Shown here: positions 1 through 64,000 of the stretch, piece after piece | Layout: every line of letters starts with the position of its first letter | Numbering within the stretch: position 1 is the stretch's first letter | Source of the DNA: an uncultured Planctomycetia bacterium | GTDB lineage: Bacteria > Omnitrophota > Gorgyraeia > VGKH01 > JBHPFN01 | Direction: 5' to 3' | NCBI GenBank assembly: GCA_964406665.1 | Contig: CAYOSQ010000006.1 | Span: 23,577-87,576 of the forward strand | DNA: 64,000 bases | Made by a program: the position numbers and the translations under genes | Notes under the pieces: model-generated | What the model was told of the DNA's origin: nothing | The model's input: the letters and a program-made list of their open reading frames with translations, nothing else | Databases searched by the model: none

Positions 1-179
1 ATCTTTCTCGGTTAGATTTTTTAGTGCGTAAAGAGATATTCTTAAAGCTGAAATTAAATTTCTTTGTGCTAAAAGCAGTTACTAGAAGAGATCTTTTTGA
101 ACTCTTTAGAAAAAAGATAGATTTTTCTTGGAATAAAGTAAGTTTTTTCAACTCAAATAAAAGGTGGGATAGGTTATTA

Positions 180-476
180 TTATTCTAAAGCTTTCTTGTA
201 AGCTTCCGTAATGCTATATATTCCCATTAGACAGGCAATAATTATTCCCATAAACAAAAGCCCGATACCCAAAGCAAGCTGCACAATAGAATAAGCTTTA
301 TACAAAAGCCAATGACAAGAGAATATTCCTCCCACAGTAATAAAAACCATGGATACTGCAGAAACAACCATTACCTTAAGCCCTTTAGCTATTTCTCCTA
401 CATAAAGCTGTCCTAAGCCGTTAAATAAAAAAGAGAGTACTGCAGCAATGCCGGCACGATGTTTAATATCATCCAT
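180..476 (-). CDS. small integral membrane protein (hypothetical)
   Basis: 98-aa ORF, three predicted hydrophobic helices; stop abuts rmuC start (476). Confidence 0.4.
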   Translation of the reverse strand: MDDIKHRAGIAAVLSFLFNGLGQLYVGEIAKGLKVMVVSAVSMVFITVGGIFSCHWLLYKAYSIVQLALGIGLLFMGIIIACLMGIYSITEAYKKALE

Positions 477-1459
477 TAGTTATCACTTCCTTTCTCAGAA
501 GAAATTTTAAGGTTCTGAACACTGTGTAGCCTTTCGCTGAAACGCTCTAATCTCCTATCTGAGTCTTCATATCTATCGCGAGCATTCTTAAGATGGCTTC
601 CCAAAACCCTAAAATCTTCCCTAAAATTACTCATATCTTCTTTAAGTCGGGATAAATTAGCCAGCACATCTTTAATATTGTCTCGGATAATCTGTCCCTG
701 CAATCCTCTCCATATAACAAACAAATAAGGATAAAAAGTATTGGGAGAAACAGGAATTACTTTTTTAGAAAGCGCAAAAGACCAAACTGATTCATTCTTT
801 ATTATTTCATAATAGATTGATTCAGAAGGTATATACATAAGGGCAAAATCAAAAGTTCCCTCATCAGGCAAAATATATTTTGTAGCGATATCATTAACTT
901 TATTTTTTACACTGGTAGTAAAATCTCGAGTGTTGGCCTTTTTCTCCTGATCGTTTTTTGAATCGACTAAACGCTGAAAACTCTCTAGGGGAAACTTGGC
1001 ATCTATGGGTACTATATTTTTACCCAGCCTAATTATAGCATCAACTTTCTGCCCATTCTTAAACGCATGCTGAAAATCATAAAATTCCTTCCTCTGAGCA
1101 AAAACTTGAGTAATTATGTTTTCAAGAAGTGTTTCTCCTATTCCCCCTCTCATCTGAGGTGGCTTAAGCATATCCTGCAAGCTGGATAGATCTTTTATTT
1201 TTTCGTTAATCTGCCTATATGCCTCCTCGACAACGCCTAAGCTTTTTTTCACATCGCCCATTACCCCGGTTGTCTTAAAAAGCTGCTCTCCAACAGTTTT
1301 ATCCGTCTGCCTTAAAGCATCTGCAGTATCCTGCAAGCGCTGATTTAGTTCAGAGCGTAAGGCATTATTCTGGCTGTTCATATCAGAAGAAATCTTCATA
1401 ATAAAAGCTACTACAATCCCTGTTGTAATCAATAAAACTGCAAGAACAATCCACATCAT
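476..1459 (-). CDS. rmuC: DNA recombination protein RmuC
   Basis: 327 aa; N-terminal TM helix, long coiled-coil region, C-terminal RmuC-type domain (FDFALMYIPSESIYYEII). Confidence 0.7.
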   Translation of the reverse strand: MMWIVLAVLLITTGIVVAFIMKISSDMNSQNNALRSELNQRLQDTADALRQTDKTVGEQLFKTTGVMGDVKKSLGVVEEAYRQINEKIKDLSSLQDMLKPPQMRGGIGETLLENIITQVFAQRKEFYDFQHAFKNGQKVDAIIRLGKNIVPIDAKFPLESFQRLVDSKNDQEKKANTRDFTTSVKNKVNDIATKYILPDEGTFDFALMYIPSESIYYEIIKNESVWSFALSKKVIPVSPNTFYPYLFVIWRGLQGQIIRDNIKDVLANLSRLKEDMSNFREDFRVLGSHLKNARDRYEDSDRRLERFSERLHSVQNLKISSEKGSDN

Positions 1460-1475
1460 TATATTTATCTCCTAA

Positions 1476-1883
1476 TTAATTCTTTTCGAGCATCTCGATT
1501 ATTTTTCTGATTCTTTCTGCGCTTTGCTGCTTTAAGATATCCCTAACAAAATCAGAAGTTTTAATTGCATCGTCAGAGGACATATAATCAAACTGCATTC
1601 CAGTAGAATAATATTTCTTCCTGCTCTGGGGAACATAGGGGCATTCCGCCTGCCAGATAATCTTGGCAGTGGCCAAAACTGGATCTTCGCTTTGAGGTGT
1701 AAATATATGAAGCTCTAGCTTTTCCCCTTTTTCAACCTTATCAGGCATAATTATATTTATACCTGTGGAGCTTACGTTTTTTGAATATGCCAGACCCTCA
1801 CCAGATACCCCGCCGACTCTTTTATATGTTACCTTAACAACTGTATTTGCCCTTAAAAGTTTTCTAAATTCAAAAGTCGGCAT
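1476..1883 (-). CDS. PilZ domain protein (putative c-di-GMP receptor)
   Basis: 135 aa; RxxxR (RKLLR) and (D/N)xSxxG (NVSSTG) PilZ signature motifs. Confidence 0.65.
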   Translation of the reverse strand: MPTFEFRKLLRANTVVKVTYKRVGGVSGEGLAYSKNVSSTGINIIMPDKVEKGEKLELHIFTPQSEDPVLATAKIIWQAECPYVPQSRKKYYSTGMQFDYMSSDDAIKTSDFVRDILKQQSAERIRKIIEMLEKN

Positions 1884-1957
1884 AACTATTCTCCTTAACT
1901 TTTATTCTGACTGACTTAATATATTATAAAGCTGCAACTCTAAACATCAAAGACTTT

Positions 1958-3142
1958 TTATTTAGTCTTTAAAGCTTTAAGAACTTTTTTATCAAGTCCA
2001 AAAGAAGAGGTTTGCCAGGAATTAACCATTTTATGTTTATACTGTTTCCACAAAGACGCATAATTATCCCAGCCATAAAATGGACCTGATCTATTTACCC
2101 AGGGAGGATTTTGATAATAATGATACAGTCCATCTGGTAAAACTGAATTTTTGATGGCCTTATAAGTCCAATAGGTTCTATGAAAATCTAATTCATTAAA
2201 TATTGAAACTAGATCTTTGAGATAATCCATCTCGCCAAAGAAATTCTCCCGAGAATTAACACCAAACTCCCCAACTAATATCGGCGCGCCTAGATCCTTA
2301 GAGATACCCGAATAGTCTTTAAGGCATCTCTTATAATCAGTCATTCTCCAACCATCACTTACCCTACCAGATGAATATTGCATACCGGGAACAAGATTAA
2401 AAGCAAAATCTATAGGTTGATATGCATGAATGCTGAAAGCAATATTATCATGTTTTGGCCTTTTTAAATTCTTTAAATCCTGAGACCAATTTCCCGGCTC
2501 TAAAAATAGAATATGATTCTTATCTATTTTGCGGATTTCCCCGGTTATTTCTTTGTAGAAATTATTTAAAGTACAATTATCTGTTATTGGCTCATTTACA
2601 ATATCGTAACCGGCAATTGAACCTTCATCCTTAAAAATATTAGCTAAATATCGCCACAGTTCTATAGTTCTTTTTATATTCGCTTTACTTCTCCAAAGAA
2701 ACGCCCCGCCCTTACTGTCTGAATGCCAATCAGAATTCTGACTGCCTGCCGTAGCATGCAAATCTAATATAACCCAAATTTTATTGCGCTTAGCCCAAGA
2801 AACTGCTTTTTTAAAATATGCTAATCCTTTTTTACTGTAACTATAAGGTTTATTTTCTATAAGCCTGTGGTTGAAGGGAAGTCTTACACAATTAAAACCT
2901 AAGGAAGCAATATTTTTAAAATCGGATTCGGTTATGAAACTACTTCTGAAGCGATTTTCAAAATCTTTTAGTGCAGCAATCCCTAATGTTTTTTTAAAAT
3001 TTTCTTTAAATATTTGTTCAGCGATATTAGGCGAATGGAGGATATACCCTTCCATCATAAGCCATCCGCCTAAGTTAAAACCCTTAAGCAAAACCTGCTT
3101 ACCGCTTTTGTTAACAATCTTGCTATTTTTTATACTTAACAT
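1958..3142 (-). CDS. glycoside hydrolase family 5 (cellulase-like)
   Basis: 394 aa; GH5 hallmarks: GFNCVRLPF, acid/base NEP (IVNEPITDN) and nucleophile GEFG (LVGEFGVN). No obvious signal peptide. Confidence 0.75.
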   Translation of the reverse strand: MLSIKNSKIVNKSGKQVLLKGFNLGGWLMMEGYILHSPNIAEQIFKENFKKTLGIAALKDFENRFRSSFITESDFKNIASLGFNCVRLPFNHRLIENKPYSYSKKGLAYFKKAVSWAKRNKIWVILDLHATAGSQNSDWHSDSKGGAFLWRSKANIKRTIELWRYLANIFKDEGSIAGYDIVNEPITDNCTLNNFYKEITGEIRKIDKNHILFLEPGNWSQDLKNLKRPKHDNIAFSIHAYQPIDFAFNLVPGMQYSSGRVSDGWRMTDYKRCLKDYSGISKDLGAPILVGEFGVNSRENFFGEMDYLKDLVSIFNELDFHRTYWTYKAIKNSVLPDGLYHYYQNPPWVNRSGPFYGWDNYASLWKQYKHKMVNSWQTSSFGLDKKVLKALKTK

Positions 3143-3708
3143 TACTTGTTAAATGTTTCTGGTATATCTTTTTCGGAAGTTACAGGTCTTTCAATAGCCT
3201 CTTTTATATTGCGCACCATCCATTTCAAAGACAAAAATAACACCATTGTAGCAAGCCCACTAGAAATAAGCTCTCCCACCAACCCACTCGATAAAATTAT
3301 CAATCCCGGCGCATAAAGCTTCATTTTTTTATCTGGTAAATTAACATTGATAAATTTTATTACCTCGGAAGGCCATTTAAAAATCCAATAGATATTATAA
3401 AACGGTAAAAAATGAAATCCTACAGCCCTACCTGGTACTATGGGATAAGTAGAATCGGTTTTTTCACGCAGTACTGCATGAATTTTAAATATACTAACTA
3501 ACCAATATATATATGCTCCAATCGAGGCAATAAAAAATGGTATTTGTATGTTAAGTGGAATCTGGATCTCTTCTTCTGCTAAAGCTTCAGGCGGCAACGT
3601 GAATATTACTGCTAATTCAATAACAACTATTAAAATTGATAAGAAATATCCGATCTGCAACTTTGGCAATGATGCCGGTTTCTGCTGCTTAATTGTTCCT
3701 TCTGTCAT
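3142..3708 (-). CDS. hypothetical membrane protein
   Basis: 188 aa, multiple hydrophobic segments; no recognised motif. Confidence 0.4.
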   Translation of the reverse strand: MTEGTIKQQKPASLPKLQIGYFLSILIVVIELAVIFTLPPEALAEEEIQIPLNIQIPFFIASIGAYIYWLVSIFKIHAVLREKTDSTYPIVPGRAVGFHFLPFYNIYWIFKWPSEVIKFINVNLPDKKMKLYAPGLIILSSGLVGELISSGLATMVLFLSLKWMVRNIKEAIERPVTSEKDIPETFNK

Positions 3709-3712
3709 AATA

Positions 3713-4339
3713 TTACCTCCTTTTTATTTTATAAACTTCATCTCCGGTTACAATAGAATCATTCCAATTAATTACCTCAGGAGATTTTGTCAAAGCTAGG
3801 TTTTCCCCAGATAAAATAATCGCAAGAGAAACAGCAATCCTGCGGTCTAAATTTCTTTTTTTATCTCCTGATAAATCCATTATATAAAATAATGCTGTTT
3901 TTTTACCCCTGTAGAATGAACCAACTCTTTTATTCTCCATAATAACATCAATATGTTTATATGCATGATTGATGCTATCTGGTTGAACAAAACAAATTTG
4001 ATTTTTTGAAGAATTTCTCACTGTTAAATTTATTGAAAAAACTGGCTGCTTCTCGCATTCAATATAGGCAAATGGGGCATGTGACCTATCTGTAATAACA
4101 TAATTATGATTAACTGACATCAACCCTCTTTTTGCTTTCCAATCAATCTGTAAAATCGGAACGCTGGATAACTGAGAGTCAAAAACCATTATTTTATTCT
4201 TAGCGAAAGGCTTCTGGGCAAAAAGGAGCAACTCTCCTGCTTCGCTTGTAACAACAACCTTGGAGGGAAATTTTTTTCTAATATAATACTTATCCAATGA
4301 AAATTTATCAGCGATCATAATATTTTTATATTGTACCAC
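3713..4339 (-). CDS. hypothetical protein
   Basis: 208-aa ORF in operon-like arrangement with neighbours; no recognised motif. Confidence 0.4.
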   Translation of the reverse strand: MVQYKNIMIADKFSLDKYYIRKKFPSKVVVTSEAGELLLFAQKPFAKNKIMVFDSQLSSVPILQIDWKAKRGLMSVNHNYVITDRSHAPFAYIECEKQPVFSINLTVRNSSKNQICFVQPDSINHAYKHIDVIMENKRVGSFYRGKKTALFYIMDLSGDKKRNLDRRIAVSLAIILSGENLALTKSPEVINWNDSIVTGDEVYKIKRR

Positions 4340-4360
4340 ATAACGAATAAGCCAAACAAA

Positions 4361-5107
4361 CTATAGCAAATAATCTTTTTTGATTCTTTTTGAACTTCTA
4401 AATATATTCTTTTTTACCTGTGGACACTGTTGGGACAATTCTTTAATAATCTTCTCAACCACAACACGCTTTGAATCAATTGCATTCTGACATGTACATG
4501 TTTTATAAGGAAAATCGTCTACCGATTTCACAAAATTTGATATCTCTTTTTCCTCAACATAGGCAAGCGGTCGAATAATGGTTATATCGCCGTCAAATAA
4601 TTCCTGCTTTGGTTTCATAGCGCTTATCTGTCCCTGATAAAAAAGATTAAGCAATACTGTCTCTACAATATCATCTAGGTGATGGCCTAAAGCCACCTTG
4701 TTACAACCATTTTTACGGGCAAGTTGAAACAATACTTTGCGTCTATTCCAAGAACACCAAAAACAATTATTATTTTTTCCTGGTTTTCCTTTTGGCAGTT
4801 TGACTTTCTTAATGCAAAATTTAACTCCGAGATTTTTGCAGAATTTTTCTAAAGCTTTCGATTGTATCTTACAATTACCAAAATCTATATATACCGCTAG
4901 AATATCATATTTTATTGGGACAAAACTCTGGCGATATTTAAGCAATTTAAGAAGCGTTAGGCTGTCTTTACCTCCTGAAACTGCTACAATAATCTTATCT
5001 CCATTTTTAAGCAAATGATAATCAGCAATTGCCCTACCGGCTTTTTTAGAGATAAACTGCATCAACTTATCGGCGCTTTTTTGTCTTTCACTTTTTTTAG
5101 CAACCAT
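4361..5107 (-). CDS. ttcA: tRNA 2-thiocytidine(32) synthetase TtcA (PP-loop ATPase)
   Basis: 248 aa; PP-loop SGGKDS, CFWCSW and HHLDD motifs typical of the TtcA family. Confidence 0.75.
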   Translation of the reverse strand: MVAKKSERQKSADKLMQFISKKAGRAIADYHLLKNGDKIIVAVSGGKDSLTLLKLLKYRQSFVPIKYDILAVYIDFGNCKIQSKALEKFCKNLGVKFCIKKVKLPKGKPGKNNNCFWCSWNRRKVLFQLARKNGCNKVALGHHLDDIVETVLLNLFYQGQISAMKPKQELFDGDITIIRPLAYVEEKEISNFVKSVDDFPYKTCTCQNAIDSKRVVVEKIIKELSQQCPQVKKNIFRSSKRIKKDYLL

Positions 5108-5109
5108 AT

Positions 5110-7842
5110 TTATTCGTAAAAAAGCTCCTCTACTCTTGCCTCAAGTGCAGTAGCAATACATTGATAACTGTCGGTCTCCCCCATTGCCTTTCCTTCTTGT
5201 ATGAGCTCATCGACTTCAACAGCATTACCAAATGCTACTTTGATTGGGTGTAGCCGAGGAAACCGCCTGGTTCTCGGCCAAGATTGAAATGTACCCATAA
5301 TTGCCGCAGGAATAATTTTTACCTTCTCTTTTGACCTATTTCCCTCTGTAGGAATTTCTAATTCTTTGGCCAGTATGCCTACACCCTTTTTAAACTCTGT
5401 AGGCTTACCTTCATAAGAGCGCAGACCCTCGGGGAAAATGCAAAGCATCTTATTATTATGTAAAATATAACTTGATACCTGCAATGTATTCATAAGTTCT
5501 TTTGTGGAATCAATAGCAATAAGCCTAGCCATTTTTAAACACCATTTAAATAGTCGATGTTCAAATATATTCTTATCACCCAAAAAATATAAATTGGTTA
5601 ACGTCTTAAATGGAACAGAGCACCCAATCACAAATCCATCAAGATAACTTGCATGATTAGGACAAATAATATAAGCGCCTTTATGGGGAATATTCTCTTG
5701 GCCGGATATTTTAAATCTGAAGAAAATTCTGAAAAATAACAACAAAAATCTGGAAGCAATATAGGAGAAAAACTTATTTGCTTTATTCGGTGAAAGGTTT
5801 ATTTTTTGTCTTGCTTCTTCAGGAGGCTCAACTTTTAAAAAATCCTTCCAAGAAAATTTTTCTTTTTTATCTTCTTTAACCGACTTACCAGAAAATAATA
5901 TCTCATTTAATTTTATTATCAACTCCTTAACAGTAAATACTTCACTAATTGTTGCCTCCGGGATACTGATATTAAACATAATTTCTAAACCAACAGCAAG
6001 TTCTGCCCTGGCAAGCGAATCTAGACCTAAATCTAATTCTAGATGATCACTAAGTCTAATTTTCTCAATTGAAGTATTTTCTTTTAAAAATTCAATCGTC
6101 TTTTTTCCAACTTCAGTATTTAATAATTCAATGTCCTCCTGAGAAATATCTTGTTTAGCGTCTTTTTTATCTTTTTTGCTGGAAAACTTCTCTTCATAAT
6201 GATTTCTTATTTCATAACGTTTTAATTTACCTAAGCGGGTTTTGGGAAATTCGTCTGTGGCTACAATAAAATCGGTTATGCGTTTATAAGACGGCAATTT
6301 TGAAGAAAGATTCTCCAACTCCCATTTTATCTTTCGATTAATATTTGCATCTTTAACCTTTTTGAAATATTCAAAATCAGGAACAACTACAGCTGCTAGC
6401 ACATCATTTCCCTGGGGATTTTTTATAGTGAGTATACATATTTCCTTGATAAAGCTACTCTCTTTGAAATAAGTTTCAATTTCTTCAGGATAAATATTTT
6501 TACCTGAGCTCAATACGAGCATTTCCTTAATTCTGCCTGTAATAAATAGAAATCCGTCTTTGTCGATATGACCACTGTCTCCTGTATAGAACCAGTCGTC
6601 TTTTATGACTTTTTCTGTCTGCTCTGTATTTTTATAATATCCCGGCATAACATTATTACCCTTTATAAGAATCTCGCCGTTTTCTTCAGTTTTAATTTCT
6701 ACGCCAGAAATTGCTCTACCAGCTGAGCCGATCTTGTATTTTAAAGGAATATTAAAAGTAGCAACCGGTGCTGTCTCAGTAAGACCATAACCTTCTAATA
6801 TAGTGAAGCCTAATCTGAATAAATCTTCAGCAACTTTGCTGTTAAGTTTCGCACCTCCGCTTACAAAATACTTTAACTTTCCCCCGAACTGCTTATGCAG
6901 TGATCCCAACATTATCCTTGCAAGATTAATATTTGATAAACGCCTCAATATCCAAAAAGTGTTCAGCAATAACTCCAGCAATTTCCTAAATATAAATGGA
7001 ATGGCTTTTAATTTAGCAAATATAGATTTGTGAAACATATTAAATAACTCAGGTACTCCCATAAATACGGTAACACCGTTCTTCCTTAAGCAATCCATTA
7101 AATCGTCACTTTTTATACTTTTAGGATATGCAACCTTTGCACCAAGAAATAGTGGGAAAAGTAGTGTTGCGGTAAATGCAAAAACATGATGCAGTGGTAA
7201 TATTGATATAAAACAATCTCCCTTAAAGCAAAATTGAAGATTTTCCAGACTTGAATAATTCGAGGAGAAATTTTTGTGTGTTAGCATTACCCCTTTAGGC
7301 TTATCAGTTGTTCCCGATGTATAAATTATCGAGGCGATATCTTCCTCGGACATACGAGGGAAATCTCTGTGATGATTTACATTAGAAGTAGTATCGGCAA
7401 ATGCAACAAAAGGAGAACCGCATTTCTCTTGGTTTAATAATACGACTTTCTTAATTTGTTTTAATCCAGAAAGGTTTTTTTCAAAGAATGACTTTAGTTC
7501 ACTCGGAGCAAAAGCAATTATGGCTTGTGAATCTTTTATAATATTACAAATTTCTAATTCGGAAAGCTTAGGGTCAATCGGCACAACTGTAGCCCCGGAA
7601 AACATAATTCCGAAATATATCATAGGCCATTGTGGACAGTTCTCTAGAATAAGTGCAACTTTATCCTGTTTCTTTACCCCAGACTCGCAAAGCCAAGAAC
7701 CAATATTTCCTGATAATTTCAAGATCTGTGCAAAAGTAAAACTTTGATTGCTCAACATATCCACAAAAGCAGTTTGATCGGCATAATGAGCACATATTTC
7801 TGTAAGCTTATCGTGTAATAAGAAACTCTCGGACATAATCAA
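5110..7842 (-). CDS. tri-domain acyl-activating enzyme: AMP-dependent synthetase/ligase + carrier-protein domain + lysophospholipid acyltransferase (Aas-like)
   Basis: 910 aa; AMP-binding motifs YTSGTTDKPKGV and TGDSGHIDKDGFLFITGR; carrier-domain serine motif LGLDSLARAEL; LPLAT motifs NHASYLD and FPEGLR at the C-terminus. Confidence 0.8.
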   Translation of the reverse strand: MIMSESFLLHDKLTEICAHYADQTAFVDMLSNQSFTFAQILKLSGNIGSWLCESGVKKQDKVALILENCPQWPMIYFGIMFSGATVVPIDPKLSELEICNIIKDSQAIIAFAPSELKSFFEKNLSGLKQIKKVVLLNQEKCGSPFVAFADTTSNVNHHRDFPRMSEEDIASIIYTSGTTDKPKGVMLTHKNFSSNYSSLENLQFCFKGDCFISILPLHHVFAFTATLLFPLFLGAKVAYPKSIKSDDLMDCLRKNGVTVFMGVPELFNMFHKSIFAKLKAIPFIFRKLLELLLNTFWILRRLSNINLARIMLGSLHKQFGGKLKYFVSGGAKLNSKVAEDLFRLGFTILEGYGLTETAPVATFNIPLKYKIGSAGRAISGVEIKTEENGEILIKGNNVMPGYYKNTEQTEKVIKDDWFYTGDSGHIDKDGFLFITGRIKEMLVLSSGKNIYPEEIETYFKESSFIKEICILTIKNPQGNDVLAAVVVPDFEYFKKVKDANINRKIKWELENLSSKLPSYKRITDFIVATDEFPKTRLGKLKRYEIRNHYEEKFSSKKDKKDAKQDISQEDIELLNTEVGKKTIEFLKENTSIEKIRLSDHLELDLGLDSLARAELAVGLEIMFNISIPEATISEVFTVKELIIKLNEILFSGKSVKEDKKEKFSWKDFLKVEPPEEARQKINLSPNKANKFFSYIASRFLLLFFRIFFRFKISGQENIPHKGAYIICPNHASYLDGFVIGCSVPFKTLTNLYFLGDKNIFEHRLFKWCLKMARLIAIDSTKELMNTLQVSSYILHNNKMLCIFPEGLRSYEGKPTEFKKGVGILAKELEIPTEGNRSKEKVKIIPAAIMGTFQSWPRTRRFPRLHPIKVAFGNAVEVDELIQEGKAMGETDSYQCIATALEARVEELFYE

Positions 7843-7859
7843 ACCTCAATTAAATATTC

Positions 7860-8792
7860 TCAAACAAACTCCCTACATTTTATACGCTTATTAAAAATAT
7901 CTCTGCAGCGCTTACATAAAGTTAGTTTATGAAATACATGTATGTCCTCTTCTAATTCCTTAGGATCCATGTTTTTCATCTGCTTAACAAGCTTATTTAT
8001 TTCCTTTTTAGATTCTTTTCGATATTCTTCTTTATCAATTTCAACTTCGGGAGACGCGTAAAGTTCAACTTTCAAAATATATCTCGAATGAGGCTTGCTT
8101 AAATCTTCTGAGCAAGAATCACATGCATATTTAATACTTTTGTTAAACGTACTTAAAGGACACTTGTGACATTTTGGGGTTTTTTTGCAGAAATCCTTGG
8201 CTAAGCGAACAATTAACGCATGATATTCATTAAATAATTTTGTATCACACGATAGGTTATCCATAAAAATATTTTGTATCTCCGAATATGTTGCAGTCTC
8301 ATCAACAATATTGTGTCGTGATAAAATTCTTCTAGTATATGCATCAATAACAAAAATCGGCTTCAGCCCTGCATAGAGAAGTATAGAATCAGCTGTTTCC
8401 ATTCCTATACCGCGCACATCCAGTAATTCTGCTCTTAGCTGCAGACAATCAGCCTTAAACATCTTTTTTAAACTGCCTCCATAATTTCTAAAGAGGAAGT
8501 TTACAAAATCCTTAATTCGTCTAGCTTTAATATTATAATATCCGGCAGGTTTGATCAACTGAGCTAAGCGCTTTAGAGGGATTTCTTTGATTTTATTAGG
8601 GCTAAGTAATTTGCTTTTATTCAAATTTGCTATTGCCTTCTCTACATTACTCCAAGCAGTATTCTGAGTAAGAATTGCTCCCACAATCATTTCAAAAGGT
8701 GTTTTGGCAGGCCACCATTTTTGTGGGCCAAACTGCACATAAAGCTTATCATAAATTGCTTCTAAAATATCCTTAGTCTGGATAGACTTCAT
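7860..8792 (-). CDS. endonuclease III-like HhH-GPD base-excision DNA glycosylase with C-terminal Cys-rich extension
   Basis: 310 aa; HhH-GPD region (IVGAILTQNTAWSNVEKA ... LLDVRGIGMETADSILLY), Cys cluster CKKTPKCHKCP, plus an extra Cys-rich C-terminal tail. Confidence 0.7.
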   Translation of the reverse strand: MKSIQTKDILEAIYDKLYVQFGPQKWWPAKTPFEMIVGAILTQNTAWSNVEKAIANLNKSKLLSPNKIKEIPLKRLAQLIKPAGYYNIKARRIKDFVNFLFRNYGGSLKKMFKADCLQLRAELLDVRGIGMETADSILLYAGLKPIFVIDAYTRRILSRHNIVDETATYSEIQNIFMDNLSCDTKLFNEYHALIVRLAKDFCKKTPKCHKCPLSTFNKSIKYACDSCSEDLSKPHSRYILKVELYASPEVEIDKEEYRKESKKEINKLVKQMKNMDPKELEEDIHVFHKLTLCKRCRDIFNKRIKCREFV

Positions 8793-8932
8793 CTGCGGCC
8801 TAATCTTCTTTTTGAGCGTAGCTGTTCCTCGTAAAGTTCACCGGCACTCCAATCTTTATCCTTCTTCTTTTTTTCAGATAAGAAAACCTTACGTGGGTCA
8901 ATTTTGTATTTAGGTTTTTTATTCGGTCGCAT
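8789..8932 (-). CDS. small basic protein (47 aa, hypothetical), candidate unannotated gene
   Basis: ATG at 8932 preceded by GGAAGGAG RBS at about 8-nt spacing; stop TGA overlaps the ATG of the downstream glycosylase gene (ATGA). Below the ORF-track size cutoff. Confidence 0.35.
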   Translation of the reverse strand: MRPNKKPKYKIDPRKVFLSEKKKKDKDWSAGELYEEQLRSKRRLGRR

Positions 8933-8947
8933 AACTATTGCTCCTTC

Positions 8948-9238
8948 CTATTCAAACTTATAGACTTTTCTTATTGTCTCTTTAATTTCCCAGGTACACT
9001 TTAATCCCTTAGGAAATGTAACCAGGTCACCTTTTTCAATTTCAACTTCTTGGGATGGAGTTCTAACCTTAACCTTCCCTTCAAACAAATAGGCTACCTC
9101 GGTATCCGAATATTGCCAATCAAATACAGACGGTTCACATTCCCATACACTCCATTGGCCGCTGGAGCGAAGAGAATTAGGAATATTTAATTCTTTAATC
9201 TGTTCAAGGCTTATCTTTTCAACTTTTATCTCACTCAT
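8948..9238 (-). CDS. cupin domain protein
   Basis: 96 aa; small beta-barrel cupin-like sequence pattern (GKVKV...GDLVTFPKG). Confidence 0.5.
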   Translation of the reverse strand: MSEIKVEKISLEQIKELNIPNSLRSSGQWSVWECEPSVFDWQYSDTEVAYLFEGKVKVRTPSQEVEIEKGDLVTFPKGLKCTWEIKETIRKVYKFE

Positions 9239-9258
9239 AACTAACCTCCAAATAACTT

Positions 9259-10065
9259 CTATAATAAATTTAAACTTAACAGGTAAACTTTCAGTTTCTC
9301 TAAAACTACATTCCTACATTCAATAAATCCTGTATTGTGTCCTCCGGTTATCCGGAATAAATCTTTTGGCTCAACTGCAGCATTAAATAATTTTTCACCT
9401 AAAACAAAGGGAACAATCTCGTCATTTTCACTATGGATAAAAAGCTTAGGAATCCTTAATTCTTTCACTTTGCTTTCAGAATCAAACTTACTTATGAAAA
9501 CAAAGGGAGGAAGAAACGGATAGATTATTCTACCCATCTCTCTTGCAGAGGTAAATGTAGAATCAACGATAAGAGAAGCAACATCTCTGTTTGTAGCTAA
9601 GTCTATTGCTGCTGCTCCACCTAAAGACTCTCCGTAAGCGATAATTTTGTCTTTATCAATATCATCGCGTGAAATCAAATAATCATAAGCTGCCCTGATA
9701 TCTTTATACACACCCTCTTCTGTTGGACGGCCAGTACTTTTTCCGTAGCCACGATAATCGAATATAAATGTATTTACTCCTAGCTGATAAAACATGGCTA
9801 TCTTCTCTAATCTATGACTTATATTTCCTCCGTTGCCATGAGCAAAAATAAATGTAGCCTTAGCCCCAGGGCTTTTTATAAGCCAGCCGTTTAATTTAGC
9901 GCCGTCTTCAGTTTTAAAAAATATATCTTCGAATTTTAAATCGATTAATGCAGGGGTAGTGATTACTTCTCTCATGGGGATAAAAATACTGCGTAGCTCT
10001 ACATATCTAATGTAAAAAAAAGCTAAGACAACAAATACGATTATTGATACGAATGTCTTTAGCAT
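9259..10065 (-). CDS. alpha/beta hydrolase
   Basis: 268 aa; N-terminal TM anchor, oxyanion HGNGGN, nucleophile elbow GESLGG, C-terminal D/H residues. Confidence 0.7.
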   Translation of the reverse strand: MLKTFVSIIVFVVLAFFYIRYVELRSIFIPMREVITTPALIDLKFEDIFFKTEDGAKLNGWLIKSPGAKATFIFAHGNGGNISHRLEKIAMFYQLGVNTFIFDYRGYGKSTGRPTEEGVYKDIRAAYDYLISRDDIDKDKIIAYGESLGGAAAIDLATNRDVASLIVDSTFTSAREMGRIIYPFLPPFVFISKFDSESKVKELRIPKLFIHSENDEIVPFVLGEKLFNAAVEPKDLFRITGGHNTGFIECRNVVLEKLKVYLLSLNLL

Positions 10066-10074
10066 TGTATAGCT

Positions 10075-10479
10075 CTATTCTTGCTCTTGGATGGATGCTT
10101 CTTCCCAACGCCAGTCTATTAATTTCTTATCTTCATCAAAGAATAAATACATCTTTTCTGAACCAAAAAACTCCATGGGATAACGATATACCAAGCGTTC
10201 TTTTATTAAAGGATCATCCTCAACCATCCTAGAAGAAACTGGTTCACCATAATTTCTGAATATGTATCTCTGGCTTAAGCCTTTTTTCAATCTATCATTT
10301 TTATAATCATCTAAAAGATTCTCAAATTTTTCCTCTTGTACTTCCACGAATTTTTCATTGCCTTCCTGGCTTTTGGAATATCTGCTAAGAGTCTTTAATC
10401 CTCGTATTTCCTCTCTGCTTATGCAGCCATAAATACAAACAAGAGAAAGAAGTGTCATAGCAAAAATGATCTTCTTCAT
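10075..10479 (-). CDS. putative lipoprotein (hypothetical)
   Basis: 134 aa; signal peptide with Cys-containing lipobox-like segment (IYGC). Confidence 0.45.
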   Translation of the reverse strand: MKKIIFAMTLLSLVCIYGCISREEIRGLKTLSRYSKSQEGNEKFVEVQEEKFENLLDDYKNDRLKKGLSQRYIFRNYGEPVSSRMVEDDPLIKERLVYRYPMEFFGSEKMYLFFDEDKKLIDWRWEEASIQEQE

Positions 10480-10532
10480 AAGCTTATCCCCCTTAAATTA
10501 TTTCAAATATCACAAAACTAATTTAGCTAAAA

Positions 10533-11309
10533 TTATGCGCCGCTACCGGCTTTTTGAGAAAAACAAATTTCAGCTATTTTTTGTCCTCCGATCTTATTCG
10601 GAGATATTACCTCGTTAGCCCCGGCTTTATAAATACGGTGTGCGATTGAATCATCAAAACATCTTGCCACAATAAATAAATCCGGATTAAGATCTCGCGC
10701 GGTAATCACCACATACAAATTATCTATGTCTGACGATAAAGATGATATCAAGCAGCCCGCAGACTTTATATTAGCTATCCAGAGAGATTCCTCATTAGTA
10801 GCATTAGCTTCAATAAGAGGAATATTGGGAAACTTATTTTGAAATCGAGTAATTACACCTTTATCATCTTCGATTACAATTAAATCAGAATCTTTATTCT
10901 TAAATTCTTCAGCTATTACCTTTCCCGTGGTACCACCCCCACAGAGAATGGTATGTTTTTTCATATTTTTAATCTTATCGAACATTTTCTTCCTCCTGAA
11001 GTAATTTCGCAAATCCGCGCTAACCAAAAAACTGGTTACAATAGCTACCCATCCAGCTAATAAAGTAACACCCATAAATATCAAAAACATGGTAAAGATT
11101 CTACCAGTAAAAGAAAGCTGACCAATTTCTCTAAAACCTACTGCAGAAATAGTAATCGCTGTCATGTAGAAAGCATCCTGTAAACTCCAGCCTTCAATAA
11201 GATAATAACCAAAAGTTCCTATTAAGAAACAAATAAACAAAACTGAAAAGAGTAACAGAATTCTTTTTACAGCTATATTTACAGTAGGAATCTGGGAATT
11301 ATTTTTCAT
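10533..11309 (-). CDS. ion channel with C-terminal RCK/TrkA-N domain
   Basis: 258 aa; two TM helices flanking a pore-loop-like segment (TISAVGFRE), then Rossmann GxGxxG (CGGGTTGKV) of a TrkA-N/RCK domain. Confidence 0.6.
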   Translation of the reverse strand: MKNNSQIPTVNIAVKRILLLFSVLFICFLIGTFGYYLIEGWSLQDAFYMTAITISAVGFREIGQLSFTGRIFTMFLIFMGVTLLAGWVAIVTSFLVSADLRNYFRRKKMFDKIKNMKKHTILCGGGTTGKVIAEEFKNKDSDLIVIEDDKGVITRFQNKFPNIPLIEANATNEESLWIANIKSAGCLISSLSSDIDNLYVVITARDLNPDLFIVARCFDDSIAHRIYKAGANEVISPNKIGGQKIAEICFSQKAGSGA

Positions 11310-11671
11310 TTCTTTTTACTTTTAACTTTCTTTCTCGGGCAAAAATTTAGCTCTGGGCATAAATCTTCGTACATTTGAGCAAGCTCACCATCCTCATAAG
11401 GAAACTCTCTGCAATATCTTGGGCGAATAGGATAAATACTACATAGATTATCTTTTCTCTGAAAAACACAACGGCCGTTTCTTACCACAGTAGCAACCGC
11501 CCATCCTGAAGAAAAATCATCGTCTCTGTGTATATTTTCAAACCAGGGTTTTTTTATATCTAAATCTACCAAAGAAATTTCCATTGCCTTTTTCAAATCA
11601 GCACTCACGCCATCGCAACAACAACTTCCCGATCTACAACTTTTACATAATGAAAGAATTCTTTTTTTCAT
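11306..11671 (-). CDS. YkgJ-family Cys-cluster protein (CxxCxxCC zinc/iron-chelating domain)
   Basis: 121 aa; CKSCRSGSCCC cluster plus downstream conserved Cys residues. Confidence 0.55.
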   Translation of the reverse strand: MKKRILSLCKSCRSGSCCCDGVSADLKKAMEISLVDLDIKKPWFENIHRDDDFSSGWAVATVVRNGRCVFQRKDNLCSIYPIRPRYCREFPYEDGELAQMYEDLCPELNFCPRKKVKSKKK

Positions 11672-11698
11672 TTAACTCCTCGTAATTTTCATCAAACA

Positions 11699-12610
11699 CT
11701 ATCTCTTCATACCGCCTTCATCTACTAATTTCAAAAACACATCAACTACGTCATCTCTAAATTGAGAACCTTTATAATTTGAAAGCTCACTCTTAGCTTC
11801 TTCGATGGAAAGCGCTTTTCTATAAGGCCTCTCAGTACACATAGCATCAAACGCATCTGCCACAGAAATAACTGATGCTAATGTAGGAATCTCACCTGCA
11901 GATAGACCTTCAGGATAACCATTGCCATCAGGACGCTCATGATGAGACCTTACAATAGATAATGCGGGCTTCAATAAATTAATATCATTTAATATATCAA
12001 CTCCTATCATAGGATGCCTACGTATTTCTCTCCACTCACTATCTGTTAACGGATCCTGTTTATTCAATATCTTCTCGCTTATTCCAATCTTACCTATATC
12101 GTGCAAAAGTCCTATGGTTTTGATAAATTCAACCTGTAAATTTGAAAGCTTCATCTCTTGAGCAATAAGCATAGCATATTTAGTAACTCTTTCAGAATGC
12201 CCATGAGTAAAACGATCTTTTGCCTCCAGTGCATTGACCAATGATCTAATAAAAGCTATAAAATATAGCTCTAAATCATTATAAGTGGTTTCCAGTCGCT
12301 TTGCCATTTCAGTAAATATCTCAGCAAGCTTACCAACTTCATCAGAAGATTCACGTTCTATGTGATAATTAAAATCACCCTTAGAAATAATCCTAGCGGC
12401 ATGCGTTAATCTTTCAACTGGCCTGGTGAATTGTTTGATTATAAAATATCCAGCAACCGAAGATACAAGTAAACCTATTGATAAAGCTAAAAATACATTA
12501 AGGCCTATCTTACCTTCAACTATGTATATAACCCCTGCAGCTACAAGCGAATAGCTACCAAGCAATATCACAAAAACTCTGGCTAATCTATTTCTCAGAT
12601 TTTGTCTCAT
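11699..12610 (-). CDS. membrane-anchored HD-GYP domain c-di-GMP phosphodiesterase
   Basis: 303 aa; N-terminal TM segments, HAMP-like linker, HD motif (LLHDIGKIG) and HHERPDGNGYPEG (HD-GYP signature). Confidence 0.75.
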   Translation of the reverse strand: MRQNLRNRLARVFVILLGSYSLVAAGVIYIVEGKIGLNVFLALSIGLLVSSVAGYFIIKQFTRPVERLTHAARIISKGDFNYHIERESSDEVGKLAEIFTEMAKRLETTYNDLELYFIAFIRSLVNALEAKDRFTHGHSERVTKYAMLIAQEMKLSNLQVEFIKTIGLLHDIGKIGISEKILNKQDPLTDSEWREIRRHPMIGVDILNDINLLKPALSIVRSHHERPDGNGYPEGLSAGEIPTLASVISVADAFDAMCTERPYRKALSIEEAKSELSNYKGSQFRDDVVDVFLKLVDEGGMKR

Positions 12611-12635
12611 AAGTATCCATATATTATATCACAAA

Positions 12636-13157
12636 TCATCTCTTAAATTTACCCATTAGTTCAGCTTGCCCTAACACATGTCCCCCTATTGCTTTAAGCA
12701 CTTCATCCTTGGTTTTTCCAGGATCAATGTTAAGCACAATGTCTAGAGCATACAATTTAAAGAAATATCTGTGATAACTTCCCGGTGGTGGACAAGGACC
12801 GCCATAACCAACCCTGCCAAAATCAGTCATGCCCTGTTTAGAGCCATCTGCCAAGACATTTTTTTTCTCAATTCCTTCTGGTAAGCTTCTTAGGCTTGCA
12901 GGCATATCATAGACTACCCAATGAACCCAGATACCCATAGGCGCATCAGGATCATCATTAATAAGCACAAAACTCCTTGTGCCTTCAGGAACCCCTTTCC
13001 AATCTAGCTGTGGAGAAACATTTTCTCCCTGACAAGAATAAGTCTTGGGAATTTCTAAGCCCTGATTAAATACCGGACTAGTTAATTCTAGCGCCATGAC
13101 TGCACCTCCGAAAAATAATAAAAAACCAATAGCCAAAACAATAATTTTTTTAGCCAT
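12636..13157 (-). CDS. YbhB/YbcL-family PEBP (Raf kinase inhibitor-like) protein, secreted
   Basis: 173 aa; signal peptide; PEBP motifs [29 protein letters not shown]. Confidence 0.8.
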
Positions 13158-14097
13158 TTTTATTTTCCTTTTTGAAAATTAAATAATCTTCTATGATTTT
13201 TTTATGATCAAACGCATATTCATTTTTTAATAAATCTTCATAAGCTACAACCTTAGCACCCTTGGCATCATCTCCTGCCTTAGGCCTACCTTTTGCCTGA
13301 GCTATAAAAACAGTCCCCACAACATGAAAACGCGGGTCTCTACCCGGTTCTGAATATGTATGAAATTGTTTTACATTTATTAAATCTAGGTCTGTTTCTT
13401 CTTTTGCTTCACGCTTAACTGCATTTTCTAGGCTTTCGCCATAATCCACAAACCCACCGGGAAGAGCCCAACCATACGGAGGATTAGAACGCTCAATAAG
13501 AACAATCCCCTGTTTTAATTCGATTATTGCATCTACAGTACAGAATGGCCCCTGCTGAAGCTTAGTCTGTATATAATCGATATAGCTTTCGGAATACTTC
13601 TTGAAAGTTTCATAGGCATAGTCGTCGTAAAGACAAAAAACAACTTCTTTTAAACTAGATTCATTCTCGCGTATATGCTTAAAAACTTCTTGTGACATAA
13701 TTTTAGCTGCACCCACTAAAGAAAATTTTCCTACACCACAACCTAATGCAGGAAAAGCAATGGATTCAATCTTTAACTTATCAGCGCATCTAAGAGAATT
13801 CGCACATGAATTTCTTATCTTTACTTCATCAGTCTTAAAGTCCAAACCCATGGTTGCAGCGTGGATTACATATTTTGCTTTTAGTTTTCCTGCAATAGAT
13901 TCAATTGCTTCGCCGATTTTAATCGGTCCTTTTTTAACAGCATCATCTTCTACTACCTGACCACCTTTTCTTCTAATTACTCCGGCAACACCACCGCCCA
14001 TAACCAACTTATTGTTGGCGGCATTAACAATAGCATCTACCTTAAGTTCTGTTATGTCTGACTTGATGATTTTCAGTTCTGTGTTTTTTATTTTCAT
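13150..14097 (-). CDS. Macro domain / NUDIX hydrolase fusion protein (ADP-ribose processing)
   Basis: 315 aa; N-terminal macro domain ([19 protein letters not shown]), C-terminal Nudix box ([24 protein letters not shown]). Confidence 0.75.
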
Positions 14098-14111
14098 CAG
14101 TATCCTTTGAG

Positions 14112-14447
14112 CTAAGAGCGAATCATAATTAATACCATTTTAAATTTCTCAATAGCCCTTAAAGAATGCGGTTTGTCTGCCGGCATTACTATTGCCTCAT
14201 TTTGTTTAACAATAAAAGGCTTTCCCGCAATTATAACCTCGGCTTCTCCATCAACAACATTAACCAAGGCATCAAAAGGAGCAGTGTGTTCACTTAAGCC
14301 TTCTCCTTTATCAAATGCAAATACGCTGACAGTGCCGACTTTTTTATCAATAATAGTCCTGCTAACTACCGCACCATCTTGATAATTAATTAAATTTTCA
14401 AATTCAATAACCTGCTCTTTTAAATCCTTTGCGCTATCTTTATTCAT
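14112..14447 (-). CDS. cupin domain protein
   Basis: 111 aa; cupin-like beta-barrel pattern ([20 protein letters not shown]). Confidence 0.55.
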
Positions 14448-14904
14448 CTAACCACTCCTTCTCGTTGTCAATATTCGGATTCTTCCAATACCAGTCTCCT
14501 CCACCGGTAGTATAAATAATATTACGGAATACAAACATGCTGTCCATTTTCCATTCTCCGTGGTCTTTTACAAAATATATTGGTGCAGGACTTTTAAACA
14601 TTGGACCGAAGCGCATAATAGCTTTATCTTTGTGCATCTCTATTTTATAAGATTTATTTGCCCAAATATTGTATGCATTACGCAGCTGTCGAGAGTGTCG
14701 ATGAGCGAGATACTTTTTATTTGTTTTTTGAAACCACTGAAATTCTTCAGTGCTACAAAGATCTGACTTATCAAAACTTCCTTCCTTGCACGCTTGCAAA
14801 TACGTTTTAAAAGTTGCCTCGGGAGAAGAAAAGTCAATATCGGAAGCGTAGGTTATGCCAAAAAATAATACGGATAATAAAAAACAAGTGATTATTTTCT
14901 TCAT
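14440..14904 (-). CDS. secreted hypothetical protein
   Basis: Signal peptide beginning MKKIITCFLLSVLFF; start placed at the internal Met (14904) rather than the ORF-track start 14940, which would overlap cca. Confidence 0.45.
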   Translation of the reverse strand: MKKIITCFLLSVLFFGITYASDIDFSSPEATFKTYLQACKEGSFDKSDLCSTEEFQWFQKTNKKYLAHRHSRQLRNAYNIWANKSYKIEMHKDKAIMRFGPMFKSPAPIYFVKDHGEWKMDSMFVFRNIIYTTGGGDWYWKNPNIDNEKEWLDE

Positions 14905-14905
14905 T

Positions 14906-16354
14906 TTATTTCTCCTGGGCGATTTTTTTTGCCAGCACAAGCGCTTCTTTTTTTGTTTTGATACTACCTTCGGCTTGTGCTTCTTCTACTTCCCGTAAAA
15001 TCTTACTAAAAATCTGTGAAGGCTTAAGCTTTAATTTCTTGATTAAATCGTCCCCGTTGATTAACCGTACAAACGGTTTCTCTTTCTGTTTATCAAAATA
15101 ATACTTAATCAATTTATTGATTACCTTCTCATGCAACAGTCGGTCTTTCTTTGTTGTTAAAGGTCCTCTGGTAGCACGCTGATCTGCAATTGCGATAATT
15201 AAAATGCTAAGCCCTTCTTCTTCGGTGTCGCGAAAATAACGAAAAATCGCACGGGCAGACGGTAATTCAGTATCAGCTAAATAGCCCGGTCTTAAATGAC
15301 AAAATATCATCTTTTCTAAAGCATCTTTTTCCTTGGTTGAAAGCTTTAACATCTCTGCGATGTTGTCGCTTATGCTACGGCCCACTCTTTCGTGGCCGTG
15401 AAAAATCATCTTTCCGTCTTTGCGTCGCTTAGTATCAGGCTTTCCGATATCATGTAAAAGTATTCCCAGCTTAATCAAAGATTTTCGCGTTCTACCGGAT
15501 ATTATTTCCTGATTAAGATATTCATTTAAATCAGCTTTATTCTTTATCTGCTGAAAATATTTTTCTAATTGCACAAGTGCCTCCAAAGAATGTTTCCAGA
15601 CATCAAGATGATGATAAGGCCCCTGGCTGACATTATACATAATTTTTATTTGGGGAATTATCTTATAGAGCACGCCGAGCTTATCCATTTGTTTTATGTA
15701 TATCGCAGAATCATCAACACCCAGAACTTTAAATAGCTCATCGCGCTTTCTTTCAGCAGCAGATTCTGATAATTTTTCACGATCTTTTTTAATAGCTTTT
15801 AAAGTTAAGCTTTCGATTTTAAAATCTAACATTGCGGCAAAGCTAAAAGCTCGCACAATTCTCAATGGATCTTGAAAAAAACTTTTTTTACTGGTTATTC
15901 TGACTATACCTTTCTTTATATCGTCTAAAGCACAACAGTAATCTAACAACAATTTAGAAAATATCCTCGCTGTTTTTATCTTATCAATATCAATAGCCAA
16001 AGAGTTTATTGTAAAATCTCTCTGCAGTAAATCTTTCTTTATTGTTTTATCGCGAAAATCTGCAAAATCTAATGTGTGTTGACAGTTCTTTCTGTTATAT
16101 ACAACTCTGGCACATCCATGCTCTTTATCAAGAAGAACAAAATTACCTTTTATTTTACGTGATACTAGTCTGGCGAATCCTATGGCATCTTTGTCAACTG
16201 CAAAATCTAAATCATAGTTTTCTTTAATGCGATCTAAAACTAAATCGCGCACAAATCCTCCCACCAAGAATACCTTACGTTTTTTATTCTTAGCTAAAGA
16301 ATTAACTGTCTTTAAAAAGCTGTTTTCTTTCAATACCTTTATTGAAGATAACAT
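14906..16354 (-). CDS. cca: CCA-adding tRNA nucleotidyltransferase with HD domain
   Basis: 482 aa; polymerase-beta head motif LVGGFVRDLVL...DLDFAV and C-terminal HD domain (HDIGK). Confidence 0.8.
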   Translation of the reverse strand: MLSSIKVLKENSFLKTVNSLAKNKKRKVFLVGGFVRDLVLDRIKENYDLDFAVDKDAIGFARLVSRKIKGNFVLLDKEHGCARVVYNRKNCQHTLDFADFRDKTIKKDLLQRDFTINSLAIDIDKIKTARIFSKLLLDYCCALDDIKKGIVRITSKKSFFQDPLRIVRAFSFAAMLDFKIESLTLKAIKKDREKLSESAAERKRDELFKVLGVDDSAIYIKQMDKLGVLYKIIPQIKIMYNVSQGPYHHLDVWKHSLEALVQLEKYFQQIKNKADLNEYLNQEIISGRTRKSLIKLGILLHDIGKPDTKRRKDGKMIFHGHERVGRSISDNIAEMLKLSTKEKDALEKMIFCHLRPGYLADTELPSARAIFRYFRDTEEEGLSILIIAIADQRATRGPLTTKKDRLLHEKVINKLIKYYFDKQKEKPFVRLINGDDLIKKLKLKPSQIFSKILREVEEAQAEGSIKTKKEALVLAKKIAQEK

Positions 16355-16360
16355 AATAAA

Positions 16361-16834
16361 TTAAAGCTTAAAGAATTCTACTTTTAATGTTTCTAAATCA
16401 ATGATCGCAACCGTTGATGTTCCCGATAGCCAACCGCTGCATTCTCCCGGATTAACAAACATTATCCCTTTTTCTTTTCTAACTTCTTTCTTATGTGAAT
16501 GACCGTAAACCACTAAATCGATCTTTTCTCTTTTAAGATTTACTTTACTGATATCGTGTGTCAGCAGGATTTTCTTCCCGTCTTTCTTTATAATCAGAGG
16601 GCCTTTCTTAATCTTGCCCTGTGATTTCTTTTTTAAACCAACTTTCTCCCCGTCATTATTTCCTAAGACTCCCAAATATTCACAATTTAATTTATGAAAA
16701 ATATTTAAACAAAATGGTGCAACAAAATCACCTGCATGCAATACAAAATCAACTTTTTTTCTATTGAAAAAATTAACGGCCTTGCTTAATTTGGTGAGAT
16801 TATCATGGGTATCGGAAAGCAGTCCCAGCTTCAT
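16361..16834 (-). CDS. metallophosphoesterase (YfcE/MJ0936-like)
   Basis: 157 aa; calcineurin-like motifs D-x-H (SDTHDN), GDFV, GNND, GHSH. Confidence 0.7.
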   Translation of the reverse strand: MKLGLLSDTHDNLTKLSKAVNFFNRKKVDFVLHAGDFVAPFCLNIFHKLNCEYLGVLGNNDGEKVGLKKKSQGKIKKGPLIIKKDGKKILLTHDISKVNLKREKIDLVVYGHSHKKEVRKEKGIMFVNPGECSGWLSGTSTVAIIDLETLKVEFFKL

Positions 16835-17241
16835 TTTTGTTCTTCGAGTAAACCAGCCTTCTGTAAAATCTCTTCCTCGATAAATATCGGGGCGCTTGTC
16901 CTTACGGCCAAGGCTATGCTATCGGAAGGGCGGGCATCTACCAATTTTTTCTTGCCATTTTGTTTTATGACAAGCTTGGCGTGAAAAGTATTATCCTGCA
17001 ATTTATCAATAACAATTCTGTCTAAGCGTCCGTCCAAATTGATAATTGTCGAACTCAACAAATCATGAGCAAGCGGACGAGGTGGAGTTATCCCACTGAG
17101 TTTCATTTTTATGCTGGAAGCTTCCAGAAGTCCAATAATGATTGGCAGGCGCCTAGAACCATTTTTCTCTTTTAACACAATTACCTGATCGCTTCTTTTC
17201 TCGTTTATAATTATTTTACTTAATTCGACCTCTACCATCAA
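16831..17241 (-). CDS. bifunctional nuclease family protein (DUF151)
   Basis: 136 aa; characteristic LPIIIG...PPRPLAHDLL segment. Confidence 0.6.
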   Translation of the reverse strand: MMVEVELSKIIINEKRSDQVIVLKEKNGSRRLPIIIGLLEASSIKMKLSGITPPRPLAHDLLSSTIINLDGRLDRIVIDKLQDNTFHAKLVIKQNGKKKLVDARPSDSIALAVRTSAPIFIEEEILQKAGLLEEQK

Positions 17242-17253
17242 AAACTCCTAAGC

Positions 17254-17712
17254 TTAAGATTGCTTATCTAAAACGTCTTTCAGTTCTTTCATGAATTGAC
17301 TTACATCTTTAAACTGCCTGTATACTGATGCAAAACGTACATATGCGATATCATCTAACTTGGACAATTTTTGCATCAACAACTCTCCTATGCGCTCAGC
17401 CTGAACTTCTTTATCAAACTTACGCATAATAGAGCGCTCAATATCTGAAACCACACCTTCAAGTTTTTCCATGCTAATTGGTCTTTTCTCACATGCTTTA
17501 AGTAATCCAGAAAGGATTTTCTTTCTATCAAATCCTTCGCGGCGACCATCTTTCTTAACGACCATCAAAGGCGTTTGCTCAATATACTCATAAGTTGTAA
17601 AACGTCTCTCGCACTTTGAGCATTCTCGTCTTCGCCTTACAGAAGCACCTTCGCTACTGTCTCTGGAATCAACTACTTTATTTTCTTCATGACCGCAAAA
17701 TGGACATTTCAT
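17254..17712 (-). CDS. nrdR: transcriptional repressor NrdR
   Basis: 152 aa; MKCPFCGH...[12 protein letters not shown] zinc ribbon and ATP-cone. Confidence 0.9.
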
Positions 17713-18206
17713 TTTCGTTTTTTTGTTTTTTTAGATAATTTTTTGTGCGACTTTACCAAGCGTATTTTAACCCTTGCTTCTTTGAGCATCTCTTGAGCTA
17801 ATTTATCCGGGTACCCTGAAGTAATAACGATTTCTTTTATCTGAGCATTGATTAGCATTTTCGAACAAATAATACATGGCTGATTTGTAATATAAATAGT
17901 GCTGCCCTGAATATCTATGTGATGAATGACCGCTTGAAGTATGGCGTTTTGTTCTGCATGAAGTCCGCGGCAAAGCTCATGACGTTGTCCGGATGGAATC
18001 CCCATCTTTTCTCTCAAACAACCCCTGCTTAAACAATGTTTAATTCCCGAAGGAACTCCGTTGTAGCCGGTGGCTAGAATCCTTTTATCTTTAACTACAA
18101 CTGCTCCGACTTTGCGCCTTAAACATGTAGACCTGCTTGCAACAATATCTGCAACATCTAAGAAATATTTATCCCAACTAGGACGCTTATCTTGTTTCTT
18201 TTTCAT
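17709..18206 (-). CDS. dCMP deaminase
   Basis: 165 aa; HAEQNAI and PCIICSKM zinc-binding motifs of the cytidine/dCMP deaminase family. Confidence 0.8.
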
Positions 18207-19456
18207 ATCTTCTTAAGTAATTCTGGATACAGTTTAAACTTTTTGGTTAAATGACCAACTTCTCTAGCAACAGATTTCATTACGGCTTTATCTTTAGGCC
18301 TTAAAACAACTCTATCTATTAAATTTGCTATCTTATACATTTCTTTTTCTTTCATTCCCCTTGTAGTTGCTGCGGGAGTCCCTAATCTAATACCACTAGT
18401 CACAGCCGGAGATTTCATATCAAAAGGAATAAGGTTTTTGTTTACGGTGATGCGGGCTTTATCAAGTGCTTTTGCAGCAACCTTGCCGGTAATTTTCTTA
18501 TTGGATAAATCTACAAGCATAAGATGCGTATCCGTACCATAAGAAACAATACGAAAGCCCTTGCTGGTAAGCCCTTCAGCTAAGGCTTTAGCATTCTTTA
18601 CGATTTGCTTCTGGTACGCTTTGAAATTTGGACTACTGGCTTCTTTCAAGGCAACAGCCTTTGCAGCAATAACATGCATTAACGGACCACCTTGAATACC
18701 GGGAAAAATCTGAGAATCAATTTTTTTCGCATACTTCTTTTTACAAAGAATCATTCCCCCTCTAGGCCCACGCAAAGTTTTATGAGTAGTGGTAGTAACA
18801 AAATCTGAATAAGGTACGGGATTAGGATGCTCCCTAGCAACAACCAATCCGGCAAAATGCGCCATATCCACAAAAAGATATGCGCCAACACTATCAGCAA
18901 TCTTGCGGAATTTCTTAAAATCAATTGAGCGAGGATATGCAGAAGCTCCGGCTAAAATCATCTTAGGTTTATATTTTTTAGCTAGGCTAGCAATTGCATC
19001 GTAATCGAGCATCTCTGTTGCTCTATCCACTCCATAAGTTACGATATCAAAAAATCTACCTGAGAAATTATGCGGATGGCCGTGGGTCAAATGTCCTCCA
19101 CAAGCTAAATCCATAGATAACACCGTTTCTCCCAGCTTTAAAACAGAAAAATATACTGCCATATTTGCCTGAGAACCAGAATGAGGTTGAACATTGGCAT
19201 GCTCGCAACCAAAAAGTTTTTTAGCTCTTTGTCTAGCTAAATCCTCAGCGTTATCAACAAAATTACATCCTCCGTACCAGCGTGCCCGGGGATAACCTTC
19301 GGCATATTTATTAGTTAATACCGAACTAAGTGTCTCCAAAACTGCCAAAGAAGTAAAATTCTCCGAGGCAATAAGTTCAATATTATCATTTTGGCGTTTT
19401 AGTTCGCTTCTAACTACCGAATAGATCTGTTTATCAGTTTTCTTCAAATGCTCCAT
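18203..19456 (-). CDS. glyA: serine hydroxymethyltransferase
   Basis: 417 aa; full-length SHMT with PLP-lysine region ([14 protein letters not shown]). Confidence 0.95.
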
Positions 19457-19470
19457 TTTAACCTCTGCTA

Positions 19471-19926
19471 CTATCTTTTTGTTTTCTTTTCGAAATCTTT
19501 TATCTGATTTACTCTTTTTATATGCCTATCTCCGTCAAAATCAGTATTTAACCAAATATTAATAAGCTTTCCCACATCTTTGGGCCTGGTAAAATCTGAG
19601 CCTAAAACCAGTACGTTTGAATCATTATGCTGCCGGGAAAGACGCGCTGCTTTCTGATTATAGCACAGCGCTGCACGAACCCCCAATACTTTATTAGCAG
19701 CAATACAGCTGCCTATTCCAGTTTTGCATATCATGATACCGCGGTTATTCTTAGAAACTCGGGTGAGTCTTCCTACCTTAAAAGATATTTTTGGATGATC
19801 ACATGATTTATCAGTATAAGTCCCCACGTCTTTTACCTTATACCTTTTAGACTTTAAAAAACTTATTGCTTTCTTCTTTAAATCCACTCCCCTATGATCA
19901 GCCCCTATAATAATATTAAATTTCAT
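19471..19926 (-). CDS. rpiB: ribose-5-phosphate isomerase B
   Basis: 151 aa; RpiB/LacAB fold, N-terminal IIIGADH. Confidence 0.85.
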
Positions 19927-19938
19927 CTTTGAACTCCT

Positions 19939-21000
19939 TTAAATTTTATCATACACCTTATCAATACACACTTTAATAACTTCAAAGCAATTAGCATAAA
20001 AACCTATGGGCATCCCCATAGGATCTGGGATACTTAAATCCATTTCATGCGCATCAACAAACTCCTTTAAAAGAAATATCCTTTTCTTTGCAAAGTGAAA
20101 TCTACTTATCATTGCGTCTTTATGATGGCCTTCCATTACTAAGATAACATCGGATCTTTTTACCAAGCTTGCGTTTATGCGCTGAGATCTGTGTCCTCGG
20201 GCGTCAATACCGTCTTTCCTTAAAAGCTCAATTGTAGATTCGCTTGCTCCCATACCAGGATAAGCACCCACACCAGCACTCTCAACAGAAACATCATCTC
20301 TTTCCTTAACTTTATCCTTCATTAGTTCTGCTGCCATAACTGACCGACAGCTATTGCCGGTACAAACAAAAAGAAAATGTTTCCTGTTAACTACCTTTAA
20401 AATCTCATCTGCTTTTATAGCACCTTCCCGCATAATTGCTACAGGAGACTGAGCAATATTAACTACTGTAGAGCTTACGCCGAATTCGGTTACGCCTCCA
20501 TCAATAGCAACATCCACCAAACCTTCCAGATCCTTAAGGACATCCTCTATATTTGAAGGAGCATCTTTTCCAGAGAAATTTGCCGATGGAGCAACAACGG
20601 GTACTCCCGCTGCATCTATCAATTGCAAAGCTATATTATTATTCGGCAAGCGTAATCCTATAGTATCTGAGGGGGATTTCCCTGATTTTAATATCATTGT
20701 TAAAGGCCCGGGCCAAAAACTATCCATTAATTTATAAGCACCGGTCGGTATATCAATAGCAAATCTTTCAACTTCTTCTTTATGGGCAATATGGATGGAA
20801 TATTTTTTGTCTGCGGGACGCTTTTTTATTTGAGAAAGCCTTTCCATGGTTTCATCATTTAACGCGTTAGCTGCAATACCATAGACCGTCTCGGTAGGAA
20901 AAGCAACCAAGCCGCCGTTTTTAACTACTTCGGCAGCAAAGTTTATTTTCTCCTTATCCGGATTGTGCGGATCAAGCTTTATTACTTCTGTTTTTTTCAA
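19939..21000 (-). CDS. fusion protein: L-threonylcarbamoyladenylate synthase (Sua5/YrdC/YwlC) + low-molecular-weight protein phosphatase (YwlE-like)
   Basis: 353 aa; N-terminal YrdC domain, C-terminal LMW-PTP with CX5R P-loop (FVCTGNSCRSVMAAE) and DPMG-like motif. Confidence 0.8.
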   Translation of the reverse strand: MKKTEVIKLDPHNPDKEKINFAAEVVKNGGLVAFPTETVYGIAANALNDETMERLSQIKKRPADKKYSIHIAHKEEVERFAIDIPTGAYKLMDSFWPGPLTMILKSGKSPSDTIGLRLPNNNIALQLIDAAGVPVVAPSANFSGKDAPSNIEDVLKDLEGLVDVAIDGGVTEFGVSSTVVNIAQSPVAIMREGAIKADEILKVVNRKHFLFVCTGNSCRSVMAAELMKDKVKERDDVSVESAGVGAYPGMGASESTIELLRKDGIDARGHRSQRINASLVKRSDVILVMEGHHKDAMISRFHFAKKRIFLLKEFVDAHEMDLSIPDPMGMPIGFYANCFEVIKVCIDKVYDKI

Positions 21001-21485
21001 TATTTTACCTTTATTTTCTTTATCTTTGCAGCCTGTTTTTTTCTATAAGATTCCAACTTCTTGGATATTTTTTTATCTTCTAAAGCTAAGATCTTAAGTG
21101 CAAAGAATGCGGCATTCTTCGCTCCGGCTTTTCCGATAGCCATACAAGCAACGGGAACGCCCGGCGGCATCTGTACAGTGGAGAGAAGTGCATCCAACCC
21201 CTTTAAACTTTTGGACTCCAGAGGAATTCCAATAACCGGTAAATTAGTATGTGCAGCTGCTACACCTGCTAATGCTGCTGACATTCCGGCTGCGGCAATA
21301 ATTACCTTTATTCCCCGAGACTCACAAGAACTTACATATTGAGCAACTGCTTCCGGTGTCCTGTGTGCAGATAAAACTTTTGCCTCAAAACCAATTGAAA
21401 ATTCTTTGAGGATTTTTAAACATTCCGTGACAACTGGTAAATCTGAAATACTTCCCATTAAAATTGCAACTTTTAGCTTTTTCAT
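20997..21485 (-). CDS. purE: N5-carboxyaminoimidazole ribonucleotide mutase
   Basis: 162 aa; PurE signature (VAILMGSISDLPVV ... AAGMSAALAGV). Confidence 0.9.
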   Translation of the reverse strand: MKKLKVAILMGSISDLPVVTECLKILKEFSIGFEAKVLSAHRTPEAVAQYVSSCESRGIKVIIAAAGMSAALAGVAAAHTNLPVIGIPLESKSLKGLDALLSTVQMPPGVPVACMAIGKAGAKNAAFFALKILALEDKKISKKLESYRKKQAAKIKKIKVKY

Positions 21486-21502
21486 TTCTTTTCTCCTTAA
21501 GT

Positions 21503-22777
21503 TTATCTACGCGATAATGCCCTAAATCCAATATCCCTGCGATAATGTCGCTTTGGAAAATCTATTTTTTCCACAGCTTTATATGTATTATCAATCGCAT
21601 CTTTAATGCCGGTTCCCAAACCAGTAACACCTAAAACTCTTCCACCAGAAGTTAATATCTTACCATTCTTCTGCTTAGTCCCGGCGTGAAATACTACAAC
21701 ACCTTCTTGCGTACCTGCATCTTCTAACCCGGAAATTACTTTTCCCTTTTCATAACTACCAGGATAACCTCCAGAAACCATAACCACACAAACGCAAGCC
21801 TTACCTTCCCATTCTAAATTAATTTTATCTAGCTTACCATCGATAGCAGCAAGCATAATATCTACTAAATCTGATTTTAATCGAGGCAGAATTGCCTGCG
21901 TCTCAGGATCGCCAAATCTAACATTAAACTCTAAAACTTTTGGGCCGTCTTTAGTAACCATTATACCAGCGTATAAAACACCCTTAAACTCATTGCCCTC
22001 TTTTTTCATTCCTTCAATAACCGGCGCGATTACCCCTGATGCAATCCGTATAAACAATTCCTGAGAAACAACCGGAGCCGGAGAATAAGCACCCATCCCC
22101 CCGGTATTAGGTCCTTGGTCTTGATCAAATATTCTTTTATGATCCTGTGAAGAATCAAGCATGATAAAGTTGTCTCCGTCACCAATTGCAAGAATTGATG
22201 CCTCTTCACCCTCAAGACATTCTTCTACTACCACGCGTTTTCCCGCTTCTTTAAATGCCCTCTGTTCCATAATCAGATCAATCGCATCTTGGGCTTCTTT
22301 AATTGTCTTACAGATAATAACGCCCTTGCCCGCAGCTAAACCATCAGCCTTAACAACCACAGGTACTTCCACTTCTTGTAGATAGCTTTTCGCCTCTTTG
22401 GCATTATCAAAGGTTTTAAACTTCGCAGTGGGCACATTGTGGCGTGCCATAAACTCTTTAGCAAAATTTTTGCTGCCTTCAAGCTGAGCCGCTGCTCTAC
22501 TCGGTCCGAATATCTTCAAACCCTTTTCTTCAAATGCATCAACAATTCCAGCAACCAAAGCAATTTCCGGACCAACTACAGTCAAATCTATTTTCTTTTT
22601 TATGGCAAAATCCAACAGCCCACCAATATCATCTGCCTTTATATCTACACACTCGGCAAGCTCGGCAACACCACCATTTCCCGGAGCCGCATATATCTTA
22701 TTTACTGATTTAGACTGGGCCAACTTCCAAATCAACACATGCTCTCTGCCACCTGAACCAACAACTAAGATTCTCAT
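21503..22777 (-). CDS. purD: phosphoribosylamine--glycine ligase
   Basis: 424 aa; ATP-grasp PurD (MRILVVGSGGREH...). Confidence 0.9.
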   Translation of the reverse strand: MRILVVGSGGREHVLIWKLAQSKSVNKIYAAPGNGGVAELAECVDIKADDIGGLLDFAIKKKIDLTVVGPEIALVAGIVDAFEEKGLKIFGPSRAAAQLEGSKNFAKEFMARHNVPTAKFKTFDNAKEAKSYLQEVEVPVVVKADGLAAGKGVIICKTIKEAQDAIDLIMEQRAFKEAGKRVVVEECLEGEEASILAIGDGDNFIMLDSSQDHKRIFDQDQGPNTGGMGAYSPAPVVSQELFIRIASGVIAPVIEGMKKEGNEFKGVLYAGIMVTKDGPKVLEFNVRFGDPETQAILPRLKSDLVDIMLAAIDGKLDKINLEWEGKACVCVVMVSGGYPGSYEKGKVISGLEDAGTQEGVVVFHAGTKQKNGKILTSGGRVLGVTGLGTGIKDAIDNTYKAVEKIDFPKRHYRRDIGFRALSRR

Positions 22778-23775
22778 ATAATTTCAGTTTTTTTATTTCC
22801 TTTTACTATTTCACCGATTGTCCAAGATTTTAATCTATTCTTGGCAAGATTTTTGATAATATCTGTTTCGTCTTTCGGCCTAACAATCAAAACCATACCA
22901 ATTCCCACATTAAAGGTACGAAACATCTCTTTCTGAGAAATTCTTCCCTTTTTCTGAATCAATTCGAATATCTTAGGAACCGGCCAGCTTCCGCTGACAA
23001 TACGCAATGATAAACCCTTTGGTAAAACTTTAGGTATTTTTTCATAATATGCCCCACCAGTAACATGAGCAATACCTTTAATGTTAAACTTACTAATCAA
23101 ATTCAAAACTGGTTTCACATAAATACGTGTTGGCTTTAATATTTCTTTGGCATGTTTCTTAATTTCATTCTTTGATAGAGCTTTACGCACCAGAGAAAAT
23201 CCGTTAGAGTGCAACCCGCTTGACTGTATTCCAATAATTTTATCTCCAGGCTTTATTTTTGAACCATCAATAATTTTGCTTTTCTCAATTACGCCTACAG
23301 AAAAACCAGCTAAGTCATATTCTTCCTTTGAATACATTCCCGGCATCTCAGCTGTTTCTCCGCCGATTAATGCACAACCTGACTGCTTGCAGCCATCCGC
23401 AATTCCTTCCACAACATCTGTTAATACTTTAGGATTAAGTTTACCACAGGCGATATAATCCAAGAAAAATAATGGCTTCGCCCCCAAACAAAGCATGTCG
23501 TTGACGTTCATTGCTACGAGATCAATGCCCACGGTTTTATGCATATTTAATTCCTGGGCAATCTTCAACTTTGTTCCTACCCCATCAGTAGAAGATGTCA
23601 AAACAGGATTTCTATATTTGCCTTTTGCTAAAGCGAATAATCCACCAAAACCACCTATAGAGCTTAATGTTCCCTCTCTAGATGTACCTTTAACTAAAGG
23701 TTTTATCTTCTTTATAAAAACATTTGCTTTATCAATATCTACGCCGCTTGATTTATAAGTTAATTTTTTGGTCAT
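22774..23775 (-). CDS. purM: phosphoribosylformylglycinamidine cyclo-ligase
   Basis: PurM N-terminus LTYKSSGVDIDKAN; start placed at the internal Met giving ATGA overlap with the purF stop (ORF-track start 23793). Confidence 0.9.
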   Translation of the reverse strand: MTKKLTYKSSGVDIDKANVFIKKIKPLVKGTSREGTLSSIGGFGGLFALAKGKYRNPVLTSSTDGVGTKLKIAQELNMHKTVGIDLVAMNVNDMLCLGAKPLFFLDYIACGKLNPKVLTDVVEGIADGCKQSGCALIGGETAEMPGMYSKEEYDLAGFSVGVIEKSKIIDGSKIKPGDKIIGIQSSGLHSNGFSLVRKALSKNEIKKHAKEILKPTRIYVKPVLNLISKFNIKGIAHVTGGAYYEKIPKVLPKGLSLRIVSGSWPVPKIFELIQKKGRISQKEMFRTFNVGIGMVLIVRPKDETDIIKNLAKNRLKSWTIGEIVKGNKKTEII

Positions 23776-25196
23776 TGGTCTCCTCCGCTGCACTTTTTCT
23801 CAAGCGCGTACTTGCTTACCGATGAATCAAACTTAACAGGATATTTTCCATTAAAACAAGCAACGCAATAATTATTTTTAGGCCGGGATATTGCTTTTAA
23901 CATTCCCTCTAAGCTTAAATATCCCAAGCTATCAACCTCTAAAAACTTCTCAATTTCCTTCAATTTATATTTCCAGGCGATGAGCTCTTTCTGTGTATGA
24001 AAATCTATCCCGTAAAAACAAGGATACTTATGCGGAGGACAGCTAATACGCATATGTACTTCTTTAGCCCCGGCACTGCGAAACTGACTGACTCTTTTTT
24101 TGGATGTTGTTCCTCTTACTATCGAATCATCAACTATAACAACCCTCTTGCCTCTAATAACATCCTTCATCAGATTAAATTTAACTTTTACACCTAAATC
24201 TCGAATATGTTGATGCGGCTGAATAAATGTTCTTCCCACGTAATGATTTCTTACTATTCCCCACTCAAGTGGAATTCCGGATTCATGTGAAAAACCCAGC
24301 GCAGAAGAAGTACCTGAGTCTGGAACAGGAATAACCAAATCAGCATCAGCCGGATGCTCTTTAGCTAATTGTTTTCCTAATGCCTGACGTACCAGATGCA
24401 CATTCTCGCCAAAGATAACAGAATCAGGACGAGAAAAATAAATATGTTCAAAAATACAAAAAGCATTATTCTTCTTTTTCGGTACAAACCGAGAAGATTT
24501 TATTCCGTGTTTATCAATTACAACTATCTCACCAGGCTCAACTTCTCTAACATATTCTGCTTCGATTAAATCAAAAGCGCATGTTTCAGAAGCAACGCAA
24601 TAAGCATTACCTATCTTGCCTAAACTAAGAGGTCTGAAACCCAAAGGATCACGCACGGCGATTAGTTTATCTTGAGTCATCAAAACAAGAGAATATGCAC
24701 CTTGGACAGACTTTAATGCCTTTGATAATTTTTCTACAACGTCTTTTGATTTAACTTTGGCCATTAAATGAATAATAACTTCACTGTCACATGATGTTTG
24801 GAATATCGAACCTTTTTTCTCTAGCTTTTTTCTTAAGTCAAGACTGTTAACAAGATTACCGTTGTGACCAATAGCTAAAGAACCACCATGATAATCTACG
24901 AAAAGTGGCTGTGCATTTTTAACCAGGCTAGAACCGGTAGTGGAATATCTGGTATGACCTACTGCCATTTCGCCTTTAAGCTTCGATAATGATTCCACAT
25001 TAAAAACATCATTGACCAAACCCATATCTTTATGCATATGAAATTCGCTGCCGTCACTAGAAACAATACCGCAAGCCTCTTCACCTCTATGTTGAAGAGC
25101 ATAAAGACCTAAATAGGTCAATGTGCTTGCCTCTCTGTGACCGAAGATTCCAAACAAGCCGCAATATTCTTTTGGTTTATAAATATTTTTTAGCAT
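23772..25196 (-). CDS. purF: amidophosphoribosyltransferase
   Basis: Ntn-amidotransferase CGLFGIFG nucleophile preceded by an 11-residue propeptide if start is the Met of MLKNIYKPKEY; the ORF-track N-terminal extension to 25280 would overlap purQ by about 100 nt. Confidence 0.9.
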   Translation of the reverse strand: MLKNIYKPKEYCGLFGIFGHREASTLTYLGLYALQHRGEEACGIVSSDGSEFHMHKDMGLVNDVFNVESLSKLKGEMAVGHTRYSTTGSSLVKNAQPLFVDYHGGSLAIGHNGNLVNSLDLRKKLEKKGSIFQTSCDSEVIIHLMAKVKSKDVVEKLSKALKSVQGAYSLVLMTQDKLIAVRDPLGFRPLSLGKIGNAYCVASETCAFDLIEAEYVREVEPGEIVVIDKHGIKSSRFVPKKKNNAFCIFEHIYFSRPDSVIFGENVHLVRQALGKQLAKEHPADADLVIPVPDSGTSSALGFSHESGIPLEWGIVRNHYVGRTFIQPHQHIRDLGVKVKFNLMKDVIRGKRVVIVDDSIVRGTTSKKRVSQFRSAGAKEVHMRISCPPHKYPCFYGIDFHTQKELIAWKYKLKEIEKFLEVDSLGYLSLEGMLKAISRPKNNYCVACFNGKYPVKFDSSVSKYALEKKCSGGDQ

Positions 25197-25977
25197 AATT
25201 AACGCCATTCTTGAAAATCTTAGCTCCGTCTCCCAGCTTAGATTTTTTTGATAAACGAGTCCAATGAGGATGATGCTCAAACAAAAAATGTCTTTCCGGA
25301 TGCGGCATCAAACCTAACACCCTTCCGGTTTTATCACAAATACCTGCTATATCTTCAAGTGAACCATTAGGGTTTCCGGGATAATCAGCTTTTCGACCTT
25401 TGGAATCACAATAGCTAAAAACAATCTGGTTGTTTTTCTTTATACTGCTCAACACCTTGCTATCTCTAACCACAAATTTTCCCTCTGCATGTGCAACCGG
25501 TAAATAAATTACCTCAGATAATCCTTGGGCCCAAATACATTTATTAGTTTTAGGTTTTGAATCTTGAGTCTTAAGATACACCCACCTATCTTCAAACTTA
25601 CAAGAATCATTAAGCATCAATGTTGCTTGCTGCTTAAAATTTTCTGAACCGGGTAAAATACCGGCCTTTACCAAAATCTGAAAACCATTACATATTCCGA
25701 TAATAAGTTTACCCTTTTTTATAAAGCTTCTAACTTCATCCCATAGTTTATATTTTAATTCATTAGCCAAAATTCTTCCTGCAGCAATATCATCCCCATA
25801 AGTAAATCCTCCGGGAACTGCAAGGATTTGATACTTATCAAGTGACCTTTCCTTACTTAAAAGCTGATTAACATGAACAAGCTCGCAAGCTGCTCCTGAA
25901 TATTCAAAAGCAGAAGCGGTTTCCTGATCACAGTTTGTTCCTGCAGTCCTTAGAACAATTACTTTTACTTTAGACAT
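25177..25977 (-). CDS. purQ: phosphoribosylformylglycinamidine synthase glutaminase subunit
   Basis: 266 aa; class-I glutamine amidotransferase with catalytic Cys in GICNGFQ and HPE motif. Confidence 0.85.
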   Translation of the reverse strand: MSKVKVIVLRTAGTNCDQETASAFEYSGAACELVHVNQLLSKERSLDKYQILAVPGGFTYGDDIAAGRILANELKYKLWDEVRSFIKKGKLIIGICNGFQILVKAGILPGSENFKQQATLMLNDSCKFEDRWVYLKTQDSKPKTNKCIWAQGLSEVIYLPVAHAEGKFVVRDSKVLSSIKKNNQIVFSYCDSKGRKADYPGNPNGSLEDIAGICDKTGRVLGLMPHPERHFLFEHHPHWTRLSKKSKLGDGAKIFKNGVNYAKKYL

Positions 25978-25983
25978 ATTTAA

Positions 25984-26637
25984 TTACTTTTTATAAAATT
26001 TCTTTATGATAGATACTACTTCTTTTGGGGTATCAACAACCTGGAGTATATCTAGTTCTCTTTTATCTAAACAGCCCTCTTTAACTACACTCTCCTTCAA
26101 ATAACTTAACAGACCCTTCCAATATTTCTTTCCCACCAAAATAACGGGAAACTTAGGAATTTTAAGTGTCAGTATAAGATTGAGGGATTCGAATAATTCA
26201 TCAAGCGTTCCGTAGCCACCGGGAAATATAACAAAAGCCTTGGCGTACCTAACAAACATAACTTTACGAATAAAAAAGTAATGAAAATTTAAAAGCGTAG
26301 TTACATAAGGATTAGCCTTTTGCTCTAGGGAAATATCGATGTTTAACCCAATAGACTTTCCTTTTGCGTGCCTAGCCCCTCTATTAGCTGCTTCCATAAT
26401 ACCGGGACCTCCGCCGGTAATAACTGCAAACTTGTTTTTTGCCAACAGAAATGCTGTTTCCACAGCATCTTTATAATATTTATTTTTAGGATTTGTCCTT
26501 GCAGAACCGAATATGGAAACCGCTGGACCTGCCTCCGACAAAACTTCAATCGCATCAACAAATTCAGCCATGATTCTAAAAATACGCCATGTCTCATCGC
26601 GAGTAAAATCTCTTTTTAATGCTTTTTTCTTTGCCAT
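25984..26637 (-). CDS. LOG-family (TIGR00730) nucleotide 5'-monophosphate nucleosidase
   Basis: LOG motifs GGGPGIMEA and PGGYGTLDE; start moved to the internal Met (MAKKK) preceded by AAGGAG, avoiding overlap with purL. Confidence 0.75.
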   Translation of the reverse strand: MAKKKALKRDFTRDETWRIFRIMAEFVDAIEVLSEAGPAVSIFGSARTNPKNKYYKDAVETAFLLAKNKFAVITGGGPGIMEAANRGARHAKGKSIGLNIDISLEQKANPYVTTLLNFHYFFIRKVMFVRYAKAFVIFPGGYGTLDELFESLNLILTLKIPKFPVILVGKKYWKGLLSYLKESVVKEGCLDKRELDILQVVDTPKEVVSIIKKFYKK

Positions 26638-26650
26638 ATCATTAATCTCC

Positions 26651-29563
26651 TTACCATTTAAGTGGTTTTTGCCAACATTCTTTAAGATCATTAATATTGG
26701 TATTAATACACGGTTTTCCGTCTAAGCCGTAGACTTTGAAATTATCTGTTCCAGATACACATCCGATTAATCCGAAAGGCAACCCTTTTAATAACTGCTC
26801 AAACTGCTGCTTATTTTCTGAAGACACCTCAACAACAAAGCGAGAATTAGACTCTGAAAACAGAATAAGATCGTCGCCTAAAACTCCTTTTTTATGTTTT
26901 GCTCTATAAGGTATTTCCCTTGCAAATAAATCCATTCCAAACCCACCGCTAAATGCCATCTCAGCGGCAGCTGTGGCAATGCCACCTTCTGAACAATCAT
27001 GACACGAAGAAACCAATCCTGAGTTTGTTGCCTTGCTTAATGCATTCATAATCTTTTTGCCTAATGCGGCATTAACTTCAGGGACATTGTTTCCCAGAAA
27101 TCCTTTTGTATGATAATAGCTACTTCCTCCTAATTCATCAAAAGTTTGACCTACAACATATATCAAATTTCCCGGCTTCTTTATATCCATAGTAATTGCT
27201 TTTGTCACATCTTCCATTATACCTATGGCAGATATTAGAAGTGTTCCCGGTATTGCCATAGATTTTCCGTGTTCGCTATATTCATTGTATAAACTATCCT
27301 TACCAGAAATAAACGGTGTACCATAAGCAAGACCTATCTTATAACAGGCCTGCGAAGCTCTAACCATACTACCTAATCTATCCGGCTTATCCGGATTACC
27401 CCAGCAGAAATTATCTAAGAGTGCAACCTGTTTAAGAGTTCCTCCCACTGCGATTATCTGCCTTAGGGCCTCATCAATACATGATGCAGCCATCCAATAA
27501 GGGTCTATATCTCCAAATCTGAAATTTATACCATTTGAAACAATAATTCCTTTTTTCGAATCCCAGCGTGGACGGGTAACACTTGCATCGGAAGGCCCTT
27601 CATTATTAACTCCCACCAATGGCTTTATCACAGAGCTGCCCTGAACTTCATGGTCATACTGCCTAATTACCCATTCCTTGGAACAAACATCCCAGCTGGA
27701 AAGTATTTTTTTCAAAGAAGAAGTTAAGTCTTTTGTCTTTTTAGAAGATGGCTCTTTAAATCTCTTTGGTTTCCAAACAGCCTTTTTCTTTATCTGAAGT
27801 AAACCGTCGTGTAAAAATTTCATGTCCAAATCGCAAACAGGGTTTCCTTCATAGGATAATTTCAGCCGTTTTGAATTAGTAAATTCACCTATAACAGTTG
27901 CTTCAACATTTTCTTTAGCAAAAATATCTAGAATCTTATCTATATTTTTCTTAGGCACTGCTAAAACCATACGCTCCTGTGCCTCAGAAATCCAAATTTC
28001 ATAATAACTCAATCCTTTATACTTCAAAGGAACTTTCTCTAAATCAACTCTACAGCCGGTATCTTCACCCATTTCACCAACTGCACTTGATAGTCCACCG
28101 GCACCACAATCAGTAATTGCGCTAAACAATCTTTTATCTCTTGCTGCAAGAATAGTATCTACCATCTTCTTCTCTTGTATAGGATTGCCGATTTGTACGG
28201 CAGAAGAAGAAACATCTTCAGATTCATGCGTTAATTCACCGGATGAAAATGTTGCACCGTGAATACCGTCTCTACCTGTTTTGCCACCAACTACAAGTAT
28301 CAGATCTCCTGGAGAAACTTTTTTGAAGGCCTTACCCTTGGGCATTATCCCAACGGTCCCGCAATAAACTAAAGGATTTCCTACGTAGCGTCTGTCAAAC
28401 AGTATCGCCCCATTTACCGTAGGTATGCCCATCTTGTTTCCATAATCCCTAACTCCGGAAACAACACCCTTCATAACTCTTTTAGGATGCAATGTCCCTT
28501 GAGGAAGTTTGCTAAAAGGATAATCCGGCTGGGCAAAACAGAAAACATCAGTATTTAAAATTGGTTTTGCAGAAAGCCCTGTACCTAAAGGATCTCTTAT
28601 AACCCCGCCTATTCCTGTATTAGCCCCGCCGAAAGGCTCCAAGGCTGATGGATGGTTGTGTGTCTCAACTTTAAAACACACATCATAATCTTTATCAAAA
28701 CTAATTATCCCGGCATTATCCTTAAATACCGATATACACCACGGTTTATTTAATTTATTGGTCACCTTCATAACGGTTGATTTAAGCAAATCGTTGATTA
28801 TTTTTTTCTTTCCGTTATAGGTATATTCTATACTGCCTTTAAAAGTTTTATGGGCGCAGTGCTCACTCCAAGTCTGGGCAATGGTTTCTAATTCACAATC
28901 TGTAGGATTTCTGCCTAAGCCTTTAAAATAATCCCTGATATGCTGCATCTCTTTTAAATTAAGAAACAGCTGTCCTTTATTACTAATTTCCATTAACCGT
29001 TTATCATCAGCATTTAACATATCTGCGTGCAAGAGATGAAACGCATAACCATGCGAGCCACTCTCAGATAGTGCTTTAAAAGAGTCTTTAGGATTTTTTA
29101 CTATGTGTTGGATAACTTTGTTGCAGAGAATTTTTTCACAAATAGAGTTTAATTCTTTTTTGCTTAATTTTCCTTTAATCAGATAACGCTTAGCAGTCCT
29201 AACAGCTTCTACAGTATGAATCCCTAAATCTCTGATACCCTTTAGGGTTGATTCTTCTACAGGATCCATTACTCCAGGGTTGTAAGCAACTTCTGCGATT
29301 TGGTATTTTTTCTTTTCTGATTGGTTTTCTTTAAATGTTGAGGAATTGCTGATGTGAAAATTCTGCGTTATATTATCTACAAGAAGTTCGCTGGCAATTT
29401 TTGTCACCTGCTTAAGAGAAATTTTACCACTTATGAAGTACAGCTGTACAAAAGAAATATGACTTACACGATCAATTCCTAAGTCTTCTATATCTTTTTT
29501 GACAGCTTCGCCAACGGCATCAAAGACACCGTGTCTATCTTTGATTTCTATTCGCCAGACCAT
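26651..29563 (-). CDS. purL: phosphoribosylformylglycinamidine synthase, PurS-PurL fusion
   Basis: 970 aa; PurS-like N-terminal about 80 aa followed by PurL AIR-synthase-related domains. Confidence 0.9.
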   Translation of the reverse strand: MVWRIEIKDRHGVFDAVGEAVKKDIEDLGIDRVSHISFVQLYFISGKISLKQVTKIASELLVDNITQNFHISNSSTFKENQSEKKKYQIAEVAYNPGVMDPVEESTLKGIRDLGIHTVEAVRTAKRYLIKGKLSKKELNSICEKILCNKVIQHIVKNPKDSFKALSESGSHGYAFHLLHADMLNADDKRLMEISNKGQLFLNLKEMQHIRDYFKGLGRNPTDCELETIAQTWSEHCAHKTFKGSIEYTYNGKKKIINDLLKSTVMKVTNKLNKPWCISVFKDNAGIISFDKDYDVCFKVETHNHPSALEPFGGANTGIGGVIRDPLGTGLSAKPILNTDVFCFAQPDYPFSKLPQGTLHPKRVMKGVVSGVRDYGNKMGIPTVNGAILFDRRYVGNPLVYCGTVGIMPKGKAFKKVSPGDLILVVGGKTGRDGIHGATFSSGELTHESEDVSSSAVQIGNPIQEKKMVDTILAARDKRLFSAITDCGAGGLSSAVGEMGEDTGCRVDLEKVPLKYKGLSYYEIWISEAQERMVLAVPKKNIDKILDIFAKENVEATVIGEFTNSKRLKLSYEGNPVCDLDMKFLHDGLLQIKKKAVWKPKRFKEPSSKKTKDLTSSLKKILSSWDVCSKEWVIRQYDHEVQGSSVIKPLVGVNNEGPSDASVTRPRWDSKKGIIVSNGINFRFGDIDPYWMAASCIDEALRQIIAVGGTLKQVALLDNFCWGNPDKPDRLGSMVRASQACYKIGLAYGTPFISGKDSLYNEYSEHGKSMAIPGTLLISAIGIMEDVTKAITMDIKKPGNLIYVVGQTFDELGGSSYYHTKGFLGNNVPEVNAALGKKIMNALSKATNSGLVSSCHDCSEGGIATAAAEMAFSGGFGMDLFAREIPYRAKHKKGVLGDDLILFSESNSRFVVEVSSENKQQFEQLLKGLPFGLIGCVSGTDNFKVYGLDGKPCINTNINDLKECWQKPLKW

Positions 29564-29581
29564 GTTTAATTATCTCTTATT

Positions 29582-30451
29582 TTATTGACCGCCTGAAAGA
29601 GCTCCGCGTAGGCTACCTTGAGTTCTAAATAAAGGCATGTTTGCTTCGGTAGCTACATAAACAACGTTAGGATTCTTATTGAGCGTGTTAATCCAAAGAT
29701 AATGTAGATATTGCGATGAGAGGCTCTCGTTGATAATTTTCTGAGCATCTCTTATACCTGCAGCCTCAACGCGTTTTCTTTCTGCTTCTAGCGTTTCACG
29801 AGAAACCACAAACTTCATCTTTTCAGAATCCTGCTCAGCTTTTAATTTCTGTTCAATAGCCGCACTTACCATAGGAGGTAATTTAATACTTCTAAGCAAC
29901 ACCTTCTCAATAACAACTCCCCTATCTTGGACTAAAGATTCCAGATCAGCTTGAAATTTTGCCGCTAGCATTTCTCTTTCTGAAGTATAAAGAGCTTTTG
30001 CCTCATAACCAACTGTTACACCACGGGCAACGGAGCGAAACTGAGGGACAAGAACAACTTTCTGATATCTCAGCCCAACATTTTTATACATCATAACTGC
30101 TTCTTTAGGACCTAAGCGATAAAGAACTGAAACATCTAAGGCAACATTCAACCCCTCCTTAGAAGGAACAGTCATTGTCTCTGTAGCTTCTTGAGTTCTC
30201 ACAGATAGATTAATTACTTTAGCTAGAGGATTAACCAGGTTAATTCCACTGTTCAAATGTTTATCGCTAACCGTACCGAAGAAATCAACTACACCAACAT
30301 GTCCGGCGGGAACTACTCTTACTGCACCAACAAGCACACCTATTATCAAACCGATTGTCGCTGCAATTATGATAGGCTTTATAGAACCTGTCTTTGAAAC
30401 CTGTGAAAAAATGATACCTGCAACAAAACCAAAAATTAAAATGGGCAGCAT
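29582..30451 (-). CDS. SPFH/band-7 (prohibitin-like) membrane protein
   Basis: 289 aa; N-terminal TM helices then SPFH domain and coiled-coil (VVPAGHVGVVDFFG). Confidence 0.75.
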   Translation of the reverse strand: MLPILIFGFVAGIIFSQVSKTGSIKPIIIAATIGLIIGVLVGAVRVVPAGHVGVVDFFGTVSDKHLNSGINLVNPLAKVINLSVRTQEATETMTVPSKEGLNVALDVSVLYRLGPKEAVMMYKNVGLRYQKVVLVPQFRSVARGVTVGYEAKALYTSEREMLAAKFQADLESLVQDRGVVIEKVLLRSIKLPPMVSAAIEQKLKAEQDSEKMKFVVSRETLEAERKRVEAAGIRDAQKIINESLSSQYLHYLWINTLNKNPNVVYVATEANMPLFRTQGSLRGALSGGQ

Positions 30452-30648
30452 GTCCCCTCCTTTTTTTAATATCTTCTATTCTGATTATTTTTAAAAAACC
30501 TGGAAATAAATGAATTAAATGACCCTATTAACGTAAGCTTAAGAAATGGTCCCAGCCTTATGTTTCTTTTTTTAATTACATAAAGCAGACCGGCTATAAA
30601 GCCCACAACAACAAACCACGGAATAATAAAAGGGTGCATTTAAAGAGT

Positions 30649-31353
30649 TTATTTTGTTACTCTAGTCAAAACTTCCTGGTAAGCTTTTTCGATATCTCCT
30701 AGATCCCTACGAAATCTATCTTTATCCATCTTCTTGCCAGTACCTTGCTCCCAAAGTCTGCAAGTATCCGGAGAGATTTCGTCGGCAAGTATAATATCAC
30801 CTTTGAATCTTCCAAACTCCAGCTTAAAATCTACTAAATCCAGATTTCTCTTAAGGAAAAAATCCTTTAAAATATCATTAATCTTAAATGACATAGCATC
30901 TATTTTTGCAAGCTCATCCTCAGTAGCTAGCTTCAAAGCTGCTATATGATATTCGTTAAATAGTGGATCATGTAAATCATCTCTTTTAAAATGATATTCT
31001 AATACTGGCTTTTCCAAACGGATTCCTTCTTCTAAACCTAAAAGCTTAGCCATCCCTCCGGCAACAATATTTCTTATAGTAAGCTCAATTGGAACAATCT
31101 CGACGTTCTTAATAATCATTTCTCTGTCACTTATTGTTTTTACTAAATGGGTTACAATCCCTTTAGACTCCAGCTCTTTAAACAACACTGAAGAGATTTT
31201 GTTATTAACAACACCCTTTTCTGAGATAGTTCCTCTTTTAGTAGCATCGAAAGCTGTGGCATCATCTTTAAAATACTGAATAAGAATATCCGGATCATCA
31301 GTCTTATATAGTATTTTTGCTTTTCCTTCGTAAATCTTCTCGCCTTTTTCCAT
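30649..31353 (-). CDS. purC: phosphoribosylaminoimidazole-succinocarboxamide synthase
   Basis: 234 aa; SAICAR synthetase N-terminus (IYEGKAKILY). Confidence 0.9.
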   Translation of the reverse strand: MEKGEKIYEGKAKILYKTDDPDILIQYFKDDATAFDATKRGTISEKGVVNNKISSVLFKELESKGIVTHLVKTISDREMIIKNVEIVPIELTIRNIVAGGMAKLLGLEEGIRLEKPVLEYHFKRDDLHDPLFNEYHIAALKLATEDELAKIDAMSFKINDILKDFFLKRNLDLVDFKLEFGRFKGDIILADEISPDTCRLWEQGTGKKMDKDRFRRDLGDIEKAYQEVLTRVTK

Positions 31354-31355
31354 AA

Positions 31356-32648
31356 TTATAATCCTACCTTTTTAAATATTTTATCCATATGTTTTATATA
31401 ATATTTAACGTTAAAGAAAGAATCTATTTCATCCTGACTTAGATGTCTTCTTACCTTTCTATCTCTTGAGAGAATATCCTTAAACTCAGATCCTGTCTGC
31501 CAAGCCTGCAGGGCGCAGCGTTGAATTACATCATAAGCAGCAGTTCTGGCCAAGCCTTTATCCATAAGCTCAACGAGAATTCTTTGAGAATAAATTGCAC
31601 CTTTACTTTTAGCAAGGTTAGCAATCATATTCTTAGGATGAACTGATAAACCTTCCATAACATTAATAAATTTATTAAGCATATAATCAAGTGCTGTAGC
31701 ACTATCCGGTATCGCGACTCTCTCTGCTGAAGAATGACTGATATCTCTTTCATGCCATAAAGCAATATTTTCTAAACCAATCAACGCATTAGCACGAAGT
31801 ACCCGAGATAATCCGCATATACGTTCGCAAGTAATGGGGTTCTTTTTATGCGGCATCGCAGAAGATCCGATTTGACCTTTATAAAAAGATTCTTCGGCCT
31901 CAGCTACTTCTGTTCTCTGAAGATGTCTAATCTCCAGGGCAAATTTCTCAAGCGAAGAACCAACTATTGCTAAAGTATTAAGAAACTGCGCATGTAGATC
32001 TCTTTGAATAATTTGAGTTCCGATTGCCGCAGCATTAATGCCAAGTTTGCCACATACAAATTCTTCTACCTTAGGATCAATGTGCACATAAGTTCCCACT
32101 GCTCCGGAAACCTTACCAACTGAAATTGCCTCTCTTGCCAGTTCTAGCCTAGCAAGATTTCTCTTAGTCTCATCATACCAAACAGCTAATTTGAAACCGA
32201 AACTTATAGGTTCGGCATGAACACCATGAGTTCTAGCAACACATAATGTTTCTTTATATTTTTTTGATTTTGTAGCTAAAACGGTGATTAATTTTTTGGT
32301 GTCTTCAATTAATATATCAGATGCTTCTTTACACTGAAGTGCTAAAGTTGTATCCAGAAGGTCTGATGAGGTTAATCCCACGTGAAGATAGCGGGCCTCA
32401 GGTCCTAGATTTTCTGCAACATTAGTTAAAAATGCAACTATGTCGTGCTTAGTTTTCTCTTCCAGCTTTTGTACTGACTCTAAATCGAATTTGGCTTTCT
32501 TTTTTATTTTTTCTAATGCTTTTTTTGGAATTTTGTTAAGCTTAGTTAAAGCTTCACATACCAAAACTTCAATCTTGAGCATTTTGGAAAACTTACTTTC
32601 ATCTTCCCAAATACGCCCCATTTTTGTTAATGTGTATCTTTCTATCAT
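31356..32648 (-). CDS. purB: adenylosuccinate lyase
   Basis: Fumarate-lyase family; start set at the internal Met (MIERYTL) preceded by GGGGTGA RBS and downstream of the predicted promoter; the ORF-track start 32690 lies inside the promoter region. Confidence 0.9.
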   Translation of the reverse strand: MIERYTLTKMGRIWEDESKFSKMLKIEVLVCEALTKLNKIPKKALEKIKKKAKFDLESVQKLEEKTKHDIVAFLTNVAENLGPEARYLHVGLTSSDLLDTTLALQCKEASDILIEDTKKLITVLATKSKKYKETLCVARTHGVHAEPISFGFKLAVWYDETKRNLARLELAREAISVGKVSGAVGTYVHIDPKVEEFVCGKLGINAAAIGTQIIQRDLHAQFLNTLAIVGSSLEKFALEIRHLQRTEVAEAEESFYKGQIGSSAMPHKKNPITCERICGLSRVLRANALIGLENIALWHERDISHSSAERVAIPDSATALDYMLNKFINVMEGLSVHPKNMIANLAKSKGAIYSQRILVELMDKGLARTAAYDVIQRCALQAWQTGSEFKDILSRDRKVRRHLSQDEIDSFFNVKYYIKHMDKIFKKVGL

Positions 32649-32680
32649 GCTATCACCCCTTCTGTTAAATGAGAAAGAGT

Positions 32681-32710
32681 AGTATACCAAATATTAAAAC
32701 GATTAGTCAA
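32681..32710 (-). promoter_or_regulatory. sigma-70-like promoter upstream of purB (TTGACT-N18-TATACT, read on minus strand)
   Basis: Minus-strand -35 TTGACT (32705-32710) and -10 TATACT (32681-32686), about 30 nt upstream of the purB ATG. Confidence 0.4.
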
Positions 32711-32824
32711 GTAAAATGTATTAAAAAATGCTATTTTTTAGCTAAAATTTGATAAAATTTACGTAAATGGTTGATTTTATTATAGTTTCAATCGAAATAT
32801 AATTGGTGGCGGGAATAGGAATCA

Positions 32825-34021
32825 CTAACGATGTTGCTGAAATTTCTCTAAAACTTTCTGTAAATCGCGCACATCAATCAATCCCATATTAATAATTACC
32901 TCACCAAGCCTCTGACCCGAAAGCCAGTGTCTGTTTAAAGCTTCCTCTAAATTCTTCTCATTAATTATTTTTTCATCCAATAATAGTTGTCCAATTGGCT
33001 TAAAAGCTGCTATTTCATGAGAAAGAATTTTTTTCTGAGCTTTTTTATCAACAATTAATCCCCCTGTTCTCTGTGGCTTACCTAAATTGATGCTTCTTCT
33101 ATTTACCAGATAATTACTTCCAGGCAAACCTTTAAGATGTTTCTTTATTTCAAAAATGGTTTCAGACAATTGAATAGCATTCTGAATCCAGTGCGCTTTA
33201 TTATTAACTATAGCAACAGATATACTCATCAAAGGCATCTTTTTAATTTTATGAGCTCTATCTCTAGCCATAACGAAACCTTTATCTCTGTCCTCGATAA
33301 CATAATGAAAAGGCATAAGCCTATCAAACTGCTTAATTACGTCCATTGCTATGGCCTCTTCCTTAACCGGAGTAGTAACTACAATAAAATCATCCCCTCC
33401 GATGTGACCGACGAAATCACCGCTGTTGCCTATGCTGCGAATTGCATTATTGATTATATGAGCAGTCTGTAAAATAACAGAATCACCCTTCATATAACTA
33501 TATTTATCATTGAACGATTTAAAATTATTAACATCAAAATACAAAAATGAGAATATCAAACGGTCTTGGATCTTTGCGTTAGTAACTTTTTCAATCTCGC
33601 GAGATCCGGGCAATTTAGTAAGAGAATTTGTCTGAACGTGATGCTCGGTCCTGCGCAGAGCCATTTCCATTCTTACCTCAAGATCTATAGGGTCCGGCGG
33701 CTTCAACAGATAATCATCAATGCCGTGCTCTATCTCAAAAAGCTTTTTCCTGATTTGCCTTTTTTCTATTAACAGAATAATCGGAATCGATGAAGTGACA
33801 AAATCTTTCTTAAGGAATTTACTTATTTTAAGTCCGCCGCTGGGGGGTAAATCATAGTCTAGAATAATCAAATCAGGCCTAAACTGCAAGACGATATCAA
33901 TCATAGATGAGCCATCTTTTATAAACTTTATTTCATAACCGTAGGAGGTCAAAAGCTTATACAAGAGCTCAGACACTAAGCCCGAATGTTCCGCAAGAAG
34001 TATCTTTTTCTTCTTATTCAT
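32825..34021 (-). CDS. response regulator with receiver domain, GGDEF-like domain (GGDDF variant) and C-terminal MshEN-type c-di-GMP-binding domain
   Basis: REC domain (ILLAEHSG...PDLIILDYDLPPSGG), GGDEF-fold segment with HIGGDDF, C-terminal RLGEVIINMGLIDVRDLQKVLEKFQ matching the MshEN pattern. Start at MNKKKK. Confidence 0.7.
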   Translation of the reverse strand: MNKKKKILLAEHSGLVSELLYKLLTSYGYEIKFIKDGSSMIDIVLQFRPDLIILDYDLPPSGGLKISKFLKKDFVTSSIPIILLIEKRQIRKKLFEIEHGIDDYLLKPPDPIDLEVRMEMALRRTEHHVQTNSLTKLPGSREIEKVTNAKIQDRLIFSFLYFDVNNFKSFNDKYSYMKGDSVILQTAHIINNAIRSIGNSGDFVGHIGGDDFIVVTTPVKEEAIAMDVIKQFDRLMPFHYVIEDRDKGFVMARDRAHKIKKMPLMSISVAIVNNKAHWIQNAIQLSETIFEIKKHLKGLPGSNYLVNRRSINLGKPQRTGGLIVDKKAQKKILSHEIAAFKPIGQLLLDEKIINEKNLEEALNRHWLSGQRLGEVIINMGLIDVRDLQKVLEKFQQHR

Positions 34022-34060
34022 AACTTCTTTTATTTTAAAACATAACAGTAAATAAAGCAA

Positions 34061-34095
34061 TTAAAAAACCACCAGAGAAATGGTGGTTTTATTTT
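34061..34095. terminator. bidirectional rho-independent terminator-like hairpin
   Basis: 8-bp stem aaccacca/tggtggtt (34067-34088) flanked by T-runs on both strands; lies downstream of the 34118-34492 gene. Confidence 0.45.
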
Positions 34096-34117
34096 TAAAT
34101 ATTTTTAGAAAGTATGA

Positions 34118-34492
34118 TTATTTTGTAGTAAATCTATTATAGCATCTCTCTTCGAGCTTTTGCCTACGCTCACCAATCTTTTGACCGGGCCCTGGTCCTA
34201 AAACACAATCGGGCCCCTTCCCCACTTTTTTGCAAGCCTCATCCCAAGATAAAGAATATGTTTCTTCAACATCTTTGAGACATCTATCTAATTCTTTATT
34301 ATTCAGACGTAATTTTTTGATATCGTATAAGCGTTTTTGTTCATTAATAAGAAAATTTTCATCATCCGAAGTTGTAGAAAATTTTGATAGAGTAATAGAT
34401 GCACCGGCAATAATTGCTACTGCCGCAATAATTAAAATAATCTTTAACGCTGCACTGGATTTTGTATTAGACATGTTCTCCTTTCTTGACAA
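34118..34492 (-). CDS. small membrane-anchored Cys-containing protein (hypothetical)
   Basis: 124 aa; N-terminal hydrophobic anchor, four Cys in the C-terminal half. Confidence 0.4.
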   Translation of the reverse strand: MSRKENMSNTKSSAALKIILIIAAVAIIAGASITLSKFSTTSDDENFLINEQKRLYDIKKLRLNNKELDRCLKDVEETYSLSWDEACKKVGKGPDCVLGPGPGQKIGERRQKLEERCYNRFTTK

Positions 34493-35084
34493 ACAATAAA
34501 GGAAATACTATGTCGCTGATACAACAAGGTATCCAAACAGCTATGAACAGAAAGAAAAATACAGCTACATAGGAGAAACAGCTCACACACTCACCTTTTG
34601 CCATCATCATATGAAACAGCGATGCCCAGGTACTTACAAAAACGTGTCCAGCGTGAGGGAATTTTGTCATTGGTCTAAAATAAGCTATGGCAATGCCTAC
34701 TAAAGCTAATGGAATTACTATCCATGCTTCTTCCAGAAAACCTATATGTGCTTCTCTATGTGGCATATTTAACATTGTCTCACCTATATAAGGAATAATA
34801 GAATCACTCAATGTAGCTATGCCAATCGAACCCACAAAACCAATTGCTAACAATGCAAAAATATTACATTTGATTTTTTTTCCTGCACATTTATGCAAAC
34901 TAAATAAAGAGGCTGTTACTAATGCGCTTAATAAAACGTGGGTAGGATGCAAAATATAGAAAATCTTATAAGACACATCTGAAGACAATCCTCGGAACAA
35001 TAACATGATTACTATTCCTGATATTGCCCCGAGGATAGTAAAAGGCATGTGGTGCCGCAATTCCTTTAAAATGAGCGATATCAT
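34467..35084 (-). CDS. polytopic membrane protein with duplicated His-containing motifs (hypothetical)
   Basis: 205 aa; about six TM helices; internal duplication HPTHVLLSALVTASLF / HAGHVFVSTWASLFH. Confidence 0.45.
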   Translation of the reverse strand: MISLILKELRHHMPFTILGAISGIVIMLLFRGLSSDVSYKIFYILHPTHVLLSALVTASLFSLHKCAGKKIKCNIFALLAIGFVGSIGIATLSDSIIPYIGETMLNMPHREAHIGFLEEAWIVIPLALVGIAIAYFRPMTKFPHAGHVFVSTWASLFHMMMAKGECVSCFSYVAVFFFLFIAVWIPCCISDIVFPLLFVKKGEHV

Positions 35085-35102
35085 TATTTATAAAAACGCT
35101 CC

Positions 35103-37262
35103 TTAAACTCCATGTGCTTTGCGAGCAACTTTTTTAATCATTAAAATTATAAAAATAATAACTGCGCAGAAACTCAAAAATTTCAGCCATCCACGCAATC
35201 TTTCAGATAATCCAAAATAATTAACACTTAACCAAGGGCTTTCTTTTTCGGTTACCAATAATTTTGAAAATCTCAAAAATCTTCCCTGCTGAGGTATGTC
35301 TATTTTAATCGGCAGCACACCCTTTCTCTGAGTTAATCTTCCCTTCTTTGAAGAGTATTGGTCGTAAACAGCTTTTTCTTCTCGGGCGTACTGATCCATT
35401 CTTCCAGCTACGCTCTGAACGCCGCTACGCAATAATCCCAAACCTGCGCCGTGAGACTTACTTGTAACTTGCCTTACATCTCCGCCGAAATTGAAATACG
35501 CATGATCTAGCGGCAGATAAACAGACCAGTAAAATTCACTTATCGGTATATCAACTTTGGGTAGATTTAATTTTAACTGCCCCACAAAATTCATCTTTTT
35601 GAATTTGTCTAAATAAACAACTTCTACAGGAAATCTTGTCAAGCTTTCTCCCTGAAGTTGAGATTTCTGAAGAGGAATAAGAATATTTCCATCTTTGTCT
35701 TTTGCTGGCTTAACCGGCTTACCAGCAACAAATGTACTCCAAAGAATAGAGTCCTTAGGTAGTTCAATACGGATAAACTGTTTAACATTGTTTCTCACCT
35801 GGTATGTTGCCTTAGTTAAACTCTTTCCCTCACCAGTATACAAAGTAACATAATTTACAGAATCAACAGCAGCAACTAAAACCGGTATTTCCTCATGGCG
35901 GGTAACTTCTATAGTAATATCAACAGGATGTTTTAGATATTTAAAGGCTAGCAGAATGGGATTCTCCGAACTGCTCCACATAGAACTTGGTAGCTCCTTA
36001 ACATCTATCTCACTAGCACCTTCAATTTCTGTTGCTTCAAGCTCAACATTAGTAGTTGCAGCAATGCCGTAATAGCCCTTTTCTCTTTCTACATCTAGAG
36101 CAATAACTTCAGGCACCTGTGCCACCACAGAACCTTCACCAATATTTCTTTCAAAAACTAAATTCAACAGATAATTACCCTTGATGCCAAAATTAAGAAA
36201 AACATCCAAATACTGGATGCCATCTTTCTGGGAGATTTTCCAATCCCTTAATTCTCTTCCACTAACATCTAAAACACTAACATCCTCTGGCAATGCAACA
36301 CGGATATTAGATATTTCAGACTGCAAAATTGAATAATTCAACGTTGTCTGACAATGCATAATACCTTCACCAACAGATACGTTTGTTGAAGTATCAGCGT
36401 GAATTTTTGGCTCAAGCTTAACCGGCGTTATAATTTCTTTGGGCAATGCCTTTGTCCATCGAACTGTAATTCTTGGCGTATTTGGCATAACTGCCCATGC
36501 CACAGTCTGTTTTGGCTCTTCTTTAACTTCTACTTTTATTGCTGGCTCAATAAATATCTGAACATTCTGCTCTGGCATAGTAAACTCAAACTGCGAAATC
36601 GGCGCAGGTAATACTTCAACGTTAAAATTACCCGGTCCTCCTTCTCTTTCACGTGAAGCCTTAATTAAGAACTCTACATCTAAATTATACCTTCCGGGCC
36701 TGTCTATCATAAGATAATACTTACCACCCTGCATAATTATAAAGGAAGATTTTCTATTAACACTTACATCAATCAACCCAACGCTACTGCTAACTAAAGG
36801 AATCTGTGTCCAACCATTAAGCTGAAAAACTTCAAAAACAACTTTTCCGCTTACTGTTACGACATTTTCTTCCAGCTCGGCTTTGTAATTTGTTTGATAA
36901 ATAGCGTATGGAGAAAGAATTGTAGACTCCTGCGGAACTTCTAAATCAGCTTCTAAGAGACGTTGGCTGCTTACCTGAACAGCACCACCTCTTGGACGAA
37001 TAATCTGATCTGATCCCCCTTGATCATATTGTATTGTCTGAGAAGTTTGCGGAGCGTAATACTCTTGTTGGAAATTTATATTACTCTGGGTATTTAACCT
37101 TTGTTGCAGTTTATCTTTAAAACCTCCTGCCAAAATCATTTCAGGTGAAACCAAAACAAAGGATGCGATTACAAAAAATAAAACTACCCTACGTAAAAGA
37201 ATAGCTTTCATCTGCTTCCTCCCTTTTTGTATATATTTATATAACGCCTCACTTGTGCGCAT
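35103..37262 (-). CDS. large envelope protein with N-terminal signal/anchor and C-terminal TM anchor (hypothetical)
   Basis: 719 aa; hydrophobic N-terminal segment and C-terminal TM helix; no recognised catalytic motif. Confidence 0.5.
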   Translation of the reverse strand: MRTSEALYKYIQKGRKQMKAILLRRVVLFFVIASFVLVSPEMILAGGFKDKLQQRLNTQSNINFQQEYYAPQTSQTIQYDQGGSDQIIRPRGGAVQVSSQRLLEADLEVPQESTILSPYAIYQTNYKAELEENVVTVSGKVVFEVFQLNGWTQIPLVSSSVGLIDVSVNRKSSFIIMQGGKYYLMIDRPGRYNLDVEFLIKASREREGGPGNFNVEVLPAPISQFEFTMPEQNVQIFIEPAIKVEVKEEPKQTVAWAVMPNTPRITVRWTKALPKEIITPVKLEPKIHADTSTNVSVGEGIMHCQTTLNYSILQSEISNIRVALPEDVSVLDVSGRELRDWKISQKDGIQYLDVFLNFGIKGNYLLNLVFERNIGEGSVVAQVPEVIALDVEREKGYYGIAATTNVELEATEIEGASEIDVKELPSSMWSSSENPILLAFKYLKHPVDITIEVTRHEEIPVLVAAVDSVNYVTLYTGEGKSLTKATYQVRNNVKQFIRIELPKDSILWSTFVAGKPVKPAKDKDGNILIPLQKSQLQGESLTRFPVEVVYLDKFKKMNFVGQLKLNLPKVDIPISEFYWSVYLPLDHAYFNFGGDVRQVTSKSHGAGLGLLRSGVQSVAGRMDQYAREEKAVYDQYSSKKGRLTQRKGVLPIKIDIPQQGRFLRFSKLLVTEKESPWLSVNYFGLSERLRGWLKFLSFCAVIIFIILMIKKVARKAHGV

Positions 37263-37320
37263 AGAAAGATTATATAACCTAAATTTTTGTTTTTCAAGGA
37301 ATTATATTATTCTACAAAAT

Positions 37321-39099
37321 CTACTCTAATTGCCGTAAATAGCTATCGATTACCTCTTTAGCCTTTTCTTTTCCCTGCTCAACTGTGATTTCTCTTGCTC
37401 TTAGTAAAACTTCTTTGGCTTTTTCTTTTTCGCCGATAGTAGAATAAACGTGGTTTAAATTTATATACGCACTTATTTTTTTAGGATCTATTTCAATAGC
37501 TTTTTTATAGTTAAAAATTGCCTCATTAAACTTTCCAAACCTTACATAGATATCACCTAAGGCACGATGAGATTTAGCATAATTAGGATTTAACTCTAAT
37601 GATTTCTCATAAGAGCTTAACGCCATCTGAACATGCCAAATATCCCGATAGGCATTACCGAGATTATAAAAAGCCTGGGCGCCGTTTGGGTTTTTTTCTG
37701 TAGCAATTTTAAACATCTCAAGTGCTTCAGGCTGCTTACCTATTTTTTTATACAAATATCCTAAATTATTATAAGTGGCATAAAAGTCAGGTGCGATTTT
37801 GATTGCAATAGTGAATTCTTCTATTGCCTTCTCATAATTCTTCTCCTTTCGATATACTATCCCCATATTATTATGAGCCCTAGGACTATAAGGAGAAGTT
37901 TTTAGTGTTGCTCGGGCAAAAACAGAATTGTTCTTCCAATCTCTATTTCTGATAATTGTACGCAGACTATAAGAAAATAGTATGCAAATAAACAGCAAAA
38001 TTATCCATTTTCTTGAGTTTCTATCTTTTTTAGAATAATATTTTTCAAATAAAAAGCTTAGTAAAATAAACAGAAAAATCGACGGGAAATAAACATACCT
38101 TTCTGCTATTGACGAAGCTATGGAAAACGGAAGATATGTCGGAATAAGAAAAATGATGAATATGCCTAATCCAAAAACTACCGGTTTTGCTTTTTTTAGT
38201 AAAAGCGGTATGAAGCAAAATAATAATAAAATTACAGCTAACCCACACCAATTTGCCCATGTCGGAAAAATCAAAGGTTCATGATACATGGTAAGCTTAG
38301 CTGGCCACACTAACAACCAAAGATGAACGAAAAATGAGCGGATAAAATTGAAAACGGGATTGTTTAATGATATGGTTGCTCCCCGAGAAGCTGCAACTGT
38401 TTCTATTCTGCTTTGAAGAATTCCCAAAGCAAGAATCGCTCTTATTAAACTGATGCAAATAAACGGCAGCAATAATTTCCAAGATTTTTTTAAACGATTA
38501 AATATAAATTCTGATAAAACTAAAACTAGACAAAACAATATAAAAAAAGGATAATTTTCTATTATATTATAAGAAAAGATTATTAAAGTTAAAAAATATA
38601 TTCTATAATCTACCTTTTTATTATTAGATAGTGCAGTTGTTATCTTTTGAAACAAAAGGTAAATCGTAAGTACAAAAAAGGTCATGATCGCCTGAGATCT
38701 ACCAGATATCCACGTAACAACCTCAGTATGCATAGGATGCACTGCAAACAAACAAGCTCCCAAAAAAGAAGCTTCCCCGCTAAAAAGTAATTTTAAGAAT
38801 AAAAAAAGTAAGACAGTACTTAGGATATGAAAAATGATACTGGCTATATGATAAGGTATGACATTAAATTCTGCTATTTGGTAACACAATGAATTTAAGA
38901 AATCATGCGGTGCCGACCAGTTCTGCGCTAGCTTGTATATACCAGGATTATTGATAATCGCGTTGTTATCATCAACAATAATGAATTCGTTATTTATAGA
39001 ATTAGCGTAGACCGTTAGACAAAGAACCGTTAAAATCGCAAATACACATATCTTTTTAATTTCAAAATTAAATAATCGCATAGATTGATCTTTCTGCAT
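37321..39099 (-). CDS. polytopic membrane protein with C-terminal TPR repeats (GT-C glycosyltransferase-like architecture)
   Basis: 592 aa; about ten N-terminal TM helices, then several TPR units (AHNNMGIVYRKEKNYEKAIEEF..., AQAFYNLGNAY...). Confidence 0.6.
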   Translation of the reverse strand: MQKDQSMRLFNFEIKKICVFAILTVLCLTVYANSINNEFIIVDDNNAIINNPGIYKLAQNWSAPHDFLNSLCYQIAEFNVIPYHIASIIFHILSTVLLFLFLKLLFSGEASFLGACLFAVHPMHTEVVTWISGRSQAIMTFFVLTIYLLFQKITTALSNNKKVDYRIYFLTLIIFSYNIIENYPFFILFCLVLVLSEFIFNRLKKSWKLLLPFICISLIRAILALGILQSRIETVAASRGATISLNNPVFNFIRSFFVHLWLLVWPAKLTMYHEPLIFPTWANWCGLAVILLLFCFIPLLLKKAKPVVFGLGIFIIFLIPTYLPFSIASSIAERYVYFPSIFLFILLSFLFEKYYSKKDRNSRKWIILLFICILFSYSLRTIIRNRDWKNNSVFARATLKTSPYSPRAHNNMGIVYRKEKNYEKAIEEFTIAIKIAPDFYATYNNLGYLYKKIGKQPEALEMFKIATEKNPNGAQAFYNLGNAYRDIWHVQMALSSYEKSLELNPNYAKSHRALGDIYVRFGKFNEAIFNYKKAIEIDPKKISAYINLNHVYSTIGEKEKAKEVLLRAREITVEQGKEKAKEVIDSYLRQLE

Positions 39100-39162
39100 A
39101 TTACTATAATACTTAATAGAATAATAGGCAAGTTGATTATGGGCTTAAGTACTGACGAAAGA

Positions 39163-39639
39163 TTATTTGGCTGGTTTCTTTTTAAGATGTCCGGGAGTTA
39201 AATCTACGATCTCCTCTACTTCCATCTCAATTAAATACTGCGGGTGGGGAAAAAGCGCTTCAGGATGATGCGAGCTCTTCTTACTTTCTTTAATTCCATG
39301 AAGAACTCTCTTGGAAATCCTCTCGACTACCCGTGATTCCCAATCATTTATAATGCTGGCATTAATATCGTTTTTTTCTACAATGCTCGCTTTACCTTTT
39401 AATGTATATCCTATGAATCTATGTTCATCTACTGCGGTAATGGTTACTGTTTTATCTCTTTTCAGATTTTTGAATGTTCTTGCTCTGTAGATATCTATGA
39501 GATAGATTTTTCCTTCTGGTTCAACACCGGCCACACCTTTTGCCGAACAGTGTATACTGTTATTTTCATCCAATGTAGAAACTATGGCGAATCCTTGCTT
39601 CTCTAAAAAATAAACAATATCGTCCGGTATATTCTTCAT
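39163..39639 (-). CDS. pyridoxamine 5'-phosphate oxidase-like FMN-binding split-barrel protein
   Basis: 158 aa; PNPOx-like N-terminal pattern (GFAIVSTLDENNSIHCSAKGV). Confidence 0.55.
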   Translation of the reverse strand: MKNIPDDIVYFLEKQGFAIVSTLDENNSIHCSAKGVAGVEPEGKIYLIDIYRARTFKNLKRDKTVTITAVDEHRFIGYTLKGKASIVEKNDINASIINDWESRVVERISKRVLHGIKESKKSSHHPEALFPHPQYLIEMEVEEIVDLTPGHLKKKPAK

Positions 39640-39642
39640 AAA

Positions 39643-40563
39643 TTAAAATTTATTTGTAGATAAATATTCAAAAGCGCAAAGACAAGACTTGGAGCCTTCT
39701 CCGGCAGCTATTATTATCTGCTTCTCTGGAACAGTGGTAACATCGCCGGCTGCAAAAATTCCCTCAATATTTGTTTCGTTTCTAAAATTTACTTTTATTT
39801 CTCCTGATTTATTTTTTTCTAGAATTCCGGCGAACTCTGAATTAGGAATTAGGCCAATCTCTACAAATACTCCTTCAACAGATAAAACTTCCTCTTTGTT
39901 TTCAGTTTTTATTTTAATGCTGTTTACAAAACTGTTACCTTGTATTGCGACAACTTGAGAATTATTAAAAATAGTTACGTTCTTACTTTTTTTAACCTTC
40001 TCAAGCATAATCGCATCCCCGGTAAGTGAGGAAGCTATGTTTATTATATAAACTTGATTGGCAATTTTGATAAGTTGCAGAGCTGCATCTAAAGCAGAGT
40101 TTCCTCCGCCGATAATAGCTACATCTTTTCCGGAAAATATCGGTCCGTCGCATGTAGCGCAATAAGTGAGTCCTTTATTTTTATATTTTGTTTCTCCGCT
40201 TACACCTAATTCTTTCCATCTTTTCCCCGAGGCAACAATAGCGGTTTTACAAATGTATTCGTCTTTTTCACTTTTTATAGAAATCAACCTATCTTTTTTC
40301 TCGATTGCTACAACAGCTTCATTTTCTTTCACAGGGATGTTGAATTTCTTCATATGTTCTTCAAACTTAATCGCTAATTCAGGACCAGTAACAAACTGAT
40401 ACCCGGTATAGTTTTCTACATCCCCGCTTAAAGCTGCTTGTCCGCCGATATCTTTAGTAATTACTAAAAGGCTCATCCTTTTTCTGGCTGCATAGACTGC
40501 GGCCGTTATACCTGCAGGACCAGCACCAATAATGATTAAATCGAATACTTTGTTTTCTGGCAT
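39643..40563 (-). CDS. thioredoxin-disulfide reductase-like FAD/NAD(P) oxidoreductase
   Basis: 306 aa; FAD motif IIGAGPAG, redox-active CATCDG, second GGGNSALD dinucleotide motif. Confidence 0.7.
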   Translation of the reverse strand: MPENKVFDLIIIGAGPAGITAAVYAARKRMSLLVITKDIGGQAALSGDVENYTGYQFVTGPELAIKFEEHMKKFNIPVKENEAVVAIEKKDRLISIKSEKDEYICKTAIVASGKRWKELGVSGETKYKNKGLTYCATCDGPIFSGKDVAIIGGGNSALDAALQLIKIANQVYIINIASSLTGDAIMLEKVKKSKNVTIFNNSQVVAIQGNSFVNSIKIKTENKEEVLSVEGVFVEIGLIPNSEFAGILEKNKSGEIKVNFRNETNIEGIFAAGDVTTVPEKQIIIAAGEGSKSCLCAFEYLSTNKF

Positions 40564-40584
40564 ATAGTAGCTTACTTAAAAGAG

Positions 40585-41061
40585 CTATATAAGTTTTCTT
40601 ATTTCAGATAACTTAAGCAGATGATCTTTTTCCTGAGTAATCAATTCATCAAGAATCTTATGTTCATGTTCTCTGACAGCTTTTTTCATTGCTTCATAAA
40701 AAACAATTGAGTCTTTCTCGAATTGAATACCAAGATCAATAGCTTCTTTATCATCCTGAACCTTATCTGCCACTTCTTTACCTTTATTTGCCTGTGTAAA
40801 GATATGCTCTGCAGCTAAAGACTTCATGTACTCGGCTTCTTCTCCGGGGAAAGATTCCGGAGCATCATATTGTTCAATAGTTTCTGATAATTTTTGAAAT
40901 GCTACGATATGCTTATCTTCTTCATCCCCAAGAAAAATAAATATTTCTTTGGTTTTTTCACTTTGTGCTTTAGTTGCCATGATTTCATAGAAAACTTTAC
41001 CGTTTTTTTCAATCTGTACAGCAGTATCTACTATTTCACCTGCGCCAAATAGATTTCCCAT
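40585..41061 (-). CDS. ferritin-like (rubrerythrin-type diiron) domain protein
   Basis: Paired E...EXXH-type motifs (EEDKH, EHEHK); start at MGNLF preceded by GAGGAGG RBS; ORF-track start 41094 rejected. Confidence 0.55.
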   Translation of the reverse strand: MGNLFGAGEIVDTAVQIEKNGKVFYEIMATKAQSEKTKEIFIFLGDEEDKHIVAFQKLSETIEQYDAPESFPGEEAEYMKSLAAEHIFTQANKGKEVADKVQDDKEAIDLGIQFEKDSIVFYEAMKKAVREHEHKILDELITQEKDHLLKLSEIRKLI

Positions 41062-41136
41062 ATTGCCTCCTCTTAAAATAGGCGCTTCGTGCACCTATTT
41101 TACTAATCGGAATTTTTCAAATTCCGATGCTGTAAA

Positions 41137-41571
41137 TTATAGACTTTCTTCCTGAATCCAAGAGCCGTGCTGATTACAATGCTCAACAGCAGAAAGCTTA
41201 CCACTCGTTACTTTAATATGCAATGCTGCAGCCGGATTAAGTTTCTCTGGAGTTAAATATACTCTTGATACATACTCTCCATCGATATAAAAATCAATGT
41301 TGGTGATATAATGTTCCGGCAACATCGGGTGTTGAACTTCTCCCACCTTTACGTGAGCATCATTGCAACCTTCAGGAATTAAACCACACTGCTTTACAAC
41401 AGTTATCACAGGTGTATGCTTCTCGCCTGCTTTTGCATCGTCCTGGGCTGTTTTAAGCGCATCCGCCTTTTCTTCAAAAGATCCCTGCGGGGCACCACAT
41501 ACCGGACACTTAGCTGGTGCGCTTCCGTTTATTGAAACAAAACCACAAATTTTACAAACATGACCTTTCAT
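41137..41571 (-). CDS. superoxide reductase (desulfoferrodoxin/neelaredoxin family) with N-terminal rubredoxin-like CxxC...CxxC domain
   Basis: SOR motifs EKHTP and CNQHG; N-terminal CKICG...CPVCG; start at MKGHVC with AAGGAGG RBS 5 nt upstream. Confidence 0.75.
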   Translation of the reverse strand: MKGHVCKICGFVSINGSAPAKCPVCGAPQGSFEEKADALKTAQDDAKAGEKHTPVITVVKQCGLIPEGCNDAHVKVGEVQHPMLPEHYITNIDFYIDGEYVSRVYLTPEKLNPAAALHIKVTSGKLSAVEHCNQHGSWIQEESL

Positions 41572-41696
41572 CGCTACCTCCTTAAATGACCCCGCCATTT
41601 TAACGGGCTATACTTTTGGTACCGCCCTTGCCAAAAGGGCGGGATAAGTTTGGCCAAACGACTTAATTTCGCTGTGCTCATTAAGTCGTGTCCTCA

Positions 41697-42233
41697 CTAA
41701 TAATTCTCACAAAATAGTTCAAAATGTGCCTGTGGATGCTTACAAGCCGGACATGCGTCCAAAGCAGAATCACCCTCGTGAATATATCCGCAATTGTTAC
41801 ACTTCCATTTAACCACAGAATCTTTTTTAAATACTTTACCGCCTTCGATATTCTTCATTAATTTATTGTATCTTGTTTCGTGAGCTTTTTCAGCCTTGGC
41901 TATTTCTAAAAACGATTTAGCAATCTCAGGAAATCCTTCTTCCTCGGCAATCTTAGCAAACGATGGATACATATCTGTCCATTCATAATTCTCACCTGCT
42001 GCTGCGGCCTTTAAATTATCCATTGTACTGCCGATACCTTTTAAATATTTAAATTCAATCTTTGCGTGTTCTTTTTCATTATCTGCTGTTTCTTGAAAAA
42101 TATTAGAAATCTGCACATAACCTTCTTTTTTTGCTACCTTAGCAAAATAAGTGTATTTATTTCTTGCCTGTGATTCTCCTGCGAATGCTGCTAACAAATT
42201 CTTTTCTGTCTCTGTTCCTTTTAAATCTTTCAT
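41697..42233 (-). CDS. rbr: rubrerythrin
   Basis: Diiron ferritin-like domain plus C-terminal rubredoxin-like CNNCG...CPACK; start at MKDLKG with GGAGG RBS directly after the rubredoxin stop. Confidence 0.85.
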
Positions 42234-42246
42234 CTTCTCTTTCCTC

Positions 42247-42405
42247 CTATATTTTTTCAAAACTTTCTTTACTTACCCCACATTCAGGACAAACCCAATC
42301 TCCTGGAATATCTGCAAAAGCAGTACCAGCAGCTATGTCCGCATCCAGATCACCTTTTTCTGGATCGTAAATATAACTGCAGATTGTACAACGATATTTA
42401 TCCAT
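42247..42405 (-). CDS. rubredoxin (52 aa; absent from ORF track)
   Basis: Minus-strand [55 protein letters not shown] with two CxxCG knuckles. Confidence 0.8.
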
Positions 42406-42420
42406 TTTATCCCCCTTTTT

Positions 42421-43584
42421 CTACAAGACTGATTTTAATTTATTTTTAAATTCCTTGATTTCTTCTTCATCAGGAACGTATTGTAACTTTAATCCTTTTA
42501 AAGGAACTTCGAATTTGCAAGACTCAAATACACTCTCTATTTCAGGAATGCTTTGCCCACCCCAACCAAAAGAACCAAAAGCTATTGCCGTCCTATTATC
42601 CGGAGCTAAACCTTTTAAATAAGTCAAAAAAGCCGCCACTGTCGGCATAAGCCCGTTATTAAGCGTGGGAGAGCCAACACAAATATATTTTGCTGATAGG
42701 GTCTTAGCCATAATATCAGAGATATGGTTTTTCTGAAGATTCAACAATTCACATTTGATATTTTTGTCCTTAAATACATCACCTAAAGCATTAGCCATCT
42801 TTTCGGTTGATTTCCACATAGTGTCATATACAATAACGGCTTCATCATTACAAATATTACCTGCCCATTTTTTATAAAGTTCAACTATATCTTTAACGCT
42901 TTTTCGCCAGATAATTCCGTGGCTGGGAGCAATTGTTTTGATGTTTAATCCTGATGCTGCTTCCAACAATTTATTAACCTGCTTGCTGTAAGGCAAAACA
43001 ATATTGGCATAATATTTTGCCGCTTCTTCTTTTAATACAGCAATATCGAATTCGTCGTCAAACCTCTCATTAGATGCAATATGCTGGCCAAATGCGTCGT
43101 TGGATAATAACAATTTTTCCTCAGGTAAATATGTAAGCATGGAATCGGGCCAATGTACCATAGGCGCTAACACAAAACTTAAATTTCTTTTACCAATATT
43201 TACCACATCTCCTGTGTTAACTACTTTAAAATTCCAGTCTTTTTTAAAATGTCTCTTTAATCCTTTTTCTCCATTGGGCGATGCTATGACTGTTGCATTT
43301 TTCGCAATCTCTAAAATCTTAGGCAACCCGCCAGAATGGTCCATTTCGGTATGGTTGGATACAATATAGTCTATGCGAGAAGGATCAATTACTTCTTTAA
43401 TATTTCCCAGCATCTCGTCATAGAGATGATGCTTAACAGTATCGACAAGTGTAATTTTCTCATCAATTATAAGATAGGCATTATAGGTAGAACCCCTTTG
43501 AGTAAGATACCCGTGGAAATCCTTTAAGCCCCAATCAACCGCCCCTACCCAATAAACATTATCTGCTAATTTTACAGCTGACAT
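42421..43584 (-). CDS. flavodiiron protein (FprA-type O2/NO reductase)
   Basis: 387 aa; metallo-beta-lactamase-like diiron domain (H-x-E-x-D-H in SNHTEMDHSGG) followed by flavodoxin-like domain. Confidence 0.85.
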   Translation of the reverse strand: MSAVKLADNVYWVGAVDWGLKDFHGYLTQRGSTYNAYLIIDEKITLVDTVKHHLYDEMLGNIKEVIDPSRIDYIVSNHTEMDHSGGLPKILEIAKNATVIASPNGEKGLKRHFKKDWNFKVVNTGDVVNIGKRNLSFVLAPMVHWPDSMLTYLPEEKLLLSNDAFGQHIASNERFDDEFDIAVLKEEAAKYYANIVLPYSKQVNKLLEAASGLNIKTIAPSHGIIWRKSVKDIVELYKKWAGNICNDEAVIVYDTMWKSTEKMANALGDVFKDKNIKCELLNLQKNHISDIMAKTLSAKYICVGSPTLNNGLMPTVAAFLTYLKGLAPDNRTAIAFGSFGWGGQSIPEIESVFESCKFEVPLKGLKLQYVPDEEEIKEFKNKLKSVL

Positions 43585-43594
43585 TTTCTAACCT

Positions 43595-44305
43595 CTAATA
43601 TCCTATGAAGTTTTCCGCCATTATTTTTTGTTTTTCGCAATTAAGCTGCTCACATAATGATTTCATTGCATCTACCATCCTGGGAGGACCAAAAATAAAA
43701 AATTCTCTCTCGCACATATCGTTAACTTCTTTAACCAACAATTCTTTGCTAATGCGACCTTTGATACATGCAGCATCTTTAGAATCGCAGTCGCTCACTG
43801 TAAAAAATATCTTAATATTTTTATTAGCAGATTGCCAGTAATTTAATTCCTTACGAAATGCAATAGTTAGATCCGAACTGTTTGAATAAAACAATAATAC
43901 ATCTGTATCAATCTGCTTATCAACTATATACTCAATAATAGAAATTACCGGTGTAATTCCTATGCCACCTATTAAAAAACCAATCTTTTTATAATCATCC
44001 TTAAAAGTACAGTTGCCTAACGGACCCTTAAATAAAACTTCGTCATTGAGCTTAAGATCTTTTAGCTTGCTGGAAAACGCACTGTCGCTTAGTTTTTTTG
44101 TTACTTCAATATAATCCTTTGTCACAGATGAAGACAAAGAAAGATATTTATTTAATTCCCGGTTCTCTATATTATCTTCATCAAAGATAACGCGCAAGAA
44201 TTGTCCAGGAATAAAATCCAACTTTTCATCAAGGCTAAACCTGAAGCTTTCAATAGGATAAACTCTTTCTATCCTTTCGATTAATTTTCCTTTAAAAGTT
44301 TTCAT
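43595..44305 (-). CDS. ferredoxin-NADP reductase-like FAD/NAD(P)-binding oxidoreductase
   Basis: 236 aa; FNR-like FAD-binding barrel and NAD-binding GGIGITP motif. Confidence 0.55.
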   Translation of the reverse strand: MKTFKGKLIERIERVYPIESFRFSLDEKLDFIPGQFLRVIFDEDNIENRELNKYLSLSSSVTKDYIEVTKKLSDSAFSSKLKDLKLNDEVLFKGPLGNCTFKDDYKKIGFLIGGIGITPVISIIEYIVDKQIDTDVLLFYSNSSDLTIAFRKELNYWQSANKNIKIFFTVSDCDSKDAACIKGRISKELLVKEVNDMCEREFFIFGPPRMVDAMKSLCEQLNCEKQKIMAENFIGY

Positions 44306-44451
44306 TTTCTCAAGAGTTACTTATCTAATATAAACTTAATGTTTGTTAATAATTATTTCTTGCTTTTTTTCTTTGCCTTGCAAGATTTCTTAGCAGACTT
44401 TTTGCCACAACCTTTTTTTCCACAACCCATTTCTACTTCCATTCATATATG

Positions 44452-44796
44452 TTAAGCTATTTCACCATTATAAAGCCTATCAATCTTAGCGGCAATAATA
44501 AAATCGTTCTCAGACAAACCACCAATTGCGTGAGTTGAAGAAGCAATGCGCACCTTATTATAAATTATAGTAATAGCAGGATGATGCCCTTCTTTTTCGG
44601 CAATAGCACCAATTTTATTGACAAAATCCAATGATTGCTTGAAATCCTTAAACTTATACTCTTTTTTTATCTTTTTTCCGTCTACCAGCTCCCAGCCCAT
44701 AACCTGGCTTAAGTAACGATTACTTTCATCGCCTGATAACGCAGACGTACCACCTTCACAGGCCTTGCATTTTTTGGTGCTTAAGTTTTCACACAT
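44452..44796 (-). CDS. pterin-4a-carbinolamine dehydratase (PCD/DCoH)
   Basis: 114 aa; signature EGHHPAITIIYNKV. Confidence 0.75.
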   Translation of the reverse strand: MCENLSTKKCKACEGGTSALSGDESNRYLSQVMGWELVDGKKIKKEYKFKDFKQSLDFVNKIGAIAEKEGHHPAITIIYNKVRIASSTHAIGGLSENDFIIAAKIDRLYNGEIA

Positions 44797-44987
44797 GATG
44801 GTCCTTTGTCAATGCCTAATTTTCTTAGAATTGCCATCATCGGGCACCAATTTGTAAAAGCCGACTGCAATAAATTCAACCCTACAAAAGCTGTAAACCA
44901 AAGCCAGCCGGGATGAACAAAATAACCCAATAATAAACTAACTAAAATAAAAAATCCCGCAATACCACGCAATGTTTTTTCTATCAT
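44781..44987 (-). CDS. small membrane protein, DUF2892/YgaP-like
   Basis: 68 aa; two TM helices, conserved NWCP motif. Confidence 0.5.
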   Translation of the reverse strand: MIEKTLRGIAGFFILVSLLLGYFVHPGWLWFTAFVGLNLLQSAFTNWCPMMAILRKLGIDKGPSCVKT

Positions 44988-44998
44988 TTTCTACTCCT

Positions 44999-46276
44999 TT
45001 AAAAATTATATCTCGCCCTTGCAAAAATATTTTTATTTCTCTTCATCTGGCCAAATTCTGTTTTATCATCTTCACCCCAGGGTAAATTTCCTCCTAAGGT
45101 AATCTTCCATTGATCGCTTAAATCATAACTAACTGATGGACGAAAATATCCATCCTTATCAGAAGGAGAATAAAAAGTAAACAAAGAAACCATAACGGTT
45201 TGATTCTTATAAAGTTTTGTTATGCGATTAGTCACTACATGCCTTGCTTCATCCCAAAAATAATCCTGCGCCAATAAATTGTTACGGTAATTATCATAAT
45301 CCAGTTTTTGCTCATACGCATACTGCAATCCAATCCTTAAATCATTACCTAAATCTTTACTATATCCACTTAAGAATTTAAAAGATGAATTCTCGATTAG
45401 GCGATTATCGCCGTTGGAATCTTCTCGAGAATTATAATAACCGAATTCAACATTTCCTATCCCCGATGCAAACGGCCCTCGTAAGCTCCAACCGTAAACA
45501 TCAAGTCGTCTATAAAATAACTGCCTAATAGCTTCGTTTTTATAGCTACTGGGATTTTTATCAAATCCGCGAAAATAGTATAAGGCTAGCTCATTACTGC
45601 CTAAACTTCTATAAAGCCTTAAAGCATATTCATTATTGGACATCTGCAAAGGCGGCTCCAATAAATCCCTATCGGAGTCCCTCCCTGCAATCCCTTTCTG
45701 AAAACTATCAAAGAACGATAACCTATCTCCTTGAGGTGTAGTATTAGGTTCAAATAACATAACGATAAAATCAATATTGACTAAAGAAGGGTAAGCAGAA
45801 AATTTTATAGCATCTGAGGGCTTCTTAAGATACTCATCGTCTCTACCTATATAAAAAGAAATGTAATCTTTAGGAAACATATCATTAATAAAAAAATAGT
45901 CTCCTGTTCCCCAGGTTAAAACCTGACGTCCTGCTTTTACATCTAATATATCCAAAGGCGTAAAAGCAAAATTCAATTCTCTTAAATCTGCAGCAGTTTT
46001 TCCGTCAAAATATTCATCAACAGTAAAATCAACCTTTGCATTAATTGCGGCCTGTGTATCTGAAAAATAATTGTCTCCCTGGAAATAATGCACGCCTTTT
46101 AATTGCAAACGCTGTTCCAACATATTGAAACTATCATTTTTAGTTTTGTCGTCACTTATCTTCACTCCGTAGCCTAATTCAACAAATCCATTTATGTCAA
46201 AAGGAGCTGCGTATATTTCTCCGGAGAAAATTAATGCCAAAACAAAAAATATTAAACAACAAACTGTCTTTTTCAT
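44999..46276 (-). CDS. outer-membrane beta-barrel protein (hypothetical), third gene of MMPL exporter operon
   Basis: 425 aa; signal peptide, alternating beta-strand pattern, C-terminal aromatic residue (…RYNF); start adjacent to upstream gene stop. Confidence 0.5.
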   Translation of the reverse strand: MKKTVCCLIFFVLALIFSGEIYAAPFDINGFVELGYGVKISDDKTKNDSFNMLEQRLQLKGVHYFQGDNYFSDTQAAINAKVDFTVDEYFDGKTAADLRELNFAFTPLDILDVKAGRQVLTWGTGDYFFINDMFPKDYISFYIGRDDEYLKKPSDAIKFSAYPSLVNIDFIVMLFEPNTTPQGDRLSFFDSFQKGIAGRDSDRDLLEPPLQMSNNEYALRLYRSLGSNELALYYFRGFDKNPSSYKNEAIRQLFYRRLDVYGWSLRGPFASGIGNVEFGYYNSREDSNGDNRLIENSSFKFLSGYSKDLGNDLRIGLQYAYEQKLDYDNYRNNLLAQDYFWDEARHVVTNRITKLYKNQTVMVSLFTFYSPSDKDGYFRPSVSYDLSDQWKITLGGNLPWGEDDKTEFGQMKRNKNIFARARYNF

Positions 46277-47068
46277 TTATTTAATCCACTGCGCCGGTGC
46301 ACGCCTAAGATATCTTTCGGTAAAAATATCTTCGCTAATCCCTACATTGTATTCGATATTGCCAAACTCCATGATTGTCTGCCCCCCGCGGATAAAATCT
46401 TTAGCCACAGATTTCACAACCGTTGGATAACCTTGAATATCTTTTATCTCTATTGCCTCAATAGATCTAATCAACTTATCTTCTTTATCATAATATTCTG
46501 CCTTGACAGGAATAAAATTATCTTTATTTACCCAAACATAATAATAATTGAATTCTACCCCTTTTGTATCTTTGGGAGAATTTTTTATCTTATATGCTTT
46601 ACCTTCTGATCCAACCAGTTCGTGTACATCTGCCTTTACACCTCTTCCGGATACATCTTCGTATAGAAAATGTGAACCTACAAAACTTGTTCGCTTATCA
46701 CTAGAAGCAATTCTCCTTACCAAATCCAAAGCCGGCAAATAAAGCCAGCGGTCATCGTCTTTACCAATATTCTTCCAAACCATATAAACCATTTTAGCAA
46801 CATCAGTAGGTTTTCTAAAATATACGAAGAACTTCTGTTCTCCGCCTTGCTTAATAGTAATTCTCAAAATGCGGAAATCACGTATGCGCTCTCTTCCTCG
46901 AGAATCTACAATTTTCATAACAACATCTGTTTTTCCGTTTTCTCCTGCATAATATGAAGCTATGTTAGCCCTATCTATAATTTGATCAACTGTCAGCTCT
47001 TCTGCCTGTGCAGACATCGCGCTCAGCATTAAAACAGACACTAGGAATAAACCAAATAACCTTTTCAT
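46277..47068 (-). CDS. LolA-like outer-membrane lipoprotein-sorting family protein
   Basis: Signal peptide MKRLFGLFLVSVLMLSAMSAQA; start ATG overlaps the MMPL stop by one base (TAATG); ORF-track N-terminal extension to 47170 rejected. Confidence 0.6.
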   Translation of the reverse strand: MKRLFGLFLVSVLMLSAMSAQAEELTVDQIIDRANIASYYAGENGKTDVVMKIVDSRGRERIRDFRILRITIKQGGEQKFFVYFRKPTDVAKMVYMVWKNIGKDDDRWLYLPALDLVRRIASSDKRTSFVGSHFLYEDVSGRGVKADVHELVGSEGKAYKIKNSPKDTKGVEFNYYYVWVNKDNFIPVKAEYYDKEDKLIRSIEAIEIKDIQGYPTVVKSVAKDFIRGGQTIMEFGNIEYNVGISEDIFTERYLRRAPAQWIK

Positions 47069-49581
47069 TAGTCCTCCTTTATAAGACATATTTCTCTCTT
47101 GGAAAGAAAATAACACGAAATTGAAGAAATCACTATTATACCAATCGTTATGTAGGTAATCGGCTTCCAACCAGCCGTAGAATAACCAAATAATACATAA
47201 GCAACTGCAGAAGCCACGAATAGTGAAATTAACGCACAGTGACTACAATGACAACCAACACCTTTTTCAGATTTCTTAAATATAGAATCGGGGAGCAAAG
47301 AAAATATACTCGGCAATATAAACAATGTTGCCAAGGATGAAACCGCCATAATGCTAAACATGAAAAATCCTACGGTTCTATAAGGAATAAGTGGTGCTGC
47401 TAAAAGAGGCAAAAATCCAATGGCAACAACTAAGGCATTGCGGATTATTGCCCTGCCCGGACCGGAAAACATCTCTTTAGAGGTTGTTTCCCAAGAACCT
47501 TTCTCTCTGTATATCTCAAGCGCTCTTTGAATAAAATGAATTGCAAAATCAATAGATAAACCTAAAGTCAGCGCAGAAAGAACGGCAACCGGCATATCAT
47601 AATCCTTACCCACAAAACCCAAAAAGCTGTAGATGAAAAGTATTGTTACAGTAAGCGGTATCATAGAAATCAAGGCTTTTACAGGAGAACGGAACAAAAA
47701 CAACATCATAAAAAGCACAATAAAGAAACTTCCGGCAAAATTCTTCAACATCCCCGTAACCATATTATTTTGCCATATAACATTAATATAAGTCTTTCCT
47801 GACCATTCATATTTTATCGGTAAAGGCGCAGGATTCTCAGAGATATATTCATCAACAAGATCAATTACCTTGCTCATATCTTTATTATCTCCGCTTTTCA
47901 ATTGAAACCAAATATTTAACTTTGAGTATGCCGGATTTGTTAAATGCCATAAATCATCGGGCTTGTGAGAATTTTCAAAAGAAATTAATGACTGGGCAAC
48001 CGCAGCCCTAGAATCAGGAATAACATTATTTTTCTCATCTCCCCCAAGCAATTCATAATATATTTTTTTAACTATATCAGATAAAGAAGTTGTCTTGCCC
48101 ACATATTTACTTTTATCGACTTCTGCCTGAAGATTTTCCACATATTTAAGCATTGACGGTTCGAGAAAAATCTCATCATCTTTATTTTCGGCCTCCAAAA
48201 CAAGATATGCTTCATAGGTTCCCGAGAAATGTTCATTAAGAACCTTATCCGCCACTCTTATGGGATGGTTTTTAGAAAACCAGCGCACAGGATTATCGTT
48301 AACTTGTATTTTGCTAATTCCATATAAAGAAACAATAACCAACAAAACAGTAAAGGCTAAAACAAATTTGAATTTTTTAAATATTATATTTCTAATAAAC
48401 AAAAGAACAGCATCTAAAACCCGAGAATGATTTTCCTTTCCAGACTTGGCAAGTTTTTCAAATTTATTCTTCTTAAGAAGCATAATAAAAGCCGGGATAA
48501 AAGTAATGGTAAGTATCCAGGCTACGAGCACCCCTACCGCAACAAATACTCCGAATACCTGCACCGGAGGAATAGGTGAAAACGATAACGAGAAAAAACC
48601 AACCGCAGAAGTAAGCGAAGTAAATAACATCGGAGAGAATAGTTCTTTTACAACATGATTAACTGTTTTCCGAGGGTCATGAAAATCTTTATACTTATCA
48701 AAAAACTCACTTAATATATGAACAGAGTCTAAAACCGCAATAGGCATTAAAAATATTGGTATCATGGAACTCATTATATGGACCGGAAAACCAAAAGCGA
48801 TCAGAAGCCCCATAGTAATCACCACAGTAGCAATCGCAACAAGCATAGGAGCGATAATCAGCGTTACGGATTTGAAAAACACCAACATCAAAAGGAAAAT
48901 AATCAAACCTGCCAGAGGAGCAGAAATTGCCATCTGCTTAAACATCTCAGCGCCAAACTGATCTTCCGCAACAGGAAGCCCGGTTACGTAAAATTTTTCG
49001 TCTCCGGGAAATTTAGCGGCAATCTGCTTAATCTCTTGAGAAACTTCATAACTAATATCTTTCTTCTCAATTGGAACATAAAGTGCAACAGCCTTACCGT
49101 TAGAAGATACAACGCTGTCTTTAAACATTGGGTGGCTCTGCGCCTGACGCCTTATTTCCAGGGCTTGTTCTTGAGTAACTGGCGGTTCTTCCATCAACCA
49201 GTTAAACCTAACCGAACCCAATCCTGCTTGCTCAACATTATCTTTTGTAGAAGGTGCAACTATCTCATACTCAATAACTCCGTCTATTTTTTTTATTTCA
49301 TCGGTTATCTGAGCAACTTTTTTGAGTGTAGATACATTAAATACGCCGTTTTTATGATTATCGTTTACTATGCCTAGTACGATAAAATCATAAAGGGCAA
49401 ATTCCTGCTTAACTTCACGGCTAAACACTCGAACCGGAGCATCATCCGCAAGCATATTTTCAGGGTCAGTATCTACTTTAATCCGAGGAAATTGAACCAA
49501 CGCAAGTAAAACTAAAGCTGCGGTAAAATAAACAATTACCTTAGGACGACTAATAGAGAAAGAAATTAGTTTTCTAAACAT
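47068..49581 (-). CDS. MMPL/RND-superfamily exporter
   Basis: 837 aa; two blocks of about six TM helices each preceded by a large periplasmic loop. Confidence 0.75.
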   Translation of the reverse strand: MFRKLISFSISRPKVIVYFTAALVLLALVQFPRIKVDTDPENMLADDAPVRVFSREVKQEFALYDFIVLGIVNDNHKNGVFNVSTLKKVAQITDEIKKIDGVIEYEIVAPSTKDNVEQAGLGSVRFNWLMEEPPVTQEQALEIRRQAQSHPMFKDSVVSSNGKAVALYVPIEKKDISYEVSQEIKQIAAKFPGDEKFYVTGLPVAEDQFGAEMFKQMAISAPLAGLIIFLLMLVFFKSVTLIIAPMLVAIATVVITMGLLIAFGFPVHIMSSMIPIFLMPIAVLDSVHILSEFFDKYKDFHDPRKTVNHVVKELFSPMLFTSLTSAVGFFSLSFSPIPPVQVFGVFVAVGVLVAWILTITFIPAFIMLLKKNKFEKLAKSGKENHSRVLDAVLLFIRNIIFKKFKFVLAFTVLLVIVSLYGISKIQVNDNPVRWFSKNHPIRVADKVLNEHFSGTYEAYLVLEAENKDDEIFLEPSMLKYVENLQAEVDKSKYVGKTTSLSDIVKKIYYELLGGDEKNNVIPDSRAAVAQSLISFENSHKPDDLWHLTNPAYSKLNIWFQLKSGDNKDMSKVIDLVDEYISENPAPLPIKYEWSGKTYINVIWQNNMVTGMLKNFAGSFFIVLFMMLFLFRSPVKALISMIPLTVTILFIYSFLGFVGKDYDMPVAVLSALTLGLSIDFAIHFIQRALEIYREKGSWETTSKEMFSGPGRAIIRNALVVAIGFLPLLAAPLIPYRTVGFFMFSIMAVSSLATLFILPSIFSLLPDSIFKKSEKGVGCHCSHCALISLFVASAVAYVLFGYSTAGWKPITYITIGIIVISSISCYFLSKREICLIKED

Positions 49582-49602
49582 GAACTTTTCACCTCTAAAA
49601 AA

Positions 49603-50133
49603 TTAAATGGTTTTTTGTGCTACGGCTTCACCTACTCCAAAAGTTGGCTGAGGACGCAAACTTAACTCTTTATCTAACATAAGAATTCCTGCTGGCTGAA
49701 TTCCTGCGTATTTTAATTTACCCAATATTTCCGAAGCACTACTTTCTTCTTCAACTTGCTCATTGATAAACCATTGCAAGAAAACTTTAGAAGCATTATC
49801 GTTAACTTTTTCGGAAATTGAATAAAGATTGTTAATGCTGGCAGTTACTTTTTTCTCATGTGCTAAAGCTAGCTTAAAAATGTCTTCGGCAGACTTAAAT
49901 TCTGTTGGAGGTTTATCAATTGCTCCCATTTCAACCTTGCTGCCTCTTTCATTTAAGAAATCAAAGAATTTAGAAGCATGGAACAATTCTTCTTGTACCT
50001 GCATCTTCATCCAATGGCCGAACCCTGAGAGGTTCTCAGATTCGAAATATGCTGCCATTTGATAATACAGATACGCAGAATACAGCTCTTTTGTTATCTG
50101 TTCATTCATTGCTTTTAATAGTTTTTTATCCAT
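49603..50133 (-). CDS. non-heme ferritin
   Basis: 176 aa; ferritin diiron ligands (E...EEL.H pattern: QVQEELFHASKF). Confidence 0.85.
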   Translation of the reverse strand: MDKKLLKAMNEQITKELYSAYLYYQMAAYFESENLSGFGHWMKMQVQEELFHASKFFDFLNERGSKVEMGAIDKPPTEFKSAEDIFKLALAHEKKVTASINNLYSISEKVNDNASKVFLQWFINEQVEEESSASEILGKLKYAGIQPAGILMLDKELSLRPQPTFGVGEAVAQKTI

Positions 50134-50157
50134 CTTGCACCTCCTGTGTCTTAAATC

Positions 50158-50379
50158 CTAAACTGAAACAACTTCTTTGACTTCAGGAACTTCCTGTTTA
50201 AGAATTCTCTCAATACCCATCTTTAACGTCATCTGACTCATAGGGCATCCACCACAGGCGCCGGTAAGCCTAACTTTAACTACGCCATCATCTCCTACAT
50301 CTACCAACTCAACATCGCCTCCGTCAGACTGTAGCGCCGGCCTTATTTTCTCTAATGCAACTTCAACTCTGTCTTTCAT
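50158..50379 (-). CDS. NifU-like (Nfu C-terminal domain) Fe-S cluster scaffold protein
   Basis: 73 aa; CGGCPMS motif. Confidence 0.8.
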
Positions 50380-50511
50380 CTTGTCTTCTCCTGTTTAATT
50401 ACGTTCCAATTAATACTCTAGTTCTACTACTACATAATTCTCTTTTTGTTGTCAAGTAATACTATTTACCGAACTTATGGTGCTACTTTTACACACGACC
50501 TAGCTACCTGA

Positions 50512-52152
50512 TTATTTTCCTTCAAGCATAGCCTTTATATCATCGCCAACATTAGTTGTTGGTTTAATATCGAACTTATCCACCAAAACTTTCAGTACAT
50601 TTGGAGATATAAAAGCAGGCAGCGTAGGTCCTAAACGTATTCCTTTTACTCCCAGAAAAAGAAGCGCCAGAAGTACAATTACTGCCTTCTGCTCATACCA
50701 GGCTATGTCAAAAGAAATCGGTAATTCGTTTATATCTTCTAAGCCGAAAACCTCTTTTAATTTTAAAGCAATAACAGCTAACGAATAGCAATCATTACAT
50801 TGACCGGCATCAAGAACTCTAGGAATCCCACCAATATCTCCAAGATCTAACTTGTTGTAGCGGTATTTTGCACATCCTGCTGTTAAGATAACCGTATCTT
50901 TGGGTAATTGTTGAGCAACTTCGGTAAAATAATTTCTTGTAGGATGTCGTCCGTCACATCCTGCCATTACTATAAAACGTTTAATGGCTCCGGATTTTAC
51001 TGCCGCAACTGCTTTGTCTGCTAAAGCAAGTACTTGGTTATGCGCAAATCCACCGACAATCTCACCCTTTTCAATTTCTTGCGGCGGTGGACATGTTTTT
51101 GCTAAAGCAATTATCTCTGAGAAATCTTTCTCTTCTGTGCCTTTCCTATCAGAAATATGCTTAACACCCGGGTAACCTGCCATGCCGGTAGTAAAAAGCC
51201 TATCTTTATAAGAATCTTGTACTGGAGTAATACAGTTTGTTGTCATTAGAATCGGACCGTTAAATGATGTAAACTCTTTACCCTGTTGCCACCAACCATT
51301 ACCATAATTGCCCACAAAATGCTCATATTTCTTAAGGGCAGGATAATAATTCGCAGGGAGCATCTCGCAATGCGTATAAATATCTACCCCTGAACCTTGT
51401 GTTTGTTTTAAAAGTTCCTCTATATCTTTAAGATCGTGTCCGGAAATAAGAATTCCTGGATTGCTACGCACGCCGATATTAACTTTGGTAATTTCGGGAT
51501 TGCCGAAAGACTTAGTGTTCGCTTCATCTAGAAGTGCCATAGCAGCAACTGCTGTTTCTCCGGCTTTTAGAACAAGAGCAACCATCTCATCAACAGAGAG
51601 ATCTTTTGTTGTAGAAGCTAAGGCTTCGATTATAAACTTATAAATCTCGTCTTTCTGAAATCCCAATATGGCAGCATGGTCTGTATAGGCTGCCAGACCT
51701 TTTAATCCATAAATAAGTAATTCACGTAAAGAACGCACGTCCTCATTTTCAGTTGAAAGCACTCCTACCTGCTTTGCCTTTTCCTGAAATTCAGCTACTC
51801 CAGAAGCTGTCCATAAAGCAGCATCATGAAGCGTCTCGTCTAAAGAAAGACCGCTTTTTTCTTTTAATTTATCTCGAATAACCAAACCTTCCTGTATTAA
51901 AGCAATAAATCTTTCGTCGTCAAAATTGGCATTTGTAATTGTAGCAAAAAGTGCCTGCGTAAGAAATAACCCAACATTGTTTTTCTTTAAATCCTCTTCT
52001 TTAGCTTTTTCAGCAAAAATAGCAATTCCCTTTAAAACATACACAAGCAAATCCTGCAAATTGGCTGTTTGTTCTTTTTTCCCACATGCTCCATTTACAG
52101 TACACCCTGTGTTTTTTATTGTTTCCTGACATTGATAACAAAACATCTTCAT
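50512..52152 (-). CDS. hcp: hydroxylamine reductase / hybrid cluster protein
   Basis: 546 aa; N-terminal MFCYQCQET Cys motif and conserved hybrid-cluster ligands. Confidence 0.9.
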
Positions 52153-52194
52153 AACTACACTACCCCTCTCTGCGTTTCCAAAGAAAATTATTTC

Positions 52195-52920
52195 TTAATC
52201 TGACAAATAAATCTTCTCTGCTGTTTCTCTTCCCTTTTTAGTAAGAAAAACCTTGTTAATAATTTCTTTTAACTTATTTTTGTCACTTAAATCTACTTCG
52301 TCTTTCAAATTAACTAACCAATCCGCATCATATAAAATCTTAAAATTTAAGGTATCAACCTTACCTGGTGTATGATGATGAGCAATTATTTCACAGATCT
52401 CATCTATATCTTTTACCTGCAATCCGTTTTTTAGCAGTATTTTTTTAGCAATAGCCGGGCCTTCTTTTTCCTGACAATGCCCTGAGTTGGAACCACACTT
52501 CTCTTCTGCTTTTTTTATTCCTACATCATGCAAGATACTCGCTGGAACAACAATGTGCCAATCTCCACCTTCATGCTTTAGAATCTCTTCTGCAAACTGC
52601 AATACGCGCTTTGCGTGGTTTATTCTTTTTTCGTCACTGCCAAAATAATCTTCTAAATCTTTCAAGAGTTTCTTTTTTATGGTTTCCCCTTTATCCTGCA
52701 TATACTCATCAAATGTTTTTTGTCCCACACAGTCCTTGGCGTATCTGCACCAATCAACACATGAAGGCATAACCTCTCTAACCACTTCTGCTTTACACTG
52801 CGGACACTTGCGCTTTATTTCATCTGAGAAAAATTCTATTTCCTCGCCGCAATTTTGGCATTTAATAGCATCTATCTTAAGATTTCTTTTTTCCTGTCCT
52901 GGACAACCAAAACTTGTCAT
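52195..52920 (-). CDS. HD-domain phosphohydrolase with N-terminal Cys4 zinc ribbon
   Basis: 241 aa; CQNCG...CPQCK ribbon, then H...HD...H pattern (HAKRVL, ILHDVG, AHHH). Confidence 0.6.
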   Translation of the reverse strand: MTSFGCPGQEKRNLKIDAIKCQNCGEEIEFFSDEIKRKCPQCKAEVVREVMPSCVDWCRYAKDCVGQKTFDEYMQDKGETIKKKLLKDLEDYFGSDEKRINHAKRVLQFAEEILKHEGGDWHIVVPASILHDVGIKKAEEKCGSNSGHCQEKEGPAIAKKILLKNGLQVKDIDEICEIIAHHHTPGKVDTLNFKILYDADWLVNLKDEVDLSDKNKLKEIINKVFLTKKGRETAEKIYLSD

Positions 52921-53750
52921 AACCTCTGTCCTTTTATGCTTATAGTTATTGTTTCAAACGGAACATCTTTACCAGATTCGGCAATCGCTGTTTTAATAAT
53001 ATTTACCAGACCAAAACAACAAGGTACTTCCATATTCACATAAGTAATAGACTTTAAGTCATTGTTCTGTAAAATCTGCAGGGTTTTTTCCTTATATATA
53101 GTTACATCATCAAGCTTAGGACAGCCGACTAATAATACCTTGCCTTTAAGAAAATCATTATGGAAATCAGGATATGCAAAAGGAACACAGTCAGCCGCAA
53201 TCAATAAATCAGCGTTCTTTAGATATGGCGCAAATGGAGGAACTAACATAGTTTGAACCGGCCATTGTCTTAACTGTGAAGAAGTCTTAGATACAGGCTT
53301 AGATTCCTTCTCATCTTCCTTATCTTTTGTCAAATCCACTACTTGGGATCCCGGACAAGCACAGGGAAGCGGCCCAGATGCTGATGAAATAACATCAAAT
53401 GGTATTTCTAAACCCTTCTCTTTCAAAACTTCAACAGCCTGTTTTAATAATTCTTGCTCGCCGTGTTCTTTTAGATGTTTAAGATGAGCCTTGATCACGT
53501 TCTTGCCTTGTTTGATAATATTCTCCATTACCTTCTTTTCATCGTAAGGCTCAGCCTCTCTTTCCTCAACCTCAATCGCCCCTTCAGGACAGTGACCAAT
53601 GCAAGCACCTAAGCCGTCGCAAAAAAGATCACTTATAAGCCTTGCTTTTCCGTCGATTATCTGCAAAGCCCCTTCTGGGCAGTTTGGGATACAAAGACTG
53701 CAGCCGTTACACTTATTTTCATCAATTTTTATTATTTTTCTCTTAGCCAT
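52917..53750 (-). CDS. 4Fe-4S dicluster ferredoxin-domain protein
   Basis: 277 aa; two CxxCxxCxxxCP motifs (CNGCSLCIPNCP; CDGLGACIGHCP) plus Cys-containing C-terminal domain. Confidence 0.65.
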   Translation of the reverse strand: MAKRKIIKIDENKCNGCSLCIPNCPEGALQIIDGKARLISDLFCDGLGACIGHCPEGAIEVEEREAEPYDEKKVMENIIKQGKNVIKAHLKHLKEHGEQELLKQAVEVLKEKGLEIPFDVISSASGPLPCACPGSQVVDLTKDKEDEKESKPVSKTSSQLRQWPVQTMLVPPFAPYLKNADLLIAADCVPFAYPDFHNDFLKGKVLLVGCPKLDDVTIYKEKTLQILQNNDLKSITYVNMEVPCCFGLVNIIKTAIAESGKDVPFETITISIKGQRL

Positions 53751-53762
53751 TTTTATTCCTCC

Positions 53763-54161
53763 TTATTTCAACACAGAAGCCAAGCTTACAGATTTAAATT
53801 CTTCGATAGTAAGACGTTCGATTTCATCAATTCTCTTTTTTATCCTGCATGTTTTTATCTTAGGACACTTCTTTTTCTTAAACATATGATCATTAAACAC
53901 TATAGGACCCTGGAATATCTCAATTATATCTAATAAAACTATCTTCTTCGGATCTCCCGTAAATGAAAAACCGCCGCCTTTTCCCTTATATGATTTTATG
54001 ATTCCGTTTTTATTTAATATTTGTAATATTTTTCTTAAAAATGGCTTAGGTACTTTACTTTCAATAACCAGCTTATCCACCGATAATATCTCATCGCGGT
54101 TAGCTGCTAAAATACATAGCGCTCTAAAAGCATAATCTGCATCTCTGGTAATAAGTTTCAT
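53763..54161 (-). CDS. Rrf2-family transcriptional regulator (NsrR/IscR-like)
   Basis: Typical Rrf2 N-terminus MKLITRDADYAFRALCILA with wHTH; start at internal Met with AAGGAG upstream; ORF-track start 54254 is a GTG extension. Confidence 0.75.
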   Translation of the reverse strand: MKLITRDADYAFRALCILAANRDEILSVDKLVIESKVPKPFLRKILQILNKNGIIKSYKGKGGGFSFTGDPKKIVLLDIIEIFQGPIVFNDHMFKKKKCPKIKTCRIKKRIDEIERLTIEEFKSVSLASVLK

Positions 54162-54352
54162 TTGAAATTCATCTCCTTGACAAAAAGTTTTGGGCAGTTT
54201 ACGGTCGTACCCAGGACAACATACCACAGCCCTCTTTACAATGGGCGATAGCACGTAGCTTATATTTCTGCGTCCACATACTAACCTCCTTTTTAAATAT
54301 CATAGAAAACCTCATCTTCTAACCTCTTCCGCAGCTATAAAATATTCCTATA

Positions 54353-54703
54353 TTACTGACCAAAACCAGGCAACTTTTTCTTAACATCTTCTACTGCTGC
54401 CTGTGCCTTTGCTGATAAAGCTTCTTTGGCTTTTTCAATTATGCTTTTTGCTGCCTGTGAATCTTTATCCAGTGAACTTAAAATATACTGAGCTATATCA
54501 ATAGCTTCCTGAAAATCCTCTGATTTATAAAATGCTTCTGCTTGCTTAACCAAATAAGTTACTTTTTCTTCTACTGTTTCTATGCTCTTAGTAGCATCTA
54601 TTGCATCTTTGCTAGATTCTGCCTTTTGAGCACATCCTGTCAAAGCTAATGACATGGCTAAGCCCATAACTAAAACTATAATTAAATTCCTTTTCATGAT
54701 CAT
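54353..54703 (-). CDS. putative lipoprotein (hypothetical)
   Basis: 116 aa; signal peptide with lipobox LTGC. Confidence 0.4.
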   Translation of the reverse strand: MIMKRNLIIVLVMGLAMSLALTGCAQKAESSKDAIDATKSIETVEEKVTYLVKQAEAFYKSEDFQEAIDIAQYILSSLDKDSQAAKSIIEKAKEALSAKAQAAVEDVKKKLPGFGQ

Positions 54704-54717
54704 CCTCCACTATAAAT

Positions 54718-55542
54718 TTATTTTTTAAATTTCTTTTCCTCATATATATGAACGTCCGTTTGAGGAAACGGAATAGTCATTCCCGCATTCTCTAAGGCGA
54801 CTTTACCTTTTTCAAGTGTATCAAAATATACCGCCCAATAATCAGATGGTTTCACCCAAGGACGACAAACTAAATTAACACTGCTGTCACCCAATTCAGA
54901 AATAGCAATTACAGGGGCAGGTATCTCTAAAACACGTTCGTCTTCTGCCACAACCACTTCAAGAGCCTCTTTAGCCTTTTTCATATCATCTTCATATGAA
55001 ATTCCAAAAACTAAATCAATCCTTCTATTTTCAATCCCACTAAAATTAGAAATGTTATCACCGGTAATTTTAGAATTAGGAACTACTATTTTTCTATTGT
55101 CGGGAGCGCTTAGTATAGTATTGAATATCTGAATTTCTTTAACTGTGCCTAATGCACCTCCGGCTTCAATAAATTCACCGACTTTAAATGGTTTAAACAA
55201 AATAAGCATTACACCGGCTGCAAAATTTGCCAGAGAACCCTGCAAGGCTAAGCCAACAGCTAAACCAGCAGCACCTAATACGGCTATGAAAGACGTAGTC
55301 TGCACTCCCAGCTTGTTAAGTGCGGCAATAATCACAAATACTAATAACCCTGCATTAGAAATATTCTTAACAAAGCCTGCTAAAGTCGGGTCAACCTTAG
55401 CTTTTAACATCATGCTTTCAATAAAACGAGAAACCACCCCGGCTACCCACTTACCAATAACGAAAATCAAAATAGCTGCAAGAAAACTTAGACCGTATTG
55501 AGTTAGATAACCATACAAATTATTCAAAACCTCTTCCATCAC
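54718..55542 (-). CDS. mscS: small-conductance mechanosensitive channel
   Basis: 274 aa; three TM helices followed by MscS beta-domain. Confidence 0.8.
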   Translation of the reverse strand: MMEEVLNNLYGYLTQYGLSFLAAILIFVIGKWVAGVVSRFIESMMLKAKVDPTLAGFVKNISNAGLLVFVIIAALNKLGVQTTSFIAVLGAAGLAVGLALQGSLANFAAGVMLILFKPFKVGEFIEAGGALGTVKEIQIFNTILSAPDNRKIVVPNSKITGDNISNFSGIENRRIDLVFGISYEDDMKKAKEALEVVVAEDERVLEIPAPVIAISELGDSSVNLVCRPWVKPSDYWAVYFDTLEKGKVALENAGMTIPFPQTDVHIYEEKKFKK

Positions 55543-55623
55543 TACACCTCCTTTTCAGTAAATGATACCATTATAGTATCATTTGTCAAGTTAAAAAAAT
55601 TATTTTTTTAAGCTAGTTTTTAC

Positions 55624-56061
55624 CTAGGAATGTTGCTGTCTTATCTGACTAATCCATTCTTCGATCTTCTGTTTTATTTCTTCTCTTACTTCTCTAGTTT
55701 CCTGCAATTTTGCATCTTCAGTCCCAGAAAAAAGCGAAGGATTTTTGAAACTCCAATTTTGTCTTTTTGCATTACCGGGGAAAACGGGGCACTGTTGAGA
55801 GCTTGATTCATCACATACAGTAATTACATAATCATATATTCTTTCCTGTTTACAAAAATCAAAAGCGCTTTTGGTTTTATTTTGCGAGATATCGATTCCT
55901 ATTTCTTTCATTACCTGTACGACTAAAGGATTCAATGTCCCCGGCTTCAAACCAGCGCTTTCTGCTTCAAATCTATCAGGAGCACTATCATTTAAAAATG
56001 CCTCAGCCATTTGGCTACGAGCAGAATTGTGGATACAGACAAATAAAACTTTTTTCTTCAT
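55624..56061 (-). CDS. arsC: arsenate reductase-like LMW-PTP family protein (thioredoxin-coupled ArsC type)
   Basis: 145 aa; P-loop CIHNSARS (CX5R) and downstream Cys pair CDESSSQQC. Confidence 0.7.
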   Translation of the reverse strand: MKKKVLFVCIHNSARSQMAEAFLNDSAPDRFEAESAGLKPGTLNPLVVQVMKEIGIDISQNKTKSAFDFCKQERIYDYVITVCDESSSQQCPVFPGNAKRQNWSFKNPSLFSGTEDAKLQETREVREEIKQKIEEWISQIRQQHS

Positions 56062-56155
56062 CTAGGTTCTCCGTAGGCTTATTATTATACCGCAAACTTC
56101 TATAATAGTTAAAAACTTTTTGTAGCCGCTGCAGAGGGCGGGGTGACTACGACAT

Positions 56156-56186
56156 TATCATTTAGCTTCGTACTCTCGCTAAATGA
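56156..56186. repeat. palindromic hairpin element, copy 1 (10-bp perfect stem, 11-nt loop)
   Basis: atcatttagc-ttcgtactctc-gctaaatgat; paired with copy 2 differing by compensatory stem changes. Confidence 0.6.
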
Positions 56187-56193
56187 TTGCTAA

Positions 56194-56222
56194 CTACCCC
56201 GACAAAAAGCAGTCAGGGTGGC
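56194..56222. repeat. 29-nt conserved box, copy 1
   Basis: taccccgacaaaaagcagtcagggtggct; 26/29 identical to copy 2. Confidence 0.6.
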
Positions 56223-56275
56223 TTCCAACTTATAAATTACCTCGCGCTTCACGCTCCATAAGTTGTGTCGTCGTC

Positions 56276-56304
56276 TTACCCCGACAAAAAGCGGTCGGGA
56301 TGGC
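56276..56304. repeat. 29-nt conserved box, copy 2 (contains perfect 6-bp inverted repeat cccgac/gtcggg)
   Basis: taccccgacaaaaagcggtcgggatggct. Confidence 0.6.
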
Positions 56305-56312
56305 TGCGCACT

Positions 56313-56343
56313 TATCACTTAGCTTCGTAATCTCGCTAAGTGA
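56313..56343. repeat. palindromic hairpin element, copy 2
   Basis: atcacttagc-ttcgtaatctc-gctaagtgat; stem position 5 T>C with compensatory A>G versus copy 1. Confidence 0.6.
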
Positions 56344-56441
56344 TGTGCTTGCCAATTTTACAGGCGCCTAGAAAATTCAAGAAGTTGTAGTTAAATTAAC
56401 TACTTGCAATAAGTTACAACTCAATTTTAATAGTAGGTGGC

Positions 56442-56479
56442 AGTCTCCGCTTCCAAGCGGAGACTACCCCTTTTAACCC
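56442..56479 (+). terminator. plus-strand intrinsic-terminator-like hairpin inside the intergenic region
   Basis: 9-bp GC-rich stem agtctccgc/gcggagact with 6-nt loop, followed by accccTTTTaa. Confidence 0.4.
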
Positions 56480-56586
56480 ACACCTTAAATTTTCAGCCTC
56501 AAACAGCAAAATCATTAATATTTTATTCTTTGTCATTGAAATTTGGTTATTGATTATTATTTGTTGCTTGAGATTTGTAATTTTCT

Positions 56587-56600
56587 CGAGTACGTACTCG
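56587..56600. promoter_or_regulatory. perfect 14-bp palindrome CGAGTACGTACTCG (operator-like)
   Basis: Self-complementary; shares a TACGTA core with the palindromes at 58361-58383. Confidence 0.35.
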
Positions 56601-56791
56601 GGTACATACTCTTAAAAACGATTGATTCGTTTCCCCGAAACGTGAAATCAATCGTATGCCAACAGAACTACGCAGTGACTACTGTCTCTCTAAAGTAAAC
56701 TTTAGGGAGCAGTCCCGCGTTTTATGCGGGGCGTAGTCAAAAAAGAATTAAGACAACTCTGGGAATCTGCCTAATATTCCTTTCTTTATAT

Positions 56792-56820
56792 TTGACTTCT
56801 TACCTTAATCATGGTCTAAT
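56792..56820 (+). promoter_or_regulatory. candidate sigma-70-like promoter for the radical SAM gene (TTGACT-N17-TCTAAT)
   Basis: -35 TTGACT at 56792-56797, -10 TCTAAT at 56815-56820, ending 2-8 nt before the GTG/ATG start, so possibly a near-leaderless transcript. Confidence 0.3.
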
Positions 56821-56822
56821 AG

Positions 56823-58271
56823 GTGACTATGAAATATAAACACGCACTTTTTCTCTTTCCTTATATAGAGGGCAATGCAACAAGCACGATGAAACTGTTT
56901 CCGCCCCTAGGCCTTGAATATGTGGCCACCAGCGCAAAGGATTTAGTTGAAAAAATAACGCTCTTAGACCTACGATACGAACCAGAACTCTGCGATAAAA
57001 ATAGTCTCTTAGAATTTGTACGCCAAGAGATTGATATTGTCTGTGTCAACATTACCTGGGATCGTCAGTTTGACGAGATCTGTGATCTTTTAAATGGAAT
57101 ACCGCAAGGGATTCCTGTTATCGTCGGTGGCTACAAAGCAACTGAACGGGCCCAAGAAATACTAGAGCGCTGCCCTACTGTCGCTATGGTTGTGCGCGGC
57201 GAGGGTGAAGAAACCATACGAGATATTTTTCAAAATCATCCACCGGAAAAAATCGAAGGCATTTCCTATAGAAAGAACGGACAGATACAACATAATAAAT
57301 TTCGAGCCTTTCCCGAAGTCGATGCAATAGCAGCACCCGATAGAACCTTACGAAGAAATAAATATCATCTAATTTTAAACGGGGTCCGCACAACCAACGT
57401 AGAGTTTGATTCGGTCTTAAGCGCTCGGGGCTGTCCGTTTAATTGTAAATTTTGTACATTTAATCTCAACCCACTCGGCCAGAAGCGTCCCTATGCCGCG
57501 CGCAACGTTACCTCAGTTGTCGATGAAATAGAAGGACTAACGGCTACCGTCATCCTCTTAGCAGATGACGAATTTTTTGCCAATAAAAAAAGGGCCGAGG
57601 CATTTTGTGACGAGATCATAGCGCGTAAAATCAAAAAGCGGTTTATTGCACAATCACGTATCGATGTGGCCAAACACCCGCAGCTGCTTGGAAAGATGGT
57701 TAAAGCTGGTTTTAAAGCGCTTCTGGTAGGCATCGAATCTCCGACCGATTGGATTTTGAAACAGATGAACAAAGGTTTCGATTCACAAACAATCAGGGAT
57801 GCTTTTAAAGTTCTTAAAAAGTACCCGATTTATTACCACGGATATTTTATTTACGGAAATATCGGTGAGACCGAAGAAGAAATGCTCGTTATTCCTCAAT
57901 TTGCAAAAGAGATAGGCGTTGACGGCATTACGTTTAATAAACTCAGAATAGAAAAATTCTCATCACTAAGAGAACTGGCGGAGAAAACCCCAGGATACCA
58001 CGTTACCGATACCGGTGCTTTGTATTCTGATAAGTATAGCCACGCGGCTTTGAAAAAAATAGGCAGAAGAATGAGATTTTCTTTCTATACGCCTATGAGA
58101 TTTATGAAGATGATAAAACGTGTTTTTGTCGATGCTCACTTCTTTTCTGCAGGTGAACTGGCTTCCTTTGCTTTTAGCATCCCACTAATGCTCATCGCTG
58201 CTTTAAAAAGAGAAAAACAAAAAGGCCGCTTAGGCGACTCCCTCAAACGTATTTTTATAAAAAATAAATAA
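56823..58271 (+). CDS. B12-binding domain radical SAM protein (class B rSAM), function unknown
   Basis: 482 aa; N-terminal cobalamin-binding Rossmann-like region, CxxxCxxC cluster motif (CPFNCKFC), amphipathic/hydrophobic C-terminus. Start either GTG 56823 or ATG 56829. Confidence 0.8.
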   Translation: MTMKYKHALFLFPYIEGNATSTMKLFPPLGLEYVATSAKDLVEKITLLDLRYEPELCDKNSLLEFVRQEIDIVCVNITWDRQFDEICDLLNGIPQGIPVIVGGYKATERAQEILERCPTVAMVVRGEGEETIRDIFQNHPPEKIEGISYRKNGQIQHNKFRAFPEVDAIAAPDRTLRRNKYHLILNGVRTTNVEFDSVLSARGCPFNCKFCTFNLNPLGQKRPYAARNVTSVVDEIEGLTATVILLADDEFFANKKRAEAFCDEIIARKIKKRFIAQSRIDVAKHPQLLGKMVKAGFKALLVGIESPTDWILKQMNKGFDSQTIRDAFKVLKKYPIYYHGYFIYGNIGETEEEMLVIPQFAKEIGVDGITFNKLRIEKFSSLRELAEKTPGYHVTDTGALYSDKYSHAALKKIGRRMRFSFYTPMRFMKMIKRVFVDAHFFSAGELASFAFSIPLMLIAALKREKQKGRLGDSLKRIFIKNK

Positions 58272-58308
58272 AAGTAGCGCAAAGACTAAGAAAATCTAAA
58301 CAAAAGTA

Positions 58309-58338
58309 CTGTCATTTTTGACAGGGCTTTTTGATTTT
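58309..58338 (+). terminator. terminator-like hairpin downstream of the radical SAM gene
   Basis: Short stem ctgtca/tgacag with tttt loop followed by ggcTTTTTgaTTTT. Confidence 0.4.
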
Positions 58339-58360
58339 GGTTACAAAGAGCAAAAAATTT

Positions 58361-58383
58361 GACTACGTAGTGACTACGTAGTC
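58361..58383. promoter_or_regulatory. tandem 10-bp palindromes ACTACGTAGT x2 (operator-like)
   Basis: gACTACGTAGTgACTACGTAGTc, about 80-110 nt upstream of the 154-aa ORF; each unit self-complementary. Confidence 0.4.
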
Positions 58384-58461
58384 GAAAAACAATCGCATCA
58401 CGAGCAAAGCAAATAAGTGTAAAACTCCATAGACTCCTTTCTTGACTAATAAGTTTTAAGG

Positions 58462-58926
58462 GTGTTTAATATGTATATGAATATCCTACTAAAAATATTA
58501 CAACATCATTTATTTGCACCAATCTGCTTAGCATCTATACTTGGTCTAATGCTGTGGAAAACATTTACCGAATGGCGTAGACCTCGTTTAAAAATTGGAA
58601 GATTTGACATTAAAGTTCTTCCAACTAACCCTGTTTTAGACAAGAAACACGAAAAGCGAGTAACTGTTGTTGTGTTTTTTGAAGTTAGAAACAAAAGTTC
58701 TTTAGATAATTCATTAGTAAAAAAGATTTATACACTTGATGGTGCTACTGAACCAATAGAGCGTTCCTCGCATTTAACTGTTAAAGGCAATACTACTGAA
58801 ACAGAGAGTAATTTGTCTGTCCATTTTACCCTGCCAAATGAAGAACCAAAAAACCGTAGGTTCACTATCAAGATTATTGACCATTTCAATAAGAAGCATT
58901 CCGTCAGCAAGTTTCTGAAAATATAA
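58462..58926 (+). CDS. membrane-anchored hypothetical protein
   Basis: 154 aa (ORF-track start is GTG; ATG alternatives at 58471 and 58477); one N-terminal TM helix, beta-rich C-terminal region; no recognised motif. Confidence 0.45.
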   Translation: MFNMYMNILLKILQHHLFAPICLASILGLMLWKTFTEWRRPRLKIGRFDIKVLPTNPVLDKKHEKRVTVVVFFEVRNKSSLDNSLVKKIYTLDGATEPIERSSHLTVKGNTTETESNLSVHFTLPNEEPKNRRFTIKIIDHFNKKHSVSKFLKI

Positions 58927-59040
58927 TATAATTCTCCGAGTATGTTTATATATAGCTAGGGGTGGCTGGGGGGGTTACCGTGGCGTCACCGTGGCGTTTT
59001 AGATAGAAAAACACACCAATTTAGACAAATTCATACAAAT

Positions 59041-59090
59041 ACTCCAACCAACAAAAATCCCCACAACCTTTTGAGTTGTGAGGATTTAAG
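59041..59090 (-). terminator. rho-independent terminator downstream of tRNA-fMet
   Basis: On the minus strand a roughly 13-bp stem (AAAUCCUCACAAC/GUUGUGGGGAUUU) followed by a U-rich tract. Confidence 0.55.
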
Positions 59091-59167
<77 letters not shown>

Positions 59168-59213
59168 ATATCTTATTTAACTGTCTGAGAACGGACCCGC
59201 GAATCCCAATGCT

Positions 59214-60808
<1,595 letters not shown>

Positions 60809-60880
60809 TCAAGCTTAAGTTTGACTTCATTGTACAAATATGATATTCTTTCACATATATATTAAATAAGGAGAAAAAAT

Positions 60881-62545
60881 ATGATCTTTAGAAAAATTAA
60901 GCTGTTTTTCAAGTTTCACTGGATTAAAATTATAGTATTTGCCGGCTGCGCTGCGCTGATTGCTTCTCTAGTTATATTCTTAAGAAATGCAGTTTCTGCA
61001 TGGATGCTCACAGAAGCATTCACCAAGCGCTCGATGTTCGCCCAGTATTCTCTGCTTTTCTACGTATTTATAGTAACCCACATGATAAGCATGCCAGTAT
61101 ATGCTTTATTCTGGTACTGGTTGATGTTTAGAGGTGGTCAGTTTAAATTTACTGCTGCTAAGAAAAAATCTAGTAAAGATAAAGAGATTAACATCCGCTG
61201 GAAAGACGTTGTCGGCATGGAAGAAGCCAAACAAGAAGCTTCTGAAGTTGTGCGCCTTGTTACTGACCGTGCCCAGCTTCAGCAAATCGGCGGAAGGATA
61301 TTAAGAGGCCTCTTAATGATCGGACCTCCAGGATGCGGAAAAACATATCTGGCTAAGGCAATCGCCACTGAATCAAATCTTCCCTTCTTATCTATGTCCG
61401 GGGCTGAATTCGTTGAGATGTTTGTTGGTGTTGGTGCAAGTAGAGTAAGAAAACTATTCAAACACGCCAGGCAACAGGCCTACACAGACGGCGGCTGTAT
61501 TATCTTTATAGATGAATTAGATGCAATCGGTTCTAAGCGTGCACTTGATCAAGGATTCGGCGGCACCACAGAACACAATACAACATTAAACCAACTACTC
61601 ATTGAAATGGACGGTCTGAAAGAAAAAGATTTCAATATCATTGTAATTGGCGCAACCAACGCCGTTCAAACAAGCCTTGACCCAGCACTTCTTAGACCAG
61701 GTAGATTCGATAGAAAGATCTTCGTCGATCTTCCTAACCTTGAAGAAAGAGAAAAGCTTTTTGAATATTATCTTAATGAAATTAAATGCGATGAGTCTAT
61801 TGATAAATCCCGTCTAGCGCGAATGGCAGTTCAGAAAACCCCGGCTGATATCTCAAGTCTAGTCAGAGAATCTGCTCTTATTGCAATCCGCAACAAAAAA
61901 GAAACTGTAGGAATGAAAGAAATCATAGAAGCGTTTGACCGCATAGAAATGGGCATTAAGCATAAAAGAATGTTTAGTGAGAAAGAGCGAAAAATGGTAG
62001 CTTATCATGAGGCTGGCCATGCAATCACTATGTATGTTTTTATGCCTACGTCTGATGTATTCAAGGCCTCCATTGCCTCTCGCGGAACAGCTCTAGGGGT
62101 GGTCGTTCCACATCCCAGAGAAGAAATGCATAATAGGACTAAAGATGAAATGGTTGGATACATAAAAACCTGTCTTGGTTCGTATGTTGCAGAGCGGCTT
62201 AAATTTAATACTAGCACGACTGGAGTATCTAGTGATTTCCGCCAAGCAATGAATAACTCTTATCAGATGGTCTGGAGATTCGGGATGGGCAAATCCGGCC
62301 TGGTGGGAGACTTTACAACTGTTGCTTCTGAGCTTTCTGAGAAAACAAAAGAAAAATTAGATGGAGAAACTCAGGATATCCTTCAAGGTTGCCTAAAAGA
62401 AGTTGAAGAATTGCTTAAAAAAGAATTTGGTCTTCTTGATAAATTTGCCGAAGAGCTGCTTAAAAAAGAAGAGCTTGATTATGACGATATAGAAACATTA
62501 TTTAATGCTCACGGCTTACAACGTGCACCTGAACCGCAAGCATGA
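60881..62545 (+). CDS. ftsH: ATP-dependent zinc metalloprotease FtsH-like (AAA+ and M41 peptidase)
   Basis: 554 aa; two N-terminal TM helices, Walker A GPPGCGKT, Walker [25 protein letters not shown], zinc motif HEAGHA. Confidence 0.8.
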
Positions 62546-63408
62546 TAAATAAACGTGTATTTATCTATATTTCTGTTTCGCTAATCTGCCTTATTTCCCT
62601 ATCTGGCTGCGACGTGATAAAGCCTGTCTATTTTGAGAAAAAAGGTGTTGAAAAGTTTACTACGATATGCAAACACGAATTCCGCATTAATATAAAAACA
62701 TTCCGGGTAGGAAAAACGCTATGGATATATGCTCCTATAGAAGAGCCGATTTTTAAATTTAAGGCATCCGCAGATGATGCTCCAGATTCTTATATAGATC
62801 CCAAAAGTATTTTCGATGGCAATAAGCTCACCACGAACTATTCTATTAAACCTCTAGAATCCATTAATAAAGGAATAACCTCGGCTCAAACAGATAAAGG
62901 AAATAAATACTTCTCCAATATCTTTGAGGCAATCTATAGCTCTTTTGGAGATTCCAAAGAAGACATAGACTTTTTTGTAGTAGTTATATCTGATATTGTA
63001 AACGGCGTTGATATTATCTATCAAATATATAAGCCGGATTTAATAAAGATGTTTTCTAACACTCTCGGGCTTACAGAGCCCACCTATAGAATTTTTACAG
63101 ATACATTGGGTAGCTCAAAAATTATCGGAGACAGATCAGGAAAGCACATCAATCCTTATGAATTAGATTTGGGGACATTCTTAACAAAACAAATCGAACA
63201 AAGAATACGATATAGCATAAATTTTGACTATGACATCGAAGAGCAAATTTTAGAAATAATAACCTTTGTTATTAATTCTTATGACTTTAAGGATTTTGCT
63301 TGGATTGAATTAATTGATCTAGATGCAACCAAAAAAACAACTATGTCTCGCGCGGCTCTTTTAGGCAGGATTAAAGAATCACTTCCTCTCCCTCTTCAAA
63401 CTCAATAG
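62542..63408 (+). CDS. putative lipoprotein (hypothetical)
   Basis: 288 aa; signal peptide with lipobox LSGC. Confidence 0.45.
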   Translation: MINKRVFIYISVSLICLISLSGCDVIKPVYFEKKGVEKFTTICKHEFRINIKTFRVGKTLWIYAPIEEPIFKFKASADDAPDSYIDPKSIFDGNKLTTNYSIKPLESINKGITSAQTDKGNKYFSNIFEAIYSSFGDSKEDIDFFVVVISDIVNGVDIIYQIYKPDLIKMFSNTLGLTEPTYRIFTDTLGSSKIIGDRSGKHINPYELDLGTFLTKQIEQRIRYSINFDYDIEEQILEIITFVINSYDFKDFAWIELIDLDATKKTTMSRAALLGRIKESLPLPLQTQ

Positions 63409-63874
63409 GGAGCTTTTCATCATCTTCTTGAGGTTTCTCTGATTTCGTAACTTCTATATTTATCGTTTCAGTCTTATATTTTTTTCCTTTATAGTCTACT
63501 ATTACTGGTTCAATAGAAAACGTTCCGACTTCTTTGGCTTTTAGCAGATATTTTAAACTGAAAGCCAACTTACCTTGAGCACTTCCAAAAGAAATATTAT
63601 GCTGCTTAGAAGTAGATACAACTATAAAATCCTTATCTAAATCGGGTAATTTTATTTCCGGAAGCTTGCCTATGGCACCATTTATTTCAACAGTGAAAGT
63701 AATCAACTCATCCTGAGAAACCTTAATTTTATCGACAGAGCTTGTTACAGAAATTGACGCATCGCTCTTACTTTCTGCCGCTTGAGATATTCCTGAGGTA
63801 GCAACAAAACCACTTAAAACAAAAACGATAAATAGAGAAGTTAATTTCTTAAACAATTTTGACCTTACGCCCAT
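63371..63874 (-). CDS. secreted hypothetical protein
   Basis: Signal peptide (LTSLFIVFVLSGFVATSGISQA); ATG at 63874 (ORF-track TTG at 63877). Confidence 0.4.
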   Translation of the reverse strand: MGVRSKLFKKLTSLFIVFVLSGFVATSGISQAAESKSDASISVTSSVDKIKVSQDELITFTVEINGAIGKLPEIKLPDLDKDFIVVSTSKQHNISFGSAQGKLAFSLKYLLKAKEVGTFSIEPVIVDYKGKKYKTETINIEVTKSEKPQEDDEKLPIEFEEGEEVIL

Positions 63875-64000
63875 CAAGTTTTAATCTATTCTCTGCGAAC
63901 AATTGAATTGCCTTAGGATATAGCTGATGTTCTACCTTGTGTATTCTTTCTTCTAGAGAATCAGCTGTATCACCCTCCTGGACCTCAACCGTCTGCTGCA
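63849..64000 (-). CDS. purN: phosphoribosylglycinamide formyltransferase, C-terminal fragment (gene continues beyond window)
   Basis: Translation ...QQTVEVQEGDTADSLEERIHKVEHQLYPKAIQLFAENRLKLDGRKVKIV* resembles the PurN C-terminus; truncated at window edge; not in ORF track. Confidence 0.6.
   Translation of the reverse strand, partial: QQTVEVQEGDTADSLEERIHKVEHQLYPKAIQLFAENRLKLDGRKVKIV

What the first reader, a model, noticed from the sequence alone, without database searches (positions are those of the whole stretch)
32825..34021. Response regulator combining a degenerate-looking GGDEF (GGDDF) domain with a MshEN-type c-di-GMP receptor domain
The protein has a receiver domain, a GGDEF-fold domain whose signature reads GGDDF, and a C-terminal segment matching the MshEN c-di-GMP-binding pattern (RLGxxIIxxGLIxxxxLxxxLxxQ). 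It may synthesise and/or sense c-di-GMP in one polypeptide. The window also encodes a standalone PilZ protein (1476-1883) and an HD-GYP phosphodiesterase (11699-12610).
Basis: partly seen in the sequence, partly recalled or inferred. Interest (0 to 1): 0.45.

Follow-up and report, generated by a model that had tools for sequence, protein, structure and literature searches.

The report
Pseudo-receiver GGDDF cyclase-like protein with MshEN tail
This Omnitrophota gene encodes a signalling protein from a large, unstudied branch of the c-di-GMP synthase family (active-site motif GGDDF instead of GGDEF) in which the usual phosphorylation switch has decayed and a small c-di-GMP-receptor module has been added, so the messenger itself probably controls the enzyme-like domain.

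Summary
Window 32825-34021 (-) encodes a 398-aa protein with four parts:
- a receiver domain (residues 5-120);
- a complete GGDEF-fold domain (140-309) whose motif reads GHIGGDDF;
- a disordered linker (310-340);
- a 53-residue MshEN_N module (342-394), which scores above the curated cut-off of NCBIfam NF053729.

The PilZ and HD-GYP genes in the window are also real.

1. GGDDF is not decay. GH[IVL][GA]GDDF is close to a fixed signature of a widespread REC-GGDEF clade: 767 clusters at E<=1e-30, across many phyla. The clade keeps the Mg/GTP-binding residues and lacks an RxxD I-site.
2. Unfused members are about 310 aa, have canonical receivers and often sit behind a histidine kinase.
3. The MshEN-fused forms were seen only in contigs labelled Omnitrophota or left unclassified, and they have lost the receiver's phosphorylation residues (canonical in 2/12 fused against 112/138 unfused representatives).

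My reading is that the input has been swapped from phosphorylation to c-di-GMP, and that c-di-GMP probably acts as product feedback on a GTP-using cyclase domain. Neither catalysis nor c-di-GMP binding is shown. The MshEN motif carries R9P, Q32H and Q61F substitutions. This is a new variant of a known kind, of moderate interest.

The parts
32825..34021 (-). Complete CDS, 398 aa plus stop: REC(degenerate) - GGDEF-fold(GGDDF) - linker - MshEN_N
   Evidence: ORF list. Identical 398-aa gene calls on 4 contigs. More than 1000 homologues. AF2 model mean pLDDT 83.
33662..34009 (-). Receiver-fold domain (residues 5-120). D55 is retained. The acidic pair reads E11-H12, the Thr position is I85, and K107 is present.
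   Evidence: Pfam Response_reg, 55.4 bits. Residues mapped against unfused relatives with DD/D/T/K. In 67 fused homologues, position 12 is D in 1/67, position 85 is T in 1/67, and position 107 is K in 33/67.
33605..33661 (-). Connecting helix (residues 121-139) ending in the family motif LTKLPG. It continues a helix predicted from residue 111.
   Evidence: AF2 helix 111-135 with low pLDDT at 127-135. ALRRT and L-T-x-L-P-G are invariant in fused homologues. T135, L137, P138 and G139 are conserved in at least 143/150 representatives.
33095..33604 (-). GGDEF-fold domain (residues 140-309). Conserved residues: D163, K168, N171, D180, H206, G208-G-D-D-F212, K297 and the C-terminal GS..NRR.
   Evidence: Pfam GGDEF, 49.8 bits. 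Foldseek top hits are WspR, DgcR and PleD, and isolated GGDEF chains align over about 185 columns. Residues mapped to PleD and to 3IGN. Conservation counts.
33386..33409 (-). Signature GHIGGDDF (residues 205-212), the A-site equivalent of R-x-GG(D/E)EF
   Evidence: Read directly from the sequence. About 146/150 unbiased representatives match GH[IVL][GA]GDDF.
33233..33304 (-). Family-specific insertion (residues 240-263): a short helix plus a beta-hairpin carrying conserved Y240, D244, R245, D254 and R255
   Evidence: AF2 elements H242-247, E249-253 and E259-263. The Pfam GGDEF profile stops matching before this point. Y240 148/150 and R255 147/150.
33002..33094 (-). Variable, predicted-disordered linker (residues 310-340)
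   Evidence: pLDDT below 50 for residues 312-337. No conservation and variable length in alignments A1 and A2.
32840..33001 (-). MshEN_N-type module (residues 341-394): motif I 342-365 (nt 32927-32998), spacer 366-370, motif II 371-394 (nt 32840-32911)
   Evidence: NF053729, 48.5 bits against a cut-off of 38. phmmer hits to MshE 5HTL and PilF. Profile of family C-termini against PilF E = 8e-37 and MshE E = 1e-13. AF2 predicts four helices: 343-349, 355-368, 372-378 and 384-397.
34065..34090 (.). G+C-rich hairpin with T-run between the upstream gene (stop at 34118) and the ATG at 34021. It isolates the gene transcriptionally from upstream.
   Evidence: Terminator scan. Sequence read on the minus strand: AAAACCACCATTTCTCTGGTGGTTTTTT.
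32681..32710 (-). Promoter-like site (TTGACT-18-TATACT with TG) in the 134-bp gap before purB. purB therefore probably has its own promoter.
   Evidence: Consensus scan, 10/12 matches. This is a consensus match only.

Best explanation
The protein belongs to a widespread, uncharacterised clade of REC-GGDEF signalling proteins whose A-site is fixed as GH[IV][GA]GDDF and which has no RxxD I-site.

Shown: in the ordinary members (about 310 aa) the receiver carries the canonical phosphorylation residues, and a histidine kinase is often encoded immediately upstream, as expected for kinase control.

Shown: in the lineage of this window, seen here only in Omnitrophota-labelled or unclassified contigs, the receiver has lost the residues needed for phosphorylation. 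A MshEN_N four-helix module, or a full MshEN domain in the roughly 482-aa forms, has been appended through a flexible linker.

Inferred:
- The GGDDF domain still binds GTP-Mg and works as a dimeric nucleotide cyclase, most probably making c-di-GMP.
- The decayed receiver and the connecting helix serve as a constitutive dimerisation scaffold.
- c-di-GMP occupancy of the tethered MshEN_N module, rather than phosphorylation, sets the activity. The most likely form is product feedback, standing in for the missing I-site.
For: Fold and homology.
- Pfam and NCBIfam domain calls.
- AF2 pLDDT 83, with REC-GGDEF cyclases WspR, DgcR and PleD as the best structural matches.

The active site is selected, not decayed. 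In 150 representatives found by whole-protein phmmer, with no motif used in the search:
- D210 and D211 150/150;
- H206 148/150;
- the PleD-equivalent substrate and metal residues D163 (D327) 150, K168 (K332) 149, N171 (N335) 149, D180 (D344) 144 and K297 (the 'AK' Lys) 148.

Precedent for activity. A GGDDF enzyme, GSU1937, has been shown to be active in vivo (PMC8835794).

The module behaves as a signalling output. It occurs alone, after extra receivers, at the C-terminus of roughly 1100-aa proteins (read by me as hybrid kinases; their N-terminal domains were not scanned), and fused to EAL domains in 9 of 10 long forms tested.

Operon context of unfused members. A histidine kinase lies upstream, and FIST-HK-RR operons occur in 7 loci.

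Input swap. The canonical receiver quintet is present in 112/138 unfused against 2/12 fused representatives (Fisher p = 1e-5). Some fused clades have even lost the acceptor Asp.

MshEN_N.
- The module scores above the curated cut-off.
- Both Gly (G344, G373) and L358 and L362 are invariant in 67/67. The other four hydrophobic-cluster positions (343, 372, 387, 391) stay Leu, Ile or Val in 67/67.
- Imperfect motifs can still bind: Bd2402, and PilF GSPII-B with K at position 1 (PMC5013675; PMC11731258).

No I-site. NSGD replaces RxxD.
Against: No biochemical data exist for any member of this clade.

Against catalysis:
- The fourth motif residue is Asp, whereas canonical cyclases need Glu there. 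GGDDF-EAL proteins such as PA3258 show no cyclase activity.
- R366 of PleD is replaced by His.
- The 'GRN' Arg aligns to Gly/Ser (a weak alignment).
- Frequent fusion to EAL domains also fits a non-catalytic, GTP-sensing GGDEF domain.

Against c-di-GMP binding:
- Motif I has P for R9 and H for Q32 (66/67 each). In this protein F replaces Q61.
- Neither half passes the relaxed motif of Wang et al. (motif I passes in 0/67).
- The non-binding PilF GSPII-A domain also has His at the Q32 position (PMC12002112).

The direction of regulation (inhibition or activation) is pure inference.
Confidence: 0.4

Rival explanations
1. Non-catalytic sensor or adaptor. The GGDDF domain only binds GTP or another nucleotide, like the GEDEF domain of Caulobacter PdeA (CC3396). 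The protein would be a c-di-GMP (and GTP) receptor that acts through protein-protein contacts, for example with pilus or secretion machinery or another enzyme.
For: - E371->D, R366->H and loss of the GRN Arg.
- GGDDF-EAL proteins without cyclase activity are reported.
- 9 of 10 long relatives carry an EAL domain that keeps most catalytic motifs, which is the classic setting for a regulatory GGDEF domain.
- The long fused forms carry the MshEN C-subdomain. From general knowledge of GspE-GspL, that subdomain is a protein-docking domain in GspE-type ATPases.
- A T2SSE ATPase gene lies about 5 kb from one long form.
Against: - Most family members (about 310 aa, or the C-terminal module of the ~1100-aa forms) have no other output domain. 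A purely regulatory domain would leave them with no output.
- Absolute invariance of both Asp residues and of His206 over proteins only about 30% identical points to chemistry rather than mere binding.
- One GGDDF enzyme is active.
Confidence: 0.3
2. The C-terminal four-helix module no longer binds c-di-GMP, as in XpsE or PilF GSPII-A. It would serve as a dimerisation or docking element, and the protein would be a constitutive or otherwise regulated cyclase.
For: - R9->P, Q32->H (66/67) and Q61->F in this protein. G18 is not conserved. Motif I never passes the published relaxed motif.
- His at the Q32 position is one of the deviations in the non-binder GSPII-A, where binding needed H33Q, S39R and R62Q.
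- By domain score, the best PDB match of the profile of family C-termini is PilF GSPII-A (57.8 bits).
Against: - The contacts that dominate binding in MshE are intact and invariant or conservatively kept: backbone amides after the two Gly, and the two Leu triads.
- Position 1 tolerates K or L in PilF GSPII-B.
- Bd2402 binds tightly with an imperfect motif.
- H365-W366 is itself invariant, which suggests a conserved ligand-facing function.
- The curated NF053729 model scores above its cut-off.
Confidence: 0.2
3. A relay between second messengers. The GH[IV][GA]GDDF clade would make a product other than c-di-GMP, such as pppGpG, a mixed dinucleotide or an oligonucleotide. In this lineage that synthesis would be gated by c-di-GMP through MshEN_N.
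For: - The clade is sharply set apart from canonical cyclases: fixed D-D and His, a conserved 24-residue insertion with Y240, D244, R245 and R255, and the C-terminal GS..DRR.
- From general knowledge, the GGDD motif recalls Cas10 cyclase domains.
- The only studied GGDDF enzyme is a cGAMP-making Hypr enzyme.
Against: - The guanine-specifying N171 and D180 are conserved as in c-di-GMP synthases, and there is no Hypr-type Ser.
- Fusions are to EAL, the c-di-GMP-specific hydrolase domain.
- No direct evidence for any alternative product.
Confidence: 0.1

Closest known systems
REC-GGDEF diguanylate cyclases (PleD, WspR, Leptospira DgcR)
   Same: - Same order of receiver, helical linker and GGDEF-fold domain.
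- They are the best sequence and structure matches.
- The Mg- and GTP-binding residues are conserved: D327, K332, N335, D344, G368-G369, the acidic third motif position and K442 (PleD numbering).
   Different: - The A-site is GGDDF, with His in place of the Arg two residues before it.
- No RxxD I-site.
- A 24-residue insertion after helix 3.
- The Pfam profile matches only the first two thirds of the domain, at 50 bits.
- In this protein the receiver lacks D13- and T87-type residues, and there is an extra C-terminal MshEN_N.
MshEN / MshEN_N c-di-GMP receptor domain (V. cholerae MshE, PilF GSPII-B and -C, Bdellovibrio Bd2402, NfrB)
   Same: - Two 24-residue motifs with a 5-residue spacer and a predicted four-helix bundle.
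- The Gly pair is conserved, and the hydrophobic triads are kept as Leu, Ile or Val.
- The short form is 'MshEN_N only', like Bd2402 and EpsG. The long forms have the full domain.
   Different: - The position is C-terminal, behind a GGDEF-fold domain. This architecture is absent from the portion I read (the later rows) of the 2016 table of MshEN architectures, and 'GGDEF' appears in that supplementary file only 5 times, the two passages shown being census-table headers.
- The family signature is P-[LI]-G-Q...H-W instead of R-L-G...Q.
- Q61 is F in this protein.
GSU1937 of Geobacter sulfurreducens (Hypr GGDDF enzyme)
   Same: It has a GGDDF motif and no EAL or HD-GYP partner domain, with many homologues. 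It is the only GGDDF enzyme shown to be active (PMC8835794).
   Different: GSU1937 has a transmembrane N-terminus and the Hypr Ser in place of the guanine-specifying Asp, and it makes cGAMP. The present family keeps Asp (D180) and is receiver-linked. Relatedness between the two beyond the GGDEF superfamily was not tested.
Pseudo-receiver scaffolds (second receiver domain of PleD; FrzS-type receivers)
   Same: Receiver fold retained while phosphorylation-pocket residues are lost. The plausible role is in dimerisation rather than phosphotransfer.
   Different: Here the acceptor Asp (D55) is mostly kept, and the loss coincides with the gain of a nucleotide-receptor domain.

Membership tests
GGDEF diguanylate cyclase (PF00990) | GGDEF (palm-like) fold | tested here: met
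   Pfam, 49.8 bits against a cut-off of 23.8. AF2 model plus Foldseek: WspR, DgcR and PleD on top, and isolated GGDEF domains align over about 185 columns.
GGDEF diguanylate cyclase (PF00990) | A-site motif [G/A/S]G[D/E]E[F/Y] | tested here: not met
   The motif reads GGDDF. The fourth position is Asp in 150/150 family representatives.
GGDEF diguanylate cyclase (PF00990) | Metal- and GTP-binding residues (PleD D327, K332, N335, D344, E370, K442, R446) | tested here: inconclusive
   D163, K168, N171, D180, D210 and K297 are present and nearly invariant. The R446 equivalent aligns to G301/S302, and R366 is H206. The alignment of the C-terminal third is weak.
GGDEF diguanylate cyclase (PF00990) | RxxD inhibitory site five residues before the motif (common but not universal) | tested here: not met
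   N199-S-G-D202. The family has N/G/T/S at the Arg position.
GGDEF diguanylate cyclase (PF00990) | Synthesis of c-di-GMP from GTP | not testable with these tools
   Needs an enzyme assay.
MshEN / MshEN_N c-di-GMP receptor | Two 24-residue motifs joined by a 5-residue spacer (53 residues) | tested here: met
   Residues 342-365, 366-370 and 371-394. NF053729 profile 1-52 of 53, 48.5 bits against a cut-off of 38. Colinear, gap-free alignment to MshE residues 8-55.
MshEN / MshEN_N c-di-GMP receptor | The six key residues of each motif (R, L, G, L, L, Q) | tested here: inconclusive
   8 of 12 are identical and 1 is conservative. R9->P342, Q32->H365 and Q61->F394. The published relaxed motif is failed by both halves here; across the family, motif I passes in 0/67 and motif II in 39/67.
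MshEN / MshEN_N c-di-GMP receptor | Four-helix bundle | tested here: met
   AF2 helices 343-349, 355-368, 372-378 and 384-397, pLDDT about 76-89. This is a prediction only.
MshEN / MshEN_N c-di-GMP receptor | C-terminal alpha/beta subdomain (T2SSE_N1; the part matched by Pfam PF05157 in the long forms) | tested here: not met
   The protein ends at residue 398, with no PF05157 hit at E<=1. The roughly 482-aa homologues do have it (P0028 residues 393-474). This protein is therefore 'MshEN_N only'.
MshEN / MshEN_N c-di-GMP receptor | High-affinity c-di-GMP binding | not testable with these tools
   Needs ITC or DRaCALA.
Two-component response regulator receiver | Receiver (CheY-like) fold | tested here: met
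   Pfam, 55.4 bits. Foldseek matches to PhoB, DivK and MtrA receivers at rmsd about 1.7-2.5 A.
Two-component response regulator receiver | Phosphorylation quintet (acidic pair, acceptor Asp, Thr/Ser, Lys) | tested here: not met
   E11-H12 / D55 / I85 / K107. In fused homologues the second acidic position is D in 1/67, the Thr position is T in 1/67 and Lys is present in 33/67. Unfused relatives are canonical in 112/138.
Two-component response regulator receiver | Cognate histidine kinase nearby | tested here: not met
   No kinase within 6 kb on either side. Many unfused relatives have a HisKA/HATPase kinase immediately upstream. Absence nearby does not exclude a distant kinase.

The most novel reading that the evidence does not exclude
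The GH[IV][GA]GDDF clade is a distinct class of GGDEF-fold nucleotide cyclase. It would have its own catalytic arrangement (Asp-Asp plus His, and a conserved Y/D/R-rich insertion) and possibly a product other than c-di-GMP. In Omnitrophota it would have been rewired so that c-di-GMP, read by an appended MshEN_N module, replaces phosphorylation as the input. That would be a messenger-to-messenger relay, or an I-site-independent feedback device.
Probability: 0.12. Interest if true: 0.8.

Novelty: new variant of a known kind. Interest (0 to 1): 0.5.

Why it matters
c-di-GMP censuses classify GGDEF domains as active or degenerate by the GG(D/E)EF motif. Under that rule this clade would be scored as inactive. 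It comprises 767 clusters at 50% identity with E<=1e-30, spread across Omnitrophota, Bacillota, Planctomycetota, Chloroflexota, Actinomycetota, Acidobacteriota and other phyla.

Its conservation pattern says the site is under strong selection. If it is catalytic, the rules for predicting cyclases need widening. If it is not, this is a large unrecognised family of nucleotide-sensing outputs of two-component systems.

The fused form found here gives a natural experiment. The same output module is driven by phosphorylation in one lineage and apparently by c-di-GMP in another. That makes both the regulation of GGDEF dimers and the tolerance of the MshEN motif (P...HW variant) directly testable.

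Tried and rejected
- **Chance or pseudogene.** Rejected. There are more than 1000 homologues, an identical gene on several contigs, and a confident fold prediction.
- **Longer TTG start at 34060.** Rejected. It overlaps the upstream terminator hairpin, and homologues start at MxxKKK.
- **Literature on the signature.** GGDDF is mentioned in only six papers, none on this family. AGDDF, GGDDY and GHIGGDDF gave nothing. Omnitrophota plus c-di-GMP gave nothing relevant.
- **Conserved operon partners of the fused gene.** None found across the fused forms. purB adjacency holds only for the closer clade: this window, P0003 and P0108. It is absent from GTDB loci L007, L008 and L011.
- **Degenerate EAL receptor idea.** I first thought the EAL domains fused to relatives were degenerate receptors. 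That came from over-strict regular expressions. On reading the sequences, most catalytic motifs are present, so the idea was dropped.
- **Anti-phage defence role.** No meaningful PADLOC hit.
- **c-di-GMP riboswitch in the window.** None. Rfam finds only a tRNA.
- **Model coordinates.** They were not available to scripts, so I could not measure whether W366 or the DRR tail faces the ligand sites.
Full report
**1. The gene**

Window 32825-34021 on the minus strand is an open reading frame of 398 codons starting MNKKKKILLAEH. The mechanical ORF extends to a TTG at 34060. That stretch overlaps a G+C-rich hairpin followed by a T-run (34065-34090), which sits just after the stop of the upstream gene. 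Homologues begin at the same Met-x-x-K-K-K, and four independent metagenome contigs carry a gene call for exactly this 398-aa product. A 134-bp gap with a good promoter-like site (TTGACT-18-TATACT) separates the gene from purB downstream. The window is 33-41% G+C. All named homologues at 49% identity or more come from Candidatus Omnitrophota.

**2. Checking the observation**

- Pfam finds a receiver domain (residues 7-116, 55 bits) and a GGDEF domain (residues 133-232, 50 bits). The GGDEF match covers only profile positions 5-106 of 161.
- NCBIfam adds NF053729, the 53-position 'cyclic di-GMP-binding domain, MshE-related'. It matches residues 342-393 at 48.5 bits, above the curated cut-off of 38 (E = 5.6e-13).
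- The C-terminal 67 residues alone hit the crystal-structure sequence of V. cholerae MshE (5HTL, E = 3.4e-6) and T. thermophilus PilF (E = 3.8e-12).
- The motif is G205-H-I-G-G-D-D-F212.
Window 1476-1883 is a PilZ protein with intact RxxxR and NxSxxG motifs. Window 11699-12610 is a HAMP-HD-GYP protein with HHERPDGNGYP.

**3. Anatomy**

An AlphaFold2 model built on 67 homologues has mean pLDDT 83. It shows:
- a receiver (strands and helices up to about residue 110);
- a long helix (111-135) leading into a GGDEF-fold domain (140-307);
- within that domain, an extra short helix and beta-hairpin (242-263);
- a disordered stretch (312-337);
- four helices (343-349, 355-368, 372-378, 384-397).

Foldseek against the PDB puts the REC-GGDEF cyclases WspR, DgcR and PleD on top. 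Isolated GGDEF domains align over about 185 columns (for example DosC, TM 0.76 on the target). The fold is therefore complete even though the Pfam profile loses the last third.

**4. GGDDF is a family signature, not decay**

I scanned one genome per GTDB species with two peptide patterns taken from the alignment. This returned at least 596 confirmed loci in many phyla. Because one of those patterns was the motif itself, I repeated the test without it.

A full phmmer search of 1.84 billion cluster representatives with the whole protein gave 767 proteins at E<=1e-30. The best 149 of these plus one earlier hit give the following counts in 150 representatives:
- signature GH[IVL][GA]GDDF in about 146/150;
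- D210 and D211 150/150;
- H206 148/150.

Mapping onto PleD and onto the Marinobacter cyclase 3IGN shows that the substrate and metal residues of cyclases are kept almost without exception:

| This protein | PleD equivalent | Count in 150 |
|---|---|---|
| D163 | D327 | 150 |
| K168 | K332 | 149 |
| N171 | N335 | 149 |
| D180 | D344 | 144 |
| K297 | the 'AK' Lys, K442 | 148 |

Systematic differences from canonical cyclases:
- Asp for the fourth-position Glu.
- His for the Arg two residues before the motif.
- LTxLPG(N/S) instead of LTGLxNRR.
- No RxxD (here NSGD).
- A conserved insertion with Y240, D244, R245, D254 and R255.
- A C-terminal GS-x-Y-x-x-DRR in place of GRN.

The literature holds one relevant precedent. 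[quoted passage not shown] No paper mentions this clade's signature.

**5. What the ordinary members look like**

Most relatives are about 310 aa, consisting of receiver plus GGDDF domain and nothing else. Their receivers are canonical: the quintet (D/E)D-D-(T/S)-K is present in 112/138 unfused representatives. In many loci a roughly 490-aa HisKA/HATPase kinase lies immediately upstream. In seven loci a FIST-domain protein precedes the kinase.

The same module also occurs in other settings:
- after additional receivers;
- at the C-terminus of roughly 1100-aa proteins, which I take to be hybrid kinases, although I did not scan their N-terminal regions;
- fused to C-terminal EAL domains in 9 of the 10 long forms tested, the tenth carrying a ROK domain. 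The two EAL domains I read through (P0162, P0145) keep most catalytic motifs.

The module is thus a common output of two-component signalling and is tied to c-di-GMP metabolism.

**6. What is special about the Omnitrophota lineage**

Matches that extend to query residue about 392 all come from contigs labelled Omnitrophota (or Candidatus Gygaella), or labelled only 'uncultured bacterium'. They come in two forms:
- a short form of about 400 aa, like this one, ending after the 53-residue module;
- a long form of about 482 aa that also has the MshEN C-subdomain recognised by Pfam PF05157.

In these fused proteins the receiver has decayed (counts from 67 homologues):

| Receiver position | Residue in fused homologues |
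|---|---|
| First acidic position | Glu |
| Second acidic position (the Mg-binding Asp) | Asp in 1/67 (His in 39) |
| Conserved Thr | Thr in 1/67 (Ile in 62) |
| Conserved Lys | Lys in 33/67 (Asn in all 26 long forms) |

A more distant fused subclade has lost the acceptor Asp itself (L012, L013, L017). Among the unbiased representatives, the canonical quintet is present in 2/12 fused against 112/138 unfused (Fisher p = 1e-5). Meanwhile the segment P108-P-D-P-I-D-L and the following ALRRT helix become invariant. No kinase gene lies within 6 kb of this gene.

I read this as a change of input. The receiver is kept as a structural or dimerisation scaffold, and a nucleotide-receptor module has been added.

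**7. Will the MshEN_N module bind c-di-GMP?**

The gap-free alignment to MshE gives these equivalences:

| MshE residue | This protein |
|---|---|
| R9 | P342 |
| L10 | I343 |
| G11 | G344 |
| G18 | K351 |
| L25 | L358 |
| L29 | L362 |
| Q32 | H365 |
| R38 | R371 |
| L39 | L372 |
| G40 | G373 |
| G47 | G380 |
| L54 | L387 |
| L58 | L391 |
| Q61 | F394 |

In MshE the ligand is held mainly by backbone amides after the two Gly residues and by two triangular Leu clusters. The Arg residues stack on the bases, and the two Gln residues bond to ribose and phosphate (PMC5013675).

In 67 fused homologues:
- both Gly, L358 and L362 are invariant;
- the other hydrophobic positions are Leu, Ile or Val;
- P342, H365 and W366 are each 66/67;
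- the Q61 position is Gln in 41/67 (all 26 long forms) and is Phe here.

Neither half of this protein passes the relaxed motif published by Wang et al..

Experiments on PilF cut both ways:
- GSPII-B binds at about 6 nM with Lys at position 1, and crystals were obtained with Leu there.
- The non-binding GSPII-A has His at the Q32 position and needed H33Q, S39R and R62Q, plus truncations, to bind (PMC12002112).
- Bd2402 of Bdellovibrio, a receiver-MshEN_N protein, binds tightly with an imperfect motif.

I put binding at roughly 60%. The invariant H-W pair suggests a conserved, possibly compensating, contact.

**8. Mechanism proposed**

Shown:
- the domain order, fold and conserved nucleotide-site residues;
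- the absence of an I-site;
- the decay of the receiver's phosphorylation residues;
- the tethered MshEN_N homologue;
- other c-di-GMP components in the window.

Inferred:
- the GGDDF domain binds GTP-Mg and, as a dimer held by the receiver and helix, makes c-di-GMP;
- c-di-GMP bound to the tethered four-helix module alters the productive pairing of the two GGDDF domains.

I favour negative feedback. The clade has no I-site, and a constitutively dimeric cyclase would need an off-switch. Activation cannot be excluded.

Rivals:
- a non-catalytic GTP and c-di-GMP sensing adaptor (about 0.3);
- a cyclase whose MshEN_N no longer binds ligand (about 0.2);
- a cyclase with a different product, gated by c-di-GMP (about 0.1).

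**9. Comparison with what is known**

The protein works like, and is homologous to, REC-GGDEF cyclases. It fails the defining A-site motif, so it should not simply be filed as a diguanylate cyclase.

It is homologous to MshEN_N and meets the architectural definition, but not the residue-level motif.

It has a receiver fold but fails the phosphorylation quintet, so 'response regulator' is a name of descent rather than of mechanism.

I did not find the architecture REC-GGDEF-MshEN in the part of the 2016 supplementary table of MshEN architectures that I read (the later rows, in part 9). 'GGDEF' occurs only 5 times in that file, and the two passages shown are census-table headers. The rows I read do contain REC-MshEN_N-UNK and (MshEN_N)2-REC-adenylate cyclase. 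The architecture is visible only as precomputed Pfam strings in databases.

**10. Verdict**

The finding is real and richer than first described. It is a new variant of a known kind, not a new kind of system. Interest is moderate at 0.5. The main value lies in two things: the large, overlooked GGDDF clade, and the apparent swap of phosphorylation for c-di-GMP as input. Both are directly testable with standard assays.

Noticed in passing
window 21503-32690 (- strand): The gene sits at the head of a co-directional de novo purine biosynthesis cluster: purB 31356-32690, purC 30649-31353, a Band_7 gene 29582-30451, purL-type FGAM synthase 26651-29563, purF-like amidotransferase 23772-25280, purM 22774-23793 and purD 21503-22777. 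Orthologues at 54% and 50% identity (P0003, P0108) are also directly upstream of purB. A GTP-using or GTP-sensing protein next to purine synthesis genes may be more than synteny, but more distant fused homologues (L007, L008, L011) lack this adjacency.
   Followed up: partly
window 1476-1883 (-) and 11699-12610 (-): A stand-alone PilZ protein with intact RKLLR and NVSSTG motifs, and a membrane-anchored HAMP-HD-GYP phosphodiesterase with LLHDIGK and HHERPDGNGYP. The organism therefore has a c-di-GMP receptor and a hydrolase. No canonical GG(D/E)EF motif occurs in any ORF longer than 100 aa in this 64-kb window.
   Followed up: yes
residues 240-263 of the protein (window 33233-33304): A clade-specific insertion in the GGDEF fold carries nearly invariant Y240, D244, R245, D254 and R255 (consensus Y..EDR.RGY....DR.G). 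Its role is unknown. It could be a dimer interface or an alternative nucleotide site replacing the missing I-site.
   Followed up: no
loci L014, L021, L025, L028, L043, L051, L069 (unfused relatives): A conserved three-gene operon: FIST-domain protein, then a roughly 490-aa HisKA/HATPase kinase, then the 310-aa REC-GGDDF protein. It occurs in Omnitrophota and Planctomycetia genomes.
   Followed up: partly
proteins P0145, P0147, P0195, P0197, P0251 (relatives, about 740-770 aa): REC-GGDDF-EAL proteins have about 200 residues with no Pfam hit between the GGDDF domain and the EAL domain. This may be a second, highly degenerate GGDEF-like domain.
   Followed up: no
loci L085 and L088 (long fused forms P0058, P0028): The roughly 482-aa forms with a full MshEN domain share a different conserved neighbourhood: a divergent GT2 glycosyltransferase upstream, DUF3187 downstream, and a REC-HisKA-HATPase gene about 2.5 kb upstream. 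One locus has a T2SSE ATPase gene about 5 kb downstream.
   Followed up: no
window 34118-37262 (-): Three genes upstream of the finding (124 aa, 205 aa membrane protein, 719 aa) have no Pfam match. They are co-located with the gene only in near-identical contigs.
   Followed up: partly
window 13150-14097 (-): A Macro-NUDIX fusion protein (ADP-ribose-related domains) lies in the same strand run, two genes downstream of the HD-GYP gene (a 173-aa ORF at 12636-13157 lies between).
   Followed up: no

Follow-up and report, generated by a model that had tools for sequence, protein, structure and literature searches.

A hairpin-rich spacer between arsC and a radical SAM gene of an Omnitrophota bacterium: a candidate lineage-specific structured RNA locus

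The 64-kb stretch of Omnitrophota DNA analysed here, referred to as the window, contains a long spacer between two divergent genes, arsC, which encodes an LMWPc arsenate reductase and starts with an ATG at 56061 behind a GGAG ribosome-binding site, and a gene for a B12-binding radical SAM enzyme (Table 1). No other part of the window extends as far without an ORF, and the first-pass annotation rightly called the spacer unusually long: where ORFs of 120 aa or more leave other large gaps, these hold shorter genes. It had also found no convincing ORF, which agrees with the negative Pfam scans of the spacer's ORFs and six-frame translations and with our inspection of small ORFs, none of which in the spacer has a convincing ribosome-binding site; a protein-coding or pseudogene reading is therefore rejected. 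Instead, the spacer is packed with stable, partly duplicated hairpins of at least seven unrelated sequences. In RNA folding against 100-200 shuffled controls per region, none of which folded as well as the native sequence, z-scores were -5.8 (+ strand) and -7.7 (- strand) at 56100-56500, -6.2 (- strand) at 56360-56500, and about -5.2 (+) and -5.3 (-) at 56560-56830, and a GC-corrected sliding scan across all 64 kb ranks segments of the spacer as the most extreme for folding on either strand (-4.0 and -5.5 SD). Structured RNAs are enriched in long, GC-enriched intergenic regions of AT-rich genomes, and the tandem-unit segment described below has a GC content of 49%, compared with roughly 36% for the window average. 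Contigs of the same strain are 100% identical and thus uninformative for comparison. The breakpoints of independent assemblies at 56397 and 56449 coincide with palindrome centres, and we read them as assembly artefacts, not as repeat boundaries.

Table 1. Features of the spacer and its surroundings, in window positions
Feature	Position	Strand	Description
Spacer	56062-56822		761 bp, between divergent arsC (- strand) and radical SAM gene (+ strand)
Promoter-like TTAACT-17-TATAAT	56084-56112	-	10/12 match, just upstream of arsC
TATAAT hexamer	56101-56106	+	Perfect, weak -35; read by eye, not reported by the promoter scan
Unit A	56120-56193		Diverged first hairpin GTAG...CTAC (56122-56150); well-kept H hairpin (56157-56187)
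Unit B	56194-56276		Well-kept box hairpin (56196-56219); diverged second hairpin (56226-56265)
Unit C	56277-56350		Box hairpin (56278-56301); H hairpin (56314-56344)
Multi-helix domain	56365-56498		About 135 nt; nested palindromes, GC-rich hairpin, AT-rich outer helix
AT-rich core	56480-56586		24% GC; weak promoter-like hexamers on both strands
Perfect 14-bp palindrome CGAGTACGTACTCG	56587-56600		12-bp core GAGTACGTACTC
Compound hairpin	56618-56655		10-bp and 6-bp stems, then TTTTT on the - strand (56613-56655)
ACTAC-framed element	56666-56745	+	ACTACGCAGTGACTAC (56667-56682), two hairpins, then GTAGTCA (56733-56739)
Promoter-like TTGACT-17-TCTAAT	56792-56820	+	Just before the radical SAM ATG (56829)
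11-1-11 perfect palindrome GACTACGTAGT-G-ACTACGTAGTC	58361-58383		Outside the spacer, between the radical SAM terminator and the next gene

The hairpins and boxes noted earlier turn out to be parts of a larger arrangement, three diverged units of 74-83 nt in tandem, in all of which a two-hairpin layout is kept, even where the sequence has diverged. Direct repeats among the units extend over 55 nt at 80% identity and over 48 nt at 81%. One module, the H hairpin, has a perfect 10-bp stem and an 11-nt loop (consensus ATCAYTTAGC-N11-GCTAARTGAT); its copies in units A and C, which the annotation had placed one base further to the left, are identical at 28 of 31 positions, and that of unit C is extended by GCAC/GTGC to 56308-56348. 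The other module, the box hairpin, forms 8 bp in unit B, including one U.G pair on the - strand that is a C.A mismatch on the + strand. Two 29-nt boxes are indeed present, but at the annotated positions they agree at 25 of 29 nucleotides, not 26. On the - strand the conserved loops read GAGAKUACGAA and YGCUUUUU. Both modules are intact in unit C only, as unit A lacks an intact box and unit B an intact H hairpin. The unit B hairpin is offset in register relative to the hairpins of units A and C.

How these copies have diverged bears on what is being maintained. Differences between copies affect 6 of 59 positions in the well-kept hairpin modules, as opposed to 14 of 44 in the linkers (Fisher p = 0.011). 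Within the stems we find one compensatory pair with changes on both sides, the T-A to C-G exchange already described for the H hairpins (56161/56183 against 56318/56340), and two wobble-compatible changes in the box stems, both of which are C-to-U opposite G on the - strand; as had been noted, the two H loops differ by a single base. These substitutions are compatible with selection on base pairing. The original argument that structure had been preserved despite sequence change thus holds as far as the non-random structure and the stronger conservation of modules over linkers are concerned, but not as regards covariation: with two copies per hairpin, 263 of 500 shuffles do as well in a covariation count, which therefore has no power. 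Moreover, 'compensatory' changes can arise without selection through quasi-palindrome template switching. A similar process figures in the main rival to an RNA function, namely that the spacer is functionless or selfish palindromic DNA, a rearrangement-prone stretch with a local triplication, REP/MITE-like hairpins and nested insertions, whose stems stay perfect by hairpin-templated (quasi-palindrome) correction and not by selection. We consider this rival rather unlikely, though several observations favour it. The stems are long and near-perfect and both strands fold nearly alike, which is equally typical of DNA palindromes and so speaks against an RNA reading; the loss of one module each from units A and B, a mosaic, looks like decay. 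Several of the hairpins, furthermore, start or end with GTAG/CTAC, which is found at the hairpin ends of REPs. Against it stand the higher conservation of modules than of linkers, the many unrelated hairpin sequences, which do not form one family, and the location in a divergent 5'-5' spacer of a compact genome, usually poor in selfish repeats. Also, homology extends to the linkers of the tandem units, and hence local duplication, not independent insertion, produced the copies.

The compensatory exchange weighs likewise on a third interpretation, that of double-stranded DNA operators, in which the H repeats (10-11-10) and the palindromes further to the right would bind dimeric regulators of the divergent promoters, possibly with looping. 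A distance of 157 bp, or about 15 helical turns, separates the H copies, and the array begins right upstream of the arsC -35 in what is, after all, a divergent promoter region. However, a mirrored T-A to C-G change would not be expected if one protein read both H copies, 10-bp arms around an 11-nt spacer would make a long operator, and the box copies, at a distance of 82 bp, are out of helical phase.

Adjoining the units is the multi-helix domain, with a fold energy of -53.1 kcal/mol on the - strand against -38.1 on the + strand. Its AT-rich outer helix pairs 56371-56381 with 56484-56494 and encloses the nested palindrome at 56382-56421, present as annotated, and the GC-rich terminator-like hairpin, which exists as well but occupies 56439-56468 and not 56442-56479. 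The latter has 14-nt arms with one mismatch, a U.G pair on the - strand, and a UGGA loop on that strand, and is followed by CCCCTTTT on the + strand. In the AT-rich core, the hexamers are TTGTCA-16-GATTAT (56530-56557) on the + strand and ATTACA-17-AATAAT (56581-56553) on the - strand.

Which strand would be transcribed? Promoter-like and terminator-like elements flank the structured parts, and the scan found no terminator-like site within 56120-56350 on either strand, with no unit hairpin being followed by a U-tract. As the arsC promoter is located at 56084-56112, the hairpin array lies upstream of the proximal arsC promoter, and given that this good promoter is downstream of the array, the array need not belong to the arsC mRNA. 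For a + strand transcript through the tandem units, a start near 56113 would be a candidate, and the site at 56792-56820 is no more than a candidate proximal promoter of the radical SAM gene, since its -10 hexamer is without the usual A at position 2; a matching layout, TTGACT-17-TTTAAT, precedes the next gene. We read the spacer as a composite, in which a noncoding locus is bordered by the proximal promoter of arsC on one side and probably by that of the radical SAM gene on the other. Wobble pairs and energy favour the - strand at 56120-56500 and the + strand at 56676-56745, while the promoter-like and terminator-like signals favour the respective opposite strands.

In the right third of the spacer, the perfect 14-bp palindrome is exactly where it had been reported. 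Of two further hairpins, that at 56714-56730 was confirmed, whereas the one assigned to 56630-56670 is the compound hairpin at 56618-56655, with equal energies on the two strands; together with its T-tract it could be terminator-like for a - strand transcript, or just a hairpin in a + strand leader. The ACTAC-framed element, with hairpins at 56686-56709 and about 56713-56731, is predicted to fold into a three-way junction, at -35.2 kcal/mol for the + strand against -25.4 for the - strand. It has a short paralogue in the 11-1-11 palindrome at 58361-58383, from which the long frame differs by a 50-nt two-hairpin insert, a short and a long form that would suit palindromic DNA with nested insertions. 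This paralogue also includes GACTACGTAGTC (58372-58383), which differs from the core GAGTACGTACTC solely by a symmetric G/C swap.

It is this motif that lends partial support to the operator interpretation. ACTAC/GTAGT occurs 8 times against 0.92 expected (p ~6e-6 uncorrected, ~0.003 corrected), and of the six TGACTAC sites in the window, five lie on the flanks of the radical SAM gene and one at 47240. The 16-mer ACTACGYAGTGACTAC lies upstream of both the radical SAM gene and the next gene, about 90-94 nt from each ATG, and is followed at both by a similar TTGACT-17-TNTAAT layout. In 3 of 6 relatives, the 200 nt before the radical SAM orthologue also show a nominal enrichment of GTAGTC/ACTAC, although this finding is post hoc and the enrichment is absent in 2 of 6. 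The ACTAC/TACGTA-core palindromes at 56587-56745 resemble a DNA operator that the next gene shares, and the operator idea of the first-pass annotation retains some merit for these palindromes, with a motif different from the one it had named. No regulator gene is adjacent, though, and the motif is missing upstream of an Rrf2 gene at a distance of about 2 kb. As an account of the spacer including its H repeats, operators appear improbable to us.

The initial leading idea, that the B12-binding radical SAM gene is preceded by a riboswitch or a conserved cis-regulatory leader, could point to the strong predicted + strand structure at 56560-56830 (z of -5.2) and to the three-way junction at 56676-56745, better by 10 kcal/mol on the + strand. 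Yet its promoter-like site adjoins the start codon, the hairpins, being simple near-perfect stems, lack the irregular conserved junctions that characterise aptamers, and comparison with relatives offers it nothing. The lineage is isolated, with nearest relatives at 78% amino-acid identity for the radical SAM protein and 73% for ArsC. While the radical SAM orthologue is present across Omnitrophota, the upstream regions and neighbours of six orthologous loci (69-78% identity) are unrelated to those described here: the upstream regions differ in sequence and length, in one relative being a 50-bp gap within an operon and in another holding tRNA genes, the rest being unrelated as well. None of the six is syntenic with the spacer locus or keeps the divergent arsC/radical SAM layout, the gene order around both genes differing in every relative, so that none offers an orthologous spacer for comparison, and blastn and nhmmer found no similar DNA in the three loci compared first, which comprise four contigs. 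No Rfam family matched the spacer convincingly either. At the gathering threshold, a search of the whole window with Rfam 15 returned only a tRNA-Met at 59094-59167, and at E <= 10 a search of 55900-57000 returned five matches of 12-20 bits, against thresholds of 50-100, all to eukaryotic or plastid families; ARAGORN found no tRNA or tmRNA in the spacer. The earlier failure to match the spacer to tRNA, tmRNA, RNase P, SRP and 6S RNA is thus borne out by covariance models. The riboswitch or leader reading is largely refuted through the absent conservation, and we regard it as very improbable.

Whether the spacer belongs to a dispersed repeat family was addressed by searches for further copies. 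A motif search found no other hairpin copy in 72.5 kb of the genome, comprising the 64-kb window and 8.5 kb of flank with strain variants. Exact-core scans gave no match in viral contigs, 10 in genome contigs, where about 4 are expected by chance and which belong to about 5 unrelated families of other phyla, and 0 and 6 unrelated matches in metagenomes; none is attributable to the lineage. These collection scans did not return the source contigs, so that coverage of the spacer's own genome amounts to 72.5 kb. Among the genome-contig matches are dispersed hairpin repeats in a Zixibacteria MAG and a Melioribacteraceae MAG, which have only the 21-mer in common with the spacer. BLAST of the spacer against phages and plasmids yielded no match. 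A literature search brought up nothing relevant, and no paper came up in full text under 'Omnitrophota' together with 'noncoding RNA'. Neither a RAYT (Y1 transposase) nor any other transposase was seen in six-frame Pfam scans of the spacer and in the genes called at 45.6-72.5 kb, only a distant tyrosine integrase at about 72 kb. While the missing further copies in the 72.5 kb and the missing Y1-transposase signal in the spacer disfavour palindromic DNA of the REP kind, the integrase and the shuffled gene order in all relatives agree with a rearrangement-prone region, as do strain contigs that diverge at 59097 inside the tRNA-Met, one variant carrying a large serine recombinase element there.

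A chromosomal replication origin at the spacer, finally, seems scarcely credible. Between 476 and 56061, the 54 ORFs that reach 120 aa lie without exception on the - strand and GC skew is negative; gene orientation then flips at the spacer, which offers an AT-rich core of 24% GC and a repeated short motif. The flip is local, however, as - strand genes resume at 63.4 kb and run to at least 72.5 kb; a DnaA-box cluster is missing, 56000-56900 having no perfect box and a single one-mismatch box inside arsC; TRACTAC differs from TTATCCACA at conserved positions; and neither dnaA nor dnaN is nearby. We therefore reject this interpretation.

Our analysis thus starts from a spacer that is structured, carries a triplicated unit, conserves modules over linkers and belongs to no known family, and from it we infer transcription, strand and a role as a binding platform. 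The explanation we favour, tentatively and at somewhat less than even chances, is that of a lineage-specific structured noncoding RNA locus. The three duplicated two-hairpin modules at 56120-56350 and the ensuing multi-helix domain would act as a structured RNA, and the repeated stem-loops would serve in the transcript as recognition sites for an RNA-binding protein or a partner RNA, a role suggested because stems and loops are kept while linkers drift. Two models can be envisaged. In the first, a + strand small RNA of about 365 nt would extend from the TATAAT hexamer (56101) as far as the hairpin with its U-tract (about 56476), and a second RNA, convergent and from the - strand, would end at the hairpin and T5 at 56655-56613. 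In the second, divergent long leaders would emanate from the AT-rich core, on the - strand toward arsC and on the + strand toward the radical SAM gene. It speaks against an RNA that no homologue was found anywhere searched, including upstream of the orthologous genes, and without homologues there is no independent covariation. A more specific version, a modular noncoding RNA of about 370-430 nt in a marine Omnitrophota lineage that acts locally, in antisense fashion, on the radical SAM gene and the gene next to it, is highly doubtful, though complementarities of the appropriate kind exist: if the RNA is read from the - strand, the unit A linker, AUGUCGUAGUCACC (56155-56142), pairs at 13 of 14 bases, including one G.U, with the radical SAM start region GGUGACUAUGAAAU (56822-56835), and GUGACUAC sites, to which the motif GUAGUCAC is complementary, occur upstream of both + strand genes.

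If transcribed, the locus would be among the first candidate regulatory RNAs described for Omnitrophota, an uncultured but ecologically widespread phylum, and would tie a structured RNA to an arsenate reductase/stress operon and to a radical SAM enzyme of phylum-wide occurrence. If it is only palindromic debris, it would constitute a small example of hairpins accumulating in rearrangement-prone DNA. In both cases, it is an orphan that rests on one genome and permits no generalisation at present.

How does the spacer compare with known systems? Several can be set aside. In the CIRCE/HrcA operator (TTAGCACTC-N9-GAGTGCTAA, at chaperone genes), arm order and spacing differ from those of the H hairpin, whose arms are not TTAGCACTC and whose spacing is 11 rather than 9, and the neighbours here are arsC and the radical SAM gene. 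ToxI-like type III antitoxin repeats are near-identical, measure about 34-51 nt and precede an endoribonuclease toxin, whereas the units here measure 74-83 nt, are about 70-80% identical and neighbour an arsenate reductase and a radical SAM enzyme. The ACTACGYAGTGACTAC...GTAGTC frames mismatch the core sites of integron attC (RYYYAAC ... GTTRRRY), and no intI is adjacent. A sequestering RNA of the CsrB/RsmZ type has many GGA loops, while only the UGGA loop of the GC hairpin was found here, and in contrast to NsiR1- or LhrC-type tandem sRNA arrays, the units have no promoters and terminators of their own. Closer are the palindromic operators (CIRCE 9-9-9; NsrR/Rrf2-type 11-1-11), with which the spacer shares perfect 14-bp, 11-1-11 and 10-11-10 repeats and one motif upstream of two neighbouring genes, although its sequences fit neither the CIRCE nor the NsrR consensus, a regulator gene is not adjacent, and the mirrored H substitution argues for pairing instead of protein readout. 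With REP/BIME, BOX and miniature palindromic repeats it has in common clustered, stable, GC-rich imperfect palindromes, a modular mosaic, nested hairpin insertion and, as in REPs, GTAG/CTAC at several hairpin feet; it departs from them in the many unrelated hairpin sequences, the tandem local copies, the position in a divergent promoter spacer and the lack of dispersed copies in the 72.5 kb and the collections scanned. From lineage-specific sRNAs and long structured leaders with duplicated stem-loops, such as the multi-hairpin protein-binding RNAs CsrB/RsmZ/CrcZ and the tandem sRNAs PrrF1/2, LhrC1-5 and NsiR1, it is set apart by having only two good copies per hairpin, no homologues and no common GGA-type or CA-type loop motif, but it resembles them in being a long, GC-enriched intergenic region with repeated stem-loops, conserved loops, diverging linkers and promoter- and terminator-like signals at its borders.

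The spacer at 56062-56822 is a genuine noncoding region with strong structure and a local triplication, and it is an orphan. Its description in the first-pass annotation as unusually long and devoid of a convincing ORF was accurate: no other noncoding stretch in the window is longer, and the further gaps of some 700 bp in the ORF list hold shorter genes; no ORF in the spacer exceeds 62 aa, neither its ORFs nor its six-frame translation gave a Pfam signal, and none of its small ORFs has a convincing ribosome-binding site. Its predicted folds are much more stable than those of dinucleotide shuffles (z-scores in table), and in a GC-corrected scan of all 64 kb in 400-nt windows the spacer yielded the strongest outliers on both strands, at -4.0 SD (plus) and -5.5 SD (minus).

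Features of the spacer and its surroundings, with folding z-scores (H, hairpin with 10-bp stem and 11-nt loop; box, 29-nt element)
Feature	Position	Strand	Description
arsC	55624-56061	-	LMWPc-type arsenate reductase
Perfect TATAAT	56101-56106	+	
Unit A	56120-56193		first hairpin diverged, GTAG...CTAC, 56122-56150; second H, well kept, 56157-56187
Unit B	56194-56276		first hairpin box, well kept, 56196-56219; second diverged, 56226-56265
Unit C	56277-56350		first hairpin box, well kept, 56278-56301; second H, well kept, 56314-56344
Multi-helix domain	56365-56498		predicted fold, includes 14-bp GC hairpin
AT-rich core	56480-56586		24% GC
14-bp palindrome	56587-56600		perfect
Compound hairpin	56618-56655		
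16-mer ACTACGYAGTGACTAC	56667-56682; 58362-58377		
Three-way junction	56676-56740		predicted fold, closed by TGACTAC/GTAGTCA
Radical SAM gene	56829-58271	+	B12-binding and Radical_SAM domains
Intrinsic terminator	58310-58340		canonical; CTGTCA-TTTT-TGACAG, then GGCTTTTTGATTTT; after radical SAM gene
11-1-11 palindrome	58361-58383		perfect; GACTACGTAGT-G-ACTACGTAGTC, includes second ACTACGYAGTGACTAC copy
Direct repeat	58978-58998		CCGTGGCGT-CA-CCGTGGCGT, then TTTT; between 154-aa gene and tRNA-Met
tRNA-Met	59091-59167		
Folding z	56100-56500	+	-5.8
Folding z	56100-56500	-	-7.7
Folding z	56360-56500	-	-6.2
Folding z	56560-56830	+	-5.2
Folding z	56560-56830	-	-5.3

Rather than standing alone, the repeated hairpins and boxes are parts of three tandem diverged units, backed in a three-way alignment by direct repeats of 55 nt (80% identity) and 48 nt (81% identity); in predicted folding, each unit still forms two hairpins. 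Of the elements reported earlier, the 14-bp palindrome was placed exactly, the two 31-nt hairpins exist but lie one base further right, the two 29-nt boxes agree at 25 rather than 26 of 29 positions, and the hairpin put at 56630-56670 is the compound hairpin. The tandem-unit segment has 49% GC, against a window average of roughly 36%. Differing positions are rarer in the well-kept modules (6/59) than in the linkers (14/44; Fisher p = 0.011, with boundaries set post hoc). The earlier argument that pairing is kept despite sequence change holds in so far as the H stems carry one two-sided change, U-A to C-G; the box stems carry two one-sided C-to-U changes, which make U.G pairs on the minus strand and C.A mismatches on the plus strand, and the GC hairpin's only mismatch behaves likewise. 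These changes would fit selection on pairing, but 263 of 500 shuffles did as well in covariation counting, which has no power with two sequences per hairpin. In quasi-palindromes, hairpin-templated correction can yield mirrored changes without selection.

We tentatively read the spacer, from one genome, as a lineage-specific structured RNA locus, a small RNA or a long leader, with the repeated stem-loops as recognition sites and operator-like palindromes in the right third. Folding energy and wobble pairs favour the minus strand for 56100-56500 (-147.9 vs -127.7 kcal/mol), the bulk of the gap lying in 56360-56500 (-53.1 vs -38.1), and the plus strand for the three-way junction (-35.2 vs -25.4 kcal/mol). 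This modelled pattern suggests divergent leaders from the AT-rich core, which holds weak promoter-like hexamers on both strands. Other signals contradict it: the top-scoring promoter-like site, TTAACT-17-TATAAT (10/12), lies directly upstream of arsC and downstream of the array, a perfect TATAAT stands on the plus strand, CCCCTTTT follows the GC hairpin on the plus strand, and TTTTT follows the compound hairpin on the minus strand. These motifs would suggest two convergent small-RNA genes instead. The unit A linker GGTGACTACGACAT (56142-56155) matches GGTGACTATGAAAT (56822-56835) across the radical SAM start codon at 12/14 positions; a minus-strand transcript could pair with this translation-start region, and the match is near chance (estimated p ~0.05-0.1).

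That the hairpins themselves are DNA operators, as the first-pass annotation also allowed, we hold to be improbable, and the operator-like sequences form a family of their own. ACTAC/GTAGT occurs eight times in the spacer (0.92 expected), and six TGACTAC sites occur in the window, five of them flanking the radical SAM gene. Near-identical frames flank this gene in direct orientation, the downstream one with the 11-1-11 palindrome between the terminator and the next gene, the upstream one split by a 50-nt two-hairpin insert. Both end 90-94 nt ahead of the start codon of their downstream gene and are followed by a similar TTGACT-17-TNTAAT; the TACGTA core recurs in the 14-bp palindrome. To judge from these motifs, the frames look like a shared DNA operator or upstream site for two plus-strand genes, or could be old recombination sites. 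Upstream of the orthologue, GTAGTC/ACTAC is nominally enriched in three of six relatives, a weak, post hoc result. The sole other plus-strand folding outlier within the window is 58301-58700 (-3.4 SD).

The rival reading, functionless palindromic DNA in a neighbourhood prone to recombination, is rather unlikely in our estimate. In the closest relative with an ArsC match (72%; L012:10131-11659), arsC shares a strand with the radical SAM gene, 2.7 kb downstream of it, and an ACR3/SBF-type transporter gene comes after arsC. In the window arsC is inverted, adjoins the spacer and has mscS after it; the spacer therefore sits at a rearrangement breakpoint. Further along, strain contigs otherwise 99.8-99.9% identical depart from the window at precisely position 59097, within the 3' end of tRNA-Met (compared: L032:1-5460, L002:1-624). 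This junction is that of a strain-variable integrated element, which in L032 places beside the tRNA a large serine recombinase, DUF2924, an HTH_17 excisionase-like gene and an 827-aa gene. The direct repeat before the tRNA is in a stretch only 91-93% identical among strain contigs, with nearly identical flanks. In the relative SM23_29 (L013/L014:5470-5830), two tRNA genes precede the orthologous radical SAM gene and a tRNA 3' end is duplicated, GGGTTCGAGTCCTCTACCGCCCACCA occurring twice about 230 bp apart, an integration scar. Radical SAM orthologues tend to adjoin such tRNA integration hotspots.

A replication origin was also considered: the 54 ORFs of 120 aa or more at 476-56061 all lie on the minus strand, with consistently negative GC skew over 56 kb, and orientation flips at the spacer. 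However, the spacer has no DnaA-box cluster, and the plus-strand interruption comprises four genes only (56.8-58.9 kb, 60.9-63.4 kb), after which minus-strand genes continue from 63.4 to at least 72.5 kb; we rejected this scarcely credible reading.

The lineage itself is isolated: named homologues of the radical SAM protein and the arsenate reductase come almost only from Omnitrophota MAGs, the best non-identical matches reaching 78% and 73% identity, and identical ones stem from several marine metagenome assemblies. The whole spacer is present in seven same-strain contigs and its left part in three more, all uninformative for comparison because the spacer is 100% identical. Contigs L009 and L010 (56397) and L004 (56449), from independent assemblies, stop exactly at palindrome centres (56387-56403; 56439-56468), probably through assembler breakage at inverted repeats. 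A conserved riboswitch or leader for the radical SAM gene is not supported, since all six orthologous loci have unrelated DNA upstream and other neighbours, and the covariance-model search matched no Rfam family in the spacer; we regard it as very improbable. Phage and plasmid records held nothing similar to the spacer, the hairpin cores do not recur in the window, 8.5 kb of extra flank or strain-variant contigs, and collection scans returned nothing attributable to the lineage, the source contigs themselves not being among the matches. The box 21-mer gave 10 and 6 matches in these scans, about the chance expectation, which lie in coding regions and hairpin repeats from other phyla, all unrelated. 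The hairpin CCCCGAC-AAAAAGCN-GTCGGGG lies within dispersed intergenic repeat families of unrelated phyla, on contigs of Zixibacteria MAG275 (L017, L019, L023) and Melioribacteraceae S145_16 (L018, L020) and on L028. These families have only the 21-mer in common with the box, a likeness best read as chance or convergence on a hairpin with a GC stem and an A-rich loop.

Follow-up and report, generated by a model that had tools for sequence, protein, structure and literature searches.

Three related double-palindrome modules around a B12-binding radical SAM gene of an uncultured Candidatus Omnitrophota member, tentatively read as a hairpin-forming extragenic repeat

The window analysed here, a stretch of 64,000 nucleotides (64 kb), belongs to an uncultured Candidatus Omnitrophota member and has been assembled repeatedly from marine metagenomes. 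Eight strain contigs are 99.7-100% identical to the window over the locus described below, and all eight are identical across positions 55600-58950. Public gene calls with Pfam assignments cover most of the window and all of the 46.8-64 kb portion around the locus, which comprises the following features:

55624-56061, minus strand: low-molecular-weight phosphatase gene, left end of the locus
56062-56828: intergenic region of 767 nt between the phosphatase and radical SAM genes
56113-56790 (about 680 nt): hairpin-dense intergenic stretch with sites A and C, no coding
56829-58271, plus strand: B12-binding radical SAM gene, 480 aa, Pfam PF02310 and PF04055, flanked by palindrome sites
Spacer of 200 nt between the radical SAM gene and the 149-154-aa gene
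58471-58926, plus strand: orphan gene whose product has an N-terminal helix and, according to the start codon used, 149-154 aa
59091-59167, minus strand: tRNA-Met (CAT), right border of the locus

The two plus-strand genes had been treated as an islet in the initial annotation, a description that suits the 149-154-aa gene, which is an orphan, but not the radical SAM gene, which is widely conserved in Omnitrophota. Orthologues of the radical SAM protein (63-78% identity) occur across the phylum and its nearest homologues are all Omnitrophota, the best of them being 78% identical with no closer relative; the protein scores under every curated NCBIfam cut-off. The gene neighbourhoods of these orthologues differ between genomes. 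At four of seven loci the radical SAM orthologue lies within a few hundred nt of a tRNA gene (L011:4477-4844, L032:4684-4848, L033:4781-5003 and window 59091-59167), and L011 has a second copy, about 200 nt further downstream, of 25 nt from the 3' end of tRNA-Val (ggttcgagtcctctaccgcccacca), a pattern such as integration would leave. At L034:1716-2999 another orthologue is followed immediately 3' by a DDE transposase gene (PF01609), which fits the variable neighbourhood. The orphan protein matched only itself among 5.8e9 proteins, and an exhaustive search added two weak relatives (E values of 1e-4 and 7e-4); it is without a Pfam or NCBIfam match, and AlphaFold2 (mean pLDDT 46) provided no usable model beyond the N-terminal helix. 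Its gene has a low GC content (0.33) and adjoins the tRNA. Just 3' of the orphan stop codon, after a G-rich run and before TTTTAG, lies another perfect 11-nt tandem repeat (ACCGTGGCGTC x 1.9, 58977-58997), which differs in sequence from the repeat at site B described below and was called terminator-like in the consensus scan.

The locus also marks a change of gene orientation, as all 23 ORFs of at least 200 aa between 13 and 49.5 kb, within the 13000-56061 portion of the window, lie on the minus strand, as do the called genes from 49.5 kb to 56061, and the first orientation switch from 13 kb on is the 56062-56828 intergenic region. A replication origin, suggested by this strand switch, by repeats and by an AT-rich stretch (56470-56585, within 56113-56790), was rejected since GC skew follows gene orientation only and neither DnaA boxes nor any other origin signature was seen in the window. 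At the right border, four strain contigs match the window up to 59097/59098, that is, the last 7-8 nt of tRNA-Met, beyond which unrelated DNA replaces the tRNA-Met body (L002:12270-12893, L003:11660-12279, L005:4404-4815 and L006), and the sole SNPs in 3.5 kb cluster at 58958-59064. Together, the strain junctions and the SNP cluster point to the 3' end of tRNA-Met as a putative insertion or recombination hot spot.

The palindromes of the two intergenic regions form a local family of three related modules of about 35 nt, referred to as sites A, B and C:

58361-58383: site B, GACTACGTAGTGACTACGTAGTC, with dyad units GACTACGTAGTG (58361-58372) and GACTACGTAGTC (58372-58383) having one G in common
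58385-58389, plus strand: A5 run of site B, in the context GTAGTC-G-AAAAA-C
56587-56618: site A, palindrome CGAGTACGTACTCG (56587-56600), then a second unit GGGTACATACTC (56600-56611), TT, and AAAAA (56614-56618)
56667-56682: left part of site C, ACTACGCAGTGACTAC, matching 58362-58377 at 15 of 16 positions
56683-56732, plus strand: insert of site C, 49-50 nt, with two hairpins, CUCUCUAAAGU/ACUUUAGGGAG and CCCGCGU/AUGCGGG
56732-56748: right part of site C, CGTAGTCAAAAAAGAAT, matching 58377-58393 at 15 of 17 positions

The two abutting palindromes which the initial annotation had placed ahead of the 154-aa ORF were recovered as a pair of ACTACGTAGT boxes in site B (58362-58371 and 58373-58382) that make up a perfect 11-nt tandem repeat (Tandem Repeats Finder: period 11, 2.1 copies, 100% match), located 79-101 nt 5' of the GTG at 58462 and 88-116 nt 5' of the ATGs at 58471 and 58477, the starts in public gene calls. 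The perfect 14-bp palindrome reported at 56587-56600 is likewise there, as CGAGTACGTACTCG, and site A is also a tandem pair (period 12, 2.2 copies), its 12-bp unit GAGTACGTACTC (56588-56599) being directly followed by the imperfect unit GGGTACATACTC. The half-sites that had been listed as a further recurring motif are present in sequence, with some coordinates shifted by one base (56143-56150, 56675-56682, and GTAGTC at 56733-56738), but those at 56675 and 56733 turn out to be one split copy of the 58362-58393 sequence. The halves of this copy, site C, are identical to 58362-58393 at 30 of 33 positions, non-palindromic flanks included, and the insert sits exactly at the dyad (CTAC-GTAG) of unit 2, its final C being assignable to either side. 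The remaining half-site, GTGACTAC at 56143, is found again at 56675-56682, at 58370 and, within a gene, at 47239; it probably stands outside the module family since it aligns with ATGGCTGC in the sister copy of its own internal repeat.

Further features of the three modules are as follows. An A5 run follows each of them by 1-2 bases, with AAAAAC trailing site A too, and the units are perfect or near-perfect dyads (12/12, 11/12 and 14/14 matches) whose half-sites are all identical within each site. The unit period is 11 at sites B and C and 12 at site A, and positions 3 and 10, which read C and G in every unit at sites B and C, read G and C in the two site A units. A TTGACT hexamer lies 54 nt beyond the end of site C, and another 59 nt beyond that of site B.

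Taken singly, the perfect palindromes of the window are unremarkable, those of at least 12 bp numbering 29 (21.6 +/- 4.4 in shuffles) and those of at least 14 bp numbering 9 (6.0 +/- 2.4), and TACGTA alone, the core noted in the initial annotation, is at background (9 vs 6.2). Taken together they are non-random. When up to two mismatches are allowed, GASTACGTASTC matches the window four times, always within sites A and B; the joint pattern of sites A and B with the A-run, a pattern designed after seeing the sites, gave 0 matches in 100 shuffles; and the site C halves had 0.01 and about 0 expected chance matches per window, with 0 colinear half pairs of this type in 300 shuffles. Pure chance was rejected for the ensemble on the basis of the GASTACGTASTC clustering, the joint pattern and the split-copy shuffles, and the three related double-palindrome copies are real and more than chance. 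Hexamers of the GACTAC/GTAGTC type are also concentrated here, with 7 of the 12 in the window lying in the two intergenic regions, which make up 1.5% of it.

The family is, at the same time, strictly local. A motif search over 76 kb of the same genome (the 64-kb window plus 12 kb) found no double-palindrome site beyond the three copies, and the single two-mismatch match in the extra 12 kb was taken as chance. Self-BLAST of three intergenic regions gave local matches only, on which ground a dispersed repeat in the window was rejected. Upstream of six orthologous radical SAM genes (69-78% protein identity) the motif is absent; TAGTCGAA and GTAGTCAAAG occur near the start codon in L010 and L011, and not in L009, L032, L033 and L034, and were put down to chance. 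Pattern scans of three public collections, which did not return the window's own contigs and therefore apparently do not include the genome of this organism, yielded one unrelated Pseudomonadaceae match among species-representative genomes, eight unrelated and mostly high-GC matches among metagenome contigs, about the chance expectation, and no match among viral contigs.

With 30 of 33 positions identical, including the non-palindromic flanks, sites B and C are, on sequence grounds, duplicated DNA and not convergent sites. Alternatively, the copies could be neutral relics, a chance palindrome duplicated by replication slippage and by local segmental duplication, with functionless copies. Perfect palindromes of at least 12 bp are indeed about as frequent as chance would make them, tandem repeats of 11-16 nt in two copies are frequent in this genome (13 in 64 kb), another perfect 11-nt repeat lies at 58977-58997, and the copies are purely local and without conservation in relatives. 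Such relics are nevertheless unlikely, as dyad symmetry and the double-unit layout have been kept in three diverged copies, which requires paired substitutions, and as the copies are packed into one 1.8-kb stretch beside other stable hairpins.

When folded as single strands, with z-scores taken against shuffled controls, site B forms a 13-bp hairpin (58358-58370 with 58374-58386; -16.7 kcal/mol, z -5.25), site A a 9-bp hairpin with one mismatch (56588-56611; -9.3 kcal/mol, z -3.1) and site C a three-way junction (-36.3 kcal/mol, z -4.8) closed by ACUACGC (56667-56673) pairing with GCGUAGU (56731-56737) around the two inserted hairpins. Differences from copy to copy keep every stem pair, in a sample of three pairs in three copies, and where the site B stem has a U-A pair, the outer stem at site C has C-G. 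These pair-preserving differences are as would be predicted under a pairing constraint, while the changes at site A would fit a dimer-binding constraint equally well.

Sites A and C are embedded in the 56113-56790 stretch, which stands out structurally from the rest of the window (z -8.4 over 731 nt) and contributes 4 of the 15 most structured 120-nt segments out of 1,065 across 64 kb. It contains internal repeats (56133-56187 with 56290-56344, and 56195-56242 with 56277-56324) and further hairpins (56439-56468 and 56618-56655), several of the hairpins being closed by GTAG...CTAC, and GTAG/CTAC words are in excess (15 vs 4.6 expected). No homologue of this stretch was found. In a search with Rfam 15 only tRNA-Met passed and nothing credible was seen at E <= 5 in 55900-59300; a known RNA family or riboswitch, the cobalamin riboswitch included, was rejected for want of an Rfam match. 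The stretch could be an undescribed structured RNA or repeat cluster. A bolder proposal, which we regard as very improbable, is that the 680-nt region and the double palindromes together represent an undescribed lineage-specific class of Omnitrophota hairpins centred on CTAC-GTAG that targets itself by inserting hairpin modules at the dyad, in the manner of a miniature mobile or recombining element, or a large structured leader RNA of the B12-dependent radical SAM gene.

The interpretation ranked first, and held tentatively, is that of a hairpin-forming extragenic repeat acting as stem-loops. It is proposed that a single repeat of about 35 nt, consisting of two abutting 11-12-nt dyad units on GA(C/G)TAC-GTA(G/C)TC followed by A5, may have spread locally around the radical SAM gene as DNA was duplicated and that, if active at all, it would most likely work in single-stranded nucleic acid, folded into a stem-loop. 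RNA would be the most plausible setting, either a long leader of the radical SAM gene or, between the terminator of that gene and the orphan gene, RNA from read-through or a leader, and the role of the repeat there would resemble that of REP-type hairpins buffering transcript ends. We infer both the transcription of the sites and any effect of the hairpins, which would be likely to bear on transcript ends or stability. This ranking rests on the duplication with flanks, a dyad that tolerates an insert while its stem is kept, the variable spacing and the pair-preserving differences, as well as on the hairpin-rich setting, the lack of conservation and the lack of a nearby regulator. A period of 11 or 12 would alter only the loop size of a hairpin, whereas it would alter the geometry of abutting protein dimers.

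Some observations do not sit easily with a hairpin repeat. The arms of a hairpin need not be palindromes, and the flips at site A keep the units self-complementary, which suggests a constraint on the unit itself, of the kind that dimers binding to duplex DNA would impose. A terminator-like hairpin precedes site B, there is no copy elsewhere in the 76 kb, unlike in true REP families, and the positions of the sites relative to candidate promoters have to be considered. The elements concerned are:

58309-58334, plus strand: terminator-like hairpin CTGTCATTTTTGACAG with a T-rich tail, between the radical SAM gene and site B, which follows after 27 nt
56792-56820, plus strand: TTGACT-N17-TCTAAT, ending 8 nt 5' of the radical SAM ATG
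58442-58470: TTGACT-N17-TTTAAT, preceding the orphan gene

Both TTGACT-N17-T(C/T)TAAT modules end 6-8 nt ahead of an ATG. They were omitted from the consensus promoter scan, which found no promoter overlapping the sites, because the second base of their -10 hexamer is not A. The TTGACT-N17-TNTAAT modules upstream of both genes could be promoters; if so, the mRNAs would be leaderless or near-leaderless, and all three sites would lie upstream of the transcription starts and outside the mRNA.

A sequence-specific operator on double-stranded DNA is considered less likely than a stem-loop, and several features of the sequence lean against a regulatory interpretation of the palindromes. In its full form, which is plausible but less favoured, two dimers of one distantly encoded regulator would bind cooperatively and co-regulate the radical SAM and orphan genes. 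The suggestion of one regulator for both genes, made in the initial annotation, holds insofar as a non-random, shared palindromic element precedes each gene, and is weakened by the duplication, the split dyad, the spacing and the lack of conservation. The geometry, with dyad boxes one helical turn apart, would fit ribbon-helix-helix (MetJ/Arc) or small HTH controller proteins better than large HTH dimers. Every unit is itself a perfect or near-perfect dyad with identical half-sites inside each site, the 11-12 bp unit spacing is about one helical turn, the same core precedes both genes and occurs nowhere else in the window, and sites C and B end 54 and 59 nt before TTGACT hexamers; a comparable layout, GACT-N3-AGTC-N4-GACT-N3-AGTC, is known for controller proteins (PMC2175313).

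When the scan was relaxed to two ACTACGTAGT boxes within 12 nt, it detected arrays in six unrelated viral contigs without homology to the locus. These intergenic arrays resemble protein-binding arrays, which favours an operator, and ACTACGTAGT can serve elsewhere as a repeated box that is probably bound by protein. Their positions include L024:6311-6400, L027:8660-8790, L029:7523-7600, L026:439-558 and L028:13117-13180; L024 and L027 carry 3-5 ACTACGTAGT boxes at about 16-nt spacing, intergenic and beside small and large terminase-like genes, L029 has 21-nt iteron-like repeats, and the giant-virus contigs L026 and L028 have longer tandem repeats. A literature search for ACTACGTAGT or AGTACGTACT as a binding site returned primers or unrelated sequences only.

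Against operators stand the spacing, which differs between sites (11 vs 12 bp), and site C, where an insert of about 50 nt splits the dyad and would destroy a double-stranded dimer site, the closing stem being kept. The flanks common to sites B and C are those of duplicated DNA and not of a selected consensus, the sites lie 55-200 nt upstream of the candidate promoters and not over them, and the motif is missing upstream of the six orthologues, has no extra copy in the 76 kb and is not above chance in the three public collections. As the initial annotation had stated for the islet, no regulator gene is evident at the locus, nor is there one close by: classic transcription factors are represented among the window gene calls by NrdR and an Rrf2 protein (53763-54161) alone, the gene of the latter heading an hcp/ferritin-type operon. 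No dyad similar to the sites was seen ahead of Rrf2 in the upstream part read, and neither gene bears such a site in its own upstream region. Ribbon-helix-helix, XRE-type and restriction-modification genes are absent from the window gene calls, the orphan protein was rejected as an autoregulator for having neither a DNA-binding domain nor a usable structure model, and sigma-54 upstream activating sequences and CIRCE, LexA and CtsR boxes, compared by eye against consensus sequences, do not fit.

The modules could also be recombination or transposition sites, bordering a cassette or serving a small mobile element as ends or as targets, in which case the 50-nt insert would be a dyad-targeted insertion. 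Sites C and B are direct repeats (16 + 17 nt) that bracket a 1.7-kb radical SAM segment with its own terminator, the orthologues lie in differing genomic contexts, the locus adjoins tRNA-Met, an insertion point in other strains, and the insert lies exactly at the CTAC-GTAG dyad. This explanation is very unlikely in view of the other evidence, as recombinase, transposase and RAYT genes are missing from the window gene calls, neither an empty nor an inverted form was found (8 of 8 strain contigs are identical over 55600-58950), and the entire 33-nt site is duplicated and not only a core, unlike attL/attR pairs. The insert has neither terminal inverted repeats nor a second window copy, for which reason a MITE was also rejected. 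A blastn search against phages and plasmids gave no match, arguing against recombination sites and leading to the rejection of a phage or plasmid origin. An att repeat of a tRNA island was rejected too, as no copy of the tRNA-Met 3' end was seen, by reading, in 56062-59090.

Gene regulation and repeat content are almost unstudied in the uncultured Omnitrophota. Should the sites be operators, they would offer a first handle on the regulator and the conditions controlling a widely conserved B12-radical SAM enzyme; should they be hairpin repeats, they would provide an example of REP-like elements in this phylum. Comparison with known systems gives no sign of a new mechanism and places the element in a familiar class, that of short palindromic cis-elements, of which it is a local and lineage-specific member.

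Only one strand of one module looks like an intrinsic terminator, namely the minus strand of site B, where the scan marked a hairpin with AAATTTTTT behind it. This hairpin is not at the end of any minus-strand gene and its stem is set apart from the T-run by three A residues, no T-run accompanies site A or site C on either strand, and the plus strand has an A-run at all three sites; a terminator was rejected, as the only resemblance comes without a gene to terminate. Ribbon-helix-helix operators, such as the met-boxes of MetJ and those of Arc, Mnt and CopG, consist of tandem short dyad boxes repeated every ~8-11 bp and bound by a dimer of dimers on one helix face. Tandem short dyad boxes are common to both systems, but here no such gene is adjacent, the spacing varies (11 vs 12) and one copy is split by an insert; the met-box sequence, AGACGTCT, is unrelated to the site sequences.

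The C-boxes of restriction-modification systems have the layout GACT-N3-AGTC-N4-GACT-N3-AGTC upstream of the C gene (PMC2175313). As in these, two neighbouring GACT...AGTC dyad boxes are present (in C systems two dimers bind cooperatively), and site B starts with TTGACT, the -35 hexamer which a C half-box can overlap. The arrangement here is instead GACT-N4-AGT-GACT-N4-AGTC, with boxes abutting or overlapping by one base, site A has GAGT...ACTC, and there are no C, HTH, restriction or methylase genes nearby, so that both spacing and context depart from those of C-boxes.

The REP and BIME elements, GTAG-tagged repetitive extragenic palindromes transcribed as RNA hairpins near gene ends (PMC3733652), are present in high copy number and dispersed over the genome (PMC3733652, PMC2817692). 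In contrast, the present family amounts to three copies in 1.8 kb (56587-58389) and none in the other 74 kb examined, and its arms are palindromic themselves, which REPs do not require. The GTAG tag of a REP is unpaired at one end, whereas CTAC-GTAG here is the paired core at sites B and C, and no RAYT/Y1 transposase appears in the gene tables. The resemblance of the three sites to REP elements lies in the small size (20-40 nt), the extragenic location and the imperfect palindromes, which form stem-loops (-9.3 to -36.3 kcal/mol), in the merging of adjacent units into larger structures and in the enrichment of GTAG/CTAC words at the locus, and the position of the sites at gene ends would be compatible with a role at the RNA level such as transcript stabilisation.
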